Origin: Escherichia coli
GTDB lineage: Bacteria > Pseudomonadota > Gammaproteobacteria > Enterobacterales > Enterobacteriaceae
Assembly (NCBI RefSeq): GCF_001677475.2
Contig: NZ_CP015229.1
Strand: one strand, 5' to 3'
Length of the DNA stretch: 64,000 nucleotides
In this document: positions 1 to 64,000 of the stretch, one piece after another
Position numbering within the stretch: the first letter of the stretch is position 1
Layout of the letters: every line of letters begins with the position of its first letter
Notes under the pieces: model-generated
The model's input: the letters and a program-made list of their open reading frames with translations, nothing else
The model's database searches: none
What the model was told of the DNA's origin: nothing
Translations under genes and position numbers: made by a program

Positions 1-1
1 T

Positions 2-298
2 AAACCGCTTTTCGCGCTGATAGATGCGATGAACGAAGCTCTCGACAAGCAACGCTGGCGACGTCTTCCGGCGCTGCATCAGCAGTTGATGCGTCAGTTT
101 CACGATTACGCGGCGGCTGAAACTGACGCGCAACAGCTTGGTGCGGTGAAATCGCAACTTCATGCCGCGTTTAGCGCATTAATTGCCCGCCGCGAGCAGC
201 GTGCCGACGTGCTGAAAGCGCGCATGGAGCTGCATCAGCAGCGCCAGGAAGGCGTGCTGGCCTACTCAATTGTTCATTTACTTTCGGAGAAGCCATGA
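2..298 (+). CDS. lafD: Lateral flagellar (Flag-2) protein, LafD-like; 5' end probably lies upstream of the window
   Basis: Frame is open back to base 2; stop overlaps the next gene's ATG (ATGA at 295-298); sits directly upstream of FliK/FliL/sigma-28/MotA/MotB homologues. Name assigned by position only. Confidence 0.45.
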   Translation, partial: KPLFALIDAMNEALDKQRWRRLPALHQQLMRQFHDYAAAETDAQQLGAVKSQLHAAFSALIARREQRADVLKARMELHQQRQEGVLAYSIVHLLSEKP

Positions 299-1356
299 AT
301 CCGGCATTGCTTGCCACGCTCGGAACGCTTGCGGAAACCGCGTCTCTGAAAACGGATATTTTACCGCCGGTGAGCGGTGAAAATGCGCCCGCGTTTACGC
401 TGCCGAAAATGGCAGTCGCGGCGGTGGCGGAGCGCGTTCATAGCGCGAAAACCAGTCAGCAACAAGCCACGCACCCGCAGGAGAACGATCCGGCAACGAT
501 GCAGGCCTTAATGGCGCTGTTACTGCCGCAACCTGCCGCGCCGCATCAGGACACGCCGCCGCCGCGAAACGTGGCGACATCGCCGGTTATCCAGCAACTG
601 ACGAAAGCGGTGGTGCAAAACGCGCCGCAACGCCCGACGCAACAGCAGGAACTCACGCCGTTGCCGCCGCAGTTGCAGGCGCTGGTGAGCCAGTTGCCGC
701 AGGTAAAACCGGATCAGCATGCCAGACTGGCGACTTACGCCAGTGAAGATTTACATGCCATTGCGCCGACGCAGCCGCGCGTCTCAACACAGCCAGCTCG
801 CCCGAAACCTGAACTAACCCGTGTGACCTCGCGCCCGCAGGTTGAGCGTAAAACGGAAAAAGTGCCGGACAGCGAACCGGTTATTGCGCGTGCGGTGTTG
901 CAGGATAAGACGCCGGAACTGGTCAGCGATCATCAGGAGATTGTCGCCAAACCAGCCACGCTTTCGATGGACGAACTGGGTGAAAAACTGACGACGCTTT
1001 TCAAAGATCAGATCCACTTTCAGCTCAACAAACAACAGCAGATCTCCACCATCCGTCTCGATCCACCGTCGCTTGGCAAGCTCGAGATCGCCGTACAACT
1101 CGACAACGGCAAACTGATGGTGCACATCGGCGCGAACCAAAGTGAAGTTTGCCGCGCGTTACAGCAGTTTAGCGACGATCTCCGCCAGCATCTGACGGCG
1201 CAAAATTTTATGGAGGTGAACGTACAGGTTTCCTCCGAAGGGCAGTCGCAGCAACAACAACAGTCGGGCCATCAGCAGGAAGAGGTGAGTGCCGCCTTAC
1301 AGCTTGATGATGCGCCTCAATTTCAACAGAACGAATCCGTTTTGATCAAAGTGTAA
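295..1356 (+). CDS. lafE: Flagellar hook-length control protein, FliK-like (Flag-2 LafE)
   Basis: 353 aa, Pro/Gln-rich central region typical of FliK, conserved C-terminal part; start overlaps upstream stop. Confidence 0.7.
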   Translation: MNPALLATLGTLAETASLKTDILPPVSGENAPAFTLPKMAVAAVAERVHSAKTSQQQATHPQENDPATMQALMALLLPQPAAPHQDTPPPRNVATSPVIQQLTKAVVQNAPQRPTQQQELTPLPPQLQALVSQLPQVKPDQHARLATYASEDLHAIAPTQPRVSTQPARPKPELTRVTSRPQVERKTEKVPDSEPVIARAVLQDKTPELVSDHQEIVAKPATLSMDELGEKLTTLFKDQIHFQLNKQQQISTIRLDPPSLGKLEIAVQLDNGKLMVHIGANQSEVCRALQQFSDDLRQHLTAQNFMEVNVQVSSEGQSQQQQQSGHQQEEVSAALQLDDAPQFQQNESVLIKV

Positions 1357-1363
1357 AGGCAAT

Positions 1364-1831
1364 ATGAAGAAAATCGTGGTGGCGGGCGTGGTCAGCGCCG
1401 TTCTGGCGTTGGTGGTGGGGGCCGGAGCTGGATGGAGTGTCTGGCATCATTATGCTGGAAAAGGAAAACCGACTGCCGCCGCGCAGACGGAAACGGTGGA
1501 AACCCTGGATGAAAGTAAAAGCGTGTTTGTGACGTTGCCGGAAACCATTGTCACGCTGCATGACAACAACGGCGCGGACCATTATTTGTCGGCGGAATTA
1601 GTGATGGTAGTCGCCAGTGACAAAGAAGCGGAAAAAATAAAACATCAGGAGCCGCTGTATCAAAGTATTGCAGTTGAATGCCTGACGGAAATGAAATTTG
1701 AAGATTTGCGTGGCATGAAAATATCTGCCATCCGCAAACTGATTTCTGACGCGTTAAAGAAAGATCTTCAGCGTCGCAAAATGAGCGCACCGTATAAGGA
1801 TTTGCTGGTGAAAAAAGTGGTCTTCCAGTAA
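1364..1831 (+). CDS. lafF: Flagellar basal-body-associated protein, FliL-like (LafF)
   Basis: 155 aa, N-terminal transmembrane helix (IVVAGVVSAVLALVVGAG), FliL-like size, position between fliK-like and sigma-28-like genes. Confidence 0.65.
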   Translation: MKKIVVAGVVSAVLALVVGAGAGWSVWHHYAGKGKPTAAAQTETVETLDESKSVFVTLPETIVTLHDNNGADHYLSAELVMVVASDKEAEKIKHQEPLYQSIAVECLTEMKFEDLRGMKISAIRKLISDALKKDLQRRKMSAPYKDLLVKKVVFQ

Positions 1832-1850
1832 TCACCAGGCGGATATAAAT

Positions 1851-2567
1851 ATGCTACAGGATGTATTCGAGTCAGAAGAATTTGCTGCCACACCGGTATT
1901 AACCCCGCAGCAGGAGAGCCACTACTTGCAGGCCTATTTACCGTTGGTGCGTAAAGTGGTGCGGCAACTTGCCCCGCAGTGTAATTGCATTATTGACCGT
2001 CAGGATATGGAACAAACGGCGTTAATGGGGCTGCTTAACGCCATTCGTCGCTATGGGCAGCCGGATGAAGGTTTTGCGGGCTATGCCGTGCACCGTATTC
2101 GCGGCGCGATCCTGGATGAGCTGCGCGCTCTCGACTGGCGACCGCGCCAGCTGCGACAGAAATATCATCAGATGAAAGACCTGATTCGCGAAACGCGTAA
2201 AAAACTGGGTCACGAACCGGAGTGGTCAGAACTGGCCGTGGAAGGGATCTCGCATGAAGATTATCTCGAATATCAGCAACTGGAAGGGGCGGAAACACTC
2301 GCCAGTCTGGACGAACTGCTGAACGGTGAAGGGGCAGGCATTCCGCTTGTTGGCAGGGAACTGGAAGATCAGTTTGTCACCCAGCAAATGTTGCAACAGG
2401 CGCTTTCACAATTAAGCGAAAAAGAGCAACTGATCCTCTCCATGTATTACCAGCATGAGATGAATCTCAAAGATATTGCGCTGGTATTAGGGCTAACCGA
2501 GGCCCGAATTTGTCAACTGAATAAACAGATCGCGCAGAAAATTCGTGATTTTGTCTATCCGAATTAA
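1851..2567 (+). CDS. lafS: Sigma-28 (FliA-family) sigma factor for the lateral flagellar system (LafS)
   Basis: 238 aa; sigma-70 region 2-like segment and region 4 HTH (LSEKEQLILSMYYQHEMNLKDIALVLGLTEARICQL). Confidence 0.85.
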   Translation: MLQDVFESEEFAATPVLTPQQESHYLQAYLPLVRKVVRQLAPQCNCIIDRQDMEQTALMGLLNAIRRYGQPDEGFAGYAVHRIRGAILDELRALDWRPRQLRQKYHQMKDLIRETRKKLGHEPEWSELAVEGISHEDYLEYQQLEGAETLASLDELLNGEGAGIPLVGRELEDQFVTQQMLQQALSQLSEKEQLILSMYYQHEMNLKDIALVLGLTEARICQLNKQIAQKIRDFVYPN

Positions 2568-2579
2568 AGTGAAGAAATT

Positions 2580-3443
2580 ATGCAAAAAATATTAGGTTTA
2601 CTGGTGGTGCTCGGCTGCGTATTTGGCGGTTATTTTGAAGCGGGCGGGCAATTAGTGGCTATCTGGCAACCGGCGGAGATGATCATTATTTTGGGTGCCG
2701 GTTTCGGGGCGATGATTATTGGTAACCCGAAACATGTGCTGAAAGAGATTGCCCATCAAATTAAAGGCGTGATCAGTAAAAAACAGCTTGGGCCGGAATT
2801 TCAGCGCCAGCTATTAATGTGCCTGTATGAGTTGCTCGAAATGGTGCAAAACGGCGGCCTGCGCATGCTGGATCAGCATATCGAGCAGCCGGAGGAGAGC
2901 ACTATTTTCCAGAAATACCCGCTGGTGTTAACCCAGAAACGGCTGGTGACCTTTATTGCCGATAACTTTCGCCTGATGGCGATGGGTAAGATTGACGCTC
3001 ATGAACTGGAAGGCATTCTCGATCAGGAACTGGACACCGCTGAAGAGTCGCTGTTAACGCCGTCGCGCTCGCTGCAACGTACCGCCGAAGCGATGCCGGG
3101 ATTTGGTATTTGTGCAGCAGTGTTGGGGATCATCATCACCATGCAGTCGATTGATGGATCTATCGCCCTGATTGGCCTGAAAGTGGCGGCAGCGCTGGTA
3201 GGGACGTTTTTAGGCGTCTTTATCTGCTACTGCCTGATGGACCCGCTCGCCAACGCCATGGAACAACAGGCGCGGGCGGAGCATTCATTGTTGGAGTGCG
3301 TGCGTACCGTGCTGGTGGCGCAGGCGGGCGGTAAACCGACGCTGCTGGCGGTGGACGCCGGGCGTAAGCTGCTGCATCTGGCGTCCAAACCGACCTTCGC
3401 CAACCTCGACGCGTGGGTGAATGCGATGCTGGAGCAAGAATAA
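2580..3443 (+). CDS. lafT: Flagellar stator protein, MotA-like (LafT)
   Basis: 287 aa, multiple transmembrane helices, MotA/TolQ/ExbB-type C-terminal membrane segment; immediately followed by a MotB-like gene. Confidence 0.8.
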   Translation: MQKILGLLVVLGCVFGGYFEAGGQLVAIWQPAEMIIILGAGFGAMIIGNPKHVLKEIAHQIKGVISKKQLGPEFQRQLLMCLYELLEMVQNGGLRMLDQHIEQPEESTIFQKYPLVLTQKRLVTFIADNFRLMAMGKIDAHELEGILDQELDTAEESLLTPSRSLQRTAEAMPGFGICAAVLGIIITMQSIDGSIALIGLKVAAALVGTFLGVFICYCLMDPLANAMEQQARAEHSLLECVRTVLVAQAGGKPTLLAVDAGRKLLHLASKPTFANLDAWVNAMLEQE

Positions 3444-3445
3444 GC

Positions 3446-4369
3446 ATGAGAAAGACGGGCAACCGCCGCGAGCGTGGGGCAAAAACCACCATCGTCCGGC
3501 GGCAGATCAAAAAGAATCATGCCGGGCATCACGGCGGGGCGTGGAAGGTGGCGTTTGCCGACTTTACTTTGGCAATGATGGCGCTGTTTATGACCCTGTG
3601 GATTGTCAACAGCGTCAGTAAATCCGAGCGTGAAAGTATTATCGCCGCGCTGCACGGGCAGTCGATTTTTAACGGTGGCGGGCTGTCGCCGTTAAATAAA
3701 ATCAGCCCGCCTCATCCGCCGAAACCTGCCACCGTGGCGGTGCCGGAAGAGACGGAGAAGAAAGCGCGCGACGTCAACGAGAAAACGGCGCTACTGAAGA
3801 AGAAATCTGCCACCGAGCTTGGAGAGCTGGCAACCAGTATCAACACCATTGCCCGTGATGCGCATATGGAAGCGAATCTGGAGATGGAGATTGTCCCGCA
3901 GGGATTACGCGTGCTGATTAAAGACGACCAGAACCGCAATATGTTTGAACGCGGCAGCGCGAAGATTATGCCGTTCTTTAAAACGCTGCTGGTGGAGTTA
4001 GCGCCAGTGTTCGACTCGCTCGATAACAAAATTATTATTACCGGGCATACTGATGCGATGGCCTACAAAAGCAATATCTACAACAACTGGAACCTTTCGG
4101 GCGATCGCGTGCTTTCGGCCCGTCGGGTGCTGGAAGAGGCCGGAATGCCGGAAGATAAAGTGATGCAGGTGAGCGCGATGGCGGACCAGATGTTGCTGGA
4201 TGCCAAAAATCCGCAAAGCGCGGGCAACCGGCGCATTGAGATTATGGTGCTGACTAAAAGCGCGTCCGATACGCTGTATCAATACTTTGGTCAGCATGGG
4301 GATAAAGTGGTGCAGCCGCTGGTGCAAAAGCTGGATAAGCAGCAGGCGCTTTCGCAGCGAACGCGTTAA
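3446..4369 (+). CDS. lafU: Flagellar stator protein, MotB-like with OmpA-type peptidoglycan-binding domain (LafU)
   Basis: Single N-terminal TM (WKVAFADFTLAMMALFMTLWIV) and C-terminal OmpA-like domain (IITGHTDAMAY...NRRIEIMV). Start chosen at the ATG 3446, 2 nt after the lafT stop; the longest ORF begins at 3413. Confidence 0.8.
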   Translation: MRKTGNRRERGAKTTIVRRQIKKNHAGHHGGAWKVAFADFTLAMMALFMTLWIVNSVSKSERESIIAALHGQSIFNGGGLSPLNKISPPHPPKPATVAVPEETEKKARDVNEKTALLKKKSATELGELATSINTIARDAHMEANLEMEIVPQGLRVLIKDDQNRNMFERGSAKIMPFFKTLLVELAPVFDSLDNKIIITGHTDAMAYKSNIYNNWNLSGDRVLSARRVLEEAGMPEDKVMQVSAMADQMLLDAKNPQSAGNRRIEIMVLTKSASDTLYQYFGQHGDKVVQPLVQKLDKQQALSQRTR

Positions 4370-4405
4370 ATGCTGAATCTTTACGCATTTCTCAAACCCT
4401 GAAAT

Positions 4406-4425
4406 CACTGTATACTTTACCAGTG
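4406..4425 (+). promoter_or_regulatory. LexA (SOS) box upstream of dinB
   Basis: CACTGTATACTTTACCAGTG fits CTG-N10-CAG, about 15 bp upstream of the dinB ATG. Confidence 0.85.
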
Positions 4426-4439
4426 TTGAGAGGTGAGCA

Positions 4440-5495
4440 ATGCGTAAAATCATTCATGTGGATATGGACTGCTTTTTCGCCGCGGTGGAGATGCGCGACA
4501 ATCCCGCCCTGCGCGATATCCCTATTGCTATTGGCGGCAGCCGCGAACGTCGGGGGGTGATCAGCACCGCCAATTATCCTGCGCGTAAATTTGGCGTACG
4601 TAGCGCTATGCCGACAGGGATGGCGCTCAAATTATGCCCACATCTCACCTTGCTTCCGGGGCGCTTTGACGCCTACAAAGAAGCCTCAAATCATATCCGT
4701 GAAATCTTCTCGCGCTACACCTCGCGCATTGAACCGTTGTCACTGGATGAAGCCTATCTCGATGTCACCGATAGCGTCCATTGCCACGGTTCTGCGACCC
4801 TCATCGCCCAGGAAATCCGCCAGACGATCTTCAACGAGCTGCAACTGACGGCGTCTGCGGGCGTGGCACCAGTAAAGTTTCTCGCCAAAATCGCCTCCGA
4901 CATGAATAAACCCAACGGCCAGTTTGTGATTACGCCGGCAGAAGTTCCGGCATTTTTACAAACCTTGCCGCTGGCAAAAATTCCCGGCGTCGGCAAAGTC
5001 TCGGCGGCAAAACTGGAAGCGATGGGGCTACGGACCTGCGGTGATGTGCAAAAGTGTGATCTGGTGATTCTGCTTAAACGCTTTGGCAAATTTGGCCGCA
5101 TTTTGTGGGAGCGTAGTCAGGGGATTGACGAGCGCGACGTTAACAGTGAACGGTTGCGAAAATCCGTCGGCGTGGAACGCACGATGGCGGAAGATATTCA
5201 TCACTGGTCTGAATGTGAAGCGATTATCGAGCGGCTGTATCCTGAACTTGAACGCCGTCTGGCAAAGGTAAAACCTGATTTACTGATTGCCCGCCAGGGG
5301 GTGAAATTAAAGTTCGATGATTTTCAGCAAACCACTCAGGAGCATGTCTGGCCGCGGCTGAATAAAGCTGACTTAATCGCCACCGCGCGTAAAACCTGGG
5401 ATGAACGCCGTGGCGGGCGCGGTGTGCGTCTGGTGGGGCTGCATGTGACGTTGCTTGACCCGCATATGGAAAGACAACTGGTGCTGGGATTATGA
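4440..5495 (+). CDS. dinB: DNA polymerase IV (Y-family translesion polymerase)
   Basis: 351 aa; N-terminus [33 protein letters not shown] is the E. coli DinB sequence as recalled. Confidence 0.97.
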
Positions 5496-5546
5496 TGTAT
5501 ACTATTATGTCTATTCTGGTGTGCATTATTATGAGGGGATCACTGT

Positions 5547-5840
5547 ATGCATCGAATTCTCGCTGAAAAATCGGTCAATATCACTGAGTTACGTAAAAAC
5601 CCAGCTAAATACTTTATTGATCAACCGGTTGCGGTTCTTTCTAATAATCGCCCCGCAGGATATCTCTTAAGTGCCAGCGCATTTGAAGCGTTAATGGACA
5701 TGCTTGCTGAACAAGAGGAGAAAAAACTGGTGAAGGCGCGCTTCCGTCCGAGTGCCGCAAGATTAGAGGAAATTACACGCCGCGCTGAACAATATCTTAA
5801 TGATATGACGGATGATGATTTCAATGACTTTAAGGAATAA
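5547..5840 (+). CDS. yafN: Type II antitoxin YafN
   Basis: 97 aa, Phd/YefM-like antitoxin, immediately upstream of yafO in the dinB operon. Confidence 0.88.
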   Translation: MHRILAEKSVNITELRKNPAKYFIDQPVAVLSNNRPAGYLLSASAFEALMDMLAEQEEKKLVKARFRPSAARLEEITRRAEQYLNDMTDDDFNDFKE

Positions 5841-5842
5841 GG

Positions 5843-6241
5843 ATGCGGGTATTCAAAACAAAACTTATTCGCCTGCAACTTACAGCAGAGGAACTTGATG
5901 CGTTAACGGCGGATTTTATTTCCTATAAGCGTGACGGTGTTTTGCCAGATATATTTGGTCGCGATGCACTCTACGACGACTCGTTTACCTGGCCATTAAT
6001 CAAATTTGAGCGAGTTGCTCATATTCATCTGGCAAATGTGAATAATCCATTTCCGTCACAGTTGCGCCAATTCAGCAGAACGAATGACGAAGCGCATTTG
6101 GTATATTGTCAGGGTGCGTTTGATGAGCAAGCATGGTTGCTCATTGCCATTCTGAAACCTGAACCTCATAAACTGGCTCGAGATAACAACCAAATGCATA
6201 AAATTGGGAAAATGGCAGAAGCGTTTCGCATGCGTTTTTGA
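5843..6241 (+). CDS. yafO: Type II toxin YafO (ribosome-dependent mRNA interferase)
   Basis: 132 aa, 2 nt after the yafN stop; conserved dinB-yafN-yafO-yafP order. Confidence 0.88.
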   Translation: MRVFKTKLIRLQLTAEELDALTADFISYKRDGVLPDIFGRDALYDDSFTWPLIKFERVAHIHLANVNNPFPSQLRQFSRTNDEAHLVYCQGAFDEQAWLLIAILKPEPHKLARDNNQMHKIGKMAEAFRMRF

Positions 6242-6250
6242 ATTTATATT

Positions 6251-6703
6251 ATGAATAACATACAAATAAGAAACTATCAGCCTGGCGATTTTCAGCAACT
6301 ATGCGCTATTTTCCTTAGAGCGGTTACGATGACCGCCAGTCAGCATTATTCACCACAACAAATTGCCGCCTGGGCGCAGATTGACGAATCTCGCTGGAAG
6401 GATAAACTCGCGAAATCACAAGTGCGGGTTGCCATCATTAATGCACAACCGGTTGGTTTTATTTCCCGCATTGAACATTATATCGATATGTTATTTGTTG
6501 ACCCTGAATACACCCGCCGTGGGGTTGCCAGCGCTTTGTTAAAACCTTTGATTAAGTCTGAATCCGAACTTACAGTGGACGCCAGCATAACCGCAAAACC
6601 ATTTTTTGAACGTTATGGTTTTCAGACAGTTAAGCAGCAGCGCGTTGAATGCCGGGGAGCGAGGTTTACTAATTTTTATATGCGTTATAAACAGCAACAT
6701 TAA
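6251..6703 (+). CDS. yafP: GNAT-family N-acetyltransferase YafP
   Basis: 150 aa, GNAT-like motif region (RRGVASALL); last gene of the dinB operon. Confidence 0.88.
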   Translation: MNNIQIRNYQPGDFQQLCAIFLRAVTMTASQHYSPQQIAAWAQIDESRWKDKLAKSQVRVAIINAQPVGFISRIEHYIDMLFVDPEYTRRGVASALLKPLIKSESELTVDASITAKPFFERYGFQTVKQQRVECRGARFTNFYMRYKQQH

Positions 6704-6872
6704 ATCCAGCTTGCAATGAAAATAACGCCCGCCTAATATGTGCGCGTTTTGTTATTCCACAAACTGCAAGGAGGTAAATCATGACAAATCCTTTATCAAT
6801 GACTCTTTGCAGACCTTTCCAGGATTAATTCTTTTTTTTCTTGCCCTGGATCCGTCTGCCATTTCCTGATTT

Positions 6873-7008
6873 TTATATTTATATACTCTAAATAATTCGA
6901 GTTGTAGGAAGGCGACAAGCGAGTGAATCCCTAGGAGCTTACGAAAGTAAGTGACTGGGGTGAACGAACGCAGTCGTAGTACATGCAACTTGAAGTATGA
7001 CGAGTATA
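6873..7008. repeat. ERIC/IRU element (enterobacterial repetitive intergenic consensus), copy 1
   Basis: Contains GTGAATCCCTAGGAGCTTAC and AAGTAAGTGACTGGGGTGAACG, matching the ERIC primer sites; imperfect palindrome; second copy at 25753-25880. Confidence 0.85.
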
Positions 7009-7009
7009 A

Positions 7010-8161
7010 ATGGAATGGTACATGGGCAAATATATTCGTCCCTTATCCGATGCGGTATTTACCATCGCATCTGATGACCTGTGGATCGAGAGTTTAGCGA
7101 TCCAACAATTACACACCACGGCAAATTTACCCAACATGCATCGCGTAGTGGGGATGCCAGATTTACACCCCGGACGTGGCTACCCGATTGGCGCAGCGTT
7201 CTTCTCCGTAGGTCGTTTTTACCCGGCGCTGGTCGGCAATGATATCGGCTGCGGCATGGCGCTATGGCAAACAGATATTCTCGTGCGCAAGTACAACGCC
7301 GATAAGTTTGAAAAGCGATTATCAGCTTTGGATGACGTTGCTGAAGAAAGCTGGCTGGAGGAAAACCTGCCGTCAGCGTTTGCACTACATCCGTGGCGCA
7401 GCTCGCTTGGCTCCATCGGCGGTGGCAATCACTTCGCTGAACTGCAACAGATTGATCAAATTATCGACGCGGAACTGTTTGCACTGGCAGGTCTGGATGC
7501 GCAGCATCTGCAACTGCTGGTTCATAGCGGATCGCGTGGTCTGGGGCAGTCTGTTTTACAAAAACATATTTCCACATTCTCGCATCATGGTTTGCCGGAA
7601 GGCAGTGATGACGCGATGCGCTATATCGTGGAACATGACGATGCGCTGGCGTTTGCTCGCATTAATCGCCAGATGATCGCCCTGCGCATAATGCAACAGG
7701 TGAAGGCTACGGGAAGTCCGGTTCTGGATGTGGCGCATAACTTCATTACCGCGAGTAAAATTGGCGATCAACAAGGCTGGTTACACCGTAAAGGGGCTGC
7801 GCCAGATGACAGTGGCCTGGTGGTTATCCCCGGTTCACGCGGTGATTACTCATGGCTTGTACAGCCTGTCAGTAGCGAAGAAATATTGCATTCGCTGGCG
7901 CATGGGGCAGGACGTAAATGGGGGCGCACCGAGTGCAAAGGACGGCTGGCAGCGAAATACACGGCGACGCAACTTACGCGTACTGAACTTGGCAGCAGGG
8001 TAATTTGTCGCGATAAACAGCTCATCTTTGAAGAGGCGCCGCAGGCCTATAAATCGGCAGAAAGCGTGGTGCAATGTCTGGTGCAGGCCGGTTTAATTAT
8101 TCCTGTCGCGCGGCTGCGCCCGGTGCTGACACTCAAAAACAGTGGAGGGAAAAAAGGATGA
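7010..8161 (+). CDS. RtcB-family RNA ligase paralogue (RtcB2-like), full length
   Basis: 383 aa; GGGNHF motif and HNF motif region typical of RtcB; stop overlaps the prfH start (ATGA at 8158-8161). The K-12 counterpart (ykfJ) is a pseudogene. Confidence 0.8.
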
Positions 8162-8772
8162 TCTTGCTACAACTCTCCTCAGCCCAGGGACCGGAAGAAT
8201 GCTGCCTCGCAGTCAAAAAGGCGTTGGACAGGCTGATTAAAGAAGCATCCCAACAGCGTGTTGCGGTAACGGTGCTGGAGACAGAAACGGGCCGCTACTC
8301 TGATTCGCTGCGTTCAGCGCTGGTTTCTCTGGATGGCGACAACGCATGGGCATTAAGCGAAAGCTGGTGCGGCACTATTCAGTGGATTTGTCCGAGTCCG
8401 TATCGGCCTCATCATGGGCGCAAAAACTGGTTTCTGGGCATTGGGCGTTTTACCGCTGATGAGCAGGAACAATCGGATGCAATCCGTTATGAGACGCTGC
8501 GTTCGTCGGGGCCGGGCGGTCAACATGTCAATAAAACCGACTCGGCGGTACGCGCCACGCATCTGGCTACCGGAATTAGTGTGAAGGTTCAGTCAGAGCG
8601 CAGCCAGCATGCTAACAAACGGCTGGCGCGATTGCTGATCGCCTGGAAGCTGGAACAACAGCAACAGGAAAATAGCGCGGTGCTGAAATCGCAGCGGCGA
8701 ATGTTCCATCACCAGATTGAACGTGGCAACCCGCGACGGACATTTACAGGGATGGCTTTTATCGAAGGATAA
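8158..8772 (+). CDS. prfH: Peptide chain release factor homologue PrfH
   Basis: 204 aa from [15 protein letters not shown]; GGQ motif present ([17 protein letters not shown]); the longer ORF from 8074 overlaps rtcB and is taken as an extension artefact. Confidence 0.88.
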
Positions 8773-8784
8773 TGAAGGATGAAA

Positions 8785-8817
8785 CTGCCGGAAGGCGATT
8801 AAACGCCATCCGGCAGC
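8785..8817. terminator. Bidirectional hairpin between convergent prfH and pepD
   Basis: Inverted repeat CTGCCGGAAGGCG...CGCCATCCGGCAG between two convergent stops. Confidence 0.6.
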
Positions 8818-8828
8818 AAATCAAATAA

Positions 8829-10286
8829 TTACTTCGCCGGAATTTCTTTCAGCAGTTCAGTCAGCAGTGTCCAGTAATGACCTACGCTTTCGATGTGAAC
8901 TTGCTCATCCGGAGAGTGTGGACCGGTGATAGTTGGCCCGATAGACACCATGTCCATTTCCGGATACGGTTTTTTGAACAGACCACATTCCAGGCCCGCG
9001 TGGATAATCTGGATGTTCGGCGTCTTGTTGAACAGGCGCTGATAGGTTTCACGTACCAGATGCATCACCGGAGAATTAGCGTCCGGCTGCCAGCCAGGAT
9101 ATGCGCCTTTCGCTTCGGTTTTCGCGCCAGCCAATTTACCCAGCGAATCCAGCATGCTCACCACGTAGTCTTTACCGCTGTCGATCAGAGAACGGATCAG
9201 ACAGTGAATTTCTACGTTATTGTCAGTCATGGTCACCACACCGACGTTCAGGGAGGTTTCGACCACACCTTTTGCCACGTCGGAGTTGCGGATCACACCG
9301 TTCGGGGTGGCGTTCAGTAGACGAATAAAGGTATCGCGAGATTTCGCAATCAGGGCAGCTTTATCGTTCGCTACAGAGTCCAGCAACAAGGCCAGATTTT
9401 TCTCTTTCTCTGCCAGCTCGTTTTTCAGGATATCCTGATAGGTATTCACCAGAGATTTCAGGGCGTCGACTTTATCAGCTGCGACAGCAATGGTCGCAAA
9501 GGCTTCACGCGGGATGGCGTTACGCAGTGTGCCGCCGTTGAAATCAATAAGACGCAGGTCCAGTTCTTCTGCATGACCCGCCAGGAAGCGCACCAGCAGT
9601 TTGTTGGCATTACCCAGGCCAACGTGGATTTCACCGCCGGAGTGACCGCCTTTCAGACCTTTTAAGGTTAACTTGAAGGTTTCAAAACCAGCTGGAACCG
9701 CTTCACGATCTAAATGCAGGTTGGAGGTGAAGTCGATACCCCCCGCACAACCCATGTAGATTTCACCTTCTTCTTCGGAGTCGGTGTTAATCAAAATATC
9801 AGCCTGCAACCAGTTGCTCTGTAAGCCGAACGCACCGTCCATACCTGCTTCTTCGGTCATGGTCAGCAGCACTTCCAGCGGGCCGTGAACCACGTTTTCG
9901 TCAGCCAGAACCGCCAGTGCAGAGGCCATACCAATGCCGTTATCCGCACCCAGCGTGGTACCGCGCGCTTTAACCCATTCGCCATCAATATAAGGCTGGA
10001 TAGGATCTTTAGTGAAGTCATGCACGGTGTCGTTATTTTTCTGCGGCACCATATCGAGGTGGGCCTGCAAGACGACCGGTTTACGATTTTCCATACCTGC
10101 GGTAGCAGGTTTACGAATCAGGATATTACCTACCTGATCGCGTTCGACATGGAAACCTTTCTCTTTTGCCCAACCAACAATGTATTCAGCGAGTTGCTCT
10201 TCATGATAGGACGGGTGAGGAATAGAACAGATTTTGGCAAAAATATCCCACAGCGGCTGTGGAGATAATTGAGACAGTTCAGACAC
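8829..10286 (-). CDS. pepD: Cytosol non-specific dipeptidase (aminoacyl-histidine dipeptidase), M20 family
   Basis: 485 aa; N-terminus MSELSQLSPQPLWDIFAKICSIPHPS as recalled for E. coli PepD. Confidence 0.95.
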   Translation of the reverse strand: MSELSQLSPQPLWDIFAKICSIPHPSYHEEQLAEYIVGWAKEKGFHVERDQVGNILIRKPATAGMENRKPVVLQAHLDMVPQKNNDTVHDFTKDPIQPYIDGEWVKARGTTLGADNGIGMASALAVLADENVVHGPLEVLLTMTEEAGMDGAFGLQSNWLQADILINTDSEEEGEIYMGCAGGIDFTSNLHLDREAVPAGFETFKLTLKGLKGGHSGGEIHVGLGNANKLLVRFLAGHAEELDLRLIDFNGGTLRNAIPREAFATIAVAADKVDALKSLVNTYQDILKNELAEKEKNLALLLDSVANDKAALIAKSRDTFIRLLNATPNGVIRNSDVAKGVVETSLNVGVVTMTDNNVEIHCLIRSLIDSGKDYVVSMLDSLGKLAGAKTEAKGAYPGWQPDANSPVMHLVRETYQRLFNKTPNIQIIHAGLECGLFKKPYPEMDMVSIGPTITGPHSPDEQVHIESVGHYWTLLTELLKEIPAK

Positions 10287-10546
10287 GTTAAGTCTCCTTG
10301 TCGATCACCCGCAAAACAGTATTGCAGGTCACAGGGTTAGCAGAAAATGTTGTCAACACAAGACAGGCTTGCGAGATATGTTTGAGAATACCACTTTATC
10401 CCGCGTCAGGGAGAGGCAGTGCGTAAAAAGACGCGGACTCATGTGAAATACTGGTTTTTAGTGCGCCAGATCTCTATAATCTCGCGCAACCTATTTTCCC
10501 CTCGAACACTTTTTAAGCCGTAGATAAACAGGCTGGGACACTTCAC

Positions 10547-11005
10547 ATGAGCGAAAAATACATCGTCACCTGGGACATGTTGCAGATCCATGCACGTAAA
10601 CTCGCAAGCCGACTGATGCCTTCTGAACAATGGAAAGGCATTATTGCCGTAAGCCGTGGCGGTCTGGTACCGGGTGCGTTACTGGCGCGTGAACTGGGTA
10701 TTCGTCATGTCGATACCGTTTGTATTTCCAGCTACGATCACGACAACCAGCGCGAGCTTAAAGTGCTGAAACGCGCAGAAGGCGATGGCGAAGGCTTCAT
10801 CGTTATTGATGACTTGGTGGATACCGGTGGTACTGCGGTTGCTATTCGAGAAATGTATCCAAAAGCGCACTTTGTCACCATCTTCGCAAAACCGGCCGGT
10901 CGCCCGCTGGTTGATGATTATGTTGTTGATATCCCGCAAGATACCTGGATCGAACAGCCGTGGGATATGGGCGTCGTATTCGTCCCGCCAATCTCTGGTC
11001 GCTAA
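10547..11005 (+). CDS. gpt: Xanthine-guanine phosphoribosyltransferase
   Basis: 152 aa; [23 protein letters not shown]; PRPP-binding motif [11 protein letters not shown]. Confidence 0.95.
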
Positions 11006-11012
11006 TCTTTTC

Positions 11013-11045
11013 AACGCCTGGCACTGCCGGGCGTTGTTCTTTTTA
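11013..11045 (+). terminator. Rho-independent terminator downstream of gpt
   Basis: Hairpin AACGCCTGGCACTGCCGGGCGTT followed by a T-run. Confidence 0.75.
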
Positions 11046-11096
11046 ACTTCAGGCAGGTTACAATAGTTTCCAGTAAGTATTCTGGAGGCTGCATCC

Positions 11097-12341
11097 ATGA
11101 CACAGGCAAACCTGAGCGAAACCCTGTTCAAACCCCGCTTTAAACATCCTGAAACCTCGACGCTAGTTCGCCGCTTTAATCACGGCGCACAACCGCCTGT
11201 GCAGTCGGCCCTTGATGGTAAAACCATCCCTCACTGGTATCGCATGATTAACCGTTTGATGTGGATCTGGCGCGGCATTGACCCACGTGAAATCCTCGAC
11301 GTCCAGGCGCGTATTGTGATGAGCGATGCCGAACGTACCGACGATGATTTATACGATACGGTGATTGGCTACCGCGGCGGCAACTGGATTTATGAGTGGG
11401 CTACCCAGGCGATGGTGTGGCAACAAAAAGCCTGTGCGGAAGAAGATCCGCAACTCAGTGGTCGACACTGGCTGCATGCGGCTACGTTGTACAACATTGC
11501 TGCCTATCCTCATCTAAAAGGAGATGACCTGGCCGAGCAAGCGCAGGCTTTGTCAAACCGCGCCTATGAAGAGGCCGCTCAGCGTCTGCCGGGCACGATG
11601 CGGCAGATGGAGTTTACCGTACCCGGCGGTGCGCCCATCACCGGCTTTTTGCATATGCCGAAAGGCGATGGCCCGTTCCCGACAGTATTAATGTGTGGTG
11701 GTCTGGATGCGATGCAGACGGACTATTACAGCCTGTATGAACGTTATTTTGCGCCGCGCGGCATTGCGATGCTGACTATTGATATGCCGTCGGTGGGCTT
11801 TTCTTCAAAATGGAAGCTCACCCAGGACTCCAGCCTGTTGCATCAGCACGTCTTAAAGGCGCTGCCTAACGTACCGTGGGTAGATCACACTCGCGTCGCG
11901 GCCTTTGGTTTCCGTTTCGGCGCTAACGTTGCCGTACGTCTGGCATACCTTGAATCGCCGCGTCTGAAAGCGGTTGCCTGTCTTGGTCCGGTAGTTCATA
12001 CCCTGTTGAGTGATTTTAAGTGCCAGCAACAGGTGCCGGAAATGTATCTTGACGTTCTGGCGAGTCGTTTGGGGATGCATGATGCTTCCGACGAAGCGTT
12101 ACGCGTGGAGCTGAATCGCTATTCATTAAAAGTGCAAGGATTGCTGGGACGTCGTTGCCCAACGCCAATGTTATCAGGCTACTGGAAGAACGATCCGTTC
12201 AGCCCGGAAGAGGACTCACGCTTAATCACCTCATCATCTGCTGACGGTAAATTATTAGAGATCCCATTTAACCCGGTGTATCGGAATTTTGACAAAGGCC
12301 TTCAGGAAATCACAGACTGGATCGAAAAACGATTGTGTTAA
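11097..12341 (+). CDS. frsA: Fermentation/respiration switch protein, alpha/beta hydrolase
   Basis: 414 aa; conserved position between gpt and crl; sequence recalled as FrsA. Confidence 0.9.
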
Positions 12342-12800
<459 letters not shown>

Positions 12801-12810
12801 GTGAAATGTG

Positions 12811-12829
12811 CCGGATGCATCACATCCGG
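12811..12829. terminator. Bidirectional hairpin between convergent crl and phoE
   Basis: CCGGATGCATCACATCCGG hairpin between the two stop codons; REP-like. Confidence 0.6.
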
Positions 12830-12838
12830 CAATAATCA

Positions 12839-13894
12839 TTAAAACTGATACGTCATCCCAACCGCGACAATATCATCATTATTAATATTCAATTTGTTAT
12901 CGCTATCCAGTTGGTTGATTTTATAATCAACAAACGCTGACATATTTTTGTTGAAATAATATGTAGCACCGACGTCGATATAATTGACCAGATCTTCATC
13001 ACCGATACCTTCAATATCTTTCCCTTTCGATAAGACATAACCCAGCGATGGACGCAGACCAAAGTCAAACTGATATTGAGCGACCGCTTCAAAGTTCTGT
13101 GTCTTATTGGCAAAGCCGCCAGTTATTGGCGTCATTTTGCGTGTTTCAGAATAGAAAGTTGCCAGATAAATATTATTGGCATCGTATTTCAGACCTGTTG
13201 CCCATGCTTCTGCACGCTTGCCTGTGCCACGGCTTTGCAGATTCTGCTCGTTGGTGCGATCTGAGTTGGTATAGGCCCCACTAATGGCGAAATCGCTGCC
13301 GCCAAAGTCATATGTCAATGACGTGCCGAAGCCATCGCCGTTTTGCTTTTTAACGTCGCGGTTTTCGTTTTTCCCTTGATATTGCAGGGTTAAGTTCAGG
13401 CCATCGATAACGCCGAAGAAGTCGGTGTTCCGATACGTCGCCAGACCGCTGGCGCGTTTGGTCATGAAGTTGTCGGTCTGCGCCGAGGAGTCGCCACCAA
13501 ATTCCGGGAACATATCGGTCCAGGCCTCAACGTCATACAACGCGCCCAGGTTACGACCATAATCGAAAGAACCCAAATCTTTATATTTCAACCCGGCAAA
13601 AGCGAGACGCGTTTTTTGCTGTGCAGTATCACTCTCCGCTTTATTACCGGCAAACTCCGCTTCCCACCGACCATAACCCGTCAGTTGATCGTTAATTTGT
13701 GTTTCGCCTTTAAAACCAAAACGGATATAACTCTGGTCGCCATCTTTACTGTCGTTATCACTCATATAATGCATGGCTTTAACTTTGCCATAGACATCCA
13801 GTTTATTACCGTCTTTGTTATATATTTCTGCGGCCTGTACGGATGCAGATGCCACAATGCCCATCACCACTAATGCCAGAGTGCTCTTTTTCAT
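12839..13894 (-). CDS. phoE: Phosphate-starvation outer-membrane porin PhoE
   Basis: 351 aa from [21 protein letters not shown]; porin C-terminus ...AVGMTYQF; Pho box upstream. Confidence 0.93.
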
Positions 13895-13974
13895 TTTCAT
13901 TCCTGATTTTAATTAACGCGCGAATATTCAGCGGGAGAGTCCCGTTGAAAACAGGAAAGTTTTTAACCTGAGAT

Positions 13975-13993
13975 TGTTAAAGATATATTACAG
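13975..13993 (-). promoter_or_regulatory. Pho box (PhoB binding site) of the phoE promoter
   Basis: Minus-strand sequence CTGTAATATATCTTTAACA upstream of phoE; two CTGTAAT-like half sites. Confidence 0.8.
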
Positions 13994-14181
13994 ATTAATA
14001 ATATTCTTAAAATGTGGTAATTTATTAAATCTGTAATAAAAGCGTAAACAACTGCCGCTAGGCTTGCTGATCCCGCGCAACAAAACGCCATGCTTTGCTC
14101 GCAGATGGTTGGCAACCGACGACAGTCCTGCTAAAACGTTCGTTTGATATCATTTTTCCTAAAATTGAATGGCAGAGAATC

Positions 14182-15285
14182 ATGAGTGACAGCCAGACGC
14201 TGGTGGTAAAACTCGGCACCAGTGTGCTAACAGGCGGATCGCGCCGCCTGAACCGTGCCCATATCGTTGAACTTGTTCGCCAGTGCGCGCAGTTACATGC
14301 CGCCGGGCATCGGATTGTTATTGTGACGTCGGGCGCGATCGCCGCCGGACGTGAGCACCTGGGTTACCCGGAACTGCCAGCGACTATCGCCTCGAAACAA
14401 CTGCTGGCGGCGGTAGGGCAGAGTCGACTGATTCAACTGTGGGAACAGCTGTTTTCGATTTATGGCATTCATGTCGGGCAAATGCTGCTGACCCGTGCTG
14501 ATATGGAAGACCGTGAACGCTTCCTGAACGCCCGCGACACCCTGCGTGCGTTGCTCGATAACAATATCGTTCCGGTAATCAATGAGAACGATGCTGTCGC
14601 TACTGCGGAGATTAAGGTCGGCGATAACGATAACCTTTCTGCGCTGGCGGCGATTCTGGCGGGTGCCGATAAACTGTTGCTGCTGACCGATCAAAAAGGT
14701 TTGTATACCGCTGACCCGCGCAGCAATCCGCAGGCAGAACTGATTAAAGATGTTTACGGCATTGATGACGCACTGCGCGCGATTGCCGGTGACAGCGTTT
14801 CAGGCCTCGGAACTGGCGGCATGAGTACCAAATTGCAGGCCGCAGACGTGGCTTGCCGTGCGGGTATCGACACCATTATTGCCGCGGGCAGCAAACCGGG
14901 CGTTATTGGTGATGTGATGGAAGGCATTTCCGTCGGTACGCTGTTCCATGCCCAGGCCACTCCGCTTGAAAACCGTAAACGCTGGATTTTCGGTGCGCCG
15001 CCTGCGGGTGAAATCACGGTAGATGAAGGGGCAACCGCCGCCATTCTTGAACGCGGCAGCTCCCTGTTGCCGAAAGGCATTAAAAGCGTGACTGGCAATT
15101 TCTCGCGTGGTGAAGTCATCCGCATTTGCAACCTCGAAGGCCGCGATATCGCCCACGGTGTCAGTCGTTACAACAGCGATGCATTACGCCGTATTGCCGG
15201 ACACCACTCGCAAGAAATTGATGCAATACTGGGATATGAATACGGCCCGGTTGCCGTTCACCGTGATGACATGATTACCCGTTAA
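14182..15285 (+). CDS. proB: Glutamate 5-kinase
   Basis: 367 aa from [19 protein letters not shown]; amino-acid kinase fold plus C-terminal PUA-like region; the ORF from 14095 is a 5' extension. Confidence 0.95.
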
Positions 15286-15296
15286 GGAGCAGGCCG

Positions 15297-16550
15297 ATGC
15301 TGGAACAAATGGGCATTGCCGCGAAGCAAGCCTCGTATAAATTAGCGCAACTCTCCAGCCGCGAAAAAAATCGCGTGCTGGAAAAAATCGCCGATGAACT
15401 GGAAGCACAAAGCGAAATCATCCTCAACGCTAACGCCCAGGATGTTGCAGACGCGCGTGCCAATGGCCTTAGCGAAGCGATGCTTGACCGTCTGGCACTG
15501 ACGCCCGCACGGTTGAAAGGCATTGCCGACGATGTGCGCCAGGTGTGCAACCTCGCCGATCCGGTGGGGCAGGTGATTGATGGTGGTGTGCTGGACAGCG
15601 GTCTGCGTCTGGAGCGTCGTCGCGTACCGCTGGGGGTGATTGGCGTGATTTATGAAGCTCGCCCGAACGTGACAGTTGATGTCGCTTCGCTGTGCCTGAA
15701 AACCGGTAACGCAGTGATCCTGCGCGGTGGCAAAGAAACCTGTCGCACTAACGCTGCAACGGTGGCGGTGATTCAGGACGCCCTGAAATCCTGCGATTTA
15801 CCGGCGGGTGCCGTGCAGGCGATTGATAATCCTGACCGTGCGCTGGTCAGTGAAATGCTGCGTATGGATAAATACATCGACATGTTGATCCCGCGCGGCG
15901 GGGCTGGTTTGCATAAACTGTGCCGCGAACAGTCGACGATCCCGGTGATCACTGGTGGTATAGGCGTATGCCATATTTACGTTGATGAAAGTGCAGAGAT
16001 CGCTGAAGCCCTGAAAGTCATCGTCAACGCGAAAACCCAGCGTCCGAGCACATGTAATACGGTTGAAACGTTGCTGGTAAATAAAAACATAGCAGATAGC
16101 TTCCTGCCCGCATTAAGCAAACAAATGGCGGAAAGCGGCGTGACATTACACGCAGATGCAGCTGCGCTGGCGCAGTTGCAGACAGGCCCCGCGAAGGTGG
16201 TGGCGGTTAAAGCCGAAGAGTATGACGATGAGTTTCTGTCATTAGATTTGAACGTCAAAATCGTCAGCGATCTTGACGATGCCATCGCCCATATTCGTGA
16301 ACACGGCACGCAACACTCCGATGCGATCCTGACCCGCGATATGCGCAACGCCCAGCGTTTTGTTAACGAAGTGGATTCGTCCGCTGTTTACGTTAACGCC
16401 TCTACGCGTTTTACCGACGGCGGCCAGTTTGGACTGGGTGCGGAAGTGGCGGTAAGCACACAAAAACTCCACGCGCGTGGCCCAATGGGGCTGGAAGCGC
16501 TGACCACTTACAAGTGGATCGGCATTGGTGATTACACCATTCGTGCGTAA
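15297..16550 (+). CDS. proA: Gamma-glutamyl phosphate reductase
   Basis: 417 aa, aldehyde dehydrogenase-type fold, immediately downstream of proB. Confidence 0.95.
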
Positions 16551-16664
16551 ATAAAACCGGGTGATGCAAAACTAGCCATTTGATTCACAAGGCCATTGAC
16601 GCATCGCCCGGTTAGTTTTAACCTTGTCCACCGTGATTCACGTTCGTGAACATGTCCTTTCAGG

Positions 16665-16740
16665 GCCGATATAGCTCAGTTGGTAGAGCAGCGCATTCGT
16701 AATGCGAAGGTCGTAGGTTCGACTCCTATTATCGGCACCA
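16665..16740 (+). tRNA. thrW: tRNA-Thr (anticodon CGU)
   Basis: 76 nt GCCGATATAGCTCAGTTGGTAGAGCAGCGCATTCGTAATGCGAAGGTCGTAGGTTCGACTCCTATTATCGGCACCA; cloverleaf with CGT anticodon and encoded CCA end. Confidence 0.95.
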
Positions 16741-16754
16741 TTTAAATCAATAAG

Positions 16755-17021
16755 TTACACATCATTAGTACCTTCCTTATTTCTTGACTGGGACAAATTT
16801 GGGACCGATGGGTTCAGAATCGAGTCTATTTGCCGTGCGTGTTCGGTAAGGTGATTAGGTGCGAGGTGAGCATATCGACGAACCATTTCAAGAGTTTCCC
16901 ATCCTCCCATTTCTGTAAGTGCAAGAAGAGAAACACTGGACTGAACCAGCCTGCTTGCCTTTGCTATCAAAGTACCTTGAGGACCAGATGATTTCTGGCG
17001 ATATTTACAGCGCGTCCGCAA
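16755..17021 (-). pseudogene. Tyrosine-recombinase (phage/P4-type integrase) C-terminal remnant
   Basis: Only about 50 C-terminal residues are integrase-like ([34 protein letters not shown], with the catalytic Tyr region); no N-terminal or core domains upstream; adjacent to the tRNA attachment site. Confidence 0.65.
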
Positions 17022-17107
17022 TGAGTTTTTCTCCGTGCCGCCAGTGACGTTCCCCGCTTTTTCAGTGCGGCGATAATATCAGCGGGATGCCAGTCCTGTT
17101 GTGTCAT
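16966..17107 (-). pseudogene. Ner/Nlp(SfsB)-like HTH regulator, 5' fragment fused to the integrase remnant
   Basis: Begins [24 protein letters not shown], matching the Ner/Nlp N-terminus as recalled, then diverges and stops after about 46 codons; a Ner-like segment (LIAKA) continues in the integrase-remnant frame. Confidence 0.45.
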
Positions 17108-17574
17108 ACAACCACCTCGCTGATAAATTTTACGCCGTCGGCGGTGCGCAGCCAGCGCGGGGCTTTGAGTCCTTCCATGAAATACCAGACCAGTTCACAC
17201 AACAGCCCGGTCAGGGTTTGTTCCGTTTTTGGTTCCGCCGGGCGTTCCAGCAGAAGCTGGAGTAGTGCGAGGCAGTATTCGCACAAGGAATCTGGTTCGG
17301 AAATAAAGTGCTCTGGTGTGGCGGGAAGGGTATCAACGGTCAGGCTTTCAATCAGATGCGGCGGGATGGGGTCGTGCAGCGTGGGGTGCAATAGCGCAAG
17401 AGCCGCGTGAAGCCGTCCGCAGAGCGCTAGCCGTAGCGCGGGATCGTCGGTTTCGATCAGGGTTTCGGCGAAGCGGGCGCAGTAATCGGCAAGGACAGTA
17501 AAATCCGTGGTGGCATTGAAGGGGGCGGACAGCAGATCGAGTAAATCGCAGTCAGGGGTGAGGGTTGTAGCCAT
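17104..17574 (-). CDS. Hypothetical protein, 156 aa, acidic and Leu-rich, no recognised domain
   Basis: ORF with an AGGAGA Shine-Dalgarno about 7 nt upstream of the ATG at 17574 (longest ORF starts at 17628); stop overlaps the ATG of the Ner-like fragment (ATGA); GC-rich relative to the neighbouring RT gene. Confidence 0.5.
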   Translation of the reverse strand: MATTLTPDCDLLDLLSAPFNATTDFTVLADYCARFAETLIETDDPALRLALCGRLHAALALLHPTLHDPIPPHLIESLTVDTLPATPEHFISEPDSLCEYCLALLQLLLERPAEPKTEQTLTGLLCELVWYFMEGLKAPRWLRTADGVKFISEVVV

Positions 17575-17917
17575 AGGGCGTCTCCTGTAACGGTTTATTA
17601 TGTCCGCCACTAGAGAGGCTAATCTCATGGGGGGCGGAACCGGACGGGGTTAGCCTTACCGGCGTTACAGGAAACCGGCGCGTCTTGCGACGCCCCCGCC
17701 CGGCCCGCCATTGAGGTGTAGCCGAACGCACGACACAAAAAAGACGCTGGTGCGTCAAGTGTCGCCTGTAACGGTTTTCAGGAGGCTAATCCCGACGCCT
17801 GATTTTGCAGGCGCGGGAGAAAGATACTGCGATTGGTCATGAGTGGCAAGGGCTACATCCTGTTTACCGACATCTCACGCAAAAATACCCTGATTATTAA
17901 TAGCGAAAATCAGTTTC

Positions 17918-20900
17918 TTATTTTGGCGGTAGCTTTTTGCGGTTCTTTGCCAATTGGAATCCTTCAGGTAACGGTTTGAATTTATCGCCGCCTTTAGGCC
18001 AGCGTTTTGCCCTGCTCTGAAATGCCCTTAACGAGTCGATATCCAGTGTTGCAGCGATCACAAAGTCATTATCGCCGCCCTTCACACGAGCAATATCACG
18101 CATAAAGGGTTCTTTTGCCGGGGAACGTACGCGACTATCGCCGTATTTTCGGTTATTCACTAAAATGGTATAGGCATGAATATCCAGCGCTGCTGATTCA
18201 ATCAACGATGCAAACGTATCCAGATCTTTATTCCAGCTCAATACCATTAATGCATCGAGCGCGCCCTGAAAACGGATCCTCGCTTTACTATTCTGGAGTT
18301 CAGAGCAAATCATAACGCCAAAATTGACGCCGTGATGAATATATACCGGCTTACGTTGTTTAACATTAAGTGTCGAGTCCCAAGACTTACCATAAGTTGA
18401 AAATAATGCCTCATCTTCACCTACGGCGGGTTCCAGCTTGGGTTGCCATATTTTGACACTCGCTGGATAGCCGAGTCTGTTATCTGAAAGGACAAGTACG
18501 GCCTCACTCTTCAGTTGATTATCGCCTAAGTGGCGGTATTCTGTTCCCGCAATTAGACTGATACCCGCCGAACTCAAACGATCAGCAATACTGTTAACCC
18601 AGCGTAACGGGATTGAAAGCTCGGGGAATAAAACATAATCAGGTTTAGGAGATAGTTTCAATGTTGCATTAACCAGTTCAGAAATCCGCTGGTACCTTGA
18701 ACGGGACAAGTTAGATTTATTGCAGGCCATTTTAGCCCAGTCGTCTTCCTCTGTTTTAATGCTGGTTAGCGCAACGACAATTTTATGTTTCCTGTCAGTG
18801 CCAATATGAATGAATTTCTTAGGCCGAGCTTTTTTTGTCGCTTCATCTGAGTCCTGCTCCGATGCTAGTAACGTCGGTTTGATCCATACACCGCGTAATG
18901 CTTGAGTATATTTTGCCCAAACGGTGGACGGTCTCTCATCTGGTTTTTTGTCGGATGTAGAGGGTAATCCAACACATTCGGGGGCCAGTTCTGATATTTC
19001 AGCGGGAGTTAAAGGACGTGTAGGGAAAATGTAAGGTAGGTAACTTTCGTTCTTACGATTTCCTTTAGCCACTTTTTCCAGTCGGGTATTCTTGGTTGAT
19101 TTCAAAAATAGCTTAATAACGTCAATATCAATAAGCGATGAGTCCCTCATTAATTTCAGTATTTTAACTTCTTTTTTACGATCACGCTGATTAACAAGTT
19201 TTTCTGCCGACTGACTCTTTACGATCTGTTTATAAGGTTCCTTTGCTAAATCAGCTCGAGCTACCAATGGCGCTTTTAAATAAAAATCTGCTGAATCAAA
19301 GCGAAGATCCAGTAAATCCTTTAGATTTGTCAGACTTTGTGAAATATGATTAAAAAATGTATCCGCAAGGCACTCTTCTTTCTTTGAACGTTTATCAAGA
19401 AATAATCTGTCAGGACTGTAATATCGTGTCGCTGCATCAACAAATAGCCAGCTTAATGTGCCTTTTATACAGCGCCAAAGATCATTTACTGCTCGAGTTT
19501 TGCAACCATTTATAGTCACTTCCTTACCTGAAGTAATCACCGATGCCAACAGGTTGATGGACTCGTAAGCTTTAAGTACAATTTTTTCCGCGTGCTGCCA
19601 TTCATTCATACTGATAGCAAAGCCAAGCAGCCTTGGCAGATAACTAAAATGTGCAAATAGATTATCAGCCCTAAGAATATGGTTGTAGGCAAACTGATAA
19701 AACTCTTCCCGCTGTTCTTTCCATTCACTTGGAGACAGATCTCGTGCCAGTGTTTCAACGTAGCGTAATTGCAGTGACCAGCCCAAACGACGAATGGTTA
19801 ATCCATCCGCACGGCGCAGAGTATCGGCATTTTCACCTACACTACCGGCAGCGGAAAGGACTTTAGCTGCGGTGGAGTGTTCCAGTTGATCCGGTGAAGG
19901 CATCAAGCGGTGTTCACTAGAAAGCTCGTAGATCTCCTTTTCGATACTGTCGAGCAGATCTATTCCTGCCCTCCCTTGAAGCACGAAAAGTTTTTGCTTA
20001 TCGGATTGTAACTGGATGGTGGTCTTACCCTGGAAATGCTCGCCCTGCTGTATTTGCCATATTTGTTTTTTCTCGTTTTTCAGATAAACGCAATCATTGC
20101 CAAGCCTATCTTGCAGCAATAACATAAATTCGTGATTATTAGTAATTTTACCTGTATCGCGTATTACAAGGAACATATCATCGACATAACGACCGTAGTG
20201 AATTGGCGACAGTTTTTCAATGACTAATTTATCCCAATGGTGTAGCAATATATTGGAAATGATCCGACTGGCTGTTAATCCAATGACCAGACCACCATTA
20301 ATAACAGGTGTTTTGTACGCTATTTTTTTTCCAAATGCCGCTGCGCCGTCAGACCAGTGCTTTAAGAATACAGCTAACTGTGCAGTAAACGCTTTTTCAT
20401 GCTCAGTCAGTTTTATGTTTAGTGTGTTATAGAGATCATCAGAGGTTATAGCCAGTGGATCAATAAAATGATAGTAACTTTTTAAATCCAGTGAGGCGGC
20501 GATAATGTCACGATCTTTTTCCAACTCGTCACGTATAGCTTTTAAGCCATCACCACGCCATTTTTGGTAGGGCTGGAAATAGGGGCTAAAAGAACCCACG
20601 GCACTGATATGGAATGGATTATCCTGCTCATTGCTAAATAATTCATCATTACGAATACGTTTTAGCCGCGCGCCATAACAACAGTTGTCTAAGCTGGCAT
20701 CAAATTTATGCCCGACCATATTAATCCATAGTGCAGAGATAATGTGACTATCAACCGGGAAGTCACCAATAATACGAAACTCTGGTATCAGATCAAAATT
20801 ATTAAATAAATGGTCGGCTGCTCGTTTAGGATTAGAAAAGTGGACGTGTCCATTTTGGAATTCATGTTTTTTCTTTGTGGTTAATTTTTTCGGTAACAAA

Positions 20901-21127
20901 CGAAATTTGCCAATCAACTTCTTATTGCTACTGAATCCATCTTCGCTCTGCAAAATATCTAAGAGTTCTTGCAGGTTTTCAATTAATTCCTGCTCATACT
21001 CGGCAAATTTGATAGCAACAGGAAATGTATTCTCAAAGAAGCTATCGGCTTTGGCTTTCCGGTAAGCGACCAGAAGGTCTTCAATCGTCAGATCATCCCA
21101 GCCAGTGAAAGTTGCCTGATATGTCAT
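17918..21127 (-). CDS. Reverse transcriptase fused to a C-terminal nitrilase (CN-hydrolase) domain; UG/Abi-type defence-associated RT (DRT type 1 / UG1-like architecture)
   Basis: 1069 aa. RT motifs: motif A ASLDLKSYYHFID, motif B GLVIGLTASRIISNILL, motif C YGRYVDDMFLV (about aa 310-320). C-terminal ~280 aa carry a nitrilase-like Glu/Cys pattern (VLFPELSIP ... GVMICSELQ). AT-rich gene in an island next to a tRNA. Confidence 0.85.
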   Translation of the reverse strand: MTYQATFTGWDDLTIEDLLVAYRKAKADSFFENTFPVAIKFAEYEQELIENLQELLDILQSEDGFSSNKKLIGKFRLLPKKLTTKKKHEFQNGHVHFSNPKRAADHLFNNFDLIPEFRIIGDFPVDSHIISALWINMVGHKFDASLDNCCYGARLKRIRNDELFSNEQDNPFHISAVGSFSPYFQPYQKWRGDGLKAIRDELEKDRDIIAASLDLKSYYHFIDPLAITSDDLYNTLNIKLTEHEKAFTAQLAVFLKHWSDGAAAFGKKIAYKTPVINGGLVIGLTASRIISNILLHHWDKLVIEKLSPIHYGRYVDDMFLVIRDTGKITNNHEFMLLLQDRLGNDCVYLKNEKKQIWQIQQGEHFQGKTTIQLQSDKQKLFVLQGRAGIDLLDSIEKEIYELSSEHRLMPSPDQLEHSTAAKVLSAAGSVGENADTLRRADGLTIRRLGWSLQLRYVETLARDLSPSEWKEQREEFYQFAYNHILRADNLFAHFSYLPRLLGFAISMNEWQHAEKIVLKAYESINLLASVITSGKEVTINGCKTRAVNDLWRCIKGTLSWLFVDAATRYYSPDRLFLDKRSKKEECLADTFFNHISQSLTNLKDLLDLRFDSADFYLKAPLVARADLAKEPYKQIVKSQSAEKLVNQRDRKKEVKILKLMRDSSLIDIDVIKLFLKSTKNTRLEKVAKGNRKNESYLPYIFPTRPLTPAEISELAPECVGLPSTSDKKPDERPSTVWAKYTQALRGVWIKPTLLASEQDSDEATKKARPKKFIHIGTDRKHKIVVALTSIKTEEDDWAKMACNKSNLSRSRYQRISELVNATLKLSPKPDYVLFPELSIPLRWVNSIADRLSSAGISLIAGTEYRHLGDNQLKSEAVLVLSDNRLGYPASVKIWQPKLEPAVGEDEALFSTYGKSWDSTLNVKQRKPVYIHHGVNFGVMICSELQNSKARIRFQGALDALMVLSWNKDLDTFASLIESAALDIHAYTILVNNRKYGDSRVRSPAKEPFMRDIARVKGGDNDFVIAATLDIDSLRAFQSRAKRWPKGGDKFKPLPEGFQLAKNRKKLPPK

Positions 21128-21422
21128 GCGTTATCGTCCTTAGATTAAAGTCTGTACAGAATTAGCCAGCCGTTTCATGCCCGAAGGAGGTGCTCTTGAC
21201 ACCAGTAATCCATCAGTGAGGCTGGCAATAATTTTGATTTGTATCCATGTTACACGCTCCCCGCAACCAGTCCGAGCATATATTTGTCACATTTTTCCCG
21301 AAAGTGATTAAGTTTGAATTTTTTGTTTAATGTCGATTTTTAGTCGACAAAATGAGGAATAAGTAAATTATTTCTTGCTGTGGCGTATCCCTGAACCTAC
21401 ACTGGTTTAAATATTTGTACTA

Positions 21423-22226
21423 ATGTCTATTCAGGGGCGACATTTGCCAAATTATCTAAACTGGCTGATGCAGAATACGCTACCCGGTCAGGTGCTGCTC
21501 CAGTCATGGCTTACCCGCAACGGCGTAGATCGTAAGCTCTCTTACCTCTATGTCCAGAATGGCTGGCTCAGGCGGATCGCTCACGGCGTATACTGCCGGA
21601 CGGGTCGTGAACCGGACTGGGTGGACGCGGTTTACTGCCTGCAAACACAGTGGGAAAAGCCAGTACGGGTGGCGGGGCTAACCAGCCTTGCGCTTCAGGG
21701 CCATGCGCACTATACCGAACCGGGTAAGCCGCAAATCTGGCTCGCGCTTCCGGCTTACGTCAAACTGCCGGGATGGTTTGCTGCCTTCGAACAATCTGCA
21801 ACATTTATCACGCTGTATACATCGGGCCTTACCGTTGATGTCACGTCATTTACTACGGAACTGAAAATTGGCGACCGGCAGTTAGCAGGCAGTGCCCCGG
21901 AACTGGCCGCGTATGAGATCGCCTGCGGCGTTCCTTCGTTGATATCGTTCGAACATGCCGATGCTCTGTTTCAGGGGATGAATCTTCTCAGCCCGCGTAA
22001 ATTGCAGGCGTTACTCTGCGCCAGTCATTCGGTTAAAACCAACCGGGTGATGCTTTACCTTGCCCGGCGTAATGGACACCCTTATTTTCAGTATATTGAT
22101 CAAAGCGGTATAGAAACAGGTACGGGAAAGCGGCAAATCATACCCGGCGGCTGGCTGGAGCCGGATTATCAAATTACTGTTCCACGCGAATTTAAACCGG
22201 AAGGAGTCGAAGATGGATCTGCGTGA
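21423..22226 (+). CDS. AbiEi-family antitoxin / transcriptional regulator (type IV TA, abortive infection)
   Basis: 267 aa; N-terminal winged-helix pattern (LTRNGVDRKLSYLYVQNGWLRRIAHGVYCRTG) typical of AbiEi; overlaps the downstream nucleotidyltransferase gene by 14 nt. Confidence 0.65.
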   Translation: MSIQGRHLPNYLNWLMQNTLPGQVLLQSWLTRNGVDRKLSYLYVQNGWLRRIAHGVYCRTGREPDWVDAVYCLQTQWEKPVRVAGLTSLALQGHAHYTEPGKPQIWLALPAYVKLPGWFAAFEQSATFITLYTSGLTVDVTSFTTELKIGDRQLAGSAPELAAYEIACGVPSLISFEHADALFQGMNLLSPRKLQALLCASHSVKTNRVMLYLARRNGHPYFQYIDQSGIETGTGKRQIIPGGWLEPDYQITVPREFKPEGVEDGSA

Positions 22227-23133
22227 TAGCTATACCCGGCAGGTCAAACTGTTGATGGCCGCTCTGCCGCATGTGGCGAAGGAGTCCTGTTTCGCGTTGA
22301 AAGGCGGCACGGCAATCAATTTGTTTGTGCAGGATTTTCCCCGTCTGTCGGTGGATATCGATCTGGCGTATAAGACTTTTGCGGATCGCGATACCGATTT
22401 GACGGCGATCAACGACGCTTTGAAGAGAATTACTGCATCGCTGAACAGTAAACCGGGGATTACCGCGATTCGGCAGGAAAATAAAACGGATGAAAAGCGC
22501 ATCATTGTGAATACGGCTGATGCCCAGATTAAGATCGAGGTTAGTCCGGTCTGGCGTGGGCTGTTGTTGCCTCCGGCAGAAATGTCGGTGTGCGAACGTG
22601 TGGAAATGGAGTATGGCTTCACCACTATGAGTGTCGTTTCGCTGGCGGATCTTTATGGCGGTAAAATCTGCGCAGCGCTTGATCGTCAGCACCCGCGCGA
22701 TCTGTTTGATGTGCTGAATATGCTGGAGAAACCGGGACTGATGCGGGAGATCTTTGACGGTTTTCTTTGTTATCTGGCAGGCCATCCCCGCCCCATTGCC
22801 GAGTTGCTGGCCCCAAACTGGGATACAGAGCGGATCACGACGCTGTATGCCCAGGAATTTTCGGGGATGACTCAGCAGGAAACGTCGCTGGAATCGCTGC
22901 TGTCAGTAACGACTTTGCTGCCGCAGGCGTTGAAGTCACATCTTACGGATCTGGATCGCGAGTTCTTGCTCAGTTTTAAGCAAAACAGCCCTGACTGGTC
23001 GCGGTATCGCTATCCTGAAATTCAGCATCTTCCGGCTATTCGCTGGAAGCAACGCAATCTGGCGGTGCTTAAAGATAAAAATCCGGCGAAGTATGTGGCG
23101 GCGGTGAATAAGCTAGAGAGGGTGCTGGAGTAA
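22213..23133 (+). CDS. AbiEii/AbiGii-family nucleotidyltransferase toxin (DUF1814)
   Basis: 306 aa; N-terminal LKGGTAINLF and DIDLAY motifs of the AbiEii nucleotidyltransferase fold; translationally coupled to the upstream AbiEi-like gene. Confidence 0.75.
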   Translation: MDLRDSYTRQVKLLMAALPHVAKESCFALKGGTAINLFVQDFPRLSVDIDLAYKTFADRDTDLTAINDALKRITASLNSKPGITAIRQENKTDEKRIIVNTADAQIKIEVSPVWRGLLLPPAEMSVCERVEMEYGFTTMSVVSLADLYGGKICAALDRQHPRDLFDVLNMLEKPGLMREIFDGFLCYLAGHPRPIAELLAPNWDTERITTLYAQEFSGMTQQETSLESLLSVTTLLPQALKSHLTDLDREFLLSFKQNSPDWSRYRYPEIQHLPAIRWKQRNLAVLKDKNPAKYVAAVNKLERVLE

Positions 23134-23538
23134 TATTCTTAGCGCTGTTCAGGGACTCTGAATTGGGCCATGATGCTTTGGTTATATGAATAACTTCGTG
23201 GCCATAACTCAAACATATTCATTTAATTCAATACATAGCACCATCGAGTAAGAGATCGCTGAGTCATTAGACGATCTCTGCTCGTGGAAATACGAAACTA
23301 TCTCTTTCCAAAGCTGATCTGAATAACATTATCTGGAGCATCATTATTAGACCTGATGATCTCATGCTCAATAAAATCCCCCCATTTCAAAAAAAGATCC
23401 CGTAATTTTTCCGCCTGCTGCCCGACCTGATAAGTTCTGATTAATCTGTCTTTCGGAACATGATTCAACAGAAGTTCTATAAGCCGTTCTGGCGCATCCA
23501 GATACTCAGCACAGCCTGTAGAGTGCAGGTGCAGACAT

Positions 23539-24438
23539 TTAAGCCAATTGCTGCCGCCATTCCTTGACGTGGTCAATCAGGGCGCGGAGCTTTGGTGCAA
23601 TATTGCGACGCTGTGGGAAATACAGATAGAAGCCCGGAAATTGTGGAAGAAAGTCATCAAGCAGCGATACAAGCTTACCGCTTTCAATATATGGCCTGAA
23701 CGTTTCCTGAGTGGCAATTGTTATTCCTCCGCCGGCAAGAGCCAGCCTCAACATCAGACGCAGATCATTCGTCGTAATCTGCGGTTCAATCGCAAGGTCG
23801 AAAGCTCTACCGTTTTCTTCAAATGGCCAGCGATAAGGAGCAACCTCCGGGGACTGACGCCAGCCGATACACTTATGATTCACAAGTTCACGCGGGTGAA
23901 CAGGTGTGCTGTTGGCTGCGAGATAGGAGGGAGAGGCAACGACCATTTCACGCTGCCTGGCGGTAAGGGGAACAGCAATCATGTCTTTTTCAATGACCTC
24001 TCCGAGCCTTACGCCAGCATCGTAACCTGCGGCAACGATATCGAATTCCTCATCCGTGACAACAATATCAAGCGTAACGGCTGGATTGGCAGCTGCAAAC
24101 GAAGCGATTAGCGGACCTGAAAGAAATTCTTCTGCTATCGACGTCACCGCGATTCTGAGATGTCCACGTGGTACATGGTCAGAAACCATCTCTTCGAACG
24201 CTGCCTCAATACCGGATAAAGGTAATGACAACGATTTATGCAGCCGTTCTCCCGCTTCCGTCAAATTAACTGAGCGCGTGGTCCGCATTACAAGCATTGT
24301 CCCGAATGCATCTTCAAGGCGTCTTATTCCCTGACTGACCGCTGAACGGGTAACGCCCAGTCGTGCGGCGGCTTTACTGAAATTACTCTCTTCTGCTACC
24401 GCGATAAAAATGGGTAAAAGATTAAGATCGATTTTCAT
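23539..24438 (-). CDS. LysR-family transcriptional regulator
   Basis: 299 aa; N-terminal HTH (FSKAAARLGVTRSAVSQGIRRLE) and LysR substrate-binding domain; divergent from an SDR gene. Confidence 0.85.
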   Translation of the reverse strand: MKIDLNLLPIFIAVAEESNFSKAAARLGVTRSAVSQGIRRLEDAFGTMLVMRTTRSVNLTEAGERLHKSLSLPLSGIEAAFEEMVSDHVPRGHLRIAVTSIAEEFLSGPLIASFAAANPAVTLDIVVTDEEFDIVAAGYDAGVRLGEVIEKDMIAVPLTARQREMVVASPSYLAANSTPVHPRELVNHKCIGWRQSPEVAPYRWPFEENGRAFDLAIEPQITTNDLRLMLRLALAGGGITIATQETFRPYIESGKLVSLLDDFLPQFPGFYLYFPQRRNIAPKLRALIDHVKEWRQQLA

Positions 24439-24536
24439 TGTTTAATGCCGCTAACCACTGAGTACATTGAAAGCAGGATACTGGAACCAATCATAAAGTT
24501 CTATTATCTCTCCGAACACATTTGAAGGAGAACGTA

Positions 24537-25259
24537 ATGGATAAGGTCATATTAATCACCGGCGCATCAAGTGGTATTGGGGAAGGTATTGCCAGAGAAC
24601 TGGGAACGACAGGTGCGAAGGTTTTACTGGGCGCACGCAGAGTTGAGCGTATCGAAGCCATTGCAACCGAAATCTGCCTCGCAGGAGGAATTGCTAAAGC
24701 GCGGGAGTTGGATGTCACAGACCGACAGTCCATGGCCGATTTCGTGCAAGCAGCGCTGGATAACTGGGGGCGAGTTGATGTTCTTATCAATAATGCGGGC
24801 GTTATGCCGCTTTCACCGCTTGCAGCAGGAAAACAGGATGAATGGGAGCTCACTATTGACGTGAATATCAAAGGTGTACTGTGGGGAATTGGCGCTGTAC
24901 TTCCGGTGATGGAAGCACAGGGTTCCGGTCAGATAATCAATCTTGGTTCTATTGGTGCCCTTTCTGTTGTGCCCACAGGCGCAGTCTATTGTGCATCAAA
25001 ATTTGCAGTACGGGCTATTTCTGATGGCTTACGGCAGGAAAGCTCGAAAATCCGTGTGACCTGCGTAAATCCTGGCGTTGTCGAAAGTGAACTGGCTTCA
25101 ACCATTACCCATGTGGAAACCATGAAGGCAATGGACGCCTACCGTTCTGTTGCACTTCAACCCGCGGATATTGCCCGTGCTGTAAGGCATATTATTGAAT
25201 CTCCCGAAAGCGTTGATACAACCGAAATTACCATCAGACCCACTGCATCTGCAAACTGA
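24537..25259 (+). CDS. Short-chain dehydrogenase/reductase (SDR) family oxidoreductase
   Basis: TGASSGIG Rossmann motif and the S...YxxxK catalytic pattern (YCASK); start taken at MDKVILITG. Confidence 0.85.
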   Translation: MDKVILITGASSGIGEGIARELGTTGAKVLLGARRVERIEAIATEICLAGGIAKARELDVTDRQSMADFVQAALDNWGRVDVLINNAGVMPLSPLAAGKQDEWELTIDVNIKGVLWGIGAVLPVMEAQGSGQIINLGSIGALSVVPTGAVYCASKFAVRAISDGLRQESSKIRVTCVNPGVVESELASTITHVETMKAMDAYRSVALQPADIARAVRHIIESPESVDTTEITIRPTASAN

Positions 25260-25470
25260 AGAATAACTTTTACATTCACGTTTTATTAAATATGTCAGAA
25301 GGAAAATTTATATCCACCTGTTTTGCATAGCAAGATGCATTATGTATTGCTCACCCCGAAGGAGATGAAGTTTTAATTACAGAAGGAGTATTTTCTCTTG
25401 GAGTAAATATGGCTCATGTTTAATGCCTATGTATATAAAACTCATCCTCTCAATTGTCAGGAGAATTAAC

Positions 25471-25701
25471 ATGAATACTATCTGTTCTTTAATTGTTGTG
25501 GTTACACTGTCTTTATTATCATTCAGTAGCGTCGCCAAAACGATTACTGCCGTCGGTTCAACCATCGACAGCACTGAAAAAGAAATTTCTTTACAGGCAG
25601 AAAAACAAGGAAAATCATATAAAATTCTGGGCGCATTTTTCAAGAACAGAGTTTATATTATAGCAAAGTTAACACCAGTCAGTAAAAATGATGCTTCATA
25701 A
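25471..25701 (+). CDS. Small secreted DUF1471 (YdgH/BhsA/McbA-like) protein
   Basis: About 76 aa with a signal peptide (MNTICSLIVVVTLSLLSFSSVA) and a mature part resembling the BhsA/YhcN family; boundaries uncertain. Confidence 0.5.
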   Translation: MNTICSLIVVVTLSLLSFSSVAKTITAVGSTIDSTEKEISLQAEKQGKSYKILGAFFKNRVYIIAKLTPVSKNDAS

Positions 25702-25752
25702 GGCTCATGATATAATTTTTAAGACATGATCAAGAAGCACGTTTATTTATTC

Positions 25753-25880
25753 ATATACTCTAAATAATTCAAGTTGCAGGAAGGCGACAAGTGAGTGAAT
25801 CCCCAGGAGCTTACAAAAGTAAGTGACTGGGGTGAATGAACGCAGTCGCAGCACATGCAACTTGAAGTATGACGAGTATA
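25753..25880. repeat. ERIC/IRU element, copy 2
   Basis: Over 90% identical by eye to the copy at 6873-7008 (GTGAATCCCCAGGAGCTTAC ... AAGTAAGTGACTGGGGTGAATG). Confidence 0.85.
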
Positions 25881-26031
25881 ATTATCATTATTATGGCCAT
25901 GGAATACCTGACAAATGACGCTACCCCAACCTTCTGTACCAGTCGTTCTGCTAATTCTACCGATGCTTCGGTCTGGAGTGGTAGAGTAATATTAGACACA
26001 GTTTTATTTTCTCTCTTTTTCGAGGGCTGTA

Positions 26032-26297
26032 TATGAACAGGAAGAATACATCCCTAAGCGGTTAATGCTGGCGTAATCAATAGACCAGCATTAATCACAG
26101 ATGATTATCAATCAGACAGAAATGGTTAAATCGTCGAATTCATAATTAATACTTTTTGTAACGCCGCTGAATAGCTTGAAAAGGATGTATATTTTAAATA
26201 TCAGTGAAGTGAACAGTTTATTGCCGTTATTAATAGAAATGGAGGAATAAATACGCGTATTCTACTATTGCAACAAAAACAACGATATTGATCATTT
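26032..26297. repeat. Intergenic repeat module, intact copy (two halves contiguous)
   Basis: First half matches 44674-44784 and second half matches 45478-45622 (for example TATTTTAAATATCAGTGAAGTGAACAGTTTATTGCCGTTATTAATAGAAATGGAG); contains an internal inverted repeat TTAATGCTGG...CCAGCATTAA. Confidence 0.7.
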
Positions 26298-26527
26298 TTC
26301 ATAATGAAGTAACCTGACAGATATAAAAATGTTGATTGAGGCTAAATGCCCGGATGAAGGTTGTCGAGGGAGCCAGGTTGTTTTTTCTTTTGGATGATCT
26401 CCATTGCTGGATAGTCCCCTTGTACAGATAAGTCTGCTCTTTCTCGCTCAAAGCAGACCCTGGAATTGAACGCAGAGTGACTACCTGACACAATATTGCA
26501 CCGTGAAGAGTCGGTCGTTGTTAACGT

Positions 26528-27412
26528 TCAGATTTTCAATGTATCAATGACCATCCGCAGAGCGGGGGAGACGTTGCGATGAGGGTAATAGAGAAACAAT
26601 CCCTCCATTCGCAGGCTGTAACGCTGCAACACTCTGATAAGCTTACCGTGTTCTAAATCATCCGCGACCAGTTCAACAGGAACATAGGCCAATCCGAGGC
26701 CCAGCCGGGCTGCTTCTGCTTCCATATAGCTGTCGGATAAGGCCCATTGCCCTTCAGGGCGATGAGTGATTTTTTTATCATCCTGATTGAGTTCCCACTG
26801 GTATACGCTGCCGTCGGCAAACTGATAGGCGATACAGGGATGCGCCTTTAAATCCGCCGGGGTTTGCGGAAAACCATAGCGACGAAAATGTTCCGGAGTC
26901 CCCACAATTGCCATCTCCATATCGGGCGTGATGCGTACCGCGACCATGCCCTGACCGACTTCAGGCCCCAGGCGGACACCTGCATCGAATCTTTCCTCGA
27001 TGATATCGACGAACCGGCTCTCATTTATCAGTTCAAGCCGGATATCAGGATATCGCTGTTTAAATACCGCCAGCTTTGGCAGCAGGCATTTATCAATCGC
27101 GTGCTGGCTGGCATTGATACGCACCGTGCCGGAGGGCGTCTCTCGATAGTGCGCCAGCGTGGCAAGCCCAAGATCTAACATTTCAAATCCAGATGCCGTC
27201 TTCTGGTAGAGCTGCTCGCCTGCTTGTGTCAGCGACAGTTTACGCGTGGTGCGCACTAGCAGCTGGACGCCCAGCCTTTCTTCAAGCTCGCGAACAGAAC
27301 GGCTGACTCCTGACTGAGCAAGACCCAGCCGCTGAGCTGCTGCGGTAAAGCTGCCTTCCCGCACCACCTGCATAAACAGGTACAGCTCGTTGTAGTTCTC
27401 CCTTTTCGCCAT
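26528..27412 (-). CDS. LysR-family transcriptional regulator (position of K-12 yagP)
   Basis: 294 aa, HTH (FTAAAQRLGLAQSGVSRSVRELE); divergent from a hydrolase/MFS gene pair. Confidence 0.85.
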   Translation of the reverse strand: MAKRENYNELYLFMQVVREGSFTAAAQRLGLAQSGVSRSVRELEERLGVQLLVRTTRKLSLTQAGEQLYQKTASGFEMLDLGLATLAHYRETPSGTVRINASQHAIDKCLLPKLAVFKQRYPDIRLELINESRFVDIIEERFDAGVRLGPEVGQGMVAVRITPDMEMAIVGTPEHFRRYGFPQTPADLKAHPCIAYQFADGSVYQWELNQDDKKITHRPEGQWALSDSYMEAEAARLGLGLAYVPVELVADDLEHGKLIRVLQRYSLRMEGLFLYYPHRNVSPALRMVIDTLKI

Positions 27413-27598
27413 TGAAACATCCCCCCTTCATGCCGGCAATCTCCGCATTAATTTATAACAATATGGTATTAATCTTAGCATTAATCGCCCCCTAATCAGC
27501 ACTAATTCTGCTCATTATAATGACCCCATCAAAGCAAAGCACCGCAGCGTTGTCCGTCGGAAACCTGTATCTCTCTGTTGTTTTTTATGGGGATTTTT

Positions 27599-28735
27599 AT
27601 GAAAGCCTTCACCCGAACGCTAAAAACCGCGATGCCGACCATGTTGCTTTTCGCATCATTAAGTGGAGTCACGACAATGAGTTATGCTGATTCAACCAAT
27701 CCTAATGCCCCTGTGTCCATGACAGATAAATGGGATAAAACGTTCGCCGAGAGCCAGAAAGTCGATCACCGTAAAGTCTCGTTCCCGAACCGATATGGCA
27801 TCACCTTAGTGGGCGATCTTTACCTGCCTAAAGACCGTGGCGATCGCAAACTGGCGGCGATTGCGGTCAGTGGGCCATTTGGCGCGGTGAAAGAGCAATC
27901 CAGCGGCTTGTATGCGCAGACGCTGGCGGAACGAGGGTTTGTTACCCTGGCGTTCGATCCTTCTTACACCGGGGAAAGCGGCGGCTATCCGCGAAACGTC
28001 GCCTCACCGGATATCAACACTGAAGATTTCAGCGCGGCGGTGGATTTCTTAGGGCTGCAAAAAGAGGTAGATCGCAACCGTATCGGGCTGCTCGGTATTT
28101 GTGGCTGGGGCGGCATGGCGCTGAACGACGCGGCGATGGATACCCGCGTTAAAGCGGTAGCTACCAGCGTGATGTATGACATGAGCCGGGCGATGGGTCA
28201 TGGTGTGGGGGATGGCAAAGACCGTTATTCTATCGCCGACCGTCGTGCTGTTCTGCAATATCTGAATGAACAGCGCCGGAAGGATGCGCAGAGCGGAACG
28301 TTCGCTCACGGTGGTCATGATATTAATGTCGATAGCAACGGCAAGGTCAGTGCTGGCGAGCGCATTCTGCCAGAAACGCTGCCGGCAAATCCTCATCCGG
28401 TACTGAAAGAGTTCTTTGACTACTATCGCATGCCGCGCGGCTTCCACGAACGTTCCGTTAACTCTACCGGGGCGTGGACGGCAACGATGCCGCTGTCATT
28501 TATGAATATGCCGCTGTTGAGCTACGCCAGTGAAATCACCATTCCGACGCTGATTGTGACCGGTGAGAAAGCACATTCACGTTATTTTGCTGAAGATGCT
28601 TACAAGGCGGTTGGCAGTAAAGACAAAGAGCTGGTGGTGGTACCAGGGGCAAATCACGTGGACCTGTACGATAACGTGGCCGGAAAAATACCTTTCGCGA
28701 AGTTCGAACAATTTTTCCAGACCAAACTGAAATAA
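27599..28735 (+). CDS. Secreted alpha/beta-fold hydrolase
   Basis: Signal peptide, then an alpha/beta hydrolase-like core (GICGWGG nucleophile-elbow-like motif); start taken at MKAFTRTLK. Confidence 0.7.
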   Translation: MKAFTRTLKTAMPTMLLFASLSGVTTMSYADSTNPNAPVSMTDKWDKTFAESQKVDHRKVSFPNRYGITLVGDLYLPKDRGDRKLAAIAVSGPFGAVKEQSSGLYAQTLAERGFVTLAFDPSYTGESGGYPRNVASPDINTEDFSAAVDFLGLQKEVDRNRIGLLGICGWGGMALNDAAMDTRVKAVATSVMYDMSRAMGHGVGDGKDRYSIADRRAVLQYLNEQRRKDAQSGTFAHGGHDINVDSNGKVSAGERILPETLPANPHPVLKEFFDYYRMPRGFHERSVNSTGAWTATMPLSFMNMPLLSYASEITIPTLIVTGEKAHSRYFAEDAYKAVGSKDKELVVVPGANHVDLYDNVAGKIPFAKFEQFFQTKLK

Positions 28736-28810
28736 AACCTCTCCTGAATTGATGCAAAGCCACCGGTCTATGGCAGGTGGCTTTTATCCTGATCTTTGTG
28801 AAATTTCACT

Positions 28811-30004
28811 ATGTCGACACTAAGCCAAACACTATCACCTCATCATCAGCGCGCATACTGGGGCGGTATTTTTGCCATGACCCTGTGCGTGTTTGTGCTG
28901 ATTGCTTCTGAATTTATGCCCGTCAGCCTGCTCACGCCGATTACCCGCGATTTAGGCGTGACGGAGGGGCTTGCAGGGCAGGGGATTGCTATCTCCGGCG
29001 CGCTGGCGGTTCTGACCAGCCTGACGCTTTCAACGCTAGCTGGAAAGATGAATCGTAAGTTCCTGCTGCTGGGGATGACGGTTCTGATGGCCGTATCGGG
29101 GCTTATTATTGCGCTGGCTTCCAGTTATCTGATGTATATGGTCGGTCGTGCGATGATTGGGGTGGCCATTGGCGGTTTTTGGTCGATGTCAGCGGCAACG
29201 GCGATTCGTCTGGTGCCGCAGCATCAGGTTACGCGTGCGCTGGCGATTTTCAACGCCGGTAATGCGCTGGCGACGGTCGTGGCCGCGCCGCTGGGAAGCT
29301 ATCTGGGGGCCACGGTCGGATGGCGAGGCGCTTTCTTGTGCCTGGTGCCTATCGCGGTTGTCGCCTTTATCTGGCAGTACATCAGCCTGCCCAGTATGGA
29401 TGCGAATAAAAGCCACACGTCAGCTGGCGATGTATTCCGCATACTTAGCCGCCGCGTGATTGCGGTTGGCATGCTGGCCTGCGGCCTGTTTTTCATGGGG
29501 CAGTTTGCACTATTCACCTATGTGCGCCCGTTTCTGGAGTCGGTGACACGGGTTAATTCCTTAGGCTTGTCGTTGATTTTGCTGATTATCGGCGTGGCCG
29601 GTTTTATTGGCACGCTGGTTGTTTCGGCATTTCTCAACAGAAAATTCTACCCCACGCTGATGGCCATACCCGGACTGATGGCCGTCATTGCTATCGGTCT
29701 GATGCTTACCGGGCATCACGTCTGGACGGTCTCGCTGCTGTTAGGACTCTGGGGCATGCTGGCCACCGCCGCGCCAACCGGATGGTGGACATGGATTGCG
29801 CGTACGTTGCCTGACAACGCCGAAGCCGGAGGCGGCCTCATGGTCGCGGTGATTCAGCTCGCCATCGCCCTTGGATCAACGGCAGGAGGCATCGTGTTTG
29901 ACCGCCTTGGCTGGCAGAGTACGTTTGCCATGAGTAGCGTGCTGCTCCTTTGCGCGGGCGTACTGACCTTTGTTACCGCACGCCAGAAGGCCGGTGCGTT
30001 TTAG
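28811..30004 (+). CDS. MFS-family transporter
   Basis: 397 aa, about 12 predicted transmembrane helices, MFS-like loop motifs. Confidence 0.8.
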   Translation: MSTLSQTLSPHHQRAYWGGIFAMTLCVFVLIASEFMPVSLLTPITRDLGVTEGLAGQGIAISGALAVLTSLTLSTLAGKMNRKFLLLGMTVLMAVSGLIIALASSYLMYMVGRAMIGVAIGGFWSMSAATAIRLVPQHQVTRALAIFNAGNALATVVAAPLGSYLGATVGWRGAFLCLVPIAVVAFIWQYISLPSMDANKSHTSAGDVFRILSRRVIAVGMLACGLFFMGQFALFTYVRPFLESVTRVNSLGLSLILLIIGVAGFIGTLVVSAFLNRKFYPTLMAIPGLMAVIAIGLMLTGHHVWTVSLLLGLWGMLATAAPTGWWTWIARTLPDNAEAGGGLMVAVIQLAIALGSTAGGIVFDRLGWQSTFAMSSVLLLCAGVLTFVTARQKAGAF

Positions 30005-30183
30005 TCCGGCGAGGGGGCGCGTTGCTGAATAAGTTACACACGGCGATGAGCGCCCACTATGGGTTGGGCGCTCTTTTAAACGATTTAGGTGATTTTCTAA
30101 AACGGCTACTGCAAATTTTTCTCTTAATTTATGGGTATTTCCCCCGGAGGCGAGAAAGCGCTCTCCACGCCCGGCCGCAAGGA

Positions 30184-31140
30184 TCAGGACGACGGGGGCA
30201 GGCATGAATCCTCCTCCAGATGGAGACGTACAGAGGCAACTTCTGCCAGCACAGAGAGGGCCAGTGTATGCGCATCCCGGGCTTTGGGGAATATCCCGAT
30301 GGGTGCCCGGATTTGCGCTGTCTCCTCCCTGGACCATCCCAGCTCGTGGAGCTTTTGCAGACGTAAAGTGTGGGTTCGATAGCTGCCCAATGCGCCGAGA
30401 TAAAAGGGTTTTGCCTCTCGCGCGGCCTGCAACACTGGCAGCTCCCGGTTGAGATCATGGCACAGCAAAATGACCGCCGTATCGGTATCGATCTGAGCGC
30501 TGGCTGAGGCCGGAAAAAGATCGAAGATATGGTTGTCATAGCCTGTGGCTGCTGCAAGACTCGCGGTTGCCTGCGCCTCAAGAGAACCTCCGTAAATCAA
30601 CAGCCTGACGCATGGCCTGAACCCTACCTCAAAGCCATTGAGATTCCAGCCCGTTCGGGTTTGCGTGGGCAGGCACACCAGCGATTGTGCTTGCGGATCA
30701 TAGCGCAGCCCCGCCGGTTTTCTCTGTTCCAGGCGGTTCAGCACGGCGAGCAGAGGCTGTGCCGTGCGTAGTTTATGGAGCGTCAGCGTGATCCCACCGC
30801 CGCAGGGCAGAACGATGTCAAACCACGGCGAACCTTCGCCATAGCGAATTTCGCGATCGCAGCCTGAGCCCATCATCTCCAGCGCTTCAAAAGCGGCAGC
30901 GGCCTCCACGCAGCCGCCAGAGACAAAACCGCAGTAACGACCATCTTCGCGCACCACCATCTGCGCCCCGAGCGGGCGCGCCGCGCCGCCGCGTATCTCC
31001 ACCAGCGTCACCAGCACCGCTCCTTTACCGGACATTAGCGCCTCTACGGCGAAGCGCAGAATGGTCCGGTGGTCATCGGTGAGAAACGCCTGCTCTGGCT
31101 TATGCCAGTGTTCGTCTTTGTCAAAAAGCGGGTATGACAT
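30184..31140 (-). CDS. paoD: Molybdenum cofactor insertion chaperone, XdhC family
   Basis: 318 aa; last gene of the paoABCD operon; XdhC/CoxI-like. Confidence 0.85.
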   Translation of the reverse strand: MSYPLFDKDEHWHKPEQAFLTDDHRTILRFAVEALMSGKGAVLVTLVEIRGGAARPLGAQMVVREDGRYCGFVSGGCVEAAAAFEALEMMGSGCDREIRYGEGSPWFDIVLPCGGGITLTLHKLRTAQPLLAVLNRLEQRKPAGLRYDPQAQSLVCLPTQTRTGWNLNGFEVGFRPCVRLLIYGGSLEAQATASLAAATGYDNHIFDLFPASASAQIDTDTAVILLCHDLNRELPVLQAAREAKPFYLGALGSYRTHTLRLQKLHELGWSREETAQIRAPIGIFPKARDAHTLALSVLAEVASVRLHLEEDSCLPPSS

Positions 31141-31149
31141 TGTTCCTCC

Positions 31150-33348
31150 TTAAACCACATCCGGCAGCTTATCGAGCAGCTTATCCAGAGTGATGGGATA
31201 ATCCCGTACCCGAATACCGGTGGCGTTATACACCGCGTTGGCGATAGCCGCGCTCACGCCGCACAGGCCCAGCTCACCGACACCTTTGGCCTTCATCGGG
31301 GAGGATATGGGGTCGGTATCATCCAGGAAAATCACCTCCTGTTTTGGGATATCCGCATGGACCGGCACCTCATACCCCGCCATATCGTGATTAACGAAGT
31401 AGCCCAAACGGTCATCCACCGCCAGCTCCTCCATCAGTGCCGCGCCCATGCCCATAGTCATTGCGCCAATGACCTGGCTGCGTGCAGTTTTCGGATTCAG
31501 GATGCGTCCTGCAGCACACACAGCGAGCATACGCCGGACCCGAACTTCTCCCGTCGCGCTATGCACGCCGACCTCCACAAAATGCCCGGCAAAGGTCGAC
31601 TGCTGGTACTCCTTGCTCAGTGTTCCGAATTCAATGCTCTCTTCCGCTGTCAGTCTGCCGCCTGCGGTGGCCTCACGTAGCGTGGCGCTACGGGTACCGT
31701 TGGTAATCTTGCCGTCGGCAAACTGCGACTGCTCAGGATCAAACCCGACAGCCGAGGCAATCATTTCGCGAAGTTTCACGCAGGCGGCGTAAACGCCAGA
31801 GGTGGAGGTATTCGCGCCCCATTGTCCGCCAGAACCCGCAGAAACCGGGAAACTGGAATCGCCGAGGTGAACCGCAACCTGCTCCAGCGGTACGCCAAGC
31901 ATTTCCGCTGCCGTCTGGGCCAGAATGGTGTAGCTGCCGGTGCCAATGTCGGTCATGTCCGTTTCTACGGTAACGGTGCCGTTTTGTTCGAGGTGAACCC
32001 GAGCACCCGATTTTTCCAGCAGATTATTGCGGAAGCCCGCCGCAACACCGTGGCCGACTAGCCACTCCCCGTCGCGCACCTGTCCGGGTGTGGCGTTGCG
32101 CTGCTTCCAGCCAAATTTATCCGCTCCGGTGCGCAAGCACTCGATAAGCTGACGGCGAGAGAAGCGGCGCGTCGGGTCGGCGGGGTCAACCTGAGTGTCA
32201 TTCAGGATGCGAAACTCGACGGGATCGATGCCCGCTTTTTCCGCCAGTTCGTCGATCGCGATTTCGAGCGCCATCAGACCGGGGGCTTCGCCGGGCGCAC
32301 GCATGGCGTTCCCTTCCGGCAAATCAAGCGTGGCGAGCCGCAGGCCGGTATGACGGTTTGCCCCTGCGTAGAGTAATTCGCTTTGCTGTACCGCCGTTTC
32401 CGGCGTGCCGCCGGGCAGGTTTCCGGACCAGCTTTCATGTGAGATAGCGGTGATTTTCCCGCTCTGGTCAGCACCGATACGCAAGTGCTGAAGGGTGGCG
32501 GGGCGGTGCGTGGTGTTATTGGGAATAGTGGGGCGGGGGAGCATCACTTTAACCGGACGTTTCACCGCACGGGCAGCGAGGGCCGCCAGCAGCGCATCGC
32601 TTCTCAGGAACAGCTTGCCGCCAAACCCTCCTCCGATATACGGGGAGATAATACGCACATTCTCCACGGGCACTTTCAGCGTTTTTGCCAGATCGGTGCG
32701 GCACCAGTCAATCATCTGATTTGAGGTCCAGAGGGTAAGCTTATTTCCATCCCAGACGGCCATCGAGGCATGTGGCTCCATCGCCATATGGCTCTGGTCC
32801 GGGGTCGTGTAGGTAGCATCAATCTTCACCGCAGCGGAGGTGAAAGCCCCGTCAAAGTCACCGACGTTTTTGTCGGGCGTGTCTTCCGGCGGCTGATTGA
32901 CGGCCTGTTTTTCGTCCGCCAGGGAGTAAGCTCCTTTATTACGGCGATAGTGCGCCTGCAACAGCGAGGCCGCCGCTCGCGCCTGTTCGAAGGTCTCGGC
33001 CACTACCAGCGCAATGGCCTGATGATAGTGCTCAATAGTGGGGCCGCCTAACAGCCTGGCGGTGTTTTTGTCGCCTTTGTCGAGTGCCCCGGCGTTACTG
33101 GCGGTAATGACAGCCAGTACGCCCGGCGCTTTTTGCGCGGCGTCCGTATCAAGGGCGGTGAGGCGTCCTTTGGCAATGGCGGAACCGACGATATAGCCAT
33201 AGGCGGCGTTGGGGGCTTCTTCATGCCATTCGTAGGCGTAGCGTGCCGTGCCGGTAGTTTTCAGCGGTCCGTCGATGCGGTCATGGGGACGACCGACAAC
33301 CTTCAGCTGATCGATCGGGTTTTCCCCTGCGGGTTTATCAAATTTCAT
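31150..33348 (-). CDS. paoC: Periplasmic aldehyde oxidoreductase, molybdopterin-binding large subunit
   Basis: 732 aa, xanthine dehydrogenase/aldehyde oxidase-family molybdopterin domain. Confidence 0.9.
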
Positions 33349-34301
33349 GCCTGTGCCCTCGCTTCAGCCAGTACGGAGGCAAGCGTTCGCTTCGCCAACA
33401 GGAGTTTAAAGGTGTTTTCAGCGGTGGGATGGGCGCTGGCGAACAGCGCGTCATATACGGCCTGCGCCCCCTGGGATAGCTGAGCATCCGCAGCCTCAAT
33501 GCGCCAGGGCTTATGTGCTACTCCGCCCAGCGCGACGCGCCCGCTGCCGTCAGGCTGAATAATCGCTGCGACCGATACCAGGGCAAAGGCGTAGGAGGCG
33601 CGATCGCGCACCTTACGGTAAATATGTTTTCCGCCGAGCGGCGGAGGTAATGTCACCGCAACGATAAGCTCACCGGGAAGCAGGGCGGTTTCAATGTGCG
33701 GCGTTTTCCCCGGTGGGTGATAAAAATCAGCCAGTGTGATACTGCGAGTCTTTCCCTCCGGCGTGATGGTTTCCACCACCGCATCCAGCAACCGCATTGC
33801 GACCGCCATATCGCTCGGATGGGTGGCAATGCAGGCTTTGCTTACGCCTACCACCGCGTGCTGACGGCTAAAGCCTTCAAGTGCCGCGCAGCCGCTCCCG
33901 GGCAGGCGCTTATTGCAGGGCTGATTGGTGTCGTAAAAATAGGGGCAGCGCGTGCGCTGGAGCAGATTACCTGCGGTGGTTGCCTGATTACGTAACTGAC
34001 CAGACGCGCCAGCGAGCAGAGCGCGGGAGAGTACCGCGTAATCACGACGCACGCGCTCGTGAGCCGCCAGGTCGGTGTTCCGTACCAGTGCGCCGATGCG
34101 CAGCCCACCCGCGTCGGTCACTTCAATCTTATCGAGCCCGAGCCCGTTCACATCGATAAGGTGGGTGGGCGTTTCAATTTCCAGCTTCATCAGGTCCAGC
34201 AGATTGGTCCCGCCAGCGATAAATTTTGCGCCGGGTACGCGCTGAGCGCTAAGTGCCGCCTCGGCCGGGGTGTTCACTCGTTCATAGGTAAACGCCTTCA
34301 T
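33345..34301 (-). CDS. paoB: Aldehyde oxidoreductase FAD-binding subunit
   Basis: 318 aa, FAD-binding domain of the CO-dehydrogenase/xanthine dehydrogenase type; overlaps paoC by 4 nt. Confidence 0.9.
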
Positions 34302-34987
34302 GATTTTATCTCCCCCGCAGCGTCTTCAATGGCGGCAAGGATGTTAGCGTATGCTCCACAGCGACAGATGTTACCGCTCATACGTTCACGGATCTCATCG
34401 GCCGTTCTTTCTGGAGGGGAAACCAAATCGACCGTGACGTGACTGGGAATGCCGTCCTGAATCTCTTTTAGCACCGCTACTGATGAGCAAATTTGCCCGG
34501 AGGTGCAGTAGCCGCACTGGAAGCCATCATGCTTGATAAAGGCCGCCTGCATGGGGTGAAGATTATCTGGTGAACCCAGGCCTTCAATGGTGGTGATCTC
34601 GGCCCCCAGATGCATGACTGCAAGCGTCAGGCAGGCATTAAGCCTGCGACCATTGACCAGCACGGTACAGGCTCCGCACTGTCCGTGATCGCAACCTTTC
34701 TTGGTACCGATCAGATGCAGATTTTCACGCAAAGCGTCCAGTAGCGTGGTTCGGGTATCCACCTCAAGCTGCTCGGTTTTGCCGTTCACCTTAAGTGTCA
34801 GGGGCATTATCTCTGGCGCGGGTGTAGCTGCCGGAACGCTTGCCGCAAACGTAGAATGAGGATAAACCACGGCGGTCGCCGCCGTTGCGGCGCTCACTTT
34901 AATCAGATCGCGACGGGTCAAACTAAAATCGTGCGGCTCGTGCTTCCCAACCCGATTATCTTCGGGGTATTCGCTTTGGTTGCTCAT
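34298..34987 (-). CDS. paoA: Aldehyde oxidoreductase [2Fe-2S] subunit with Tat signal
   Basis: 229 aa; twin-arginine motif ([17 protein letters not shown]) and two Cys clusters for 2Fe-2S centres. Confidence 0.9.
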
Positions 34988-35404
34988 ACCAGGCCTCCGG
35001 TATTCTAATGGGGAAAATAAGAGTGCGTTGCGAGAGTGCTGATGCTTTTTTAAACGTTAAGCATAGTCGGCGACAGCAGGAGGATTATTCTTAAAACGCG
35101 AATGCAGCTATGAGCCCGGCTAATAAATTCATGTTCGCCGGGATGTTGATGATGATGGGAGCTGGTTTATTGCTTTAGTTGTACGATGCAAAAACCGATA
35201 AGGAAACCTGTGATTGTCAGCTCTGCATCACCCTGCAAATCTTTGTCACTTCTAATATAAAAATATGGAGAAATGATGGTGCTTATATTCATTGGCGATT
35301 AGGAAACCATCTTGTTATACAAAACAATACAGTTCTTTACATTTGCTTTGTTTTATGAATACTCCTAAAGAGGTGTATAACATAATGGTACAAGCAGGGT
35401 AGAT

Positions 35405-36019
35405 ATGAATATATTTGAACAAACTCCACCGAACCGCAGACGTTACGGTCTTGCTGCATTCATTGGGCTGATTGCTGGCGTTGTTTCCGCATTTGTGAAG
35501 TGGGGGGCTGAAGTTCCATTGCCGCCACGTAGCCCGGTGGATATGTTTAATGCAGCGTGTGGCCCGGAATCATTAATCAGGGCTGCTGGGCAAATTGATT
35601 GCTCCCGTAATTTTCTCAATCCTCCGTATATTTTTCTTCGGGATTGGTTGGGGCTGACAGATCCAAATGCGGCTGTTTATACCTTCGCCGGGCATGTCTT
35701 TAACTGGGTTGGTGTAACGCACATAATCTTTTCGATAGTTTTTGCCGTTGGTTACTGTGTGGTCGCCGAAGTATTTCCGAAAATTAAACTTTGGCAGGGT
35801 TTACTGGCAGGTGCTTTAGCCCAACTTTTTGTTCATATGATTTCTTTCCCTCTCATGGGACTGACGCCACCTCTGTTTGATCTTCCGTGGTATGAGAATG
35901 TCTCTGAAATTTTTGGACATTTAGTCTGGTTCTGGTCTATTGAAATTATTCGCAGAGATTTACGAAACAGAATTACTCATGAGCCAGACCCTGAGATCCC
36001 TTTAGGCTCAAACAGATAA
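35405..36019 (+). CDS. yagU: Inner-membrane protein YagU (DUF1440)
   Basis: 204 aa, several TM helices; conserved position after the pao operon. Confidence 0.8.
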
Positions 36020-36033
36020 TGTAATGAATGATA

Positions 36034-36060
36034 AAAATGGCGCAAATACAGCGCCATTTT
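36034..36060 (+). terminator. Hairpin terminator downstream of yagU
   Basis: AAATGGCGCAAATACAGCGCCATTT stem-loop followed by a T-run. Confidence 0.65.
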
Positions 36061-36265
36061 TATAGGTTAAAAACATTGCTTTTTATATTCTGATGCAGCT
36101 AGTCAGTGAGCATATCGCGCCACTTCAGGATGATGTAGATCCGAAGAACGCTACAGAAGAGAGGCATTGTTGCTGGCAAATAGAAGAAGTTTCGGGTTTT
36201 GTTGCCCCTAAAAACGAAGCCCCGCTATTACAGTAGGCGGGGCAGTGCAATTAATTATTGCATAT

Positions 36266-36595
36266 TTATAACGGTGTCAGCCCGTATTTAGCTCTTGCAC
36301 GATTGCAAGCCTCATTGACTTCTCCATTTTCACCAGACATGGCGAATTCTCTGCATGTGGACGATCGATTTTTATATATCGTGCAGCAGGCATTTTTGCC
36401 CGGGGTTCCTGCAAGGGCAATACATCGGGGGTTTTTCTGATTGGTACCGCTCATGCATCGGTGAAAAGGGGATATTTGTTCAGTGAGCCTGGCGGGAATG
36501 GTACCGCCAGCATCGTCGGCTTCGGCCCAGTAAAAAGAGACGCGGAAAAATGCACAACAGGCACCACACGTCATGCATGGATTCAGATTGCTCAT
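36266..36595 (-). CDS. ykgJ: Cys-rich Fe-S/Zn-binding protein YkgJ
   Basis: 109 aa, CxxCxxCC motif at the N-terminus ([17 protein letters not shown]). Confidence 0.8.
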
Positions 36596-36907
36596 AATTC
36601 ACCAGTACAGCTATAAATCGTAAAGAGAACAGCGGTACATCGTATGTAAGAACGTACCGCGGTTGGCTGGTGAACTTTCGATAGTGTGAGTATTGAATGA
36701 TTTCCAGCCGTTACCGATTTTACGTACTAATTCGTGAAGAAACCACTCGTTAGCAGGCTGCCTGGTACCTTTCCGTGTCTCCTGAACACTATGGTGTACA
36801 TATGAGAAAGCCCATCATTACAGGTGACATTGACGATCGCTTCCACATTATTTAAACGATTTTTGAGTCTCTGAGGTGGAATTCTTCCCTCGACCGATGG
36901 ATAAGTA

Positions 36908-37618
36908 TCAGTCCGCCGAAGGGGGCTTAGCCGGACAGGAATTGCTAATCTTAATGAATTTGTCGTTATAGACCAGATAATGATTCCCCGGCTGACGTAA
37001 CTCAGGCTGATGAACCACGTCTCCCGGACGTAGATACCAGGCGTCGCCTTCCTCTTCGGTCGAATCACATCCTGGTTTAATCAGTAGCTTAAACCACGTG
37101 TTGCCGGTGTTACTTACCGTTCCTGTCACCTGGTCGAAGGACCATTTAAACTGAACCTGACGTGGTCGTACTACCAGAATGGTATCCATCACCACCACCG
37201 GCTCCGTGCTGACCTCGCCGCCGGTTGGGCTGCGTCTTGTCTGGTTACGAGTGGGGACCTCGCGAAATGAGACCCGGTAGTAGCGCTCGCGGTTATCCCG
37301 TGGCCCATGATAGTAAAATTTAAAATACTCGCTCTCACCAGCCTGCAACGCCAGCTGGCGGGGGGCGAAAAGCAGTTCACCATCCACCGGTCGGGTGCGC
37401 AATTCACTGCTGCCTGGGCTATCAATAGCACTGATGGAAATACGGTATATCCGTGCGCTTTTGTTGTTATTCACTACACGTTTGCTGACAAAGTCAGACT
37501 CGGACGGCAGCGAAAATGTCAGATTGCCGACCGAAATCGCCTGTGTCAAAGGTGCCGCCAGCATACAGACCGCTGTCAGCAGGGCCTTAGTTAATGTTAC
37601 GCCACGTCGCCTGAACAT
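36908..37618 (-). CDS. ecpE: E. coli common pilus periplasmic chaperone EcpE
   Basis: 236 aa from [20 protein letters not shown] (signal peptide); last gene of the ecp operon. Confidence 0.8.
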
Positions 37619-39230
37619 GAATTTCTCCTGAAGCGCTGACTTCGCCAAACCAGCCGTTATCATCTATCGTACGCAGCGAAATGGCGTTATCCATTGGAAT
37701 CGAAAATTTGACTGTGGTCTTATCCATCTGCCCCACTTCGCCAGAGATATCAGTCCACGGTGTGGTCAGCCACAGCGCATCGGTCATATCCCGCCAGCTA
37801 TCATCGCACCCGGCATCGTAGGTTTTTGTAGCTCCGTTGCGGGTAATAAAGGAAAGCGTCGCCGGGAACGGTACTTTCGCCTTACCGTCATCGGAGCTGA
37901 AGACACAATAGGAGCGCCCGCCAATCACCTGCGCGGGTCCGGTCACCTTGATCAGCACTTCGTCGGCAGCTGTTTTACCGCTGGTGGTTACGATATAGCC
38001 GAAATCGAGTGCCGACTCGCCGCTGCCGACATATCCCTCCCGCGACGGTGTCTGAGTATATTCATCGGAGATAATACTGATGCTGAAATCACGGGGTTTG
38101 ATAAGCAGCGTGTTGGAGGTAGAAAATTCATACCAGCCAGACTCCGGTGATGTGGTGTTCTGAAAGCGAAAGTTGAACAGATCTTTGGTGTTGATATCGC
38201 TGATCCCGAGGTTCACCATCTGCTTAAAGAAGTTGCTCGAGAAGAAAACATAGATCGAGTCTGCGCTCTTCATCTCGTTGAAGGTGTAGTAATAGGCAGT
38301 ATTGCTCACCGGTTTCCATGAACTGCCATTCAGACTGAACTGCATATCGTACGCCCCGACGGCCGAGGCTAACGACGAGTTGGCGATCGCCGGGAATATA
38401 TGGATTGAGGTGTTGCTGAGTCCGTTTGTTTGCAGGGTGTAGTTGACCATCTTACAACTTAATCCTGAAAGGCTGCCGATGGTTTGTGTCCGGCAGTCGG
38501 CGTTCCCTTCGCCCAGAGTCGGTACTCCGTCGCTGTTGATAAATACCTCCGCCAGCGAGTGGGTATTTATTAACCGCAGATTTGCTGCTTTCGTATGGGT
38601 GACGTTGCGAACATACCAGTTGCCGGAGGCCTGATCCTTACAGCGTGCGCCGCTGCTGGCGTCATAGTTCACAGAGGTCTGGCAGGCATTGATGGTCATT
38701 GTAAAGCTGCTGCCGACGGGCATTTGTTGCATATACTGGTAAAACGCGTCTGACAACATGCCGTGCATCCACTTCGCGCCGCCGCTGGTCACCGTCGCGC
38801 CATAAAATCCACTGGCGTCGGTGGTTTGCGGCAGGATAAGACTGGTGGTCATATTACACCCTGCGTACCAGTTGATGCAGCGTAAGCCAGTTAAAGGAGA
38901 TGATACCGGCGAATTTTCCAGCCACATATCAAACTTCCAGTTGGTATAGAGGCCGGTGTTGTAACCGTTATCAATGTAGCCGAGGCTTTGCTGATAAATG
39001 GTTCCTGAGCCAGTGTATTTTAAACCGGTCCAGCGGTTAGCACCGGTCAGGCGCGGATCCAGCGCCCCGCCAGGCGTGACGAAAAAGTTGTCGTCTGAGT
39101 TGTTTTCGACAAACACAAACTCGCTTGCCGGTGCATCCGCCCAGGTTGTTTTGCTCACTGCAGCTCTGAGCGCGGTTGCTGGCCAGATTAACGCAAATAT
39201 TATCATCGCTATCAGTAGGTTAACTCTCAT
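37587..39230 (-). CDS. ecpD: E. coli common pilus tip adhesin EcpD
   Basis: 547 aa, signal peptide; synteny. Confidence 0.85.
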
Positions 39231-41745
39231 TCTCTTCTCCTGTCTGCTTCACGGCTGCCCACGATGAGAGGCCGCTGCAGACCACATCACCGACCCAGAC
39301 GGCACCGCGCGCCTGGTTGAGTTCCAGTGCCACTTCGCAGGTTTTATTGCCACTGTAGCGAAAATCGATAGTGGGGTATTTCTTGTCCACATCCATGACA
39401 AACTCGCCGTTTTCATCGGTTCGGGTTCGGCCGATATGGTTGTTAATCCGTGCGTTAGCCAGCAGTGTGCCGTCTTCCGCACGGATACGGCCGGAGACGG
39501 TAACCATCTGCTTCACCTCTGGCTCAATGACAGCGACATTGCCTGGATAGAGAGTCAGATGACTTTTGCGGCCGCTGACGATATCGTAACTGTCGAGTGA
39601 GTTTTTGCTGTTCTGTAACTCCACCTCATATCTTCCATAGGGAGAGAGCGGGAGATAGTTACGCTTGCCGTTAAGCGGGAAAATCCGCCCGTTGATTTTG
39701 GCGCTGATCTGACCGTCGTCCTCCAGCCCTGTGTTGAATATCACCCCAGCGTTGCCATCAGTCCGCCCGCTGGCAGCAATGTTTTTACCCTGCCAGCCGA
39801 CGCTGCCATTGGCGGTCAAGTTGGTATTGACGTAGCCGTCCGCCGCGCTATTGACGTTCAGCGTTCCGCTGGCGTAACGAGCGTCGAACTGTGCATACGC
39901 CCCACCGCTGAGGGTTTTGTCATCACCGGTATCGCCGGAGATGGCACGTGACAGATTGGCACCAACAGTGCGAATGGTTCCTTCATCAAACTGTTTGCGT
40001 GCTGACAGGTTTGCCATGGTGTAGCCGTTTTGATGGGTCATCCCTGCGCTAAACCAGTTGCCCAGTGGGAGCGAGAGATCGAGAGCGATATATTTCCCGG
40101 TATTGGCGTTGCTGTCGCCGTTGTTATAGCGCTGAATACCGGCCCGCAGGCCAAGCGAACCAAAGTTACCGCTGTAGACATTTTGATAGTAATCTGCTGT
40201 GTAATAATGGTTGTTGTAACGGCGGTCATCATTGTAGCTGATGCTGAATGTGCCCAGCTTCGACCACAGTGAGTTCAGGTTGAGTGTGCCGCCGATAGCA
40301 CGGTTGTCGGCATCGCTACGTCGCAATTGATTGCCAATGCGGGTTTTTTCCTGATTAACCCACAGCGAACTAAAGCCTCCCGGTAGAGTGGCGCTGATGC
40401 TGCCGATGCTGCTCCATGAGCTGTCACTGGCCAGCATATTTTGCAGGTTAACGTTGATTGCCCCCCCAAGCGGCAGCGTCAGACGGGTTTCACCCACCGC
40501 CTGATTATCGTATCCATATCCCGTTGCCGCCCAGCTAAGCGTACTCAATGAGCCGGAGGTCGAGGCACCTGCTAGCCAACTCTCTTTAGCTGGTCGCGTC
40601 TTTTTCCCGTTTTCCGACCAGCGATCCATATGAAAGCTACCGCCCCATATCTGCCACGCCAGTGGTGCACCGACTCCGCGCCCCCGGCTAAACAGCTTAT
40701 TGACCCGCTGGGTGCGTTTGCTGATCACGCGACCATTAACGATCACCTCAACTTCCACATCGTAAATACCGTACGGTAGACCCCGGGTATCCACTTCATG
40801 ATTGCCCATGGTGAAGTTCTGAACGCTTAGTAGCCGCCCATCACGGGTGAGATGTACTTCACCCGCCGCCGGTAAAAAGGCGATCACTGGCGTGGCAGAC
40901 TGGCTGCTGTCGAAGATGGTGGAGCTGGCCTGGTTTCCCCAGGAAAGGCCGTAAATCTTTCCTGCTGAAATGGCGGTCATCGGCCCTAAGGACTGCAAGT
41001 TCCAGGTGTCGAGCATTCCACCGGCAAATCGGTGACCGGCAAAATCGCGTTCGTACATCGCTTTATATAATTCACTGTCCTGTTGACCGCTACCGATCCC
41101 ATACAGCGAGCCGTCGAGCACCACGTGATGTTCGCGCAGCGCAGTAACGTTATTCAGCGACAGATAGCTGGATGTGTTGCTCCCGCCGTTACGCAACTGG
41201 TTGTTATAGACGCCGAAGTTATAGCTCAGATTACTGCTGAGGGTGTTAACACTGGACTGCCCGATGTCTTCGCTACGTGAGCGTAGTACGGTGCCCAGCG
41301 CTTCGCGCTTGACCACCAGCTGCAGCAGCAGTTGGCGCAAGCTGAGATCCAACTGCGCGTTGTCAGTCAGGGGGATGGTAAGGGCCTCATTGAACGGGGC
41401 GTTCGCCAGAGCCATCAGCTGCTGTCGAGTTTGTTCGCTGACACTGGCGTTATCTTCACTCTCTTCCAGCTGTATTTTCCGGATGCGTAGCTGTCCATCA
41501 TCCAGCCAGATAAAAGCGCTGCCGATTCGCTGATCGTCCTGGCGACCCTGGCTACCGGCGAGATGAATATAGAGCGGGACGCTCATGCCGTCCTGAAGCG
41601 CCTGACTGAAGGCCTGCGGAATAATCACCCCACCTATTTGCTGCGCACTTATGTCAGCAGCGCTGGCATCGGGTTGAACGAACAAAAAGACCATGCCGAA
41701 GGCAAACTGGGCTTTCAGTCCTGGGGAGAACCGTCGTAAAGGCAT
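39220..41745 (-). CDS. ecpC: E. coli common pilus outer-membrane usher EcpC
   Basis: 841 aa, usher-sized beta-barrel protein with signal peptide. Confidence 0.85.
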
Positions 41746-41770
41746 TGTCGTTATCCATCTGCACAGCTAT

Positions 41771-42439
41771 CTATTTCACGGGAATGAACTTATCACCCTG
41801 CCAAAGTGCAACCCGTCCTTTGTTATCCGCCGTGTCCACGCGGGTAAAACGACGCGACTTGCCCGGCATCAGGTAGTAATTCTCTTTACACTCCTTACCA
41901 TTGGCGGCTTTCAGGCAGGGGCCGTAAGCGAGGATCCGCAGCGTCGCATTTCCTGTATTTGTCAGGGAGCCGTTGGCGTACTGAAAGTGGTAGTTCGCCT
42001 GGCGGGGGGCGACGACCAGAATGGTGCCGATGCGGGCGGAAGCAGTGGCCACAGCGCTGCGGTTGGCATTATCGCGCTGTGCATCACTGAGGGCCTGATC
42101 AAACCAGACAATGCGGTAGTAGCGCTCTTTTTCATCTGCAGGTCCCTTATAGAAGAAGCGGATCACTTCGCTGGCTTGGGCGGGTAGCAGCAAGCTGGCG
42201 GGAGTGAGTAGCAACTCATCCGGCTTGTCCATTGAGATAACCTGCCCGTCGTCAAGCGGTGAAGAGAGCCGTTCGAGACGGATATTGATAAGGCGACCAC
42301 TGTCGGTACTGTTTTTGATCGTTTTGCTCAGCGTGCTGCTGTCACTGTTCATAAACGATGATATATCGCCGACATCTAGCGCCTGGGCCGGAGATATTCC
42401 GGAAAACAGCAGAGCGAGAGGCAGAAGGTGCTTTTTCAT
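41771..42439 (-). CDS. ecpB: E. coli common pilus chaperone EcpB
   Basis: 222 aa, signal peptide; synteny. Confidence 0.85.
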
Positions 42440-42496
42440 AACAATTCCGTCCAGGAATAAAGCAGGGGGGCTACCCCTGCTGGTACATCAGAGAGA

Positions 42497-43084
42497 TTAA
42501 CTGGTCCAGGTAGCGTCGAACTGTACGCTAACGTCGCCGCTCCAGATGCCTTCCGGTAGAGTGCTGTAATCGGTTACTGCGGTGGTACCATTGGTGGTGC
42601 CGCTGATGATGGAGAAGGTGAAACCATCCTGTGCGGTGGTACGATTGCTGGCATTGTAACCGTTAGCCAGCGGGCTAAGGTTGCCGCCCAGTACGCCGTT
42701 GGCGGTATCGATCATCACGGTATCGCCAGTTTTTTCGACTGCCGCGCCGTTATAATCCACGCCCACATTCAGTGTGGAACCTGAGGTATCCAACTGGGTT
42801 AATGTGTTGGTGATAAGACGTGAGGTCAGTTTAAAGGCGGTAGCCGTTGAGTCACCCTCGATAGCCACGTCAAATAGACCTTTCTGTGAGTTAAAACCTT
42901 TAATGCCTTCGGCATACTGGAACGCCAGGCTACCGAGTGGCGTCACAACCAGTTTACTGGTGGTGTCTTTTTTGGCTGTTGCCGACCAGGTCGCTACAGC
43001 CTGAGCTGTTACGTCAGCAGCCTGCGCCACACCCATGCCGGTAAACACCGTTACCAGAGCTATTGCCAGAACCTTTTTTTTCAT
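42497..43084 (-). CDS. ecpA: E. coli common pilus major pilin EcpA (MatB)
   Basis: 195 aa; [30 protein letters not shown]... recalled as EcpA. Confidence 0.9.
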
Positions 43085-43158
43085 TGCATTTCTTCCCGAG
43101 TTGAATTGAGGACGTGATGTCCCTGTGAGTCATTTTTTAAAACTAACTTGCCTGGAGT

Positions 43159-43770
<612 letters not shown>

Positions 43771-44150
43771 TTACAGGTGCATTCAGTTTCATTAGTAAAC
43801 CGGAAGTAAATAAGATACGTAGCACATATCAATAAAGGTTAAACGAGATTAAGTTTAATTATTTTCGATTGGGCTTAAATTTATGTTTTTTTCCCGATGA
43901 GTGTCAATATGTGAACGGAAAAGGAATTCAATGGTTAAGTCAATATTTAGAAAAACTGAAAATATTGCTTTTTTGATAAGAAGAAAAAGACATTTGGTTT
44001 CATAAGGTTATTGGCAATATAACGTTCATTTCTTACTTGCATTTTATATTGGTCAGGAATTTTGCCCTGAAGTGTTAGGAATAGTCTTAATGCGCTGTGT
44101 GATGGACTAGTAAAAAAACAAGTTTTAAGGGTAAGGGATAGAATATAAAA

Positions 44151-44378
44151 CTATGATGAGCTGCCATTGAAGATGATTTGCCAATCAGTAAGATATTTTA
44201 ATGGATTAACATGCCGCACAAAATGGTTATAGGTGTTCATTCCAATAAGTGATGGAAAATTGAACCGGGTTATGTACATCATCTGTTCGGTAAGCCCCCT
44301 AAGAGCCAAATTAAGTGAAGTTAAACGAAGGCTGCCAGCTGTCACAGGAACGATGGCCTTTTTGTCAGGGCACTGCAT
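44151..44378 (-). CDS. ykgL: Small hypothetical protein (YkgL-like)
   Basis: 75-aa ORF between ecpR and ykgO, where K-12 has ykgL; no domain recognised. Confidence 0.4.
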   Translation of the reverse strand: MQCPDKKAIVPVTAGSLRLTSLNLALRGLTEQMMYITRFNFPSLIGMNTYNHFVRHVNPLKYLTDWQIIFNGSSS

Positions 44379-44673
44379 TCAGTCATCTGTGCGCATTACT
44401 CTAACTGGCACTCGAACGTCGGCGATGGGGTTGCCGGTGGATCAGGCTGTTCCTGTGGCGTAAACGTTTTTATGTTAGTACCAACAGATTTACCACATTT
44501 ATCATCTTAACAGTTTGAGTGAAAATGCAGGCTGCGCCGCAAAGGGAGGAGACTGAGTGGCGTGTTCAGTCTAAAAGAGAGTTGATGCCAGCATACAGGG
44601 GCGAAGCTGGTCAACAAGTCAACATTAAGATAATGGAATATTCGGAGAGAAACGTCAGGCAGTTGGCCTCAAA

Positions 44674-44784
44674 TGAACAGGAAGAATATATCCCCAGGAA
44701 AATTAATGTTGGTGTTATAAACACACCAACATTAATCCGATCTGATTATTAATCAGACAAATATCGTTAATCCGTCGAATTTTG
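44674..44784. repeat. Intergenic repeat module, split copy, first half
   Basis: Matches 26032-26140 (ATGAACAGGAAGAATA...CCGTCGAATT); ykgO/ykgM follow directly. Confidence 0.7.
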
Positions 44785-44786
44785 AA

Positions 44787-44927
44787 TCAACGTTTTTTCT
44801 TACGACCCTGAACGGCCTTAAAACGTGGATTAGATTTACAAATCACATATAGCCGTCCTTTTCGCTTCACAATCTGACAGTCTGGATGGCGTTCTTTTGC
44901 GGTACGCAGAGAGTTAAGGACTTTCAT
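44787..44927 (-). CDS. ykgO: 50S ribosomal protein L36 paralogue, zinc-independent type
   Basis: 46 aa [46 protein letters not shown]; start overlaps the ykgM stop by 1 nt. Too short for the ORF track; found by manual translation. Confidence 0.9.
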
Positions 44928-45193
44928 CACGCCCCCTTTTTCGTGCTAACAAAACGACCAAAACGTTGGGTGAATCGTTCAACATTTCCTTCTGATGCCA
45001 CTGTTCTCAGCTTCCCTGTATAGAACGGGTGCGATTTAGAAGAGACATCAATTGTCACGTACGGATACGTTACGCCATCCAGCTCAATCTCCCGGTCTGT
45101 TTTGATAGTCGAGCCGATTTTAAAGTACTCATCAACACTGGTGTCGTGGAACACCACAGTACGATACTCAGGATGGATATTGGGTTTCATCAT
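44927..45193 (-). CDS. ykgM: 50S ribosomal protein L31 paralogue, type B (zinc-independent)
   Basis: 88 aa starting [19 protein letters not shown], no Cys zinc ribbon; Zur box immediately upstream. Confidence 0.92.
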
Positions 45194-45198
45194 TTTTA

Positions 45199-45221
45199 CC
45201 TGTTATGTTATAACATAACCG
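45199..45221 (-). promoter_or_regulatory. Zur box in the ykgM promoter
   Basis: Near-perfect palindrome TGTTATGTTATAACATAAC 6-28 bp upstream of the ykgM start. Confidence 0.85.
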
Positions 45222-45477
45222 TAAAGATACATGCTCATCCGGATCATTTCAACACCCAATCCCTGTGACCCTTTGTGGATGTGGAATTTCCGCAACGGGG
45301 AACTCTGGCATTGTTAGCAGCCATTGGTGACGCTCCCATAAACGCCTGGATGAGTGATTGATGATGGTTTTGCTGAGAGTATGGATTTTTCGAGAATGGA
45401 GGTTATCTCTACTTTACTGGCCGATGATTTATCGCAGTATGATTGATTACCTGACAGCGTGTATTCCTCTCCCACGG

Positions 45478-45622
45478 ATATAATAATTACTTACAAAAAG
45501 GGAGAGGATGCATATTTTAAATATCACTGAAGTGAACAGTTTATTGCCGTTATTAATAGAAATGGAGAAATAAATAGGCGTATTCTACAATTGCGACAAA
45601 AACAACGATATTAATCAGTTTA
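45478..45622. repeat. Intergenic repeat module, split copy, second half
   Basis: Matches 26141-26297 (TATTTTAAATATCACTGAAGTGAACAGTTTATTGCCGTTATTAATAGAAATGGAG...AACAACGATATT). Confidence 0.7.
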
Positions 45623-46135
45623 TGACTGATTTGTTGTACTTTATTCTCTTTCATTGGTACTTCCTCGCTTTAAAAAAGAGTGCACTTCGTAAGTGCCCTT
45701 ATATAAATAACGAGTTTGGTCAACCAATTTTTTGACATGTATCACAAATTTGAATAGATGTATTACATCAACTATCTTTTATTGCACCAACGTCATTGAT
45801 ATATGTCGCCTGAAGTCAGTTCCGGGAATGAGTCTGATCTCAAGATTGGCCCAGTCCTGGCGTTGATTGGCGCTGAGGAGCATATCGCATCTCATCATAA
45901 TGTCGTATCTCCTGGGGTGTTATACAAGATATCGTTGTTGGTGACCTGGGAGAGGAATTGAGTTCTATTAAACCGTCAACTATGCCGGATACATACTGGA
46001 TTACACTGCAGGCACGCCTTATGAGAGAACGTGCCGCAGTGACGGGTTAATTATCTGAAAGAATTTGTGAGGCTGTATCGGTTACTCATTGATTTGATAG
46101 TTTTACTCTCGGGAGAGTAATAGATATTTAATCCA

Positions 46136-46379
46136 TTAACGGAAACCAGTGAGTTCCTTTCGATGTCTGAATTTCCTTGGCGTGACATAGGTATATCCTG
46201 TAATTACTAAACCAATATTTTGTGAGCGACGTTTATAATATTCGAGTTCTTGCTCAGAGATGGTTCCATCAGGATTAGCTGACCAGGTCGTCATAGGAGC
46301 CATAACGATACGATTACATGGCTTTGTTTTTTTCTGTCAGCATAAAAGGAGGAAACAGTGATAAGTGTTTATTTGTCAT
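46136..46379 (-). pseudogene. Old-yellow-enzyme/NADH:flavin oxidoreductase family N-terminal remnant (frameshifted, truncated)
   Basis: Manual translation gives MTNKHLSLFPPFML... then, after a frame change, MAPMTTWSANPDGTISEQELEYYKRRSQNIGLVITGYTYV, resembling the OYE N-terminus (xMAPMT...EYY...GLIIT); stop after about 55 codons. Confidence 0.35.
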
Positions 46380-46672
46380 GACAATACCTCAAATGTTTAT
46401 CTGATTTTGATGCGTATATTTTAACTGGTTAGTTGTTACCAGCTTTGGAACCAAGATTTTTGGCTTTGTTTTTATTTATAATTACTGTTAGTGCTTTTAT
46501 TGAATTTATGGTGGAGAAAAGAGTAAAAAAAGAAAGTTAATGATGTGTGTCAGAATATCGGTAAGAAGAATGACGCAATCGTGAGGATACGTTTATTCAT
46601 AATAAATCTCCTGAAAGTTTAGAATTATTTTCTATACAGCCAGATTATCATTGTTACTAATAATGTGGTTAA

Positions 46673-48616
<1,944 letters not shown>

Positions 48617-49165
48617 TTATCGTTCATGAGAAGCATAACGTAAAGAGAAGAGCTCGATTAGACGGCAGGATTTGTCAGGGGTTATGAACGAAATTCATAA
48701 ATCTGTTTGAGTGTTGCGATGGGTAGTGCAAGTTCGATATCTCCGCAATTTACAGTCCGATGAAGGAAAATGAATATCCATAAAAAATATATTGGTTTAT
48801 CCTGGTATATATACCTATTTCGACGTATTTCCAATAGTTGTTAATTAAAGGCAGGTCATTATTATTCACTCTGAATAATGAATTATTCACTGTCCGCAGA
48901 GTAAAAATATAACTTAGGTATCTATTTAATGACTTGCACAAAAAGCTAAATTTTCACCCATAAATAAAAATATAATCCCGCGCCCAACCACCTGATGAGT
49001 GGCTACAGGCACTGGATATATTAGGTGGCGGTGTACTTTCTTACATAAAGGTATTTCCTTTTCTGCGGAAAAGGAAACCGGGAAATCCCCGGCTTTTCTG
49101 ACAAGCAGACACCATTATTTGTGTCTGCCTATGTTCGTTAATTCGTTCATCAGGAAATTATCTCA

Positions 49166-52100
49166 ATGTCACGTTATAAAACAGGTCATAAACAACCACG
49201 ATTTCGTTATTCAGTTCTGGCCCGCTGCGTGGCGTGGGCAAATATCTCTGTTCAGGTTCTTTTTCCACTCGCAGTCACTTTTACCCCAGTAATGGCTGCA
49301 CGTGCGCAGCATGCGGTTCAGCCACGGTTGAGCATGGAAAATACCACGGTAACTGCTGATAATAATGTGGAGAAAAATGTCGCGTCGTTTGCCGCAAATG
49401 CCGGGACATTTTTAAGCAGTCAGCCAGATAGCGATGCGACACGTAACTTTATTACCGGAATGGCCACCGCTAAAGCTAACCAGGAAATACAGGAGTGGCT
49501 CGGGAAATACGGTACTGCGCGCGTCAAACTGAATGTCGATAAAGATTTCTCGCTGAAGGATTCTTCGCTGGAAATGCTTTATCCGATTTATGATACGCCG
49601 ACAAATATGTTGTTCACTCAGGGAGCAATACATCGTACCGACGATCGTACTCAGTCAAATATTGGTTTTGGCTGGCGTCATTTTTCAGGAAATGACTGGA
49701 TGGCGGGGGTGAACACCTTTATCGACCATGATTTATCCCGTAGTCATACCCGCATTGGTGTTGGTGCGGAATACTGGCGCGATTATCTGAAACTGAGCGC
49801 CAATGGTTATATTCGGGCTTCTGGCTGGAAAAAATCGCCGGATATTGAGGATTATCAGGAACGCCCGGCGAATGGTTGGGATATCCGCGCAGAGGGCTAT
49901 TTACCTGCCTGGCCGCAGCTTGGCGCAAGCCTGATGTATGAACAGTATTATGGCGATGAAGTCGGGCTGTTTGGTAAAGATAAGCGCCAGAAAGACCCGC
50001 ATGCTATTTCTGCCGAGGTGACCTATACGCCAGTGCCTCTTCTGACACTGAGCGCCGGGCATAAGCAGGGCAAGAGCGGTGAGAATGACACTCGCTTTGG
50101 CCTGGAAGTTAACTACCGAATTGGCGAACCTTTGGCGAAACAACTCGATACGGATAGCATTCGCGAGCGTCGGGTACTGGCAGGCAGCCGCTATGACCTG
50201 GTTGAGCGTAATAACAACATCGTTCTTGAGTACCGCAAATCTGAAGTGATCCGTATTGCTCTGCCTAAGCGTATTGCAGGTAAGGGCGGGCAGACGGTTT
50301 CCCTGGGGCTTGTGGTGAGTAAAGCAACTCACGGTCTGAAAAATGTTCAATGGGAAGCGCCGTCTTTGCTGGCCGCAGGCGGAAAAATTACGGGGCAGGG
50401 TAATCAGTGGCAAGTGACGCTCCCGGCTTACCAGGCAGGCAAAGACAATTATTATGCGATTTCTGCGGTTGCCTACGATAACAAAGGCAATGCCTCAAAA
50501 CGCGTGCAGACAGAGGTGGTCATTACCGGAGCAGGTATGAGTGCCGAGCGCACGGCGTTAACGCTTGACGGTCAGAGCCGTATCCAAATGCTTGCTAACG
50601 GTAGTGAGCAAAAGCCACTGGTGCTTTCTCTGCGCGACGCCGAGGGGCAGCCAGTCACGGGCATGAAAGATCAGATCAAGACTGAGCTGACGTTCAAGCC
50701 AGCTGGAAATATTGTGACTCGTACCCTGAAGGCCACTAAATCACAGGCAAAGCCAACTCTGGGTGAGTTCACCGAAACTGAAGCAGGGGTGTATCAGTCT
50801 GTCTTTACTACCGGAACGCAGTCAGGTGAGGCAACGATTACTGTTAGCGTTGATGGCATGAGCAAAACCGTCACTGCAGAACTGCGGGCCACGATGATGG
50901 ATGTGGCAAACTCCACCCTGAGCGCTAACGAGCCGTCAGGTGACGTGGTTGCTGATGGTCAGCAAGCCTACACGCTGACGTTGACTGCGGTGGACTCCGA
51001 GGGTAATCCGGTGACGGGAGAAGCTAGCCGCCTGCGACTTGTTCCGCAAGACACTAATGGTGTTACCGTTGGTGCCATTTCGGAAATAAAACCTGGGGTT
51101 TACAGCGCCACGGTTTCTTCGACCCGTGCCGGAAACGTTGTTGTGCGTGCCTTTAGCGAGCAGTATCAGTTGGGCTCATTACAACAAACGCTGAAGTTTG
51201 TCGCCGGGCCGCTTGATGCAGCACATTCGACCATCGCCCTGAATCCGGATAAACCGGTGGTTGGCGGTACAGTTACGGCAATCTGGACGGCAAAAGATGC
51301 CAATGACAACCCTGTGACCAGCCTCACGCCGGAAGCGCCGTCATTAGCGGGTGCCGCTGCTGTAGGTTCTACGGCATCGGGCTGGACAAATAATGGTGAT
51401 GGGACGTGGACTGCACAAATTACTCTCGGCTCTACGGCGGGTGAATTAGAAGTTATGCCGAAGCTAAATGGACAGGATGCGGCAGCAAATGCGGCAAAAG
51501 TAACCGTGGTGGCTGATGCGTTATCTTCAAACCAGTCGAAAGTCTCTGTCGCAGAAGATCACGTAAAAGCCGGCGAAAGCACAACCGTGACGCTTATTGC
51601 AAAAGATGCACATGGCAACGCTATCAGTGGTCTTTCGTTGTCGGCAAGTTTGACGGGGACCGCCTCTGAAGGGGCGACCGTTTCCAGTTGGACCGAAAAA
51701 GGTGACGGTTCCTATGTTGCTACGTTGACTACAGGCGGAAAGACGGGCGAGCTTCGTGTCATGCCGCTCTTCAACGGCCAGCCAGCAGCCACCGAAGCCG
51801 CGCAGTTGACGGTCATCGCCGGAGAGATGTCATCAGCGAACTCTACGCTTGTTGCGGACAATAAGGCTCCGACCGTCAAAACGACGACGGAACTCACCTT
51901 CACCGTGAAGGATGCGTACGGGAACCCGGTCACCGGGCTGAATCCAGATGCACCAGTGTTTAGCGGTGCCGCCAGCACGGGGAGTGAGCGTCCTTCAGCA
52001 GGAAACTGGACAGAGAAAGGTAATGGGGTCTACGTGTCGACCTTAACGCTGGGATCTGCCGCGGGTCAGCTGTCTGTGATGCCGCGAGTGAACGGCCAAA

Positions 52101-53419
52101 ATGCCGTTGCTCAGCCACTGGTGCTGAACGTTGCAGGTGACGCATCTAAGGCTGAGATTCGTGATATAACAGTGAAGGTTAATAACCAACTGGCTAATGG
52201 ACAGTCTGCTAACCAGATAACCCTGACCGTCGTGGACAGCTATGGTAACCCGTTGCAGGGGCAAGAAGTTACGCTGACTTTACCGCAGGGTGTGACCAGC
52301 AAGACGGGGAATACAGTAACAACCAATGCGGCAGGGAAAGTGGACATTGAGCTTATGTCAACGGTTGCGGGAGAACACAATATTTCCGCTTCGGTGAATG
52401 GTGCTCAGAAGACGGTCACGGTGAAATTCAACGCGGATGCCAGCACCGGTCAGGCAAACCTGCAGGTAGACGCCGCTGCTCAAAAAGTGGCAAACGGCAA
52501 AGATGCCTTTACGCTGACGGCGAACGTTGAGGATAAAAATGGTAACCCTGTTCCAGGGAGCCTGGTGACCTTTAATCTGCCCCGGGGTGTCAAGCCGCTT
52601 ACAGGCGATAATGTCTGGGTGAAAGCCAACGATGAGGGGAAAGCAGAGTTGCAGGTGGTTTCAGTGACTGCCGGAACGTATGAGATCACGGCATCGGCAG
52701 GGAATAACCAGCCTTCGAATACGCAGACTATAACGTTTGTGGCCGATAAGGCGACCGCAACCGTCTCCGGTATTGAGGTGATTGGCAACTATGCACTGGC
52801 GGATGGCAAAGCCAAACAGACGTATAAAGTTACGGTGACTGATGCCAATAACAACCTGTTGAAAGATAGCGAGGTGACGCTGACTGCCAGCCCGGCAAAT
52901 TTAGCTCTGGATCCCGATGGGACGGCGAAAACTAATGAGCAAGGGCAGGCTATTTTCACCGCCACGACCACTGTCGCAGCGAAATATACACTCACGGCGA
53001 AAGTGGAACAGGCCAACGGTCAGGAATCGACGAAAACTGCTGAATCTAAATTCGTCGCGGATGATAAAAACGCGGTGCTCGCCGCATCATCTGATGTGAC
53101 TTCTCTGGTGGCGGATGGGGTACAGACCGCAACAATGACGGTTACCCTGTTCTCGGCAAATAACCCTGTTGGGGGGAATGTGTGGGTCGACATTGAGGCT
53201 CCGGAAGGAGTGACGGAGAAGGATTATCAGTTCCTGCCGTCGAAAAATGACCATTTCGTGAGCGGGAAAATCACGCGTACATTTAGTACCAGCAAGCCTG
53301 GTGTCTATACATTCACATTTAACGCCCTGACCTATGGCGGGTACGAAATGAAGCCAGTGAAGGTGACCATTACCGCGGTGGATGCCGATACGGCAAAGGA
53401 CGAGGAGGCGATGAAGTAA
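49166..53419 (+). CDS. fdeC: Intimin/invasin-family outer-membrane adhesin, full length (FdeC / EaeH)
   Basis: 1417 aa; N-terminal beta-barrel anchor region followed by many Ig-like repeat segments (recurring ...VTLTA/VTVTD...GNPV... blocks); position corresponds to K-12 eaeH. Confidence 0.88.
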   Translation: MSRYKTGHKQPRFRYSVLARCVAWANISVQVLFPLAVTFTPVMAARAQHAVQPRLSMENTTVTADNNVEKNVASFAANAGTFLSSQPDSDATRNFITGMATAKANQEIQEWLGKYGTARVKLNVDKDFSLKDSSLEMLYPIYDTPTNMLFTQGAIHRTDDRTQSNIGFGWRHFSGNDWMAGVNTFIDHDLSRSHTRIGVGAEYWRDYLKLSANGYIRASGWKKSPDIEDYQERPANGWDIRAEGYLPAWPQLGASLMYEQYYGDEVGLFGKDKRQKDPHAISAEVTYTPVPLLTLSAGHKQGKSGENDTRFGLEVNYRIGEPLAKQLDTDSIRERRVLAGSRYDLVERNNNIVLEYRKSEVIRIALPKRIAGKGGQTVSLGLVVSKATHGLKNVQWEAPSLLAAGGKITGQGNQWQVTLPAYQAGKDNYYAISAVAYDNKGNASKRVQTEVVITGAGMSAERTALTLDGQSRIQMLANGSEQKPLVLSLRDAEGQPVTGMKDQIKTELTFKPAGNIVTRTLKATKSQAKPTLGEFTETEAGVYQSVFTTGTQSGEATITVSVDGMSKTVTAELRATMMDVANSTLSANEPSGDVVADGQQAYTLTLTAVDSEGNPVTGEASRLRLVPQDTNGVTVGAISEIKPGVYSATVSSTRAGNVVVRAFSEQYQLGSLQQTLKFVAGPLDAAHSTIALNPDKPVVGGTVTAIWTAKDANDNPVTSLTPEAPSLAGAAAVGSTASGWTNNGDGTWTAQITLGSTAGELEVMPKLNGQDAAANAAKVTVVADALSSNQSKVSVAEDHVKAGESTTVTLIAKDAHGNAISGLSLSASLTGTASEGATVSSWTEKGDGSYVATLTTGGKTGELRVMPLFNGQPAATEAAQLTVIAGEMSSANSTLVADNKAPTVKTTTELTFTVKDAYGNPVTGLNPDAPVFSGAASTGSERPSAGNWTEKGNGVYVSTLTLGSAAGQLSVMPRVNGQNAVAQPLVLNVAGDASKAEIRDITVKVNNQLANGQSANQITLTVVDSYGNPLQGQEVTLTLPQGVTSKTGNTVTTNAAGKVDIELMSTVAGEHNISASVNGAQKTVTVKFNADASTGQANLQVDAAAQKVANGKDAFTLTANVEDKNGNPVPGSLVTFNLPRGVKPLTGDNVWVKANDEGKAELQVVSVTAGTYEITASAGNNQPSNTQTITFVADKATATVSGIEVIGNYALADGKAKQTYKVTVTDANNNLLKDSEVTLTASPANLALDPDGTAKTNEQGQAIFTATTTVAAKYTLTAKVEQANGQESTKTAESKFVADDKNAVLAASSDVTSLVADGVQTATMTVTLFSANNPVGGNVWVDIEAPEGVTEKDYQFLPSKNDHFVSGKITRTFSTSKPGVYTFTFNALTYGGYEMKPVKVTITAVDADTAKDEEAMK

Positions 53420-53455
53420 TTTTAAGAATATGAAAGTAGCATTCTAATAAACATT

Positions 53456-53482
53456 AATGGCGTTGACATATTCAACGCCATT
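53456..53482. terminator. Bidirectional hairpin between convergent fdeC and ykgA
   Basis: AATGGCGTTGACATATTCAACGCCATT stem-loop flanked by A/T runs. Confidence 0.65.
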
Positions 53483-53538
53483 ATTATTGAATTTCCAGAC
53501 AGTAGTCTCGTTATAAATTCATTTAGATATAGCGACAA

Positions 53539-54429
53539 CTAAACCGGACGAACGGGGATAAAAATTTCGCAAACAACATCATTGCTATCCTTTTCTACGA
53601 AATCTTCATTGTAATAAAACCGCTCAATATCACTGCCGTTGACTCTGGCTAACCCCCTGGCGGGTAATTCCATCAGATAGAGGTTTCGCGCCCATTCAGG
53701 GTAGTGCTCCCACTCACCTTCATAGCGGAAAGAGGCATACAGTCCTCGGTTAATTGTCCACTCTTTCGGCATCTCTGAATCGGTTTGTTTGCATACCGTA
53801 CCGGCAAAAGTTTCAACCGTGAGCAAATCGACCGATTTTGTTGACGGTTCAAACGTGGAGACGAAATAGATATCCGTCTTAAAATTCTTCATACATCTGG
53901 CTAAATGATGACGTCGTAGTTTGACTTCTTCATCCGGTGATTTAATCGACACTTCAATGTCATATTTAAATGAGTTGCCAAAAATAGGTGTCTCAGGAAA
54001 GTTGACTAATCTACACTCCGTCTTTTGCTGTTGACGTATTAAAAAAGAAGGGAAGATATTTGCGAGATCCCAATAATCACGGTGGCGGTATTCACGGGGA
54101 GAGCAGCGGAATAACTTTTTAAATTCGCGGCTGAATGACTGCTGTGAATCAAAATGCAAAGAGAGTGCAATATCAAGCATAGATTTCGCGGTGAGCCGGA
54201 CAAGAATGGCGGCACGACAAAGCCTTCGTTTGCGAATGTATTCTCCCAAAGGCACATGCATGAAATTTCGGAACAGAAGCTGGATGTTGCGTCTGCTGTA
54301 GCCAGATTTCTGTGCGATATCTTCGATTGAAATAGGGTGCTCAAGATTGCACTCAATCCACTCCAGGAGCTGCTGTAGAATCTTCTGCCTGATCATCACA
54401 TTCTCCATTAATTCTTCGTCATATCGCAC
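53539..54429 (-). CDS. ykgA: AraC-family transcriptional regulator with C-terminal effector domain
   Basis: 296 aa, N-terminal AraC HTH (IEDIAQKSGYSRRNIQLLF...SQQSFSREFKKLFRCSP). Confidence 0.8.
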   Translation of the reverse strand: MRYDEELMENVMIRQKILQQLLEWIECNLEHPISIEDIAQKSGYSRRNIQLLFRNFMHVPLGEYIRKRRLCRAAILVRLTAKSMLDIALSLHFDSQQSFSREFKKLFRCSPREYRHRDYWDLANIFPSFLIRQQQKTECRLVNFPETPIFGNSFKYDIEVSIKSPDEEVKLRRHHLARCMKNFKTDIYFVSTFEPSTKSVDLLTVETFAGTVCKQTDSEMPKEWTINRGLYASFRYEGEWEHYPEWARNLYLMELPARGLARVNGSDIERFYYNEDFVEKDSNDVVCEIFIPVRPV

Positions 54430-54629
54430 ATTTTCGTTATGCCCTGGGCCCTAAGTGTATCAAAAACAGCAAGGCCGAAGGCAAAAGTACTGGTAGCGTC
54501 TGCTTCGTTGTCCCCGAAAATAGAGAGGTTTCAGTCCTACATTATTAATGAATTTTTTGCATAAGTGATATCAAAATCCACATACTAATTTGAGGTTACG
54601 TTTTAACGTAGACTCATTGTTCATGCCTA

Positions 54630-55514
54630 ATGGAGGGACTGACAGTGGAATTTTCCGTATTAAGTAACAATCTGAAAATGCCGATGATGGGATTTGGTGT
54701 TTTTCAGGTTACCGATAAAAACGTGTGCAAACAGTCAGTGTTGAACGCTATCCGCACGGGTTATCGACTCATCGACACTGCAGCGGTATACGGTAATGAA
54801 GATGCCGTCGGTGAAGCCGTTCGTGAAGCTATATCTGAAGGTTTATGTACCCGAGATGAGTTATTTATAACGTCTAAATTGTGGGTGCAGGATATGTTGA
54901 ATCAGGATACGGCAGCAGCAGGTATTGAAGCATCATTAAAAAAATCGGGACTAGAATACTTCGACCTCTATTTATTGCATCAGGCTATGCGCGATTATTT
55001 CAGTGCGTGGCGTGCACTCGAAGATGCCTATGAAGAGGGCAAATTAAAAGCAATTGGGGTTTCCAATTTCTACCCTCATGTTCTGGCGAACTTTTGTGAA
55101 ACGGTAAGAGTTAAACCGATGGTCAACCAGGTCGAGTTGCATCCCTATTTTGCCCAACCAGAGGCGCTGGCAACCATGAAGTATTATAACGTGCAGCCTG
55201 AAGCATGGGCTCCGTTAGGTGGGGGACGACATAAACCCTTTGAAAATAATCTGCTTCAGAGTATTGCAGATGCCCATCAAAAATCGATTTCTCAAGTCAT
55301 TCTGCGTTGGAATATTCAACGGGGAGTGGTCGTTATTCCGAAATCGATACATCAACAGCGTATCGAAGAAAATTTTGCTATCTGGGATTTCTCACTGACA
55401 GAGAAAGAAATGGCACAAATTAGTTCGCTTGATTTGGGTTATGTTGGGGAGTCGGTAAAACATTTTAATCCTGAATTTGTTCGTGGTTGTCTTGCTGTAA
55501 AAATACATGATTGA
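54630..55514 (+). CDS. Aldo-keto reductase, paralogue of the gene at 47750-48601
   Basis: 294 aa, MPMMGFGVFQVTD...[14 protein letters not shown]; exact start uncertain. Confidence 0.8.
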   Translation: MEGLTVEFSVLSNNLKMPMMGFGVFQVTDKNVCKQSVLNAIRTGYRLIDTAAVYGNEDAVGEAVREAISEGLCTRDELFITSKLWVQDMLNQDTAAAGIEASLKKSGLEYFDLYLLHQAMRDYFSAWRALEDAYEEGKLKAIGVSNFYPHVLANFCETVRVKPMVNQVELHPYFAQPEALATMKYYNVQPEAWAPLGGGRHKPFENNLLQSIADAHQKSISQVILRWNIQRGVVVIPKSIHQQRIEENFAIWDFSLTEKEMAQISSLDLGYVGESVKHFNPEFVRGCLAVKIHD

Positions 55515-55673
55515 TATTAATCATGTATTTTACCTGAGACAACAAGAATCTTTTAACAGGGGAGTGATATTGATCTTCACTCTGTCATATCTCCGGTAAT
55601 ATGGCGTCAGGCTTCATCATCAGAAAGGGGGCCTGACGCCTGAAAAAGTGAACAACAGACAGTGTTCTGATTA

Positions 55674-56267
55674 TCAATCTTCAGTTTTTAACGTTGAACT
55701 GGATTCATTACTGTGTTGTTTAAGAATGTCCCGCGCCGAATCTGCCATTATCATGACAGCACCTGCCAGCATCAGAGTATCTTTCAATACCAGACGACCA
55801 GCACCAGATAAATAAGGGAAACCATGATGAGCGTCACCCAATGCGGGTACCCATGCCTCCGGGGTGGTGATTAAAAATGAGAGTGTTACCAGCGGCGTGG
55901 TAAATGCCATCAGCCCTCCCAATAAACCTAACCAGCGATTGACAGGATTAGCCAAAACCAGCAGAGCAATAATCACCTCCACGATGCCAAGACCGTTGGA
56001 AAAACCATAGGTATTATTAGCCGTTTGCCATGCCCTTGCTTCTGGTTTGTATTCGCCTTCGTGAGTCAGATACTGTTTATAGTCTTCTGGGTGTTCATAA
56101 AAGAACGACATTAGTGGACTGTTTGCGACGAATGGTGTAATGCTGTCTGCCTCGTAAGGGACAAACTTTAATAACCCAATCCACATAAAAACAATCGCAA
56201 TACTCAGACGAATCAATGTCAGGCCAATTTTATCTCCCCGACTTAACAGGTGCAGGTATCTTTCCAT
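55674..56267 (-). CDS. rclC: Reactive-chlorine resistance membrane protein RclC (DoxX-like)
   Basis: About 197 aa, multi-pass membrane protein; downstream of rclB. Confidence 0.85.
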   Translation of the reverse strand: MERYLHLLSRGDKIGLTLIRLSIAIVFMWIGLLKFVPYEADSITPFVANSPLMSFFYEHPEDYKQYLTHEGEYKPEARAWQTANNTYGFSNGLGIVEVIIALLVLANPVNRWLGLLGGLMAFTTPLVTLSFLITTPEAWVPALGDAHHGFPYLSGAGRLVLKDTLMLAGAVMIMADSARDILKQHSNESSSTLKTED

Positions 56268-56278
56268 TGTAAACATCC

Positions 56279-56515
56279 TTATTTATACAATACTGCTGTT
56301 GCGGTTGAATTATTATCAATTCGCATCGATGTGACTTTCCAGGATGAAGCATTATATTTTTTGGCCATATCAGCAATGGCATCCTCCAGAACTGTCGGTG
56401 ATGCTGATACTGACGAGACGCTGATATGTTTCAGAATTATTTTATCATCTGCATTGGTGGAAAATGCCATAACGCCAGATAATAGTGTTGCAAATAAAAC
56501 AGATTTTTTAAACAT
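56279..56515 (-). CDS. rclB: Reactive-chlorine resistance periplasmic protein RclB (DUF1471)
   Basis: 78 aa from MFKKSVLFATLLSGVMAFSTNA (signal peptide); the ORF extension to 56563 runs into the IS end. Confidence 0.8.
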   Translation of the reverse strand: MFKKSVLFATLLSGVMAFSTNADDKIILKHISVSSVSASPTVLEDAIADMAKKYNASSWKVTSMRIDNNSTATAVLYK

Positions 56516-56563
56516 ATAAAATACCATCAATGAAGTGATTAAGAAGTTAGGTAGTGCATCCAA

Positions 56564-56959
56564 TTAGTAGAACATGTGTTTTTCGATAAACGCTCCGATC
56601 ACTTTTTCGTGGATCTCAACTGAGCGTGAGAAGCAGATTGTTTTACGAGCCAACCGCTTAATGCGGGTGCGTAGCGTCAGATTATTACGCTCAATGCGTT
56701 GGGTGAATATTTTGCCGGTCAGATGCTTATTCTTCGGCACCTCCCGGCCATAGCTGCCCCAGTCATCGCTGGTCAGCATGCCGATGTTGAAGGGTGTAAG
56801 CAGTGCCAGTAGCTCCCGGCACGTTTGATCGGTTCGGGGACCAAAAGTGTAGGCCAGTACACCGCCTGTTTTGGTGTTGTACGCGTACCAGAGCCAGTGT
56901 TGCCGGGCTTTACTGCCAACGTAGCTCCATTGCTCATCAAGCTCGCAGATAAGCGCCAC
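56564..56959 (-). CDS. insB: IS1 transposase InsB' (ATG-bounded part; the InsAB' fusion frame extends upstream by frameshift)
   Basis: 131 aa with IS1 InsB similarity (DEQWSYVGSKARQ...YTQRIERNNLTLRT...). Confidence 0.8.
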   Translation of the reverse strand: MALICELDEQWSYVGSKARQHWLWYAYNTKTGGVLAYTFGPRTDQTCRELLALLTPFNIGMLTSDDWGSYGREVPKNKHLTGKIFTQRIERNNLTLRTRIKRLARKTICFSRSVEIHEKVIGAFIEKHMFY

Positions 56960-56985
56960 ATCAGCATGGGCAACAGGCGAAGACG

Positions 56986-57258
56986 TTATTCGCTTTGGCG
57001 CGAGTTTTTTAAAGTCCGGATGACGGTGTTAATACCAATTTTCAGTGTCCTGGCGGTATCGCGAACCCCGGCACCATTAAAGGCCATTTCAGTTATCAGC
57101 TCTTTCATACCCGGCTTACGTGCTTGATAAGTATAAGTGAGCTGAAACACACGGTGGCAGTCACGGCAGCGAAATCTGTCACGGCCTTTAGGGTTCTGAC
57201 CATGGCGGTAAACCTGAGCTGACTGACAACGGGGACAATGAATATTAACGCTGGCCAT
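56986..57258 (-). CDS. insA: IS1 protein InsA (zinc-finger/HTH transposition regulator)
   Basis: 90 aa MASVNIHCPRCQSAQVYRHG... with CxxC...CxxC and HTH; divergent from K-12 IS1A InsA but clearly the same family. Confidence 0.85.
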   Translation of the reverse strand: MASVNIHCPRCQSAQVYRHGQNPKGRDRFRCRDCHRVFQLTYTYQARKPGMKELITEMAFNGAGVRDTARTLKIGINTVIRTLKNSRQSE

Positions 57259-57397
57259 GAGATAACCTCAAAAGCCCGTATTATACATCAGATTCAACTA
57301 ATTAGAGACATCACCAGAAGTTATAAAGTAACAGGGAATTAATAAGATTCTTTTCTCTGAGACGCCAGAATATTTGTTCTGGCGTCTGATTTTGAGT

Positions 57398-58723
57398 TTA
57401 TTTAACTAATGAAAATAGATCATTGAGTGATTCGCTCATCGACGGATGAGTAAATATCTGATCGCGTAATATGCTATAAGGCAGCCCGGCATCCATCACC
57501 ATTTTCACTATATTGATCATCTCGTGGGAGTCAACACACAGCAGTGATGCTCCTAATATACGTTGGGTTTTATTATCAACAATCGCTTTTAATACCCCAC
57601 GGGTATCGTTCATCACTCTTGCGCGCGGAATTGCAGCTACAGGCAATGTCACCACCTGAATATCAGCACCACTCTCTCTGGCCTGTTCTTCTGTCATACC
57701 AACCCTGGACAGTGGCGGTGTCATGAATACGGAATAAGGCACATTTTTCCGATCATCAGTACTACGTCTGCCTTCTCCCAGCAACTCATCACGCACAATG
57801 CGGTAATCATCCAGTGAAATATAAGTAAATTGCAGCCCGCCGGTAACATCTCCCATCGCCCAAATATTGTCTGCGGTGGTATGTAATTGCTTGTCAACGA
57901 CAATTGCCCCACGTTCGTTTACTGCGATACCTGCATTTTCTGGATGTAACGAAGCGGTAGCCGGTTGACGACCGGAAGCTATTAACAGTGCATCCACCGC
58001 CAGTTGGGCGTGCTCGCTATGCACTTGCACTTGATTTTCATGGTGACTGATTCGCTCCACATGGGCATTGAGGATAATATCGACGCCCTGATCGCGTAAA
58101 ATCGTCGCGATATTATCAGCAATATCCCGATCTTCCCGAGGCAAAAACAGCGAAGCTGCTTCTAAAATGGTTACCTTGCTGCCAAAATTAGCGAACATAG
58201 AGGCGAACTCAACGCCAATATATCCGCCGCCCAAAATACCTAAATGCCCAGGCAATTCTTTTAGATTAAGTAATCCGGTGCTGTCATATACACCAGGCGT
58301 GGTGGTAATTCCAGGAATTGGCGGAACCACGGTTTGTGCACCGGTATTAATAAAAATTTTCTCGCCATGAATCTCCAGATTTCCCTCAGGCCGATGAACA
58401 CGCAGGCTATTATTATTGATAAACTCCGCCTGGCCGTCGATCACGTCGATATTGGGCATATCCGCAAGATTATGAAAATTCTTATTACGTAAAAAATTAA
58501 CCACTTCATTTTTACGCTGTATGGCACGGACAAAATCTGTGTGCTGCTGTGCGTCATGAACCAATGTTTTGGTTGGGATGCAGCCGATATTAATACAGGT
58601 CCCGCCATACATTGCATTTGATTGTTCGATGAGAGCCACTCGCCAACCTGCTTTTGCCAGCGTGACGGCTAATGTTTTTCCCGCCTTGCCAAAACCAATA
58701 ATAACTGCCTGATATTTATTCAT
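57398..58723 (-). CDS. rclA: Reactive-chlorine resistance flavoprotein disulfide reductase RclA
   Basis: 441 aa from MNKYQAVIIGFGKAGKTLA; FAD-binding GxGxxG and redox-active CxxxxC (GGTCINIGCIPTK). Confidence 0.9.
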   Translation of the reverse strand: MNKYQAVIIGFGKAGKTLAVTLAKAGWRVALIEQSNAMYGGTCINIGCIPTKTLVHDAQQHTDFVRAIQRKNEVVNFLRNKNFHNLADMPNIDVIDGQAEFINNNSLRVHRPEGNLEIHGEKIFINTGAQTVVPPIPGITTTPGVYDSTGLLNLKELPGHLGILGGGYIGVEFASMFANFGSKVTILEAASLFLPREDRDIADNIATILRDQGVDIILNAHVERISHHENQVQVHSEHAQLAVDALLIASGRQPATASLHPENAGIAVNERGAIVVDKQLHTTADNIWAMGDVTGGLQFTYISLDDYRIVRDELLGEGRRSTDDRKNVPYSVFMTPPLSRVGMTEEQARESGADIQVVTLPVAAIPRARVMNDTRGVLKAIVDNKTQRILGASLLCVDSHEMINIVKMVMDAGLPYSILRDQIFTHPSMSESLNDLFSLVK

Positions 58724-58948
58724 GATGATTTCCTGTCGAAACGCGTTCATTTGACATCATGACTATAGACGCAAAAGAGCAAATAACATTTCTTCACAAC
58801 GCTTGATATTTTGTCTTATCGTCTGGTATTTTCTTTTTCTTAATCAGAATCACAAAACAAAAATCATGATTAACTATTTGATGATATTACATTAATTATT
58901 TACTAAGATTGTTGGTGTTTGTAATCAAAAACCACTCAGGAGTCTGAT

Positions 58949-59803
58949 ATGGATGCCCTTAGCCGTTTGTTGATGCTTAACGCTCCACAAGGAACGATCG
59001 ATAAGAATTGCGTGTTAGGAAGTGACTGGCAGCTTCCACATGGTGCCGGGGAATTATCGGTTATTCGTTGGCATGCGTTAACGCAAGGAGCGGCGAAGCT
59101 GGAAATGCCGACGGGAGAGATTTTTACATTACGCCCGGGAAATGTGGTCCTGCTACCACAAAATTCAGCTCATCGCCTGAGTCATGTCGATAATGAATCG
59201 ACCTGTATTGTCTGTGGCACTCTTCGGCTGCAACATTCGGCGCGTTATTTTTTAACGTCTTTGCCGGAAACGCTGTTTTTAGCACCAGTTAACCACAGCG
59301 TGGAATATAACTGGCTGAGGGAGGCGATCCCGTTTTTACAACAGGAATCCAGATCGGCGATGCCGGGAGTGGATGCACTGTGTAGCCAGATCTGCGCTAC
59401 ATTCTTTACCCTCGCGGTGCGTGAGTGGATTGCACAGGTTAATACTGAGAAAAACATTCTCAGTTTGCTTCTGCATCCACGTCTTGGTGCGGTAATACAG
59501 CAAATGCTGGAAATGCCAGGACACGCCTGGACCGTCGAATCGCTGGCCAGCATCGCCCACATGTCCCGGGCAAGTTTTGCCCAGCTTTTCCGTGATGTTT
59601 CCGGAACCACGCCGCTGGCTGTATTAACAAAGTTGCGTCTACAAATAGCGGCCCAGATGTTTTCCCGGGAAACGCTCCCTGTTGTGGTGATCGCTGAGTC
59701 AGTAGGCTATGCCAGTGAATCATCTTTTCACAAGGCGTTTGTCCGCGAGTTTGGTTGTACCCCGGGCGAATATCGGGAAAGGGTCAGACAGCTTGCACCC
59801 TGA
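58949..59803 (+). CDS. rclR: Reactive-chlorine-sensing AraC-family activator RclR
   Basis: 284 aa; C-terminal AraC HTH; divergent from rclA. Confidence 0.88.
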   Translation: MDALSRLLMLNAPQGTIDKNCVLGSDWQLPHGAGELSVIRWHALTQGAAKLEMPTGEIFTLRPGNVVLLPQNSAHRLSHVDNESTCIVCGTLRLQHSARYFLTSLPETLFLAPVNHSVEYNWLREAIPFLQQESRSAMPGVDALCSQICATFFTLAVREWIAQVNTEKNILSLLLHPRLGAVIQQMLEMPGHAWTVESLASIAHMSRASFAQLFRDVSGTTPLAVLTKLRLQIAAQMFSRETLPVVVIAESVGYASESSFHKAFVREFGCTPGEYRERVRQLAP

Positions 59804-60321
59804 ATAAAACCGCCAGGAATCGGAGCAAAGATAATCCGCATTCCGGGTGTTGTGAGCCTTTCAGCTATTTATATTTCCAGGTTTTTTATATGTTTTTTTG
59901 AAGTGGTCTGGCTTAGTAATTAAATAAAAGATACAAACTAAATTGCTTCAATTAAATAAAATCCCGACTATTACTTGATACGTGATTATTGTCGGTAATT
60001 TTGTTTGTACACCATCAGTGTATATCTCAATAACCCCTGAATAAGTAGCTCTGAATAGGTATAAGGGATGTAGCCATTTTTAAATGGATTTCTTATGCCA
60101 AAAATGATCGTCGATTTCCCCATAAAATGTGAGCGATGCCGAAAGAAATAAAATTAGTTATTGCATTTGAAGTTTGGATGAAAGATTATCATTTGTCATA
60201 CAAATGAGGGGTGGTATGTTGCTAGCCAATTAAAAAAGAACGCCATATTTATTGATGATTGCTCCCCCGGAAGGGGGGAACCATCGGGCATAAATGGGCA
60301 TGAAGTAATGGAGTATTAGTT

Positions 60322-61041
60322 GTGAATGTCAATTTCTTTGTCACCTGTATTGGTGACGCCCTGAAATCAAGAATGGCACGAGACTCCGTGCTGCTACTGG
60401 AAAAACTCGGCTGTCGCGTAAATTTCCCGGAGAAACAGGGATGCTGCGGTCAGCCTGCGATCAATAGTGGTTATATCAAAGAAGCGATTCCAGGGATGAA
60501 AAATCTGATCGCCGCACTGGAGGATAACGACGATCCCATTATTTCACCGGCTGGCTCTTGCACCTATGCCGTAAAAAGTTACCCGACGTATCTGGCGGAT
60601 GAACCTGAATGGGCATCACGAGCCGAAAAGGTTGCCGCGCGTATGCAGGATCTCACCTCTTTTATTGTTAATAAATTAGGGGTAGTCGATGTAGGTGCCA
60701 GTTTGCAAGGGAGAGCGGTGTATCACCCATCTTGTAGCCTGGCCCGTAAGCTGGGGGTGAAGGACGAGCCACTTACGCTGCTAAAAAATGTGCGTGGACT
60801 GGAGCTGTTGACCTTTGCTGAACAGGATACCTGCTGCGGATTTGGCGGCACGTTCTCGGTCAAAATGGCCGAAATATCCGGCGAGATGGTGAAAGAAAAG
60901 GTTGCGCACCTGATGGAAGTCCGCCCTGAGTATTTAATTGGTGCTGACGTGAGTTGCCTGCTGAACATCAGTGGGCGATTACAACGGGAAGGGCAGAAAG
61001 TCAAAGTGATGCATATTTCTGAAGTGTTGATGAGCCGCTGA
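60322..61041 (+). CDS. ykgE: Cys-rich Fe-S oxidoreductase subunit YkgE (LutA-like)
   Basis: 239 aa, GTG start; MNVNFFVTCIGDALKSRMARD as recalled for YkgE. Confidence 0.9.
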   Translation: MNVNFFVTCIGDALKSRMARDSVLLLEKLGCRVNFPEKQGCCGQPAINSGYIKEAIPGMKNLIAALEDNDDPIISPAGSCTYAVKSYPTYLADEPEWASRAEKVAARMQDLTSFIVNKLGVVDVGASLQGRAVYHPSCSLARKLGVKDEPLTLLKNVRGLELLTFAEQDTCCGFGGTFSVKMAEISGEMVKEKVAHLMEVRPEYLIGADVSCLLNISGRLQREGQKVKVMHISEVLMSR

Positions 61042-61051
61042 GGATATAAAG

Positions 61052-62479
61052 ATGTCGATCAAAACCAGTAATACAGATTTTAAGACACGCATCCGTCAGC
61101 AAATTGAAGATCCGATCATGCGCAAAGCGGTGGCAAACGCGCAGCAGCGTATTGGGGCAAATCGGCAAAAAATGGTCGATGAATTGGGGCACTGGGAGGA
61201 GTGGCGCGATCGGGCCGCCCAGATACGTGATCATGTTCTGAGTAATCTCGACGCTTATCTGTACCAGCTCTCAGAAAAAGTGACGCAAAACGGCGGTCAC
61301 GTCTATTTTGCAAAAACCAAAGAAGACGCTACCCGCTACATTTTACAGGTTGCCCAACGCAAAAATGCCCGGAAGGTGGTGAAATCTAAATCGATGGTAA
61401 CCGAAGAGATTGGTGTCAATCATGTGTTGCAGGATGCTGGCATTCAGGTGATTGAAACCGATCTGGGTGAATATATTCTCCAGCTGGATCAAGATCCGCC
61501 CTCTCATGTTGTGGTCCCGGCAATTCATAAAGATCGCCATCAGATCCGTCGAGTGCTAAACGAACGTCTGGGCTATGAGGGGCCGGAAACGCCTGAAGCG
61601 ATGACCTTATTCATCCGGCAAAAAATCCGCGAAGATTTCCTCAGTGCTGAAATAGGTATTACCGGCTGTAATTTCGCGGTGGCAGAGACAGGTTCGGTAT
61701 GCCTGGTGACCAATGAAGGTAATGCGCGAATGTGTACCACGCTGCCTAAAACGCATATTGCAGTGATGGGAATGGAGCGTATTGCCCCCACGTTTGCCGA
61801 GGTAGATGTATTGATCGCCATGCTGGCGCGCAGTGCCGTTGGTGCACGTTTGACGGGATACAACACCTGGCTGACAGGACCGCGCGAAGCGGGGCACGTT
61901 GATGGTCCTGAAGAGTTTCATCTGGTTATTGTCGATAACGGACGTTCTGAGGTGCTGGCCTCTGAATTTCGGGATGTGCTGCGCTGTATTCGCTGCGGGG
62001 CTTGTATGAATACTTGTCCGGCATATCGCCATATTGGCGGTCATGGATATGGCTCTATTTATCCAGGGCCAATTGGTGCGGTGATTTCTCCGCTACTTGG
62101 CGGCTATAAAGATTTTAAAGATTTACCCTATGCCTGCTCTTTATGCACTGCTTGTGACAGCGTGTGTCCGGTGCGTATTCCGCTGTCAAAACTGATTTTG
62201 CGTCATCGTCGGGTGATGGCTGAAAAAGGGATCACCGCAAAAGCAGAGCAACGGGCGATAAAAATGTTCGCTTATGCCAATAGTCATCCAGGATTGTGGA
62301 AAGTCGGGATGATGGCTGGTGCTCATGCGGCAAGCTGGTTTATCAATGGCGGCAAAACACCACTCAAATTTGGCGCGATTAGCGAATGGATGGAAGCACG
62401 CGATCTTCCTGAAGCTGACGGAGAGAGTTTCCGTAGTTGGTTTAAGAAACATCAGGCGCAGGAGAAAAAGAATGGATAA
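61052..62479 (+). CDS. ykgF: Fe-S cluster-binding electron-transport protein YkgF (LutB-like)
   Basis: 475 aa; two 4Fe-4S ferredoxin-type Cys motifs (CIRCGACMNTCP, CSLCTACDSVCP). Confidence 0.9.
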   Translation: MSIKTSNTDFKTRIRQQIEDPIMRKAVANAQQRIGANRQKMVDELGHWEEWRDRAAQIRDHVLSNLDAYLYQLSEKVTQNGGHVYFAKTKEDATRYILQVAQRKNARKVVKSKSMVTEEIGVNHVLQDAGIQVIETDLGEYILQLDQDPPSHVVVPAIHKDRHQIRRVLNERLGYEGPETPEAMTLFIRQKIREDFLSAEIGITGCNFAVAETGSVCLVTNEGNARMCTTLPKTHIAVMGMERIAPTFAEVDVLIAMLARSAVGARLTGYNTWLTGPREAGHVDGPEEFHLVIVDNGRSEVLASEFRDVLRCIRCGACMNTCPAYRHIGGHGYGSIYPGPIGAVISPLLGGYKDFKDLPYACSLCTACDSVCPVRIPLSKLILRHRRVMAEKGITAKAEQRAIKMFAYANSHPGLWKVGMMAGAHAASWFINGGKTPLKFGAISEWMEARDLPEADGESFRSWFKKHQAQEKKNG

Positions 62480-63167
62480 TCGGAGCGAATTTTTGAATAA
62501 CGTTGCTCAGGCACTGGGTCGCCCGCTGCGACTTGAACCGCAAGCAGAAGATGCGCCGCTTAACAACTATGCTAACGAGCGGCTTACCCAACTTAACCAA
62601 CAGCAGCGCTGTGACGCGTTTATTCAGTTTACCAGCGATGTTATGTTGACGCGCTGTGAGCTGACCAGCGAGGCGAAGGCGGCAGAAGCTGCAATACGTC
62701 TGTGTAAAGAGCTGGGAGATCAGTCGGTCGTGATTAGCGGTGACACGAGGCTGGAGGAATTGGGGATTAGCGAACGTTTGCAGCAGGAATGCAATGCCGT
62801 TGTTTGGGATCCGGCGAAAGGTGCCGAGAATATCTCGCAGGCAGAGCAGGCTAAAGTGGGTGTCGTGTATGCTGAATATGGTTTAACCGAATCGGGAGGC
62901 GTGGTTCTTTTTTCCGCCGCCGAGCGCGGGCGTTCATTGAGCCTGCTCCCGGAATCTTCTCTTTTTATCCTGCGTAAAAGCACAATCCTGCCGCGTGTAG
63001 CGCAACTCGCAGAAAAATTGCATCAGAAAGCGCAGGCCGGTGAACGAATGCCGTCCTGCATTAACATCATTAGCGGCCCTAGTTCAACGGCGGATATTGA
63101 GCTTATCAAAGTCGTCGGGGTTCATGGCCCGGTGAAAGCGGTGTATCTGATTATTGAGGATTGCTGA
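62472..63167 (+). CDS. ykgG: LutC-like protein YkgG
   Basis: About 231 aa from MDNRSEFLNNVAQALG; start overlaps the ykgF stop. Confidence 0.85.
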   Translation: MDNRSEFLNNVAQALGRPLRLEPQAEDAPLNNYANERLTQLNQQQRCDAFIQFTSDVMLTRCELTSEAKAAEAAIRLCKELGDQSVVISGDTRLEELGISERLQQECNAVVWDPAKGAENISQAEQAKVGVVYAEYGLTESGGVVLFSAAERGRSLSLLPESSLFILRKSTILPRVAQLAEKLHQKAQAGERMPSCINIISGPSSTADIELIKVVGVHGPVKAVYLIIEDC

Positions 63168-63409
63168 GTGAGATATGAAGTCTGGACATAAACCTGAAGG
63201 CGGCATACGAGGTTGTGAATAGCGTTAAGGACAACCTGACTTAACCCCGTTCTGTCATGGTTATGCTCCTCTTCTTTAAATATCCTGGCATTAGTAATGC
63301 CAGGATATTTACAGTGAAAAAGACAGGCATCCATTCCTGAAAACGGGTTCCCTTCCCGGTCATTGTCACTTCAGTTTTATACAGGCACTCTCTATCAGAA
63401 TGCTGTTTA

Positions 63410-63847
63410 TTACTGCCCAGAGTTTTGTTGGTATTCATCTACCATTTTTTTGACAAGGCAAAACATTACAGAAATCACAATGCTTAGAAAAAATCCCAGA
63501 GCCAGGCAAATGGCAGCAGGGTATTTATTTTTTATTTCTGGTGAGCTTATAGTGACACAGCCATCACCGTTCGGATACAATGACCAGTTCCTGGTCAGGT
63601 ATATCATTTTTGTATAAAGCTCACTGTTAATTGCTGAAGGCGTTTGTATCTCATCGAGAACTTGCCTGCCATTATGGTATTCTGACGCATACCATTTGAT
63701 AATAGACGCATGCACGCGAGATATTTCCGCTTCAGCAGTTGGTAAATCGCTCTTATCTCCTGACCATTCCAGCTTTATTTCTCTGTTCTTGACATCTGGG
63801 CTGGTCTGAAAAAATGTAGTAATTCGCTGAATGACATCTTCAGTCAT
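63410..63847 (-). CDS. Hypothetical protein with C-terminal transmembrane anchor
   Basis: 145-aa ORF with C-terminal hydrophobic helix (AAICLALGFFLSIVISVMFCLV); in-frame stop upstream at 63929-63931; AT-rich; no recognised domain. Confidence 0.4.
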   Translation of the reverse strand: MTEDVIQRITTFFQTSPDVKNREIKLEWSGDKSDLPTAEAEISRVHASIIKWYASEYHNGRQVLDEIQTPSAINSELYTKMIYLTRNWSLYPNGDGCVTISSPEIKNKYPAAICLALGFFLSIVISVMFCLVKKMVDEYQQNSGQ

Positions 63848-64000
63848 TGTGGTCTGACAGGCAAAGTTATTATTGCTATCACAGTTAACAAGTATGCCTG
63901 GTGTTGTCTGATTTATTTTAGCTGTAACTCACTTTTATATTATCTTTATTGATATACAGAAACAACAGCACCATTGCCATACAGATAGCTATAATAAAAA

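Follow-up and report, generated by a model that had tools for sequence, protein, structure and literature searches.

The intergenic segment at positions 26032-26297 of the window (the whole 64,000-nucleotide stretch of E. coli DNA analysed here) occurs a second time in the same window, where it is split around the ykgM and ykgO genes. This raises the question of how the two copies are related. An earlier note, made from the sequence alone, placed the ykgM-ykgO cassette inside a repeat unit that also exists empty, and offered that the unit could be a MITE-like element, a recombination target, or a duplicated regulatory or sRNA region. Our analysis shows that the short copy is a decayed segmental duplicate, an ordinary gene relic.

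The repeat pair and the intact ykgL-ykgO-ykgM-ykgR locus

BLASTN of positions 25532-26797 against the window gave two colinear matches on the plus strand. Positions 26033-26182 align to 44673-44823 (74.2% identity over 151 columns, E 7e-21) and positions 26182-26298 align to 45505-45621 (93.2% over 117 columns, E 7e-46). Global pairwise alignment bore both matches out, and the window itself contains two matches to the repeat. The two-piece match reported in the earlier note is thus real, with slightly shifted borders. Its left piece, given as 44674-44784, matches but ends 39 nt further on, at 44823, inside ykgO; its right piece, given as 45478-45622, matches but starts at 45505. The two pieces are contiguous in the first copy (copy 1) and 681 bp apart in the second (copy 2).

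The two copies are direct repeats around a segment of 18.4 kb (26303-44672). According to the annotation of the closest genome this segment holds a yagP-like LysR gene (26528-27412), an alpha/beta hydrolase, an MFS transporter, paoDCBA, yagU, ykgJ, ecpEDCBA-ecpR and the 5' part of ykgL, and copy 2 is followed by fdeC. To the left of copy 1 the window carries, in this order, proBA, thrW (16665-16740), an island (~16759-23521), a LysR gene, an SDR gene, a hypothetical gene that is weakly BhsA-like (25423-25701) and a dispersed repeat. Copy 1 had been described as lying at the edge of the thrW island, which is approximate: it lies 2.5 kb beyond the island, but in some other E. coli the variable region does reach into it.

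Copy 2 is the Zur-regulated ykgM-ykgO operon, which encodes zinc-independent L31/L36 paralogues, in its K-12 arrangement. The gene positions are those that RefSeq gives for K-12 and the closest complete genomes. The gene ykgL (44525-44752, plus strand, 75 codons) is followed by ykgO (44787-44927, minus strand, type B ribosomal protein L36), ykgM (44927-45190, minus strand, type B ribosomal protein L31) and ykgR (45553-45654, minus strand, 33 codons), which together with its 3' flank spans 45505-45654. Just upstream of ykgM lies the palindrome TGTTATGTTATAACATAAC (45201-45219), which we take to be the Zur box of the ykgM promoter. The placing of ykgO, ykgM and this palindrome between the two pieces of copy 2 agrees with the annotation and the sequence.

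The left half of the repeat begins in copy 2 with the final ~25 codons of ykgL, including a hairpin, and continues through the ykgL-ykgO spacer into the last 12 codons and the stop codon of ykgO (44787-44823, the only part of ykgO with a counterpart in copy 1). The right half (45505-45625) comprises 48 bp of the ykgR 3' flank and ykgR codons ~12-33. Neither ykgM nor the palindrome has a counterpart in copy 1. The Zur box, ykgM and the bulk of ykgO are gone from copy 1, which therefore cannot supply the zinc-sparing function of the operon. In K-12, ykgL and ykgO form a convergent overlapping transcript pair (PMC12288877). The left half of the repeat is made up of this overlap region.

Copy 1 is built of gene ends

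We aligned copy 1 to the genes of copy 2. Positions 26033-26112 (plus strand) align to 44673-44752 and represent what is left of the ykgL 3' end (~codons 50-75), in which a premature TAA (26074-26076) interrupts the reading frame. Positions 26146-26185 (minus strand) correspond to the last 12 codons and the stop codon of ykgO, and translate as PFQAIQRRYKKY before the stop. In this stretch 26 of 40 nt are identical to the 3' end of ykgO. The similarity is in frame and in register with the flanking homology, and the stop codon is kept at the same position. Four other copy 1 sequences, two from E. coli and two from a divergent Escherichia lineage described below (lineage X), share 26-29 of these 40 nt with ykgO. 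For the five copy 1 sequences the probability of such a match is ~2e-7 to 2e-9, or 1e-5 to 1e-7 when corrected for placement. The other E. coli and lineage X copies resemble ykgO more than the copy in the window does; for example, lineage X has CGT AAG AAA AAG TGT TGA where ykgO has CGT AAG AAA AAA CGT TGA. This is as predicted for decay from a real ykgO.

The right half of copy 1 belongs to ykgR. Positions 26186-26229 (minus strand) are a copy of its 3' flank, within a 93% match to 45505-45552, and positions 26230-26302 (minus strand) align to ykgR codons ~12-33 and the stop codon. PGAP annotates this stretch as a pseudogene, and the RefSeq label at the equivalent spot in other E. coli genomes is 'ykgR, incomplete, missing N-terminus'. 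In the window the remnant forms a 21-codon open reading frame, MINIVVFVAIVEYAYLFLHFY (26230-26295, minus strand), with 20 of 20 amino acids identical to YkgR. Its 21-residue translation scored 43.9 bits on the NCBIfam YkgR model NF041474 (cutoff 40), covering profile positions 13-33 of 33. The similarity to the YkgR family (NF041474, PF28062) thus goes with a lost N-terminus, and the homology stops at about codon 11-12. The view that the module has no convincing open reading frame was partly right; however, the module is made of the ends of three annotated genes.

The ykgL end, the hairpin, the ykgO end, the ykgR flank and the ykgR end are all colinear and on the same strand in the two copies. 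Copy 1 (26033-26302) is very probably a decayed second copy of ~1 kb that once ran from about codon 50 of ykgL to about codon 11 of ykgR and has had its middle deleted.

The probable deletion junction and the limits of the homology

The two halves of copy 1 meet at 26182-26186, between two A-runs, one within ykgO (CTTAAAA) and the other upstream of the ykgR 3' flank (ACAAAAA). We infer that a single deletion between these short runs took ~0.67 kb out of copy 1, comprising all of ykgM, the bulk of ykgO, the Zur box and the promoter region. The same junction is found in lineage X (loci L012-L017), with ~8-10 nt more of the right-hand sequence (GCAGAGGG, compared with GGGAGAGG in copy 2). The ancestral deletion therefore measured ~0.67 kb, and copy 1 of E. 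coli later shed a few bases.

Outside copy 1 the homology ends on both sides. To the left of ~26025 nothing significant was found when a profile of five copy 1 sequences (25882-26040) was compared with the ykgL 5' regions of three lineages (best E 0.13). To the right of ~26302, positions 26303-26527 gave no BLAST similarity to the 5' region of ykgR. A MAFFT alignment suggested that 29 bp are deleted within the ykgR remnant, which would preserve the start codon of ykgR; we dropped this reading, since TTTCAT alone speaks for it. A 47-codon open reading frame at 25893-26036 was also considered as a small gene and rejected. Its length is kept in lineage X, ~17 of its 47 residues differ there, it has no family match, and it is probably not under purifying selection.

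The extra copy could have come from either a duplication within the genome or a homologous fragment imported from a relative. Both origins fit the data, because the left half of copy 1 shares 67-75% identity with every copy 2 sampled and an intact paralogue of the copy 1 lineage was not found: among the hits to a YkgR pattern there was no second intact ykgO-ykgM beside the LysR gene. This degenerate pattern of the YkgR C-terminus was scanned over one genome per species in GTDB r220. It occurred in Escherichia only, besides two tiny contaminant contigs (99% E. coli) and two chance hits. Homologues of the neighbouring LysR protein are found at 80-90% identity in Kluyvera, Enterobacter, Klebsiella, Citrobacter and others, and are so widespread that they are uninformative on the relic.

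Arrangement of the locus across Escherichia

To see how copy 1 is distributed we used a 291-bp query on 5426 complete E. coli genomes. There were 1-4 BLAST places per genome, with a median of 2. Copy 2 counts as two BLAST places; the places always fall in the same two loci, with at most two loci per genome. A full copy 1 is present in 912 of the 5426 genomes, O157:H7 and O145:H28 among them; most E. coli lack it or have a truncated form, and K-12 lacks it. In some genomes a variable region cuts into copy 1 from the left, and the hits cover positions 47-291, 49-291 or 135-291 of the query.

Lineage X comprises six loci of a divergent Escherichia that were reached through the SDR protein of 'E. 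coli' E69 (CP089930.1). CAKAKC010000001.1 is a further complete genome of this lineage. It is 92.8% identical to the window over an 8.9-kb stretch ending at proBA-thrW. The order in lineage X is proBA, thrW, LysR, SDR, the hypothetical gene, a homologue of window positions 25880-26298 (84%) and then a homologue of positions 45502-46107 (81-87%). Nothing equivalent to window positions 26299-45501 (19.2 kb) is present at this locus. Lineage X thus has a single hybrid copy, in which the left half and the junction of copy 1 are fused to the ykgR and right flank of copy 2. The hybrid carries a called full-length YkgR of 33 amino acids (PF28062).

Two further arrangements were found. The L006/L019 lineage has proBA-thrW-ecpEDCBAR-ykgL-ykgO-ykgM-ykgR, with neither copy 1 nor the pao genes. 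In Escherichia sp. E1V33 the homologue of the thrW flank is joined ~100 bp from the equivalent of position 45453, and the locus has ykgR and no ykgM-ykgO. There are thus at least four architectures between thrW and ykgR across the genus. The proBA identities are 94.9% between the window and L019, 92.8% between the window and lineage X, and 93.8% between L019 and lineage X. Since the three lineages are about equidistant, none of them is an outgroup to the others, and the difference between E. coli and lineage X could reflect a deletion in lineage X or, less probably, an insertion in E. coli.

We also searched the 5426 complete E. coli genomes for the hybrid, deleted state with a chimeric query (copy 1 left half and copy 2 right flank). 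It was found in none of them, which means that recombination between the two copies is at best rare in E. coli.

Mosaic history of the two copies

The two halves of copy 1 have different nearest relatives. We made a spliced alignment of ten repeat copies and computed Fisher's exact test by hand. In the left half, copy 1 of E. coli is 74.7% identical to copy 2 and 89.3% identical to lineage X. In the right half, it is 93.1% identical to copy 2 and 86.2% identical to lineage X, while copy 2 and lineage X share 89.7%. Eleven sites of the left half join copy 1 with lineage X against all copies 2, and none joins copy 1 and copy 2 of E. coli. For the right half the counts are zero for copy 1 with lineage X and three for both E. 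coli copies against all others. The exact probability of these counts is 1/364 (~0.003). Under a relaxed criterion the right half has ~5 such sites in 117 bp (for example, GAACAGTTTATTGCCG versus AAATTGTTTTNTGANG).

The left half, together with the shared junction, indicates that the relic predates the split between E. coli and lineage X. The pattern of the right half indicates that the E. coli copies exchanged sequence after this split, or that the right half was duplicated later. Paralogues within the lineage are closer than orthologues, this closeness is confined to one tract, and the site patterns there, three sites under the strict criterion, disagree with those of the adjacent left half. 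We therefore propose, with moderate confidence, that the right half of copy 1 continues to recombine with the ykgR locus and that in E. coli it was homogenised with this locus by gene conversion, which would account for its 93% identity next to 74% in the left half.

The following order of events would account for the observed structures. A copy of ~1 kb (ykgL'-ykgO-ykgM-ykgR') would have arrived between the BhsA-like gene and the yagP-like LysR gene. With the intact copy 18 kb away, this extra copy would have decayed, with its middle lost by a microhomology deletion and its frames broken. In E. coli the left-over tract of 117 bp, bounded by two heterologies, would then have been homogenised with ykgR. 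In lineage X a crossover between the right halves would have deleted 19.2 kb, including the only intact ykgM-ykgO. The first two events, a duplicate copy followed by decay and deletion, are well supported and we regard them as very likely. The last two, conversion in E. coli and crossover deletion in lineage X, are the simpler reading of the comparisons and we hold them with moderate confidence. Of the functions proposed in the earlier note, the recombination target is the only guess that gained support, from the single hybrid of lineage X without the 19.2 kb and from the homogenised right halves.

Such events are known from repeats such as rrn operons, IS copies, Rhs elements and tuf genes. 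As in these systems, the segments have the same orientation, one relative has a hybrid without the interval, and copies within the species are more similar than orthologues between the lineages. Unlike in these systems, the tract is just ~117 bp long at 93% identity and the exchange is unseen in 5426 E. coli genomes. A tract of this length and identity comes close to the minimum that RecA needs for efficient exchange.

The events could also have run in the reverse direction. The hybrid seen in lineage X would then be ancestral, with ykgM-ykgO already lost, and E. coli would have regained the 19 kb from a relative. The mechanism would be a Campbell-like crossover in the ykgR region that duplicated the right half on integration. 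We consider both the direction and this mechanism rather unlikely, at about one chance in a handful. They explain the 93% identity of the right halves, the E. coli-specific bases that these have in common and the 74% identity of the left halves without gene conversion. An S-T-S structure is what a single-crossover integration is expected to produce, and between lineages the ecp genes (86.7% identity) have diverged further than proBA (94.9%). However, a circular or illegitimately joined donor ending inside ykgR would be required, and if the right halves were reciprocal chimeras of donor and recipient, the donor would be 7% diverged in them yet 26% diverged 0.7 kb away. Moreover, the adjacency of ecp, ykgL, ykgO, ykgM and ykgR is common to E. 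coli and the L006 lineage, and all four architectures can be derived from that of E. coli by deletions alone.

It is conceivable, if doubtful, that a 19-kb block (LysR-hydrolase-MFS-pao-yagU-ykgJ-ecp-ykgL-ykgO-ykgM) moves into and out of Escherichia chromosomes by homologous recombination at ykgR, with the two ykgR-containing repeats acting as its ends. If this were true, a lineage would gain or lose the ECP pilus, the zinc-sparing ribosomal proteins and the periplasmic aldehyde oxidoreductase together, and the relic would be both the scar and the substrate of this exchange.

The hairpin and possible functions of copy 1

Next, we turned to the inverted repeat that the earlier note had seen inside the module. 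A repeat search found it at 26062-26071 and 26085-26094. It forms a hairpin, TTAATGCTGG and CCAGCATTAA around a 13-nt loop (26062-26094), for which folding gave z-scores of -3.7 and -4.7. Its homologue in copy 2 lies close to ykgO and consists of TTAATGTTGGTGT and ACACCAACATTAA around a 7-nt loop (44703-44735). On the minus strand of copy 2 the hairpin lies directly downstream of ykgO and within the 3' end of ykgL, with an AT-rich stem of 15-16 bp followed by UUUU; a simple terminator scanner made no call. Judged by its position and sequence, it is likely the terminator of ykgO. The copy 1 stem is preserved, but neither strand has a U-tract after it, and the scanner again made no call.

The stem reads TTAATGTTGG/CCAACATTAA in copy 2 of E. 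coli and TTAATGCTGG/CCAGCATTAA in copy 1, in lineage X and in copy 2 of E. albertii. One compensatory pair (C-G to T-A) thus separates copy 2 of E. coli from the others, and this change arose in the functional copy, copy 2. The copy 1 stem is unchanged between E. coli and lineage X, for which we estimate a chance of ~0.055 at their divergence.

These observations bear on the possibility that copy 1 is retained because it is functional, either by encoding a 21-residue transmembrane peptide (a truncated YkgR) or through its hairpin or 3' region, which would serve the LysR or BhsA-like genes next to it as a terminator or a small RNA. The ykgR fragment in the window does begin with ATG and differs from ykgR by synonymous changes only over 20 codons, and the well-folded stem (z ~ -4) is unchanged in lineage X. 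However, the ATG is specific to the lineage and is replaced by CCG in the two other E. coli copy 1 sequences examined, and no ribosome-binding site was seen upstream of it. Therefore, the synonymous-only pattern fits recent conversion from ykgR, of which it is the expectation, better than selection on a peptide. For the RNA, there is neither a U-tract nor a terminator call. Searches of both copies with the Rfam 15 covariance models gave nothing at the gathering threshold, and relaxing E to 1 added just one match, to a plant miRNA model, whose 19.8 bits fall far short of the gathering score of 130 and are noise. The proposed sRNA or regulatory region thus has no match in Rfam. Finally, copy 1 is missing or truncated in most E. 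coli, K-12 included. A retained function is therefore improbable. Copy 1 itself probably does nothing, because in most strains the ykgR fragment has no start codon and the hairpin has no U-tract.

Copy 1 as an empty site or a mobile element

The split of the repeat around ykgM-ykgO could suggest that a module of ~260 bp served as a target, that the ykgM-ykgO cassette was inserted into it in copy 2 and that copy 1 is the empty site. In agreement with this, copy 1 joins the two pieces without a gap, and in copy 2 they are separated by 681 bp. However, copy 1 already holds the last 12 codons and the stop codon of ykgO: the left piece reaches 37-40 nt into the ykgO coding sequence with its stop conserved, and the right piece comes from a different gene, ykgR, of which it covers the C-terminal two-thirds. 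An empty site cannot hold in advance the end of the gene to be inserted or two-thirds of ykgR; copy 1 must therefore derive from a duplicated segment by deletion. The A-run microhomology at the junction likewise suits a deletion, and in E. albertii and the L006 lineage ykgO-ykgM-ykgR is intact with no cassette boundaries visible. We consider the empty-site reading highly improbable.

In looking for traces of transposition we searched 25950-26380 for terminal inverted repeats and found none: the only inverted repeats were the internal hairpin and imperfect chance pairs of 9-10 nt, none of which lies where the homology ends. A direct repeat that could be a target-site duplication was likewise not present at the module ends, at 25950-26380 or, specifically, between 26025-26033 and 26298-26305; repeat families of 10-11 nt were internal and imperfect. 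The dispersed repeat at 25754-25879, 150 bp to the left of copy 1, has a second copy at 6870-7009 (matching 25742-25881 at 92%) and is presumably an ERIC/IRU element. Lineage X and other E. coli lack it at this site, and it is therefore an insertion separate from copy 1.

Copy 1 does resemble MITEs and ERIC/REP repeats in being short, AT-rich, palindrome-bearing and intergenic by annotation. It differs from them in that it is made of gene ends and occupies two fixed loci instead of dozens. Although copy 1 is AT-rich, has an internal palindrome and lies near the ERIC-like repeat and a tRNA-linked island, a MITE-like or other small mobile element is very hard to reconcile with gene fragments in native order, with at most two fixed loci per genome instead of many copies across 5426 E. 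coli, and with the lack of terminal inverted repeats and target-site duplications. That only two copies exist in these genomes, as part of a segmental duplication, is the very finding that the earlier note had named as speaking against its proposal.

Discussion

The ykgM-ykgO Zur operon, the small membrane protein YkgR, and deletion and conversion between direct repeats are all textbook knowledge. In the literature on ykgR, ykgL, and ykgM with thrW we found no published description of the relic or of the S-T-S arrangement. Copy 1 resembles pseudogene relics of other enterobacterial segmental duplications in its truncated coding sequences, high identity to the parent, internal deletion, lost starts and patchy presence among strains. 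Compared with the existing PGAP call of a ykgR pseudogene, the ykgL and ykgO remnants, the shared junction and the link to the intact locus are unannotated.

What appeared to be a pair of empty and filled sites is really a decayed duplicate beside an intact locus. A search for gene ends should therefore come first when a short AT-rich intergenic repeat looks like a mobile element or a cassette. The relic is also a rare genomic change, in which one shared deletion junction ties E. coli to a divergent Escherichia lineage. The current view of the Zur regulon and of ykgR is unaffected by these findings. At least one lineage appears to have lost ykgM-ykgO at this site, and this could affect its growth under zinc limitation.

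Sequences flanking the relic

In the complete E. coli genomes (n=5426), the relic, the decayed partial duplicate of the ykgL-ykgO-ykgM-ykgR locus at 26033-26302, was found at no more than about 96% identity (query 26020-26310), while for the ykgM region of the window the identity reached 98.7%. The explanation is either unusual polymorphism of the relic or the absence of the window strain's lineage from the complete genomes.

Immediately to the left of the relic, the window carries an insertion of a dispersed repeat of about 126 bp (25754-25879), which we take to resemble an ERIC/IRU element. The window has two copies of it with 92% identity (the match spans 25742-25881 and 6870-7009), and it is present in about six places per E. 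coli genome, for the most part in unannotated spacers. At the site next to the relic, the repeat was found neither in lineage X, the divergent Escherichia lineage with a single hybrid copy, nor in the closest E. coli.

A 47-codon ORF (MAMEYLTNDATPTF...) on the plus strand at 25893-26036 ends exactly where the ykgL-like homology starts. Its counterpart in lineage X (about 11240-11385 of locus L012) has the same length and stop, with about 17 of the 47 residues different and a nucleotide identity of about 84%. We observed no match to it among NCBIfam models, and the ORF is probably not a conserved gene. The E. albertii locus (L004, 5018-6200) has ykgR, ykgM and ykgO in unchanged order, we saw no intact ORF of ykgL length opposite ykgO there, and in the ykgL 3' region the identity is no higher than about 67-69%; ykgL may not be a conserved protein-coding gene.

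Very short contigs from assemblies of two unrelated Firmicutes, Sulfoacidibacillus thermotolerans (contig122, 403 bp) and Alkalicoccobacillus porphyridii (NODE_260, 264 bp), each match the E. coli ykgR region at 99% identity and are almost certainly E. coli contamination.

Arrangements between thrW and ykgR

The island adjoining the thrW tRNA gene (about 16759-23521) is missing in the lineage-X loci L012 and L017. It contains an AbiEi/AbiEii pair, an integrase fragment and a 1069-aa ORF annotated in the closest genome as an RNA-directed DNA polymerase, and at its left end Rfam matched C4 antisense RNA (17627-17715) and isrK (17737-17814). It has the appearance of a defence island, one end of which is P4-like or satellite-like. 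Further along, the pao-yagU-ykgJ stretch holds a full-length Rfam match to IS009 RNA (36025-36223, 193.5 bits).

Two further architectures were observed in the genus. In Escherichia sp. E1V33 (L008, 9255-10363), a sequence homologous to the 3' end of thrW and its flank (window 16722-16958) is separated by about 100 bp from the counterpart of window position 45453; ykgR is present and ykgM-ykgO are absent from the locus. In the L006/L019 lineage (15466-16663 in L019/L020), thrW adjoins ecpE directly, without pao, yagU, ykgJ or the relic. The genus Escherichia therefore has at least four arrangements between thrW and ykgR.

Follow-up and report, generated by a model that had tools for sequence, protein, structure and literature searches.

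The LysR–hydrolase–transporter trio beside paoD in Escherichia coli belongs to O island 9: a mobile unit with a proposed local role for OvrB

A comparison of the O157 and K-12 genomes reportedly catalogued the block described here as O island 9 (OI-9) of pathogenic E. coli, and the characterisation of its LysR-type regulator, OvrB, is said to date from 2019. OvrB is a characterised activator of the LEE and a virulence regulator (PMC6768210, PMC8565820); experiments in O157, O55:H7 and O145:H28 showed its binding to the LEE1 promoter and its activation of ler (PMC6768210). The published island measures 6,132/6,133 bp and occupies positions 323996-330128 of EDL933 (PMC6768210, PMC8565820). The block itself is thus already known, and two of its genes, z0347 and z0348, are still without an assigned function.

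Two further systems resemble parts of this locus. K-12 carries pgrR (ycjZ)-ycjY, a divergent LysR-hydrolase pair that is paralogous, not orthologous, to ovrB-z0347; YcjY has no signal peptide, and downstream of its gene lie ymjC/D remnants and mpaA, with no MFS gene. The ycjY operon is reportedly under PgrR control, and peptidoglycan recycling genes have been given as targets of this regulator (PMC5934670); our literature search on YcjY and PgrR yielded regulon tables only, and that on yagP nothing useful. In Pseudomonas aeruginosa PAO1, PA2218-PA2219 (opdE)-PA2220 is one of the closest known systems to the trio; the 80-locus genome scan given below covered genomes other than P. aeruginosa, and PA2219 and PA2220 lie outside that comparison.

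The window, a 64,000-nucleotide stretch of E. coli contig NZ_CP015229.1, contains an intact LysR gene divergent from genes for an alpha/beta hydrolase and an MFS transporter, with the thrW integration hot spot on one side and paoD on the other (Table 1). An ORF check found all three where a sequence-only reading of the window had placed them, and their content, order and position upstream of paoD are as that reading had described; paoD is the next gene after the MFS gene. The ORFs are genuine conserved genes rather than chance reading frames: of 5,426 complete E. coli genomes, 912 have the trio in their annotation, as do genomes of several other genera. It is an ordinary genome feature. By tblastn, the window contains no further paralog of the hydrolase or of the MFS protein.

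Table 1. Features of the trio and its surroundings (positions in the window).
Feature	Coordinates	Strand	Basis or remark
z0342 (full-length yagP), second LysR regulator	23539-24438	-	Sakai ECs_0305 annotated yagP
Segment absent from K-12-type genomes, OI-9 equivalent	23878-30133 (6,256 bp)	.	blastn of K-12 locus and junction reading
z0343, SDR oxidoreductase, divergent from z0342	24522-25259	+	adh_short E 4.6e-54; in OI-9 (PMC6768210), outside the trio
Horizontally shared unit, trio plus <100 bp each side	26443-30021	.	similarity to Kluyvera L024
ovrB (z0346 / ECs_0309 ortholog), LysR-type regulator, 294 aa	26528-27412	-	Pfam
ovrB-z0347 control region (putative)	27447-27521	+	read directly from the sequence
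z0347 / ECs_0310 ortholog, alpha/beta hydrolase, predicted exported, 378 aa	27599-28735	+	sequence, family, predicted fold
GC-rich hairpin and U-tract in the z0347-z0348 gap	28751-28788	+	fold MFE -21.9 kcal/mol, z -2.66
z0348 / ECs_0311 ortholog, 12-TM MFS transporter, NepI-like DHA1 group, 397 aa	28811-30004	+	MFS_1 E 6.7e-39
Intrinsic terminator 3' of the MFS gene, GAGCGCCCA...TGGGCGCTC then TTTT	30048-30077	+	sequence and fold
paoD (XdhC family)	30184-31140	-	convergent with the MFS gene

The trio is almost certainly ovrB-z0347-z0348, the right-hand part of OI-9. The order of z0342-z0348 in the window is collinear with that of O157 strains NE92 and Sakai from the thrW island to paoD, which are also the neighbours of OI-9 in O157, and both gene content and boundaries agree with the published island (PMC6768210, PMC8565820). 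The predicted regulator matches Sakai ECs_0309 at 289 of 294 residues (98%) and has the N-terminal HTH_1 (E 1.4e-23, 83 bits) and C-terminal LysR_substrate (E 4.7e-35, 121 bits) domains of an LTTR, both above the Pfam cut-offs. The curated-family equivalog name YafC was not adopted (192 bits vs a cut-off of 470). Nearly all of the difference between 6,256 bp in the window and 6,132 bp in the publications is explained by a 126-bp ERIC-like insert at 25754-25880, on which the sole, sub-threshold match of an Rfam scan of 23000-30300 also falls. The identity with OI-9, and of the LysR regulator with the LEE activator OvrB (PMC6768210, PMC8565820), had escaped the sequence-only reading.

How K-12 came to lack this block can be read from its junction. 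The island has been described as inserted by lateral transfer (PMC6768210, PMC8565820), with two acquisitions, into the O157/O55 and ExPEC-D lineages, and a K-12 that never had it; the clear mobility of the trio between genera would suit such an origin. The K-12 junction contradicts this. There, yagP consists of the C-terminal 112 codons of z0342 (residues 188-299; 110 of 112 identical, 98%), is annotated as 'missing N-terminus' and is fused to DNA 50 bp from paoD at a 5-bp microhomology, TTATG, which, read base by base, bounds the missing segment at 23873-23877 and 30129-30133. The left boundary of the island thus lies inside a gene of which K-12 retains exactly the last 112 codons, and an insertion could not have provided two thirds of a gene that was there before it. 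The same junction is common to 2,683 of the 5,426 complete genomes, including BL21 and ETEC strains, and other genomes show further kinds of loss: the gap in SE15 runs from the island as far as yagU, and that in MS 69-1 comprises only z0342-z0345. Because yagP is the z0342 C-terminus, the junction carries TTATG and 2,683 genomes share it, we consider a deletion in the K-12 type very probable and an insertion into the O157 type extremely improbable. 'O island 9' would accordingly be the undeleted ancestral state rather than a pathogen insertion, with about half of sequenced E. coli sharing one old 6.3-kb deletion.

This bears on several statements made from the sequence alone. The hydrolase/transporter unit was correctly thought lost from K-12, where both genes are missing, and the alignment with the K-12 yagP region agrees that the trio is not intact there; the loss is, however, far from specific to K-12. 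The description of the trio as only a remnant in K-12 does not hold, since nothing of it survives: megablast of 26200-30200 against K-12-type genomes matches only 72 bp beside paoD. The statement that K-12 has a yagP LysR fragment beside paoD, followed by the CP4-6 integrase gene intF, was accurate, but that fragment is the stump of z0342 and not of ovrB, being only 29% identical to OvrB. Besides the trio, the deletion took out two thirds of z0342, the SDR gene and a small gene of BhsA-like type.

The trio is a discrete, self-contained mobile unit, and its recognition as such is new here. In Kluyvera, similarity to the window (91.5% identity) is confined to the shared unit of Table 1. The Serratia match covers 26528-29957 at 86.4%, and identity in the flanks drops to 74% for proBA and 68% for crl-frsA, so that between genera the trio is 86-91% identical vs 68-74% for flanking core genes; the Serratia copy lies 182 bp from thrW. 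The LysR, hydrolase and MFS genes stay together between unrelated flanks in Serratia, Klebsiella, Dickeya, an E. coli prophage and a Salmonella IncFIB plasmid. Its settings thus include the neighbourhood of thrW, in both E. coli and Serratia, the cargo of an E. coli prophage and the Salmonella plasmid. A distant module, 47% identical, has a changed gene order, its LysR and MFS proteins being 42% and 55% identical. Across 80 species with the hydrolase, an OvrB-like LysR gene is adjacent in 17, an orthologous MFS gene in 13 and both in 11; the other 63 have no OvrB-like neighbour. At a number of Enterobacter loci the LysR and hydrolase genes occur with no MFS gene, which makes the transporter an accessory to a LysR-hydrolase core. 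Plasmid carriage was accepted for the Salmonella IncFIB plasmid and rejected for the 'plasmid' hits in E. coli (NZ_CP146678.1, NZ_CP104634.1 and two 4.9-Mb records) and in K. pneumoniae (NZ_CP076548.1), since the records inspected either contain genes of the chromosome (pao/ecp or tpx/mpaA) or have the size of one. The K. pneumoniae trio also has a LysR-SDR pair close by, which at 30% and 28% identity is not orthologous to z0342-z0343.

The spacer between ovrB and z0347 contains three palindromic ATTAAT hexamers (27447, 27468 and 27480), a conserved, operator-like AT-rich block at 27450-27481 and a putative z0347 promoter with a -35-like TAATCA (27493-27498) and a perfect -10 TATAAT (27516-27521). 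Cross-genus alignment of E. coli, Serratia, Klebsiella and Dickeya shows that the operator, -35 and -10 blocks are kept and the surrounding spacer diverges. In this divergent layout, for which LTTRs typically have a T-N11-A dyad near -65 and an activation site near -35, the AT-rich block sits at about -80 to -45 relative to the inferred z0347 start site. The Dickeya operator is a perfect dyad, ATAACAT-N10-ATGTTAT, which is degenerate in E. coli, where the operator departs from the canonical T-N11-A LTTR box. Our promoter assignment was made by manual reading and cross-genus conservation; an automatic scan reported no sigma-70 promoter in the spacer because the -35 is weak. A weak -35 is what is expected of an activator-dependent promoter. 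The conserved operator and promoter, both first described here, suggest that z0347-z0348 is the native target of OvrB, and we think it probable, judging from the sequence, that OvrB controls these genes. The ovrB-z0347-z0348 unit would then offer a route to the signal sensed by OvrB, and hence to the inputs of LEE activation.

The hydrolase ORF extends from 27578 to 28735 on the plus strand, and its best-supported start, the ATG at 27599, gives a protein with a predicted signal peptide of residues 1-30 that would be cleaved after SYA, between MKAFTRTLKTAMPTMLLFASLSGVTTMSYA and DS. This N-terminus, judged by eye and by conservation, has a positive n-region, a hydrophobic h-region and an A-x-A-type cleavage site; its frame and length are kept in four genera despite DNA divergence, in accordance with the earlier suggestion that the hydrolase is secreted. 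For the majority of homologs the called length is 378 aa, the predicted structure is disordered over residues 1-32, and RefSeq annotates a downstream start without the signal peptide. Full-length sequence and fold similarity place z0347, which is 99% identical to its cluster representative, in the PA2218/YcjY alpha/beta hydrolase family. The predicted triad is C168, E323 and H353, C168 being the sole cysteine of the protein. The corresponding column holds Cys in 120 of 133 family representatives; among 33 members, 27 have both Cys and His and 29 have Glu or Asp at the acid position, and in members without the Cys the His is mostly missing too. Altogether, sequence and model make a periplasmic Cys hydrolase likely. 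Fold neighbours, at only 17-24% identity and the nearest of them including feruloyl and polyester esterases, point to an ester, lactone or thioester bond as the most likely substrate class. We did not class the enzyme as a dienelactone hydrolase: the DLH model (PF01738) scores 21.2 bits vs a cut-off of 21, with no stretch significant alone, and unlike those Cys-His-Asp enzymes of about 240 aa, z0347 has 378 residues with a lid/insert of about 110, a Glu after strand 7 as its acid and a predicted export signal. A match to the quorum-quenching AHL lactonase UilS (NF047920) covers only the N-terminal half and reaches 67.2 bits vs 400, and was rejected.

The transporter z0348 aligns full-length (residues 13-388) to the model of NepI (YicM), with which it shares the 12-TM MFS_1 fold, and the homologs of other genera have called lengths of 395-400 aa. 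The purine ribonucleoside efflux pump NepI (NF007578) is also its best NCBIfam match; at 292.1 bits, half of the equivalog cut-off of 584, we call z0348 NepI-like only and not a NepI ortholog. By analogy this likeness suggests that z0348 exports rather than imports, the direction of an MFS protein not being readable from sequence. A hairpin and U-run separates the hydrolase and MFS genes in all six modules examined, with differing stem sequences, and that of the window is likely an attenuator or partial terminator. The terminator beyond z0348 falls within the segment missing from K-12. The NepI-like transporter, like the family, signal peptide and triad of the hydrolase, is an assignment new to this locus.

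Based on these data, we propose the following account, which we hold, as a whole and with moderate confidence, to be the best explanation of the trio. The unit would have been exchanged among Proteobacteria by thrW-associated islands, prophage and plasmid, would be ancestral at the paoD locus in E. coli, and would have been lost from the K-12 lineage in a single 6,256-bp deletion by illegitimate recombination that left the z0342/yagP tail. OvrB, which in LEE-positive strains also binds LEE1 as published, would have the ancestral local task of binding the AT-rich operator at 27450-27485 and, in response to some small molecule, activating the weak-(-35)/perfect-(-10) z0347 promoter. The product would be a Sec-exported periplasmic hydrolase acting through Cys168-His353-Glu323, most likely on an ester, lactone or thioester, while the hairpin would reduce read-through into z0348, most likely an efflux protein for the inducer, substrate or product. 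Together they may act as an inducible module of two layers that detoxifies a compound or clears a signal. Because the three genes keep company between unrelated flanks and in a rearranged order, and the paralogous pgrR-ycjY pair exists, a functional linkage is indicated; a role specifically in export or detoxification is a tentative reading of the sequence, to which we give somewhat less than even weight.

Other roles for the trio can be weighed against the same observations. The sequence-only reading had favoured catabolism or uptake, and inducible scavenging would mean that the periplasmic hydrolase cleaves an ester or amide and so frees a product the cell can use, which is imported by the MFS protein and sensed by the LysR protein. 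A periplasmic hydrolase with a transporter and an LTTR is indeed a common catabolic layout, the sequence of an MFS protein fits either direction of transport, and the esterases among the nearest fold neighbours free aromatic acids. However, no downstream catabolic genes accompany the unit in any context examined, the closest named relatives of z0348 are the DHA1 exporters NepI, Cmx/CmrA, AraJ and Bcr, and carriage on plasmid and prophage suits a tolerance trait at least as well, all of which leads us to regard scavenging as rather unlikely. The analogy with K-12 PgrR-YcjY-MpaA would make the trio a cell-wall peptide module, the hydrolase acting on murein-derived peptides in the periplasm and the LysR protein sensing peptidoglycan turnover products; we consider this improbable. 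It could also be that only ovrB matters in E. coli and that z0347 and z0348 are merely carried along, unlinked or decaying, without a coordinated function: their deletion gave no adherence or LEE phenotype (PMC6768210), and the block is gone from half of E. coli at no apparent cost. Such a reading is very improbable in the face of three ORFs that are intact in the window and in 912 genomes, a hydrolase 84-95% identical across genera with its catalytic residues conserved, a linkage that outlives gene-order change at 42-55% identity, and conserved regulatory DNA.

The trio comprising a LysR regulator, an alpha/beta hydrolase and an MFS transporter is real and intact, and the ORF list and Pfam assignments confirm its place and arrangement beside paoD as described in the sequence-only reading. 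It is also already known: it is part of O island 9 (OI-9) of pathogenic E. coli, and its LysR is the characterised regulator OvrB. In the Sakai annotation the three genes are tagged ECs_0309, ECs_0310 and ECs_0311, the window LysR being identical to ECs_0309 at 289 of 294 residues, while the other LysR of the island, z0342, is intact there as ECs_0305 and named 'yagP'. OI-9 has been described as a 6,132/6,133-bp region (EDL933 323996-330128, z0342-z0348) carrying the LysR regulators z0342 and z0346 (OvrB), the oxidoreductase z0343, the hydrolase z0347 and the MFS transporter z0348 (Liu et al. 2019, PMC6768210; review PMC8565820).

Features of the trio, its spacer and the neighbouring thrW island (window coordinates)
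Feature	Position	Strand	Basis or remark
tRNA-Thr(CGT) thrW	16665-16740		~6.8-kb island comes next (span with thrW 16665-23521)
AbiEii toxin gene	22213-23133		within thrW island
Integrase fragment	23298-23576		thrW island
LysR ORF (OvrB), 294 aa	26528-27412	-	ORF list; Pfam HTH_1 + LysR_substrate
Palindromic ATTAAT hexamers, n=3	27447, 27468, 27480		spacer sequence
-35-like TAATCA	ovrB-hydrolase spacer		sequence
Perfect TATAAT	27516-27521		spacer sequence
Hydrolase ORF	27578-28735	+	ORF list; weak Pfam PETase/Hydrolase_4/Abhydrolase_1/DLH matches
MFS transporter ORF	28811-30004	+	ORF list; Pfam MFS_1
paoD	30184-31140	-	ORF list; Pfam XdhC domains; paoC, paoB come next

A megablast search with window 26200-30200 found the whole block in 912 of 5,426 complete E. 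coli genomes, O157:H7 and O169:H41 among them; in K-12-type genomes the match is confined to the last 72 bases, beside paoD. A K-12 derivative reads intF, a tRNA fragment, a LysR pseudogene 'missing N-terminus' (yagP) and paoD, which bears out the earlier proposal that K-12 holds a yagP fragment next to the CP4-6 integrase and has lost the hydrolase and transporter. However, yagP is not a remnant of the trio's own LysR: it translates to 112 residues that match residues 188-299 of z0342 at 98% identity, as opposed to only 29% with OvrB. By blastn, K-12 7650-8005 corresponds to window 23522-23877 and K-12 8001 onward to window 30129 onward, and direct reading of the junction reveals TTATG on both sides. 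K-12 thus lacks window 23878-30133 (6,256 bp), that is, the first 187 codons of z0342, the SDR gene, a small BhsA-like gene, a ykgR-like fragment and the entire trio. The loss thus goes beyond the hydrolase and transporter named in the sequence-only reading and is not specific to K-12; it is old and widespread, since 2,683 genomes, with BL21 and ETEC strains in their number, matched a 411-bp probe spanning the K-12 junction (at least 80% coverage).

The authors of the OI-9 studies favoured two acquisitions by lateral transfer (PMC6768210, PMC8565820). Their left boundary, 339 nt inside yagP, coincides exactly with the K-12 junction read here, and nearly all of the difference between 6,256 and 6,132 bp is a 126-bp ERIC-like element (25754-25880) missing from the O157 and O169 copies. 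Because a gene that is whole in this strain survives in K-12 as a truncated tail, the change is a deletion in the K-12 lineage and not an insertion in this strain, which argues, against the lateral-acquisition reading, that the OI-9-less state is derived. Other losses are seen elsewhere: SE15 (phylogroup B2) is without z0342, the pao operon and all that lies between them, its thrW island running straight into yagU, and MS 69-1 has kept the trio and lacks z0342-z0345.

The ERIC/IRU-like repeat is bounded by terminal inverted repeats of 25 nt and contains the core GTGAATCCCCAGGAGCTTAC; Rfam returned only a sub-threshold V_AS5 match for it (48 bits vs a cut-off of 96). Nearby, z0344 (ECs_0307, 25471-25701, +; ORF listed from 25423) encodes a small signal-peptide-bearing YdgH/BhsA/McbA-like protein. 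OI-9 also holds a truncated ykgR-like fragment (26228-26296, -) that shares ~90% identity with the true ykgR locus (45505-45621) 19 kb away, and a stretch near 26030 that resembles window 44673-44823 (~73%), so part of the island partially duplicates the ykgR region.

The trio is a mobile unit. Its LysR / hydrolase-MFS layout recurs in Serratia marcescens, Klebsiella michiganensis and Dickeya chrysanthemi, each time between unrelated flanks; the Dickeya copy carries an additional cyclophilin-like gene. An 87%-identical allele adjoins a lambdoid prophage integrase at a different E. coli site, and another 87%-identical copy lies on a Salmonella IncFIB plasmid alongside a Tn3-family transposase. 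In this plasmid copy a BhsA-like gene (L021:8091-8300) is inserted between LysR and hydrolase; it is 38% identical to z0344, which may thus represent an occasional fourth member. Five PLSDB records (NZ_CP146678.1, NZ_CP076548.1, NZ_CP141089.1, NZ_CP134663.1 and CP125156.1) were rejected as plasmids, being chromosome fragments or whole chromosomes with pao/ecp or tpx/mpaA genes or lengths of 4.9-5.4 Mb; such mislabelling inflates the apparent plasmid carriage of the locus. Evidence of transfer comes from Serratia, whose trio shares 86% identity with ours, compared with 74% for the adjacent proBA and 68% for crl-frsA, and sits 182 bp from a thrW tRNA, the same hot spot as that of the window. Here the island-backbone boundary (23522) is the CP4-6 boundary of K-12, and no further thrW 3' end (attR) was detected. 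A Kluyvera genomosp. 1 copy (L024 3844-7420), similar to the window only over 26443-30021, has OvrB and hydrolase 98% and 97% identical to ours, far above inter-genus expectation, which indicates that the exchange was very recent or that the isolate is mis-assigned. In P. aeruginosa, presence of the PA2218-PA2219(opdE)-PA2220 fragment varies as well (PMC8088628, PMC7413544).

More distantly, a 47%-identical metagenomic module (LysR 42%, MFS 55% identical) is ordered LysR / MFS-cyclophilin-like-hydrolase. A survey that took one genome for each species recovered 80 loci. Within 5 kb of the hydrolase, 17 of them have an OvrB-like LysR, 13 an orthologous MFS gene, 11 both of these and 12 a cyclophilin-like gene. 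All linked cases are proteobacterial, and the hydrolase occurs alone in Bacteroidota, Firmicutes and Gastranaerophilales. The cyclophilin-like gene (Cyclophil_like2, PF18050), which the E. coli module lacks, lies directly beside hydrolases of this family (L008:7234-7743, L012:4493-4858 and the 12 survey loci, e.g. L036, L039, L087, L094), sometimes in place of the MFS gene and sometimes along with it.

The 186-bp ovrB-hydrolase spacer is where OvrB would act. Aligned across four genera, its conserved blocks are exactly the ATTAAT hexamers, TAATCA and TATAAT, and the Dickeya operator is a perfect dyad, ATAACAT-N10-ATGTTAT. Just after the hydrolase stop lies a GC-rich hairpin with a U-run (-21.9 kcal/mol, z -2.66); all 6 of the modules compared have one, with stems that differ in sequence, which points to attenuation ahead of the MFS gene. 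Sequence and fold place a clean terminator downstream of that gene.

The hydrolase has a well-supported predicted catalytic triad. Its nucleophile elbow, G-I-C-G-W, contains the sole Cys of the protein. Among representatives of 50%-identity clusters, Cys occupies this column in 120 of 133; Cys and a C-terminal His occur together in 27 of the 33 spanning both sites, in 29/33 strand 7 is followed by an acidic residue, Glu or Asp, and relatives without the Cys mostly lack the His too. Export is likewise well supported as a prediction from the signal peptide. The RefSeq start (27677, Met34 of the TTG-started ORF) leaves out MKAFTRTLKTAMPTMLLFASLSGVTTMSYA/DS, a Sec signal of typical form; a GGGGA Shine-Dalgarno lies 5 nt upstream of the ATG at 27599, homologs in other genera are mostly called at 378 aa, and the frame, length and hydrophobic character of the N-terminal segment are kept in Serratia, Klebsiella and Dickeya despite diverging DNA. 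RefSeq/PGAP copies in O157 and O169 are accordingly short, with a 352-aa hydrolase stripped of its signal peptide and a 375-aa MFS protein (start 28877 vs 28811) lacking part of TM1. For the latter, start 28811 is favoured since homologs are called at 395-400 aa.

The MFS protein can be aligned over its whole length with the model of the exporter NepI, scoring 292 bits, half of the 584-bit equivalog cut-off, and its further relatives are the DHA1 exporters Cmx/CmrA, AraJ and Bcr. The uptake role first considered for the trio is thus probably wrong. The direction of transport is, like regulation by OvrB and the hydrolase substrate class, an inference. Most likely, OvrB would control an inducible periplasmic Cys-hydrolase and a DHA1 exporter that together clear or detoxify a small ester or lactone, and LEE1 activation would be a lineage-specific extra output of OvrB. 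K-12 itself keeps a paralogous LysR-hydrolase pair: PgrR is 41% identical to OvrB, and pgrR is divergent from ycjY, whose product lacks the N-terminal extension of the window hydrolase. PgrR is listed as regulator of ycjY-ymjDC-mpaA (PMC5934670). Near the true ykgR lies a further LysR gene (46700-47635, +; 42% identical to OvrB, 38% to z0342), with an aldo/keto reductase and fdeC after it. In SE15, this neighbourhood additionally contains a 306-aa alpha/beta hydrolase that is divergent from a LysR gene and that the window lacks.

Follow-up and report, generated by a model that had tools for sequence, protein, structure and literature searches.

The window, i.e., the whole 64,000-nucleotide stretch of Escherichia coli DNA analyzed here, contains two related segments on the minus strand. 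In one of them, two blocks of repeated sequence adjoin each other; in the other, the blocks are separated by the ribosomal protein genes ykgM and ykgO. The locus raises the question of whether a ykgM-ykgO cassette was dropped into a copy of the repeat, as the original prediction implied, or whether the shorter segment has lost what the longer one still holds. We call the shorter segment copy A and the longer one copy B. Copy A is very probably an old, decayed second copy of a ykgR-ykgM-ykgO unit whose middle was lost by deletion, and it does not owe its shape to a cassette insertion. The operon ykgM-ykgO (rpmE2-rpmJ2) is reportedly repressed by Zur, and its products are said to be the zinc-independent "C-minus" paralogues of L31 and L36 (work of Makarova in 2001 and Panina in 2003).

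Extent and junctions of the two-part repeat

A two-part direct repeat, its parts 18.6 to 19.3 kb apart, was confirmed by BLAST and by a repeat finder. The right block pairs 26182-26298 with 45505-45621 (109 of 117 positions identical, 93%; E = 3e-39), and the left block pairs 26033-26182 with 44673-44823 at about 74% identity over about 150 nt (E from about 1e-21 to 3e-27). Both outer edges are sharp: at 26033/44673 and at 26298/45621 the in-register identity drops from 8-10 of 10 positions to 0-4 of 10. The earlier proposal that 44674-45622 is the full counterpart of 26032-26297 agrees with these edges within 1 nt. Chance similarity or an assembly artefact, for which only the AT-richness of the region would speak, has practically no probability, given the E-values of 3e-39 and 3e-27 and a two-copy layout that recurs in hundreds of complete E. 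coli genomes and in 24 metagenome contigs.

The inner junctions were taken from a spliced dynamic-programming alignment of copy A against 44673-45621 with one free gap. The best split (score 172) places the junction at 26181/26182 in copy A, the end of the left block of copy B at 44822/44823 and the start of its right block at 45505/45506, leaving 682 bp (44823-45504) that are present in copy B and missing from copy A; in the window, the position is ambiguous by only 1 nt. The original prediction had the first half end at 44784, 2 bp short of the ykgO stop codon, and the second half resume at 45478, about 255 bp past the Zur box. A split near 44784-5/45474-8 scores only 148. The left block instead runs through the stop codon and for another 36 nt to 44822/44823, and the right block starts at 45505, 27 nt later than proposed; this point is 285 bp past the Zur-box palindrome, and 48 nt separate it from the ykgR stop codon upstream. 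When copy A was aligned pairwise with the whole of copy B in plain MAFFT, the gap was misplaced, and the spurious result, similar to the 45478 junction, was discarded.

The extension past the ykgO stop codon into the gene is ungapped, in register and of the same identity as the flank. The window's relic matches 44787-44822 at 24 of 36 positions (binomial p = 2.6e-7), the consensus of the A copies matches at 27 of 36, and the stop codons themselves align, TAA in copy A with the TGA of ykgO in copy B. Neither inner junction falls on a gene or operon boundary, the left one lying inside ykgO and the right one in the spacer near ykgR. It was correctly foreseen that ykgM-ykgO lies in a stretch absent from the other copy, since ykgO, ykgM and the palindrome are all found between the two blocks. 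The base-level alignment nevertheless places the junctions off the boundaries of the cassette, an outcome that the original prediction had itself named as refuting it, and contrary to the picture of a ykgM-ykgO cassette nested in a repeat. An insertion signature or short duplicated sequence, for which the junctions were the proposed place to look, did not appear either: in the junction alignment and an inverted-repeat search, the ends of the 682 bp showed no target-site duplication and no terminal repeats.

The intact module, its counterpart in copy A and their setting

Copy A sits between thrW and the pao genes, about 19 kb from copy B (Table 1). From thrW to ykgR the window is collinear with E. 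coli O145:H28 at 96-97.6% identity. The LysR and hydrolase genes that flank copy A and those that flank copy B are distant paralogues with amino acid identities of only 42% and 33%, and a larger duplication around the two copies was rejected on this ground. An Rfam search of both loci returned no match except the ERIC element. As side observations on the region, the pepD-phoE core genes of the window have their best match to complete E. coli genomes at 98.7%, and the pao-ecp region is flanked by two direct repeats with a common 40-bp identical core.

Table 1. Features of the two copies and their surroundings in the window
Feature	Position	Strand	Evidence or remark
thrW (tRNA-Thr)	16665-16740		
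Island after thrW, ~6.7 kb			Then LysR, SDR and hypothetical gene
ERIC element	25742-25881		Before copy A
Copy A, very probably a decayed second ykgR-ykgM-ykgO copy, 266 bp	26033-26298	minus	Internal deletion and truncation inside ykgR
Counterpart of region downstream of ykgO	26033-26145	minus	~75% identical to 44673-44786
Large hairpin TTAATGCTGG...CCAGCATTAA in copy A	26062-26094		Kept by RNA fold
Relic of last 11-12 ykgO (type B L36) codons and stop	26146-26181	minus	FQAIQRRYKKY* in window
Putative deletion junction in copy A	26181-26182		
48-nt tract near-identical to copy B	26182-26229	minus	
ykgR relic, codons 12-33 and stop	26230-26298	minus	NF041474 profile positions 12-33, 46.9 bits
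LysR gene beyond copy A	26528-27412	minus	Then alpha/beta hydrolase, MFS transporter
Genes onward to copy B			paoDCBA, yagU, ykgJ, ecpEDCBA, ecpR, then ykgL, ykgO, ykgM, ykgR (copy B)
Copy B, part homologous to copy A plus 682 bp that copy A is without	44673-45621	minus	BLAST, spliced alignment, edges
Region downstream of ykgO, three hairpins	44673-44786	minus	RNA fold -37.9 kcal/mol, z = -5.1
ykgO (rpmJ2), type B ribosomal protein L36, 46 aa	44787-44927	minus	NF002021 91 bits (cutoff 70); PF00444
682 bp absent from copy A	44823-45504		105 nt of ykgO, all of ykgM, Zur palindrome and promoter, 285 bp of ykgM-ykgR spacer
ykgM (rpmE2), type B ribosomal protein L31	44927-45193	minus	NF002462 123.8 bits (cutoff 86); PF01197
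18-bp perfect palindrome GTTATGTTATAACATAAC at Zur-box position	45202-45219		Inverted-repeat search
48 nt below ykgR stop, partner of probably converted tract in copy A	45505-45552	minus	
ykgR, small membrane protein, 33 aa	45553-45654	minus	NF041474 78.1 bits (cutoff 40); RefSeq annotation
ykgR upstream region, in module, absent from copy A	45655-45780	minus	Conserved in E. marmotae and E. albertii

By its sequence, copy B is a working, standard Zur-repressed operon. Its ykgM and ykgO stand in tandem with a 1-nt overlap, the operon is 98-99% identical to that of E. coli and the ykgO product 100% identical to E. coli YkgO. The palindrome lies immediately downstream of the -10-like hexamer of the ykgM promoter, whose promoter-like sequence TTGAAA-17-TATCTT is found at 45252-45224 on the minus strand. 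The last of the hairpins downstream of ykgO, a 16-bp stem (~44702-44736) followed by UUUUCC on the minus strand, is likely the ykgMO terminator as judged from the predicted fold. Copy B thus resembles the Zur-repressed ykgM-ykgO system in every respect considered, i.e., type B L31 and L36, a YkgM sequence with no cysteine and a predicted Zur box overlapping the promoter, whereas copy A has only the last 12 ykgO codons. The same contrast holds for ykgR (NF041474), for which copy B encodes the full protein and copy A covers profile positions 12-33 only; the part of the copy B ykgR that recurs in copy A is confined to codons 12-33.

On the minus strand, copy A translates as PFQAIQRRYKKY* (asterisk, stop codon), which aligns with the 12-residue C-terminus of YkgO. 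Other A copies, from E. coli genomes and metagenomes, carry a better-preserved ykgO relic, PFQAVQRRKK(K/T)Y*, and three of the metagenome copies have 9 extra nt (GAAAAGCAG) at the junction. Downstream of the relic, the large hairpin is kept but the U tract is not. The ykgR relic is cut at codon 11/12 and is without codons 1-11, the Shine-Dalgarno sequence/ribosome-binding site and the promoter; in E. coli, its RefSeq annotation is that of a ykgR pseudogene without the N-terminal part. Our analysis accounts for this annotation and adds an unannotated ykgO relic beside the pseudogene. Copy A holds no 33-aa open reading frame (ORF) with a start codon that would make a full-length YkgR, and, of the ykgM-ykgO operon, it has 36 nt of ykgO left, no ykgM and no Zur box. 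A 21-codon ORF at 26230-26295 (MINIVVFVAIVEYAYLFLHFY), opened in the window by an L-to-M change, is almost certainly incidental; an in-frame TGA stands two codons upstream of its ATG, and in place of the ATG most A copies carry CTG or CCG.

The trio of ykgR, ykgM and ykgO is also found in E. marmotae and E. albertii, where it is 80-85% identical to copy B. The homology of the E. albertii trio to copy B begins at 44673 (11 of 15 matches, vs 5 of 15 in the preceding 15 nt), which is the left edge of the A/B repeat, and on the other side it reaches about 45780. Between 45655 and about 45780, each 20-nt window has 14-20 matches to E. marmotae and E. albertii, with the exception of 11 of 20 in E. 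albertii at 45680-45699. What is repeated is an entire module of about 1.1 kb, from ykgR through ykgM and ykgO to the terminator, with the two half-repeats as its ends. The location of the module differs: the E. marmotae trio has the same right-hand context as in E. coli (LysR, aldo-keto reductases) with different left-hand neighbors, and the E. albertii trio lies elsewhere, next to csiD-lhgO-gabDTP. In Klebsiella and in contigs with more distant YkgM relatives, ykgMO adjoins ylaC-maa-hha-tomB-acrB, and no ykgR was found next to it there.

Polarity of the change and occurrence of copy A

The two copies differ because copy A lost sequence, not because copy B gained it. The C-terminus of YkgO, ending in (K/R)R, is conserved in other genera; copy B is therefore the intact state, copy A holds the remnant of a real gene, and such a C-terminus cannot arise by an insertion that happened to land beside a look-alike sequence. 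The 682 bp, moreover, is not a functional unit, with one end 36 nt into ykgO and the other in the ykgM-ykgR spacer. The opposite reading takes copy A as an ancestral empty site and copy B as the product of a ykgM-ykgO cassette inserted into A-like sequence. It can point to the 682 bp that copy B holds and copy A is without, and to the different sites at which ykgMO is found in different genera and species, but we consider it extremely unlikely. Its left junction would lie inside ykgO, and the supposed empty site retains 12 ykgO codons with an aligned stop, i.e., sequence derived from the cassette itself, of which the YkgO C-terminus is ancestral across genera; copy A also retains a ykgR fragment without a start codon. 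At the ends of the 682 bp there is neither a target duplication nor a terminal repeat, and in E. albertii and E. marmotae the module runs through both "junctions" without a break.

Under the deletion from copy A, the ancestral unit would have spanned the equivalent of 44673 to about 45780 and would have comprised ykgR, the spacer, the Zur-controlled ykgM-ykgO operon and the terminator hairpins. An internal deletion of about 673-682 bp, probably by slipped mispairing or illegitimate recombination as far as can be inferred, would have taken ykgO codons 1-35, ykgM, the promoter with the Zur box and most of the spacer; the copy would also have been cut off inside ykgR at codon 11/12, and the distances discussed below suggest that a patch beside the junction was recently homogenized with copy B by gene conversion. 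The breakpoints coincide with a direct repeat, CTTAAAA (44817-23) vs CTTACAAAAA (45490-99), only if the junction variant with the 9 extra nt is used; the repeat is imperfect and the signal weak. It would fit slipped mispairing with a second slippage of 9 nt thereafter, but is no more than suggestive. Please note that the microhomology at the deletion ends was judged on copy B as a proxy, which is about 25% diverged and is not the true progenitor of copy A.

Of 5426 complete E. coli genomes, about 770 carry A-type sequence, defined as at least 95% identical to the copy A of the window, and in 612 of these it covers at least 80% of the query; K-12 is without copy A. The ykgMO genes are missing from roughly 350 of the complete genomes. 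We examined 27 A copies, namely that of the window, those of two E. coli genomes (L001 and L082) and 24 from gut and food metagenome loci retrieved with an A-specific 27-mer. The deletion is common to all 27, and tblastn found no ykgM or ykgO in any of these loci. Among the best-ranked A-type matches listed for the complete E. coli genomes, all are single unbroken pieces with the same deleted structure. The state before the deletion is reconstructed rather than observed, since neither the A-type matches examined in E. coli genomes and metagenomes nor the LysR loci described next yielded an intact A-type module. A scan for the LysR gene beside copy A gave 78 loci, with LysR up to 98% identical and none with ykgM, ykgO or ykgR nearby, and the DNA homology in these loci ends about 90 bp past the LysR stop codon. 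Some E. coli genomes have a second ykgM, which was considered as an intact A-type module and rejected; in the three records where it was located, it is an unrelated ykgM-only paralogue with 81% nucleotide identity, and in the one examined in detail it adjoins urease genes. In the literature on ykgR and the ykgM-ykgO region, we found no description of the copy A relic.

Age, decay and possible relocation

How old is copy A? In the noncoding part of the left block, copies A and B differ at 21 of 84 positions, a distance close to those from A to E. marmotae (19/84) and E. albertii (22/83), from B to E. marmotae (23/84) and E. albertii (28/83), and between the latter two species (20/88). The tree of the four is close to a star, with A no faster than B. 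Since the A-B distance is like those between species, copy A is as old as the species divergence. In the hairpin stem GCTGGCG...CCAGC, copy A has the state of E. marmotae and E. albertii, and copy B has a compensated change from C-G to T-A. These comparisons mark copy A as either an old paralogue or a sequence imported from a related lineage; they do not fit recent copying from B.

The ykgR codons carry a second record. Over the 22 codons, five differences are fixed between A and B, all synonymous and none nonsynonymous; outgroup comparison assigns three of them to the A stem as derived changes and one to the B stem, and leaves the fifth ambiguous. Within the A copies, by comparison, the ykgR relic has seven nonsynonymous substitutions and one synonymous. 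This contrast is significant (Fisher p = 0.0047, resting on 13 substitutions), and the ancestral A peptide that we infer is identical to YkgR residues 12-33. The 5:0 ratio among the fixed differences vs 7:1 within A suggests that selection maintained a ykgR in copy A over much of its history and that decay set in at about the time of the deletion and truncation. Over the 69 coding nt, A differs from B at 7 positions and from E. marmotae at 7.

The 48-nt tract next to the junction behaves differently. The A consensus and B differ there at 1 of 48 positions, as compared with 21/84 and 9/36 in the left blocks; B differs from E. marmotae at 12/48 and from E. albertii at 15/46, the overall range to other species being 12-16/48, and eight informative sites in the tract group A with B. 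It is probably a short patch of recent gene conversion, a reading that comes from one tract. The difference between the 74% and 93% halves of the repeat would then be explained by past purifying selection on the YkgR peptide together with the 48-nt converted tract.

A recent local duplication, in which copy A arose from B inside the E. coli lineage and, being unconstrained, diverged rapidly afterwards, would accommodate several of these facts: in the noncoding part of the left block, A and B agree, against E. marmotae and E. albertii, in a 5-nt indel state and at three of four informative sites; hardly any difference separates them in the 48-nt tract; and the copies lie 19 kb apart in direct orientation. 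We regard it as unlikely, however. Copy A is no further from the outgroups than copy B (19/84 vs 23/84; 22/83 vs 28/83), i.e., it did not evolve faster; it retains the ancestral hairpin stem where B changed; the A stem, with three derived synonymous changes and no nonsynonymous one, points to a long time in function; and the flanking genes, at 42% and 33%, are only distant paralogues. Less probable still, indeed very improbable, is that the 93% half is kept by present selection, not by conversion, whether on a 21-aa YkgR-like peptide, on a plus-strand ORF or on an RNA. The L-to-M change in the window does supply an ATG to the ykgR relic, and a plus-strand 21-codon ORF (45508-45573/26185-26250) has a strong Shine-Dalgarno sequence, GGGAGAGG, in copy B. 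But most copies of the ykgR relic are without a start codon, and the 7 nonsynonymous vs 1 synonymous changes within A speak against a selected peptide; between species the 48 nt differ by 25-33%, with no sign of conservation, and they give no Rfam match and fold no better than random. The ATG of the plus-strand ORF is lost in many A copies and the ORF is frameshifted in one B copy (L089). With its start lost, a frameshift and the tract free to vary, this ORF was rejected as the cause of the conservation.

Copy A is hence best described as an old second copy shortened by deletion, and on its sequence we regard it as a non-functional relic, in which the ykgR and ykgO remnants are accumulating amino-acid-changing substitutions. 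It is like other enterobacterial pseudogene relics of duplicated or acquired segments in its deletion, truncation, relaxed selection and patchy presence, and it differs from them in its retained structured hairpin and in a tract probably homogenized with the intact partner. The reading of a ribosomal-paralogue cassette dropped into a repeat is corrected to one of ordinary gene decay, and E. coli would once have had two copies of the ykgR-ykgM-ykgO unit. The practical value is modest, and the outcome would be no surprise to a specialist.

A mildly interesting point is that ykgR-ykgM-ykgO behaves as if it were a relocatable unit within Escherichia, the zinc-sparing L31/L36 paralogues traveling with ykgR as one unit whose sites differ among sister species. 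At least four module sites can be named, i.e., beside ecp and, as a relic, on the thrW side in E. coli, at csiD-gab in E. albertii, and in the other left-hand neighborhood in E. marmotae. With mobile gene cassettes (integron, MITE- or IS-bounded), the module shares a reproducible end, at 44673, and different sites in three Escherichia species; it differs in that no attC-like site, integrase, transposase, terminal inverted repeats at the shared ends or target-site duplications were seen, and the 682 bp missing from copy A is not the unit. That the module of about 1.1 kb is a discrete unit relocated repeatedly within Escherichia by an unrecognized mechanism, with copy A as a fossil landing, is a speculative and rather doubtful idea. 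Its end is fixed at 44673 in three contexts, and the module carries no mobility gene. As a minor observation on the module boundary, ykgL is an ORF that straddles it.

Deletion junction and variation among A copies

Both endpoints of the deletion that shortened copy A (the decayed second copy of the ykgR-ykgM-ykgO module) fall at the base of a potential hairpin in the intact copy B: AATCAACGTTTT/AAAACGTGGATT within the ykgO 3' end (window 44785-44831) and TCCTCTCCC/GGGAGAGGA downstream of ykgR (window 45465-45508). Secondary structure may have favored the deletion. Three metagenome A copies (L116, L117, and L124) carry a 9-nt indel polymorphism, GAAAAGCAG, exactly on the deletion junction. Unrelated sequence replaces the first 34 nt in five other A copies (L101, L102, L107, L110, and L118), and in some complete E. 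coli genomes the match to copy A likewise begins only at about window 26066, adjoining an AbiEii toxin gene.

Repeats around and between the two copies

The ykgR-proximal parts of the two copies form direct repeats (26182-26298 and 45505-45621) which have a 40-bp identical core in common and flank a 19-kb pao-yagU-ykgJ-ecp-ykgMO segment. Recombination between these direct repeats could lead to the loss of the whole segment; ykgMO is missing from ~350 complete E. coli genomes. Two other repeats are listed in the table. One copy of an ERIC-type intergenic repeat is on the left of copy A, ~150 bp away; its match to V_AS5 in Rfam is weak and sub-threshold. A 16-nt inverted repeat has its left arm ~90 nt beyond the end (44673) that the modules share, and one position of this arm differs in K-12 according to the alignment (TAAAAGAGGGTTGATG). 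The inverted repeat is possibly a chance occurrence.

Features in and around the two module copies (window coordinates)
Feature	Coordinates	Strand	Remark
thrW (tRNA-Thr)	16665-16740		
1069-aa ORF	17918-21127	-	inside the ~6.7-kb segment beside thrW
ERIC-type intergenic repeat, two copies	25742-25881; 6870-7009		140 nt, 92% identical
LysR regulator adjoining copy A	26528-27412	-	related loci L004-L007
16-nt inverted repeat, TAAAAGAGAGTTGATG / CATCAACTATCTTTTA	44572-44587; 45766-45781		15/16 complementary; brackets the module region
ykgL	44525-44752	+	annotated ORF; extends across the module end (44673)
21-codon ORF, MHILNITEVNSLLPLLIEMEK	45508-45573; 26185-26250	+	antisense to the ykgR 3' end

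ykgL and a small ORF antisense to ykgR

The first 148 nt of ykgL are specific to their context, and the final 80 nt fall within the ykgO terminator hairpins; a search of the ykgL product against protein families matched no family. In E. coli O145:H28, ykgL is annotated with a frameshift, and the alignment places a 1-nt indel in its reading frame in copy A. We consider it probable that ykgL is either a spurious ORF or one of very recent origin. The 21-codon ORF on the plus strand, preceded by GGGAGAGG in copy B, is not conserved, since its ATG is changed to ATA in many A copies, it is frameshifted in locus L089, and between species its sequence varies freely.

Flanks of the copies and a third ykgM

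The protein of the LysR regulator beside copy A is 95-98% identical to those encoded in Citrobacter amalonaticus, Kluyvera, Klebsiella spallanzanii, and Serratia marcescens, which is far above what species divergence allows, so this LysR block probably moved laterally and recently; the DNA homology stops ~90 bp beyond the stop codon. Further to the left, ~6.7 kb directly downstream of thrW, a known integration site for islands, is missing in E. coli O145:H28 (window 16758-23526). On the copy B side, window 43000-47800 corresponds to 8.7 kb of another E. coli record, in four pieces, and comparison of window 45700-46700 with other E. coli indicated that the window lacks ~3.9 kb in the stretch from ykgR to a LysR gene (46700-47635). 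An NADH-dependent flavin oxidoreductase is left in this interval as fragments only, e.g., 46136-46303, and the interval apparently lacks the alpha/beta hydrolase as well as one LysR gene. A third Escherichia ykgM, without ykgO, was found in E. coli pB39_V (L083, 5002-5265), flanked by a hok/gef gene and ureG, with 81% identity in nucleotides and 91% in protein; the same match is also present in an O157:H7 EDL933 record.

Follow-up and report, generated by a model that had tools for sequence, protein, structure and literature searches.

A perfect palindrome upstream of ykgM in an Escherichia coli strain is almost certainly the Zur operator of the ykgM-ykgO operon

The window, that is, the whole 64,000-nucleotide stretch of Escherichia coli DNA that was analyzed, carries on its minus strand two adjoining ribosomal protein paralogue genes, ykgM and ykgO, which are preceded by a promoter-like element and an inverted repeat. 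The features that matter for the analysis of this locus are as follows.

44787 to 44927, minus strand: ykgO, type B L36, 46 aa (Pfam Ribosomal_L36; NCBIfam type B L36)
44927 to 45190, minus strand: ykgM, type B L31, 87 aa (Pfam Ribosomal_L31, E = 3.3e-25; NCBIfam; K-12 and RefSeq annotation)
45198 to 45200, minus strand: Shine-Dalgarno-like AGG, a putative ribosome-binding site that abuts the operator and lies 7 nt ahead of the ykgM ATG (45190)
45201 to 45220, no strand assigned: 20-bp operator, with near certainty that of Zur, reading TGTTATGTTATAACATAACC on the plus strand and GGTTATGTTATAACATAACA on the minus strand, with its core at 45202-45219
45202 to 45214, no strand assigned: putative recognition element of Zur dimer 1, of the form RNNNYxxxRNNNY (GTTAT-GTT-ATAAC)
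45207 to 45219, no strand assigned: putative recognition element of Zur dimer 2 (GTTAT-AAC-ATAAC), offset by 5 bp from that of dimer 1
45224 to 45229, minus strand: -10 hexamer TATCTT of the ykgMO promoter, from a promoter scan, identical in K-12
45247 to 45252, minus strand: -35 hexamer TTGAAA of the ykgMO promoter, from a promoter scan, with a 17-nt spacer to the -10 hexamer, identical in K-12

Read along the minus strand, the order of these elements is TTGAAA-17 nt-TATCTT-tac-G-GTTATGTTATAACATAAC-AGG-taaaa-ATG-ATG-AAA, which places the operator between the promoter-like element and the start of an 87- or 88-aa ORF. The operator therefore stands on the upstream side of ykgM, and the gap from it to the ykgM ATG (45190, minus strand) is 11 nt. 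The assignment of the two dimers to their elements is suggested by analogy with the znuABC co-crystal structure, and the dimer motif is taken from PMC4219657.

The identity of the two genes was examined against curated protein families. YkgM scored 123.8 bits against the NCBIfam model for type B L31 (NF002462, cut-off 86) and YkgO scored 91 bits against that for type B L36 (NF002021, cut-off 70); both ORFs pass the curated cut-offs, and the ykgM and ykgO calls made in the initial annotation therefore hold. YkgM contains no cysteine and YkgO contains two, without a CxxC pair, a pattern that, as read from the translations, fits the zinc-free "C-" forms described in the literature. The ATG of ykgO overlaps the stop codon of ykgM by one base, and the K-12 coordinates of the two genes likewise share one base. 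The ORF list puts the ykgM start at the first ATG of an ATGATG (minus strand, 45188-45193), giving a start at 45193 and a product of 88 aa, and both K-12 and RefSeq place it at the second ATG (45190, 87 aa). Because the first ATG is not conserved, with AAAATG in E. albertii and ATAATG in Escherichia strain SCPM-O-B-8794 in place of ATGATG, the true ykgM start is likely 45190.

The initial annotation had placed a Zur-box palindrome at positions 45199-45221, which read CCTGTTATGTTATAACATAACCG in the window, and had quoted from it the 19-mer TGTTATGTTATAACATAAC (45201-45219). The palindrome was borne out as an 18-bp perfect inverted repeat, GTTATGTTATAACATAAC, at 45202-45219 upstream of ykgM, with two arms of 9 bp and a spacer of 0, and it is the sole perfect palindrome with arms of at least 9 bp in the 64-kb window. 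Palindromy alone is insufficient evidence of an operator, because an 18-bp perfect palindrome was present in 24.5% of dinucleotide-preserving shuffles of the window. This frequency, roughly one shuffled 64-kb window in four, is also what speaks for reading the repeat as a functionless product of chance, an explanation that has to be weighed against the fit of the site to Zur motifs and against its conservation.

For the motif scoring, a symmetric Zur weight matrix was built from only three K-12 operators (znuC/znuA, zinT, and pliG), which were found in the MG1655 genome via the published E. coli 20-mer pattern, TGWNAYRWTATAWYRTNWCA, and the ykgM site was excluded from its construction. On this independent matrix, the ykgM operator scored 24.5 bits and ranked first among all window positions, with the training sites at 25.6 to 27.8 bits, the maximum possible score at 30.2 bits, and the runner-up non-overlapping site of the window at 11.2 bits. 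The maxima of 200 shuffled windows had a mean of 12.3 bits and a largest value of 20.6 bits, and none of the 200 reached 24.5 bits. The weight-matrix check that had been set beforehand was thus passed on a matrix independent of the site, and refutation by a low score fails. A chance origin is opposed by this rank, by the 0 of 200 shuffles, and by the position of the site on a known Zur-target promoter. Elsewhere in the window, the second-best site on the independent matrix is TGAAAGATTATCATTTGTCA at 60179-60198 (11.2 bits, 3 mismatches to the 20-mer), which is most likely a chance match because its score falls within the range of the shuffle maxima.

The site was further compared with three published descriptions of Zur boxes. 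The skeletal two-dimer motif RNNNYRNNRYNNYRNNNY, derived from the Zur-DNA crystal structure, and the E. coli pattern TGWNAYRWTATAWYRTNWCA both come from Gilston et al. 2014 (PMC4219657). The core GTTATGTTATAACATAAC fits the skeletal motif at 18 of 18 positions, with agreement at all 8 that are specified, and the 20-mer agrees with 45201-45220 at 19 of 20 positions, making this the sole match in the window with two mismatches or fewer. At one mismatch or fewer, 0.01 matches to the 20-mer are expected per window and one was observed (45201-45220); the pattern discriminates only at this setting, since at three mismatches or fewer it is uninformative, with 4 matches found against 2.1 expected. The single mismatch is the C at 45220, on the promoter side, and the validated K-12 operator has the same mismatch; among 239 half-sites flanking the 18-mer in other species, taken from the loci listed, A accounts for 71% at the base matching 45220. 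The classic gamma-proteobacterial 23-bp consensus GAAATGTTATANTATAACATTTC reached at best 16 of 22 positions (6 mismatches), in two registers 5 bp apart, and had no match with three mismatches or fewer in the window. The description of the site as "almost perfect" in the initial annotation consequently stands for the structure-based motifs (18/18 and 19/20) and falls for the classic consensus (16/22). With a match of 16/22, GAAATGTTATANTATAACATTTC is a poor yardstick for the ykgM operator, and the two best registers 5 bp apart are what two dimers would lead one to expect, because the 23-mer describes a one-dimer register. A matrix search of the 23-bp-consensus kind still recovered three Zur-regulated E. 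coli promoters (PMC4219657).

The operator starts 4 nt past the -10 hexamer and thereby abuts the core promoter of the zinc-homeostasis gene ykgM. The combination TTGAAA-17-TATCTT was assigned to ykgMO among the promoters recognized by RpoD holoenzyme alone in genomic SELEX (Shimada et al. 2014; PMC3946193). In the table of the same study, the spacer between ykgMO and ykgR (window 45230-45550) is marked as H-NS-associated, so that H-NS silencing may add to Zur at the ykgMO promoter. Transcription is predicted to start near 45217, about 7 nt past the -10 hexamer and inside the operator; no measured E. coli ykgM transcription start was found in the literature searched. On the far side of the spacer, ykgR (33 aa, 45553-45654, minus strand) is intact in the window, with a hairpin resembling a terminator immediately upstream (45696-45682, minus strand).

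This geometry also bears on the explanation that the palindrome acts in RNA, as a hairpin in the ykgM leader beside the Shine-Dalgarno sequence that would control translation or mRNA stability, instead of or besides serving as a Zur site. A distance of 1 nt separates the end of the box from the AGG, and 11 nt separate it from the ATG; folding from a point upstream of the box gives a predicted 7-bp stem closed by a 4-nt loop. The predicted hairpin, however, is weak (-7 kcal/mol, z = -0.56; equalled or bettered by 50 of 200 shuffles), and its 5' arm would be incompletely transcribed because the predicted start lies inside the box. In other genomes, moreover, the same 18-mer stands at variable distances and in both orientations by unrelated zinc genes, as suits a site in DNA but not an RNA leader. 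Taken together, the RNA explanation is very improbable.

The regulatory region was aligned across the window, K-12, O157:H7, two other E. coli strains, E. albertii, and the divergent Escherichia strain SCPM-O-B-8794. Against K-12 MG1655, the 20-bp operator, the -35 hexamer, the spacer, the -10 hexamer, the AGG, and the ATGATG are identical base for base, and the nearest difference falls in the gap from the -10 hexamer to the operator, where 45222 is C here and T in K-12; a few further SNPs lie upstream of 45222. C at 45222 is shared by strain 1105 and T by ECCRA-119, while O157:H7 has T together with a different neighboring base at 45223 ("gtg"). The 18-mer and the AGG are invariant across the five E. 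coli strains, E. albertii, and SCPM-O-B-8794. Variation in the same alignment is seen in the promoter spacer, in the leader, and in the 2-3 nt that separate the operator from the -10 hexamer. Across a wider sample, the 800 bp around the operator match 5081 of 5426 complete E. coli genomes at 95-99% identity, with ykgL, ykgO, and ykgM as the annotated features under the match. A 40-mer around the operator is matched in 4840 of the 5426 genomes, exactly in 1383 of these 4840 and with 1-2 mismatches in most others. An 18-mer that is invariant amid varying flanks and identical to an experimentally validated operator is hard to reconcile with chance, and together with the matrix scores this makes a functionless palindrome extraordinarily unlikely.

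Several further observations concern the surroundings of the operon. In NZ_JAATUR010000022.1, labelled as E. coli SCPM-O-B-8794, YkgM is 91% identical and the ykgM promoter region has diverged with the Zur box intact; this strain may represent a different Escherichia species or clade. The PLSDB plasmid collection also has the ykgL-ykgO-ykgM segment, Zur box included, on 16 E. coli records, and the 800-bp and 40-mer comparisons likewise gave 12-13 plasmid places. Among the ten records listed of these 16, seven are about 214-242 kb and the others 10.6 kb, 68.5 kb, and 1.2 Mb. The plasmids of about 214-242 kb are mostly of K-12 or cell-culture origin; a mobile, plasmid-borne ykgMO was considered and rejected, as these records are probably F-primes carrying the chromosomal segment. 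Past ykgR, the region 45650-47700 of the window holds short ORFs (46051-46303, minus strand) left over from an NADH:flavin oxidoreductase gene, followed by a LysR-family regulator (46700-47635, plus strand) and an aldo/keto reductase. The counterpart of the oxidoreductase in strain MEI003 is annotated as a frameshifted partial pseudogene. The equivalent position holds ykgP/eaeH/IS3 in K-12 and fdeC in ECCRA-119, and at least 80% of 45650-47700 is covered in just 89 of 5426 E. coli genomes, with an identity of at most 97.7%.

The K-12 counterpart of this regulatory region, PL31p, stands in the same gene order as in the window (ecpR, ykgL, ykgO, ykgM, ykgR), with an identical operator and promoter, and differs from it only by the C/T at 45222 and the few upstream SNPs. 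PMC4219657 credits Panina et al. 2003 with having predicted the Zur site at PL31p. Two Zur dimers bind PL31p in a cooperative, all-or-none manner (Kd-app 0.025e-18 M2), more tightly than any of the other three operators measured; about 30 bp are protected, and repression in vivo is 560-fold (PMC4219657). A ykgM-lacZ fusion rises almost 1000-fold with TPEN and is expressed very highly in a zur::kan background (PMC7297116). The 18-mer string was not found in the text of PMC4219657 or in the wider literature text searched and is presumably given in figures only; that the PL31p probe contained the 18-mer is derived from the K-12 alignment and from the pattern search of PMC4219657, which recovered known Zur-regulated promoters. 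With 24.5 bits, rank 1, no equal in 200 shuffles, and identity to the validated K-12 operator, the reading of the palindrome as a Zur operator in the initial annotation is well supported.

Other known Zur boxes resemble the ykgM operator to differing degrees. The E. coli operators of znuC/znuA, zinT, and pliG, like that of ykgM, align to TGWNAYRWTATAWYRTNWCA with a core of TGTnAynnTATAACA and overlap promoters, whereas they are imperfect palindromes and the ykgM operator is perfect over 18 bp. The Zur box of the hlyII operon in uropathogenic E. coli J96 shares GTTATGTTATAACATA, 16 of the 18 bases, with the last two palindrome bases differing, and it serves a toxin operon instead of the ribosomal protein paralogues of ykgMO; the affinity of K-12 Zur for this box equals or exceeds that for PL31p (PMC5916954). 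The ykgM-rpmJ2 operon of Yersinia pestis is of the same type in a different species and with a different promoter sequence, and there the Zur site was located over the sigma-70 -10 element by primer extension and DNase I footprinting, with repression demonstrated by a lacZ fusion (PMC2706843). The alpha-proteobacterial (Rhodobacter-group) Zur box GATATGTTATAACATATC, a consensus given here as it is quoted in PMC2706843, has the same 9-0-9 architecture and is identical at 16 of 18 bases (2 mismatches). The ykgM operator is closer to GATATGTTATAACATATC than to the textbook gamma-proteobacterial consensus, which is given in the form 11-1-11 and describes a one-dimer register.

To place the core in a wider context, an exact search for the 18-mer was made in one genome per species, covering 100,044 species and 298 Gb. 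At least 120 loci were found against about 4 expected at equal base frequencies, an expectation that is higher in AT-rich genomes. By their record labels, the loci listed comprise about 48 gamma-, 18 beta-, and 44 alpha-proteobacteria, 9 unclassified records, and 1 Brevinema. Neighbors were tallied as the first sizeable ORF reading away on each side, clustered, with one representative per cluster checked against Pfam. In this tally, a gene of a zinc-homeostasis family starts beside the box in 89 of the 120 loci listed, an approximate figure because the ORF calling is crude, one representative stands for each cluster, the loci number at least 120, and the count has no matched control. The families found beside the 18-mer were the following.

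COG0523/CobW GTPases: at least 30 loci
ZnuC-like ATPases: at least 14 loci
Fur-family regulators: at least 12 loci
TonB-dependent receptors: at least 10 loci
ZnuA: at least 8 loci
L31: at least 6 loci, with 3 more L31/L36 loci by tblastn
FolE2: at least 6 loci
ZinT: at least 4 loci
DUF1826: at least 3 loci
ZrgA: at least 2 loci

In the nine L31B/L36B loci among those listed, the box lies 11-37 nt from the first such gene, as it does here. Judged by these neighbors, the tally, approximate as it is, shows the 18-mer to be a marker of Zur regulons well beyond E. coli, in three proteobacterial classes.

The neighbors also include families outside this list, the first four of which do not belong to the classic zinc genes. 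A 445-aa protein without a Pfam match adjoins the 18-mer in at least 4 loci (for example, L007:10563-11897, plus strand), a 321-aa membrane-like protein without a Pfam match in at least 3 (L064:11216-12178, minus strand), a Peptidase_M15_3 protein in at least 4 (L016:350-1126, minus strand), and a YfbR-like 5'-deoxynucleotidase in at least 2 (L025:200-787, minus strand). Peripla_BP_2 binding proteins occur in at least 7 loci, and in some of these a ZnuC-like ATPase lies about 2 kb beyond them. These five families are candidate members of Zur regulons. The only match labelled as non-proteobacterial, among the loci listed, is in a MAG of the spirochaete Brevinema andersonii (L109:388-405), whose flanking ORFs fall in no cluster; this match could be due to chance in an AT-rich genome or to binning contamination.

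The neighbors of the 18-mer bear, in turn, on the explanation that the box belongs to another Fur-family or palindrome-reading regulator, such as Fur, and not to Zur. In favor of this explanation, the boxes of the Fur family resemble one another in size, and all are inverted repeats rich in AT (PMC2706843). The genes beside the 18-mer, however, are zinc genes and not the classic iron-uptake genes, even though TonB-dependent receptors (at least 10 loci) occur in regulons of both kinds. Moreover, the best fit to the Fur 19-mer consensus within 45186-45240 has 9 mismatches of 19, the central TATA sets Zur boxes apart from Fur boxes (PMC4219657), and the K-12 operon is derepressed in zur mutants (PMC7297116, PMC4219657). 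Assignment to a regulator other than Zur thus has a negligible probability, and no evidence against the Zur-operator reading was found in the analysis.

We therefore conclude with very high confidence that 45201-45220 is the operator through which Zur controls ykgM-ykgO. When zinc is sufficient, two zinc-loaded Zur dimers would bind cooperatively on opposite faces of the inverted repeat GTTATGTTATAACATAAC, each reading one RNNNYxxxRNNNY element (45202-45214 and 45207-45219). A footprint of about 30 bp centered at 45210/45211 would cover the edge of the -10 hexamer, the predicted start (near 45217), and the early transcribed region down to the AGG, given that the operator occupies the stretch from 4 nt past the -10 hexamer to 11 nt short of the ATG. 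Zur occupancy would then block initiation by RNA polymerase at the sigma-70 promoter, probably by occlusion. When zinc is scarce, Zur would lose its regulatory zinc and leave the DNA, ykgMO transcription would become several-hundred-fold higher, and cysteine-free L31B together with L36B would replace the zinc-binding L31 and L36 in ribosomes. Zur binding, its cooperativity, the size of repression, and derepression by zur deletion or TPEN have been shown in the literature on the identical K-12 sequence. The strain of the window presumably has a working zur gene; in K-12, zur lies far from ykgM.

The ykgM operator is already known, in that the site, the protein, the affinity, a structure-based model, and the physiology have been published for the identical sequence. 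For the annotation of the window, the site anchors the ykgM-ykgO calls, fixes 45190 as the likely ykgM start, and marks the operon, on the basis of its sequence, as one that would be induced by zinc starvation in this strain. A modest side result, from the cross-species tally, is that the exact core of the E. coli operator is common to the Zur regulons of three proteobacterial classes. We consider it possible, though somewhat short of an even chance, that the 18-mer is the exact optimum of the Zur code kept across alpha-, beta-, and gamma-proteobacteria, and that its sole perfect E. coli copy, on ykgMO, would give this operon the tightest step in a graded zinc response. If the optimum reading is true, the bare 18-mer would be a parameter-free probe for Zur regulons that flags unannotated candidates.

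Follow-up and report, generated by a model that had tools for sequence, protein, structure and literature searches.

The closest described counterpart of the feature reported here is ykgP (b4630) of Escherichia coli K-12, a 90-nt element that lies at the same locus, derives from the same ancestral gene of the old yellow enzyme (OYE) family and corresponds to its C-terminal 30 codons. In the literature searched, ykgP appears only as a neutral insertion site, as in the construct ykgP::terB::eaeH (PMC6061781), and no work on the intact E. coli OYE gene was found in the searches made. NemA (N-ethylmaleimide reductase, b1650) belongs to the same superfamily and is encoded at another chromosomal locus; its N-terminal NRIxMAPxT and GLxIT(S)E-type segments align with the locus described here, with 33% identity over 46 aa to the surviving remnant and 28% full-length identity to the intact ortholog. 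The OYEs of the YqjM/NamA type form a further point of reference, of whose catalytic core the remnant retains nothing. In RefSeq genomes carrying the remnant, PGAP labels it an 'incomplete' or 'frameshifted; incomplete' oxidoreductase pseudogene. One such record, ACR3H5_RS20165 of E. coli HCP5S3_I2 ('oxidoreductase; frameshifted; incomplete'), has the same deletion junction and the same additional A, and is 97.8% identical over 320 nt, with a few point differences. The feature is, in short, an ordinary pseudogene that is already known, being allelic with the catalogued ykgP and marked in RefSeq.

The window, by which we mean the whole 64,000-nt (64-kb) stretch of E. coli contig NZ_CP015229.1 that was analysed, contains this feature at 46128-46379 on the minus strand. 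With a probability of about 0.96, we regard it as a non-functional pseudogene, the leftover of an accessory E. coli gene for a 380-aa NADH-dependent flavin oxidoreductase of the OYE family; no finding spoke against this reading. An earlier note, made from the letters of the sequence alone, had placed a frameshifted OYE-type remnant at 46136-46379. The upper end of that interval is correct, while the lower end has to be moved to 46128, since the last 15 codons and the TAA stop survive in another frame. The parts of the remnant are as follows, with L002, L005 and L011 denoting three contigs on which the gene is intact (strain SY019, strain PapRG-04-4 and assembly GCA_040939905.1, respectively).

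46128..46379, minus strand: whole pseudogene remnant, 252 nt of the 1143-nt gene, delimited by tblastn with the ortholog and by colinearity with the intact L002, L005 and L011 on both sides of the deletion
46380..46474, minus strand: retained 5' flank, about 95 bp of native sequence ahead of the OYE gene, with about 93% identity to the same flank in intact loci
46314..46379, minus strand: leader ORF of 21 codons, MTNKHLSLFPPFMLTEKNKAM and stop, comprising the native start and the first 19-20 codons, its TAA end made by the frameshift
46327..46333, minus strand: A7 homopolymer with the +1 frameshift, one A longer than the A6 run that intact alleles and most remnant alleles have
46136..46303, minus strand: 55-aa ORF, MAPMTTWSANPDGTISEQELEYYKRRSQNIGLVITGYTYVTPRKFRHRKELTGFR, comprising OYE codons 26-67 (MAPMT...VTP), 13 out-of-frame codons across the junction and a stop
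46174..46176, minus strand: internal deletion junction, with one G (46175) in place of 893 nt of the intact gene (nt 204-1096, codons 68-365)
46128..46175, minus strand: surviving C-terminal end, EIQTSKGTHWFPLMD, with the original TAA stop, sharing its frame with the leader and not with the 55-aa ORF
46379-46323, frame -3: ortholog aa 1-19, 84% identity (tblastn)
46333-46178, frame -1: ortholog aa 16-67, 87% identity (tblastn)
46175-46131, frame -3: ortholog aa 366-380, 80% identity (tblastn)

Descent from an OYE-family gene is supported by profile matches. The 55-aa ORF alone matches PF00724 (Oxidored_FMN) in Pfam with E=2.9e-7 and 30.5 bits, and the frame-corrected 80-aa sequence, in which both ORFs are joined, does so with E=9.4e-12 and 45.3 bits, the gathering cutoff being 27 bits; the remnant covers profile positions 1-63 of 342. 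In a tblastn search of the intact E. coli 380-aa protein against the whole 64-kb window, the first two pieces (aa 1-19 and 16-67) have a joint E-value of 2e-26. The OYE-like N-terminus that the earlier note had translated by hand from the minus strand is therefore genuine, as is the out-of-frame leader ORF that it had described upstream, and its reading of a decayed locus between ykgM and the LysR/AKR pair stands on profile, orthology and synteny, although the decay extends further than it proposed and includes two more deletions.

The AT-rich gap that had been pointed out is likewise real: the GC content of 46100-46700 is 31-37%, compared with about 50% for the genes on either side. Pfam gave no hits for seven other small ORFs of the gap (45641-46540), and thus no second gene remnant was found between ykgR and the OYE stop. 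No RNA family of Rfam matched either strand of 44500-47000 at E<=1, and in 45000-46800 both promoter-like sites (7, compared with 5.9±2.6 in shuffled sequences) and terminator-like hairpins (1, compared with 1.0 expected) were at background level. One assertion of the earlier note was wrong: 45240-46700 does hold an intact gene, namely the following.

45553..45654, minus strand: ykgR, intact gene for a 33-aa small membrane protein identical to K-12 YkgR, a neighbour and not a part of the pseudogene

When 45200-46700 was compared by megablast with 5426 complete E. coli genomes, many of them had an 'NADH-dependent flavin oxidoreductase' annotated under the match, which was split by a gap about 0.9 kb wider than in the window. 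Strain SY019 (L002) carries at 3099-4241 an intact 1143-nt gene for a 380-aa protein, WP_000182337.1, immediately upstream of ykgR-ykgM-ykgO. The comparison with genomes holding an intact gene, which had been suggested as a check, thus gave a clear answer, as the 380-aa gene is present in L002, L005 and L011 at the same position. The fullest locus, seen in L005 and L011, has the order ykgM, ykgR, OYE, alpha/beta hydrolase, LysR-2, LysR-1, AKR-b, AKR-a, fdeC. The remnant occupies the ykgP position, between ykgR and the fdeC/eaeH side and downstream of ykgM-ykgO, in the order found on contigs L001 to L005, including K-12 (L004). WP_000182337.1 and WP_000182335.1, both of 380 aa, are orthologs at the identical position and share 80-87% protein identity with the surviving parts in the window, whose copy differs from them in having lost codons 68-365 and in being frameshifted.

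The match of the intact ortholog to PF00724 is full-length. Among solved structures, 3l5a ranks highest by sequence (E=1.3e-46); other bacterial NADH:flavin oxidoreductases come next, and YqjM (1z41) appears lower in the list. In NCBIfam, the top-scoring family is NamA, with 179.9 bits against a cutoff of 431; since the protein reaches none of the equivalog cutoffs, it is not NamA. Orthology with NemA was considered and rejected, since the NemA profile NF007899 scores 19.9 bits for the remnant and 119.2 bits for the intact ortholog against a cutoff of 403, with an identity of 28-33%. Judged from these scores, the intact protein is a distinct accessory OYE, closer to the YqjM/NamA type ('thermophilic-like') than to NemA. 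Its active-site motif reads HGAHGF where NemA has HSAHGY, which places Phe180 at the position of the canonical proton-donor tyrosine (Y187 of NemA) and may point to an atypical mechanism or substrate. The genes for the OYE, the hydrolase and LysR-2 have a GC content of 44-45%, compared with about 50-52% in adjacent genes.

At the nucleotide level, window positions 46477-46176 are colinear with L002 3001-3301, and 46174-45000 with L002 4195-5371. Between them, the internal deletion amounts to a net loss of 892 nt, and its junction has no microhomology. It took nearly the whole FMN-binding TIM barrel together with the His175/His178 active-site pair: the motif HGAHGF (175-180) of the intact ortholog, in which H175, H178 and F180 align with H182, H185 and Y187 of NemA, falls within the deleted segment. 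Owing to the slip in the A7 run, the native frame runs into a TAA after 21 codons, which gives rise to the leader ORF. The earlier note had described the gene as frameshifted and with a premature stop. Both are present, but the main lesion is the internal deletion, and the premature stop arises from its out-of-frame junction.

A functional OYE has a complete (beta/alpha)8 TIM barrel of about 340 profile positions, an active-site His/His(Asn) pair with a proton-donor position, and an uninterrupted frame. In the window, codons 68-365 are gone, and with them the barrel and all of these active-site positions, while the frame is broken by the A7 frameshift and by the out-of-frame junction at 46175, giving the three segments in tblastn. 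The remnant presumably has no enzymatic function, and given that 298 of the 380 codons are lost, neither FMN binding nor NAD(P)H-dependent reductase activity would be expected. A GAGG ribosome-binding site is retained just upstream of the ATG, within 46380-46400, and from it and the start codon the remnant would yield at most short, meaningless peptides of 21 or 55 aa. As the native start, the ribosome-binding site, the last 15 codons and the stop (TAA at 46128-46130) survive, the gene was deleted here rather than having always been absent. The ancestral state was polarised from these retained gene ends and from the stubs of neighbouring genes.

The identical deletion junction was found in all seven of the other remnant alleles examined (L001, L010, L012, L013, L014, L015 and L016). 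The extra A is found in L010, L012 and the complete genome L013, with a PGAP remark of 'frameshifted', and is absent from L001, L014, L015 and L016. In L001 (strain GF43), the A6 run is kept and the start codon is mutated from ATG to ATA. Since the junction is common to all carriers, and the extra A or the loss of the start occurs only in some of them, the deletion came first and happened once, and the secondary hits were independent. Decay thus began with a single ancestral deletion, in which nt 204-1096 were replaced by one base and the surviving C-terminus was thrown out of frame. Separate hits in individual carriers came later, in the form of a +1 A slip (in the window and a few others) or the loss of the start codon (in GF43), and the 67 surviving codons are now about 6% diverged from every intact allele.

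Comparison of these 67 codons with three intact alleles gives 12-13 substitutions in the window, distributed 5/5/2(3) over codon positions 1, 2 and 3; in terms of codons, 8 changes are nonsynonymous and 3-4 synonymous. The intact alleles differ among themselves by 0-1 synonymous change in the same codons. A substitution pattern without codon-position bias is as expected for unconstrained sequence in neutral decay, a reading that draws on only 12-13 substitutions. Neutral decay also accounts for the remnant being only about 93% identical to every intact allele, whereas the flanks are 98-99.9% identical.

The decay of the locus includes two further deletions, and the remains of the affected genes are listed below.

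46475..46486, no strand assigned: second deletion junction, about 2.09 kb, with the alpha/beta hydrolase gene and nearly all of LysR-2 removed relative to L005 and L011
46487..46540, plus strand: LysR-2 stub, the last 17 codons and the stop, VSAFIEFMVEKRVKKES and stop, compared with VRAFIDFMVEKRVKLEN and stop in L005
47666..47743, minus strand: stub of AKR-b, the second aldo/keto reductase gene, the last 25 codons and the stop

The alpha/beta hydrolase gene is entirely gone from the window. The third deletion, of 921 bp, affects AKR-b and has its junction at 47734-47744, in an imperfect short direct repeat, CCTCnnTTATC. No mobile-element ends or target duplications were seen at the deletion junctions. 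Given that the LysR-2 and AKR-b stubs and both ends of the OYE gene are kept, these events were losses in the window haplotype, not gains elsewhere.

Among the 5426 complete E. coli genomes surveyed, the window-type remnant is present in 92 (~1.7%), as defined by a contiguous match to a 201-nt probe spanning the junction. A 305-nt probe from the 5' part of the remnant matched 92 genomes at 95-99% identity and 2119 at 90-95%. The intact-type allele occurs in about 2106-2119 of the 5426 genomes (~39%), the lower figure being the genomes with at least 80% of the 893-nt internal segment and the higher one those found with the 5' probe. A stub of the K-12 type only, with the match limited to the last 45 nt of the internal segment, is found in about 2830 genomes (~52%).

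The alignment of the window with K-12 runs from 46174 downstream with 98.4% identity. In ykgP, the 3' 47 nt align with window positions 46128-46174, and the 5' 43 nt are missing from the window. The larger K-12 deletion also took the 5' end of the OYE gene, the LysR genes and AKR-a, leaving the AKR stub ykgQ. Unlike K-12, the window keeps the start, codons 1-67, the last 15 codons, and intact LysR-1 and AKR-a genes. The BLAST alignment starts exactly at 46174, and a deletion endpoint common to the window and to K-12 and B was considered for this position; it was rejected, as K-12 and B keep 43 nt more. Because its endpoint lies 43 nt further upstream in the gene than that of the window, the K-12 deletion was an independent event, and ykgP of K-12 is an independent, more severe truncation of the same gene.

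Other explanations of the locus were weighed against descent by deletion from a complete gene. That the resemblance to OYEs is a chance match in AT-rich intergenic DNA might be argued from the direct comparison with NemA. This search, proposed in the earlier note for 45800-46400, was positive but weak, its 46-aa alignment having E=6e-5 for the stretch and E=0.012 window-wide. Chance can be dismissed altogether, because the Pfam score of 45.3 bits lies well above the gathering threshold of 27, the syntenic ortholog is 84-87% identical and the nucleotides are colinear with intact loci. An artefact of sequencing or assembly, with the frameshift and the truncation both introduced into an intact gene, would fit the position of the frameshift in an A7 homopolymer, a classic error site. 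We consider this exceedingly improbable, since the A7 run is reproduced in L010, L012 and the complete genome L013, 92 complete genomes as well as independent draft and Logan assemblies share the junction of the 893-nt deletion, and codons 68-365 are missing even without the extra A. We attach just as little probability to the idea that the short form is ancestral and that the 'intact' genes elsewhere are later insertions or gains. An acquired module is hinted at by the low GC content (44-45%) of the genes for the OYE, the hydrolase and LysR-2, but the two ends of the OYE gene, codons 1-67 and codons 366-380 plus the stop, both survive in the window in frames that conflict, along with the 3' stubs of LysR-2 and AKR-b. 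Partial genes that preserve both termini cannot predate the complete gene, so this allele goes back to a complete copy, whether or not the module was once acquired.

It is slightly more conceivable, though still very unlikely, that a functional small protein is made from the remnant, in the form of the 21-aa leader or of the 55/79-aa N-terminal piece of the OYE, or that the remnant serves its neighbours as a regulatory leader. In favour of this, the native GAGG ribosome-binding site and ATG have been kept together with about 95 bp of 5' flank, and the haplotype persists in 92 complete genomes. Against a small protein, the A6 and A7 frames among carriers, together with one ATA start, leave no single conserved ORF, the substitutions are mostly nonsynonymous and without codon-position bias, and a fragment limited to profile positions 1-63 of 342 cannot fold into a TIM barrel. 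The absence of Rfam families, and of promoter-like sites above the level of shuffled sequences, counts against both a small protein and a leader. A related proposal is that the haplotype with all three deletions is an old, low-frequency allele spread by recombination, with loss of the module advantageous in some niches, or with the 5' end expressing a peptide in a new role. Its divergence of about 6% from all intact alleles, the clean class of 92 genomes that carry it and its presence in a genome that shares a 100% identical FdeC with a strain whose locus is intact are compatible with this proposal, which we rate as improbable, if somewhat less so than the functional small protein.

Under the preferred reading of a decayed, non-functional gene, the history of the haplotype appears to have involved recombination. 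The 1417-aa FdeC protein of the window is found with exactly the same sequence on 24 public contigs. L010 (GCA_012921415.1) has 1 mismatch in 17.4 kb relative to the window (99.99% identity) and the same remnant. The FdeC protein of L011 is identical to that of the window, yet the locus beside it is intact. In the comparison of L011 with window positions 43097-47744, identity drops from 99.93% right of 47734 to about 94% between 47734 and 46174, and rises again to 99.2% left of 46174. This mosaic identity, together with the identical FdeC next to an intact locus, suggests that homologous recombination has swapped intact and decayed haplotypes between close relatives. The triple-deletion haplotype is thus probably old and moves between lineages in this way. 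For window positions 28000-52000, none of the 5426 complete RefSeq E. coli genomes exceeded an identity of about 97.9% over 10-12 kb, compared with 99.99% for the draft GCA_012921415.1, so that complete genomes represent the source lineage poorly.

The main value of these results lies in correct annotation: one or two small ORFs should not be called here, and the feature should be entered as a pseudogene allelic with ykgP. The locus also offers a worked example of stepwise decay, in which a common deletion was followed by independent homopolymer slippage or start loss and by neutral drift, and it could be used as a lineage or recombination marker. The remnant itself opens no biological question and is of low interest.

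Several minor observations were made in the surroundings. The ~470 bp between the OYE stop and ykgR, which are about 98% conserved in all E. coli compared, carry no annotation and match neither Pfam nor Rfam. At 45682-45696 on the minus strand, about 30 nt upstream of the ykgR start, there is a hairpin with a T-run that resembles a terminator (GCACTTACGAAGTGC ACTCTTTTTT). Just upstream of the ykgM start, at about 45200-45225 on the minus strand, the palindromic TGTTATAACATAACA is a candidate Zur box of the Zur-regulated ykgM-ykgO operon. The ykgL gene (44525-44752, plus strand) appears intact in the window and in L010, and is annotated by PGAP as frameshifted in GF43 and SY019, so that its state, too, differs from strain to strain. 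Further away, an IS1-like element of 766 bp occupies 56550-57315. It has terminal inverted repeats of 23 nt and ORFs of the InsA/InsB' type, and on either side of it stands a copy of an 8-bp target duplication, AGAAGTTA (56542-56549 and 57316-57323). The insertion must be very recent, given its absence from the otherwise near-identical assemblies L010, L011 and L012. The element separates rclA from rclB, being inserted about 35 bp upstream of the latter, and may uncouple rclBC from the rclA promoter.

Follow-up and report, generated by a model that had tools for sequence, protein, structure and literature searches.

An intact fdeC (eaeH) orthologue in a reduced fdeC cluster of Escherichia coli

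Does a long reading frame flanked by two aldo-keto reductase (AKR) genes represent an intact copy of a known adhesin gene, and what accounts for the company that it keeps? The question is posed by a window of 64,000 nucleotides of E. coli DNA (the whole stretch analysed), in which an earlier note, made from the sequence alone, had seen a full-length FdeC/EaeH-type intimin-like adhesin bracketed by the products of a local duplication. Among E. coli adhesins, FdeC/EaeH is the prototype of the inverse autotransporter (type Ve) class, and it has been both characterised and put forward as a vaccine candidate. The best explanation of the locus as a whole, to which we give a probability of about 95%, combines an intact FdeC orthologue, flanking reductases of ancient and separate descent, and a cluster that has been reduced.

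The adhesin gene and its predicted product

The gene and the parts of its product are as follows.

49166-53419, plus strand: fdeC, encoding an inverse autotransporter adhesin of 1417 aa (from ORF, Pfam and identity)
aa ~1-75 of FdeC: long N-terminal signal or periplasmic segment
aa 76-350 (nt 49391-50215): beta-barrel, Pfam IAT_beta (PF11924)
aa ~358-1417: passenger of tandem Big_1/Invasin_D3 Ig-like domains

The ORF call gives 1417 codons with no internal stop, as the earlier note had it, and frameshifts are absent, since the protein aligns end-to-end both with the RefSeq-annotated FdeC of E. coli PapRG-04-4 (96% identity, 0 gaps) and with FdeC of the uropathogenic (UPEC) strain NU14 (93% identity, 1 gap). 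The crystal construct of FdeC region B from ExPEC (PDB 4E9L) matches aa 595-1008 with E ~1e-250 and ~96% identity. These values (93%, 96% and ~96%) reach the full-length identity range of >91% given for fdeC among strains (PMC3324786). GenBank has an identical protein under ANO87489.1, 'inverse autotransporter adhesin FdeC [Escherichia coli]'. In NCBIfam no FdeC equivalog model was passed, and the highest-ranking models (IatC, Ilp and intimin N-terminal) each fell short of cutoff, so that orthology rests on identity together with synteny.

With regard to synteny, the site lies between ecpR-ykgMO-ykgR and ykgA-AKR-rclCBA and is collinear with K-12, PapRG-04-4, NY1601, NU14 and GF43, the rclABC-rclR locus bounding it on the side away from the ecp/ykgMO region. 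Gene order around fdeC is the same in PapRG-04-4, NY1601, NU14 and GF43 as well as in E. whittamii and Escherichia sp. E1V33. A degenerate barrel pattern, run against GTDB species representatives, finds three loci only, in the latter two and in E. coli E69, where the fdeC-like gene has a different context. From its identity and position, 49166-53419 is the orthologue of fdeC (eaeH) at the usual chromosomal site, in an ordinary locus. Coverage of at least 80% of the length of fdeC is present in 4585 of the 5426 complete E. coli genomes (~85%), and a complete gene was counted in 67% of 126 genomes in an earlier survey (PMC6714894). As a rule E. coli has fdeC intact, K-12 being the exception; an intact copy here is not notable. 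The best complete RefSeq genome is just ~97% identical to the window, and an origin in Shigella or a cryptic clade was weighed on that account, but exact protein matches (ANO87462, ANO87489, ANO87496) put the window in a GenBank E. coli chromosome.

The domain content is also pertinent. The Pfam IAT_beta match spans the full model (3-279 of 279; E = 7.5e-109), with Invasin_D3 in nine stretches and Big_1 in four, all C-terminal to the barrel, and a D-x-x-GNP motif recurs at a spacing of ~100 aa between aa 438 and 1226. Pfam found neither LysM nor Intimin_C domains in FdeC. A barrel followed by a C-terminal Big passenger places the protein in type Ve, and the ORF, the Pfam matches, the two alignments and PDB 4E9L jointly bear out the description that the earlier note had given of the adhesin. 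At the N-terminus (MSRYKTGHKQPRFRYSVLARCVAWANISVQVLFPLAVTFTPVMAARAQ) a basic stretch is followed by a hydrophobic one, with 2 differences from UPEC FdeC in the first 60 residues, and passage through Sec would be expected. After such export, the 12-stranded N-terminal barrel would go into the outer membrane, BAM and TAM assisting, and the Big domains, about ten Ig-like units in a C-terminal chain, would be threaded outward to give a long stalk that may bind collagens and epithelial cells and promote aggregation and biofilm. Published work describes 10 Big domains and enhancement of FdeC assembly by TAM (PMC4943183), and both collagen binding and induction of expression by host contact (PMC3324786).

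Reduction of the cluster, here and in K-12

The published fdeC locus has at most three regulators and five reductases or hydrolases (PMC3324786), and the locus in the window is a reduced form of it. Around fdeC the following are present.

46176-46471, minus strand: what is left of a gene for an NADH-dependent flavin oxidoreductase, counterpart of the K-12 'ykgP'-type pseudogene
46742-47635, plus strand: LysR-family regulator, 297 aa (Pfam HTH_1, LysR_substrate)
47666-47744, minus strand: remnant of AKR329, reduced to its final 22 codons and stop codon, together with the deletion junction
47750-48601, minus strand: AKR283, a DkgA-like AKR of 283 aa (Pfam Aldo_ket_red, E = 2e-50)
48602-49165, no strand: AT-rich divergent control region common to AKR283 (minus) and fdeC (plus)
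53455-53483, no strand: hairpin with a 12-bp stem, TAATGGCGTTGA-ATATG-TCAACGCCATTA, between the convergent fdeC and ykgA
53539-54396 (54429 with a GTG start), minus strand: ykgA, AraC/Rob-like regulator, 285 aa as annotated and 296 aa from the GTG
54645-55514 (start at 54630 in an alternative call), plus strand: AKR289, a DkgA-like AKR (Pfam Aldo_ket_red)

The oxidoreductase remnant has 93% identity to an internal part of the PapRG-04-4 gene (L001 601-895), and the annotation of NY1601 and GF43 treats its counterpart as a partial oxidoreductase pseudogene. The alpha/beta hydrolase gene and the first LysR gene, which come next in fuller clusters, are absent from the window. In most E. coli a third AKR, of 329 aa, sits between LysR and AKR283; in the window it is deleted, though the translation of what remains matches its C-terminus. 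The missing segment is of 921-931 bp, between imperfect 11-bp repeats CCTC[GG/TT]TTATC, and the gap is seen in alignments to L001, L003 and L005, with an 11-bp overlap at 47734-47744. This junction is rare, being present in one of 5426 complete genomes (GF43) and also in the draft contigs L004 and L006. Compared with the fuller cluster, the genome has lost the third AKR, the alpha/beta hydrolase, one of the LysR genes and the greater part of the flavin oxidoreductase. The third AKR had escaped the earlier note. An IS1 element lies in the neighbouring rcl operon.

In K-12, where fdeC is known to be a pseudogene (PMC3324786), the same locus and control region carry eaeH (b0297) together with IS3A, ykgA', ykgQ' and ykgP'. 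The first 292 codons of K-12 eaeH match the fdeC of the window with 97.7% identity, and the control region is kept from 48616 onward (97.5% identity). Four stretches of the window are missing: 46175-48615, with LysR and AKR283; 50042-53735, with fdeC from codon 293 to codon 1417 and the final 66 codons of ykgA (itself a pseudogene there), IS3 being in its place; and 54661-55245 and 55295-55385, both inside the downstream AKR, of which just fragments are kept, the K-12 pseudogene ykgQ corresponding to the intact AKR289. The earlier note was correct in taking K-12 eaeH to be truncated or disrupted, everything from codon 293 to the end being gone, and the comparison that it had proposed now defines the lesion. 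By this mapping fdeC in K-12 was truncated by an IS3-associated deletion that also took the 3' end of ykgA, LysR/AKR283 and most of the downstream AKR were lost in separate deletions, and decay of the cluster there has gone much further than in the genome of the window.

Could fdeC in the window nevertheless be an intact but silent relic, either permanently repressed or decaying as in K-12 and BL21? The locus is eroding, as the deletion of AKR329, the oxidoreductase remnant and the IS1 in the rcl operon illustrate, and standard in vitro conditions yield no FdeC expression (PMC3324786). However, a 4254-bp ORF that is free of stops and frameshifts and is 93-96% identical to functional orthologues, the occurrence of the identical protein in independent assemblies, on 24 contigs or more, and a control region that is 94-98% identical among E. 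coli strains together make such a relic unlikely.

The control region, regulators and reductases

The AT-rich upstream region of ~560 bp to which the earlier note had drawn attention is of 564 bp at 37.4% GC, which ranks it in the bottom 3.7% of segments of that length here; its minimum over 100 bp is 25%, at 48767-48866, and it holds many A/T tracts of at least 8 nt. The high-affinity H-NS motif TCGATAAATT, with up to 2 mismatches allowed, has 1 match in it, which is typical of any 564-bp window. That an AT-rich spacer is common to fdeC and AKR283 fits the published H-NS repression of fdeC, H-NS and temperature regulation in EHEC being attributed to Easton et al. 2014 (AEM 80:7337) in the citing papers (PMC6714894, PMC11143625), and the spacer is likely the site of that repression. 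Transcription of fdeC would start within the 564 bp and would usually be kept low by H-NS, with relief by temperature or host contact. Scans of 47600-54700, with shuffled sequence as the control, gave no excess of sigma-70-like consensus promoter matches, and no promoter is claimed; terminator-like matches over the same range were not above chance in number. The hairpin at 53455-53483 is a candidate bidirectional terminator of fdeC and ykgA. None of the Rfam families attained its gathering score when 43000-60000 was scanned.

The product of the LysR gene has YafC as its best NCBIfam model, below cutoff (157 vs 470 bits), and in syntenic genomes its RefSeq annotation is that of a LysR family regulator. 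YkgA has two HTH domains and a GyrI-like ligand domain (Pfam HTH_18, HTH_AraC and GyrI-like) with RobA as its best NCBIfam model, again below cutoff, and its position is backed by annotation in syntenic genomes. Of the idea that each AKR is paired with a divergent regulator, half survives: ykgA is divergent from AKR289, but LysR (plus) and AKR283 (minus) are convergent, tail to tail, and AKR283 is divergent from fdeC itself.

A further possibility is that fdeC works as one unit with the regulators and reductases beside it, YkgA and/or LysR sensing a small molecule (an aldehyde or electrophile, for example) and controlling fdeC via the spacer. The LysR-AKR-AKR-fdeC synteny does reach E. whittamii and Escherichia sp. 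E1V33, one divergent control region is common to AKR283 and fdeC, and the genes have been treated as one 'fdeC cluster' (PMC3324786). Yet many genomes with fdeC have independently lost its neighbours, O157:H7 and many others keeping it without the upstream LysR and AKRs and the window having lost AKR329, the E69 gene does without this context, and the one paper in the library searched that names ykgA and fdeC together is a genome-mining list. Such a unit is quite improbable. Very doubtful is the specific proposal that the conserved AKR283-fdeC arrangement, with LysR, the Rob-like YkgA and the reactive-chlorine rcl operon, couples the adhesin to host electrophile, aldehyde or oxidant signals; were it true, the so far unexplained induction of FdeC on 'host contact' would gain a mechanism.

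The reductases themselves have a different tale to tell from that first proposed for them. Genes for AKRs do stand on either side of fdeC where the earlier note had put them, but their relationship is not one of local duplication. It had named low identity as what would undo the duplication, and in substance this is what the pairwise comparison yields: the two proteins are homologous (E = 2e-86), yet at 44.7% identity they are about as far from each other as from the unlinked K-12 DkgA (42% for AKR283, 40% for AKR289). For both, DkgA is the best NCBIfam model, below cutoff (261 and 236 bits vs 425). Much closer orthologues occur in other genera, of 88-94% identity for AKR283 (Dickeya, Yersinia, Pantoea, Klebsiella) and of 79-85% for AKR289 (Klebsiella, Kluyvera, Enterobacter, Salmonella, Vibrio), so the split of the two long predates the locus. 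Composition differs as well (GC3 of 0.525 vs 0.383, AKR289 having a GC of 0.43), and the pair are not the mutual closest relatives, of high identity and similar composition, that recent duplicates would be. AKR283 and AKR289 are on this comparison separate, anciently diverged DkgA-like lineages, each of which may travel with its own unrelated regulator. That an AKR-plus-regulator module was duplicated locally, its two copies coming to bracket fdeC, is scarcely credible, for while both AKRs are in the DkgA-like subgroup, are marginally nearer each other than DkgA and adjoin a transcription factor gene, their identity is just 45%, their GC3 is unlike, their orthologues in distant genera (79-94%) put the split before the Enterobacterales, their regulators are non-homologous (LysR vs AraC/GyrI-like) and oriented unlike, one pair convergent and the other divergent, and the flanks are without a linking DNA-level repeat.

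The fdeC locus, its pseudogene state in K-12 and its control by H-NS are already published, and beyond correct annotation of the locus there is little significance. What the analysis does is to remove the AKR duplication story, to give exact K-12 breakpoints in the coordinates of the window, and to point to a genome carrying a reduced fdeC cluster with a rare AKR329 deletion.

Comparison with known systems

Among related adhesins, the invasin and intimin barrels (PDB 4E1T and 4E1S) match FdeC aa 113-357 with E = 5e-82 and 6e-71, and the Big-domain passenger (1CWV) is also common to intimin and Yersinia invasin. In contrast to intimin (EaeA), FdeC has in Pfam neither LysM nor the C-type-lectin Intimin_C, its stalk is much longer, and its gene is outside the LEE. 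Assignment as intimin itself was considered and rejected, the intimin_all model giving 378 bits vs a cutoff of 1400 and aligning only with aa 56-463, with LysM and Intimin_C absent.

The flanking reductases have their parallels in DkgA and DkgB (AKR5-type 2,5-diketo-D-gluconate or methylglyoxal reductases), with 40-42% identity to the former. The arrangement of genes also has parallels: in yqhC-yqhD-dkgA of K-12 an AKR is beside an AraC-type regulator, as with ykgA and AKR289, and in dkgB-yafC an AKR is convergent with a LysR-type regulator, as with AKR283 and LysR. Since AKR-regulator pairing recurs elsewhere in K-12, it is a common pattern and not evidence of duplication.

The nearest counterparts are the reference FdeC/EaeH proteins of ExPEC IHE3034 (ECOK1_0290), UPEC CFT073 and NU14, and ETEC H10407 (EaeH), of 1416-1417 aa as against 1417 aa here. 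On its upstream side the cluster is shorter in the window than in these references, and from NU14 the protein differs by allelic variation only, mostly in the C-terminal third from ~aa 1075. The order of domains, an IAT beta-barrel and then Big domains, is the same, as are the chromosomal site and the neighbours.

The adhesin gene and its setting

By its sequence relationships the long open reading frame at 49166-53419 is fdeC, alias eaeH, and it sits at the canonical chromosomal site of that gene, the order being ecpR, ykgL, ykgO, ykgM, ykgR, reductase cluster, fdeC, ykgA, aldo-keto reductase (AKR), rclCBA, rclR. The coordinates and basic gene descriptions of an earlier note on this DNA were correct; the families of the LysR-type gene, AKR283, ykgA and AKR289 are assigned by ORF and profile matches.

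Features of the fdeC locus (coordinates, strand, identity)
46742-47635, +, LysR-type gene
47750-48601, -, AKR283, an aldo-keto reductase
49166-53419, +, fdeC, 1417 aa, uninterrupted
53539-54396, -, ykgA, AraC/Rob-like with a GyrI-like domain
54645-55514, +, AKR289, the second AKR (294 aa if started at ATG 54630)

That the gene encodes a full-length FdeC/EaeH-type adhesin, as had been proposed, is borne out by the intact frame, by a gapless alignment at 96% identity with the protein of E. coli PapRG-04-4 that RefSeq names 'inverse autotransporter adhesin FdeC', and by Pfam matches to a complete IAT beta-barrel at aa 76-350 (E = 7.5e-109) with nine Invasin_D3 and four Big_1 stretches C-terminal to it; the Pfam search gave no LysM or Intimin_C domain. 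Solved invasin and intimin barrels match the barrel, and the crystallised FdeC region B (PDB 4E9L) matches aa 595-1008 (E about 1e-250), 17 of the 414 positions differing by our own count. The suggested alignment with a uropathogenic FdeC, that of NU14, gave 93% identity and one gap of a single residue. GenBank ANO87489.1 (FdeC, E. coli) is exactly the window protein, and identical FdeC is present on at least 24 contigs.

Megablast with the window gene as query found fdeC in 5078 of 5426 complete E. coli genomes, at least 80% of it being covered at one place in 4585 of those 5078. Published surveys agree: one reports a complete gene in 67% of a set of 126 genomes and in 83% of the ECOR strains (PMC6714894), and another has fdeC in 83-100% of natural isolates, both commensal/fecal and pathotypes, as against two of the seven laboratory strains classed as nonpathogenic (PMC3324786). 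Intact fdeC is the norm among E. coli, with K-12 the exception, and its state in the window is the ordinary, published one of a well-known gene. A different placement occurs in E. coli E69 (CP089930.1; locus L011), where an fdeC-like gene at 7066-8831 of that locus, of only 89% DNA identity, adjoins gadB, gadC, a GHL10 lipoprotein gene and dosC, away from the usual reductase cluster; it represents a relocation of the adhesin gene or else a second copy.

With respect to the strain itself, identity to long stretches of the window tops out at about 97% among complete RefSeq E. coli genomes, a ceiling that holds also for the core genes pepD, proA and frsA, yet the window-encoded proteins exactly match entries from a single E. 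coli chromosome in GenBank (ANO87462, ANO87489, ANO87496). Beyond AKR289, an IS1-family element (56550-57315; InsA 56986-57258, InsB 56564-56959, both on the minus strand) is inserted in the short rclA-rclB spacer with an 8-bp target duplication, AGAAGTTA; the insertion is recent, because L004, a draft contig with 99.99% identity, lacks it, and it probably exerts a polar effect on rclB and rclC. Elsewhere, a 1069-aa reverse transcriptase (17918-21127, minus strand) has a full-length PADLOC match to RT_UG5-nitrilase, a DRT defence reverse transcriptase (E = 0), and no match in Pfam; the same spot is annotated 'RNA-directed DNA polymerase' in several E. coli genomes. The neighbouring 174-aa ORF (17104-17628) had no match in Pfam or PADLOC.

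The flanking reductases and a reduced cluster

The sole interpretive claim of the earlier note that would have been new, local duplication of the bracketing AKR genes, is refuted by sequence comparison. The two DkgA-like proteins are homologous (E = 2e-86), with an identity of only 44.7%, hardly above that of each to unlinked K-12 DkgA (42.2% and 40.1%; DkgA and DkgB share 38.7%). Database searches, the decisive evidence, gave far closer orthologues in other genera, at 79-85% identity for AKR289 (Enterobacter, Klebsiella, Kluyvera, Salmonella, Vibrio) and 88-94% for AKR283 (Gibbsiella, Klebsiella, Dickeya, Yersinia, Tatumella, Pantoea, Serratia, and a Kluyvera plasmid), and the two lineages therefore split long before Escherichia. 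The gap in GC3 (0.525 for AKR283, 0.383 for AKR289) and the unrelated families of the adjoining regulators, LysR and YkgA, also tell against duplication. Since comparable pairs recur in K-12, where dkgB converges on yafC, a LysR gene, and yqhC-yqhD-dkgA has an AraC-type regulator, AKR genes commonly keep company with regulators, and such pairing is no sign of duplication. Nor are both pairs divergent, as had been stated: ykgA and AKR289 are, the LysR gene and AKR283 lie tail to tail, and AKR283 is instead divergent from fdeC. As a separate matter, the conservation of AKR283 protein, unusually high for hosts so distant, points either to spread by horizontal transfer or to constraint of great strength.

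Also overlooked was a third reductase, AKR329, between LysR and AKR283 in most E. coli, E. whittamii and Escherichia sp. E1V33 (329 aa, unrelated to AKR283 and AKR289, with which it shares 24-25% identity). It was lost from the window by a 921-931-bp deletion, with the last 22 codons surviving in a remnant region at 47666-47744 and the junction, 47734-47744, lying between imperfect 11-bp repeats, CCTC[GG/TT]TTATC. The junction recurs in only one of 5426 complete genomes, GF43, plus draft contigs; GF43 is about 96.7% identical to the window overall, ~3% diverged, yet has the same junction, and a contig encoding the identical FdeC protein (L005) still has AKR329. Further upstream, the flavin oxidoreductase gene has shrunk to a remnant of 296 bp, and two genes that the fuller cluster has, the hydrolase and the first LysR gene, are absent. 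On gene content, the locus is thus a reduced version of the published 'fdeC cluster', which can comprise as many as three regulators and five reductases/hydrolases (Nesta et al., PMC3324786).

Regulation and likely function

The AT-rich region of about 560 bp noted upstream of the adhesin is indeed there: the AKR283-fdeC spacer measures 564 bp and has a GC content of 37.4%, the value for the whole window being 49.4%; it falls within the lowest 3.7% of the window's 564-bp windows, five other stretches being equally AT-rich. In EHEC, H-NS reportedly represses fdeC and temperature modulates its expression (Easton et al. 2014, as cited in PMC6714894 and PMC11143625), with which such a spacer is consistent, and the same control would be predicted here. 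Beyond AT-richness, sequence tests contribute nothing on regulation: scans found consensus promoters at no more than chance expectation, no enrichment of the H-NS motif in the spacer and, with Rfam, no RNA families. At the other end of the gene, a perfect hairpin with a 12-bp stem (53455-53483), midway between convergent fdeC and ykgA, is a candidate bidirectional terminator.

By analogy with orthologues, the barrel would enter the outer membrane with help from BAM and TAM, as an orthologue barrel does (PMC4943183), and would export the passenger, some ten Big domains in series at the C-terminus. The stalk so formed may, like characterised FdeC, bind epithelial cells as well as collagens I, III, V and VI, and may promote aggregation, and expression may similarly be low in vitro and triggered by host contact (PMC3324786).

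The K-12 lesion

Disruption of K-12 eaeH, mentioned in the earlier note, is confirmed by alignment of the window to MG1655, from which the breakpoints of four lesions were taken. Missing from K-12 is 46175-48615, so that LysR and AKR283 are gone and a 'ykgP' remnant is left, the deletion ending 14 bp from the AKR283 start codon. Retained, at 97.7% identity, is 48616-50041, comprising the entire control region and fdeC codons 1-292. IS3A then stands in place of 50042-53735, where the window has fdeC from codon 293 to codon 1417 and the final 66 codons of ykgA, and two further deletions, 54661-55245 and 55295-55385, leave just the 'ykgQ' fragment of the downstream AKR.
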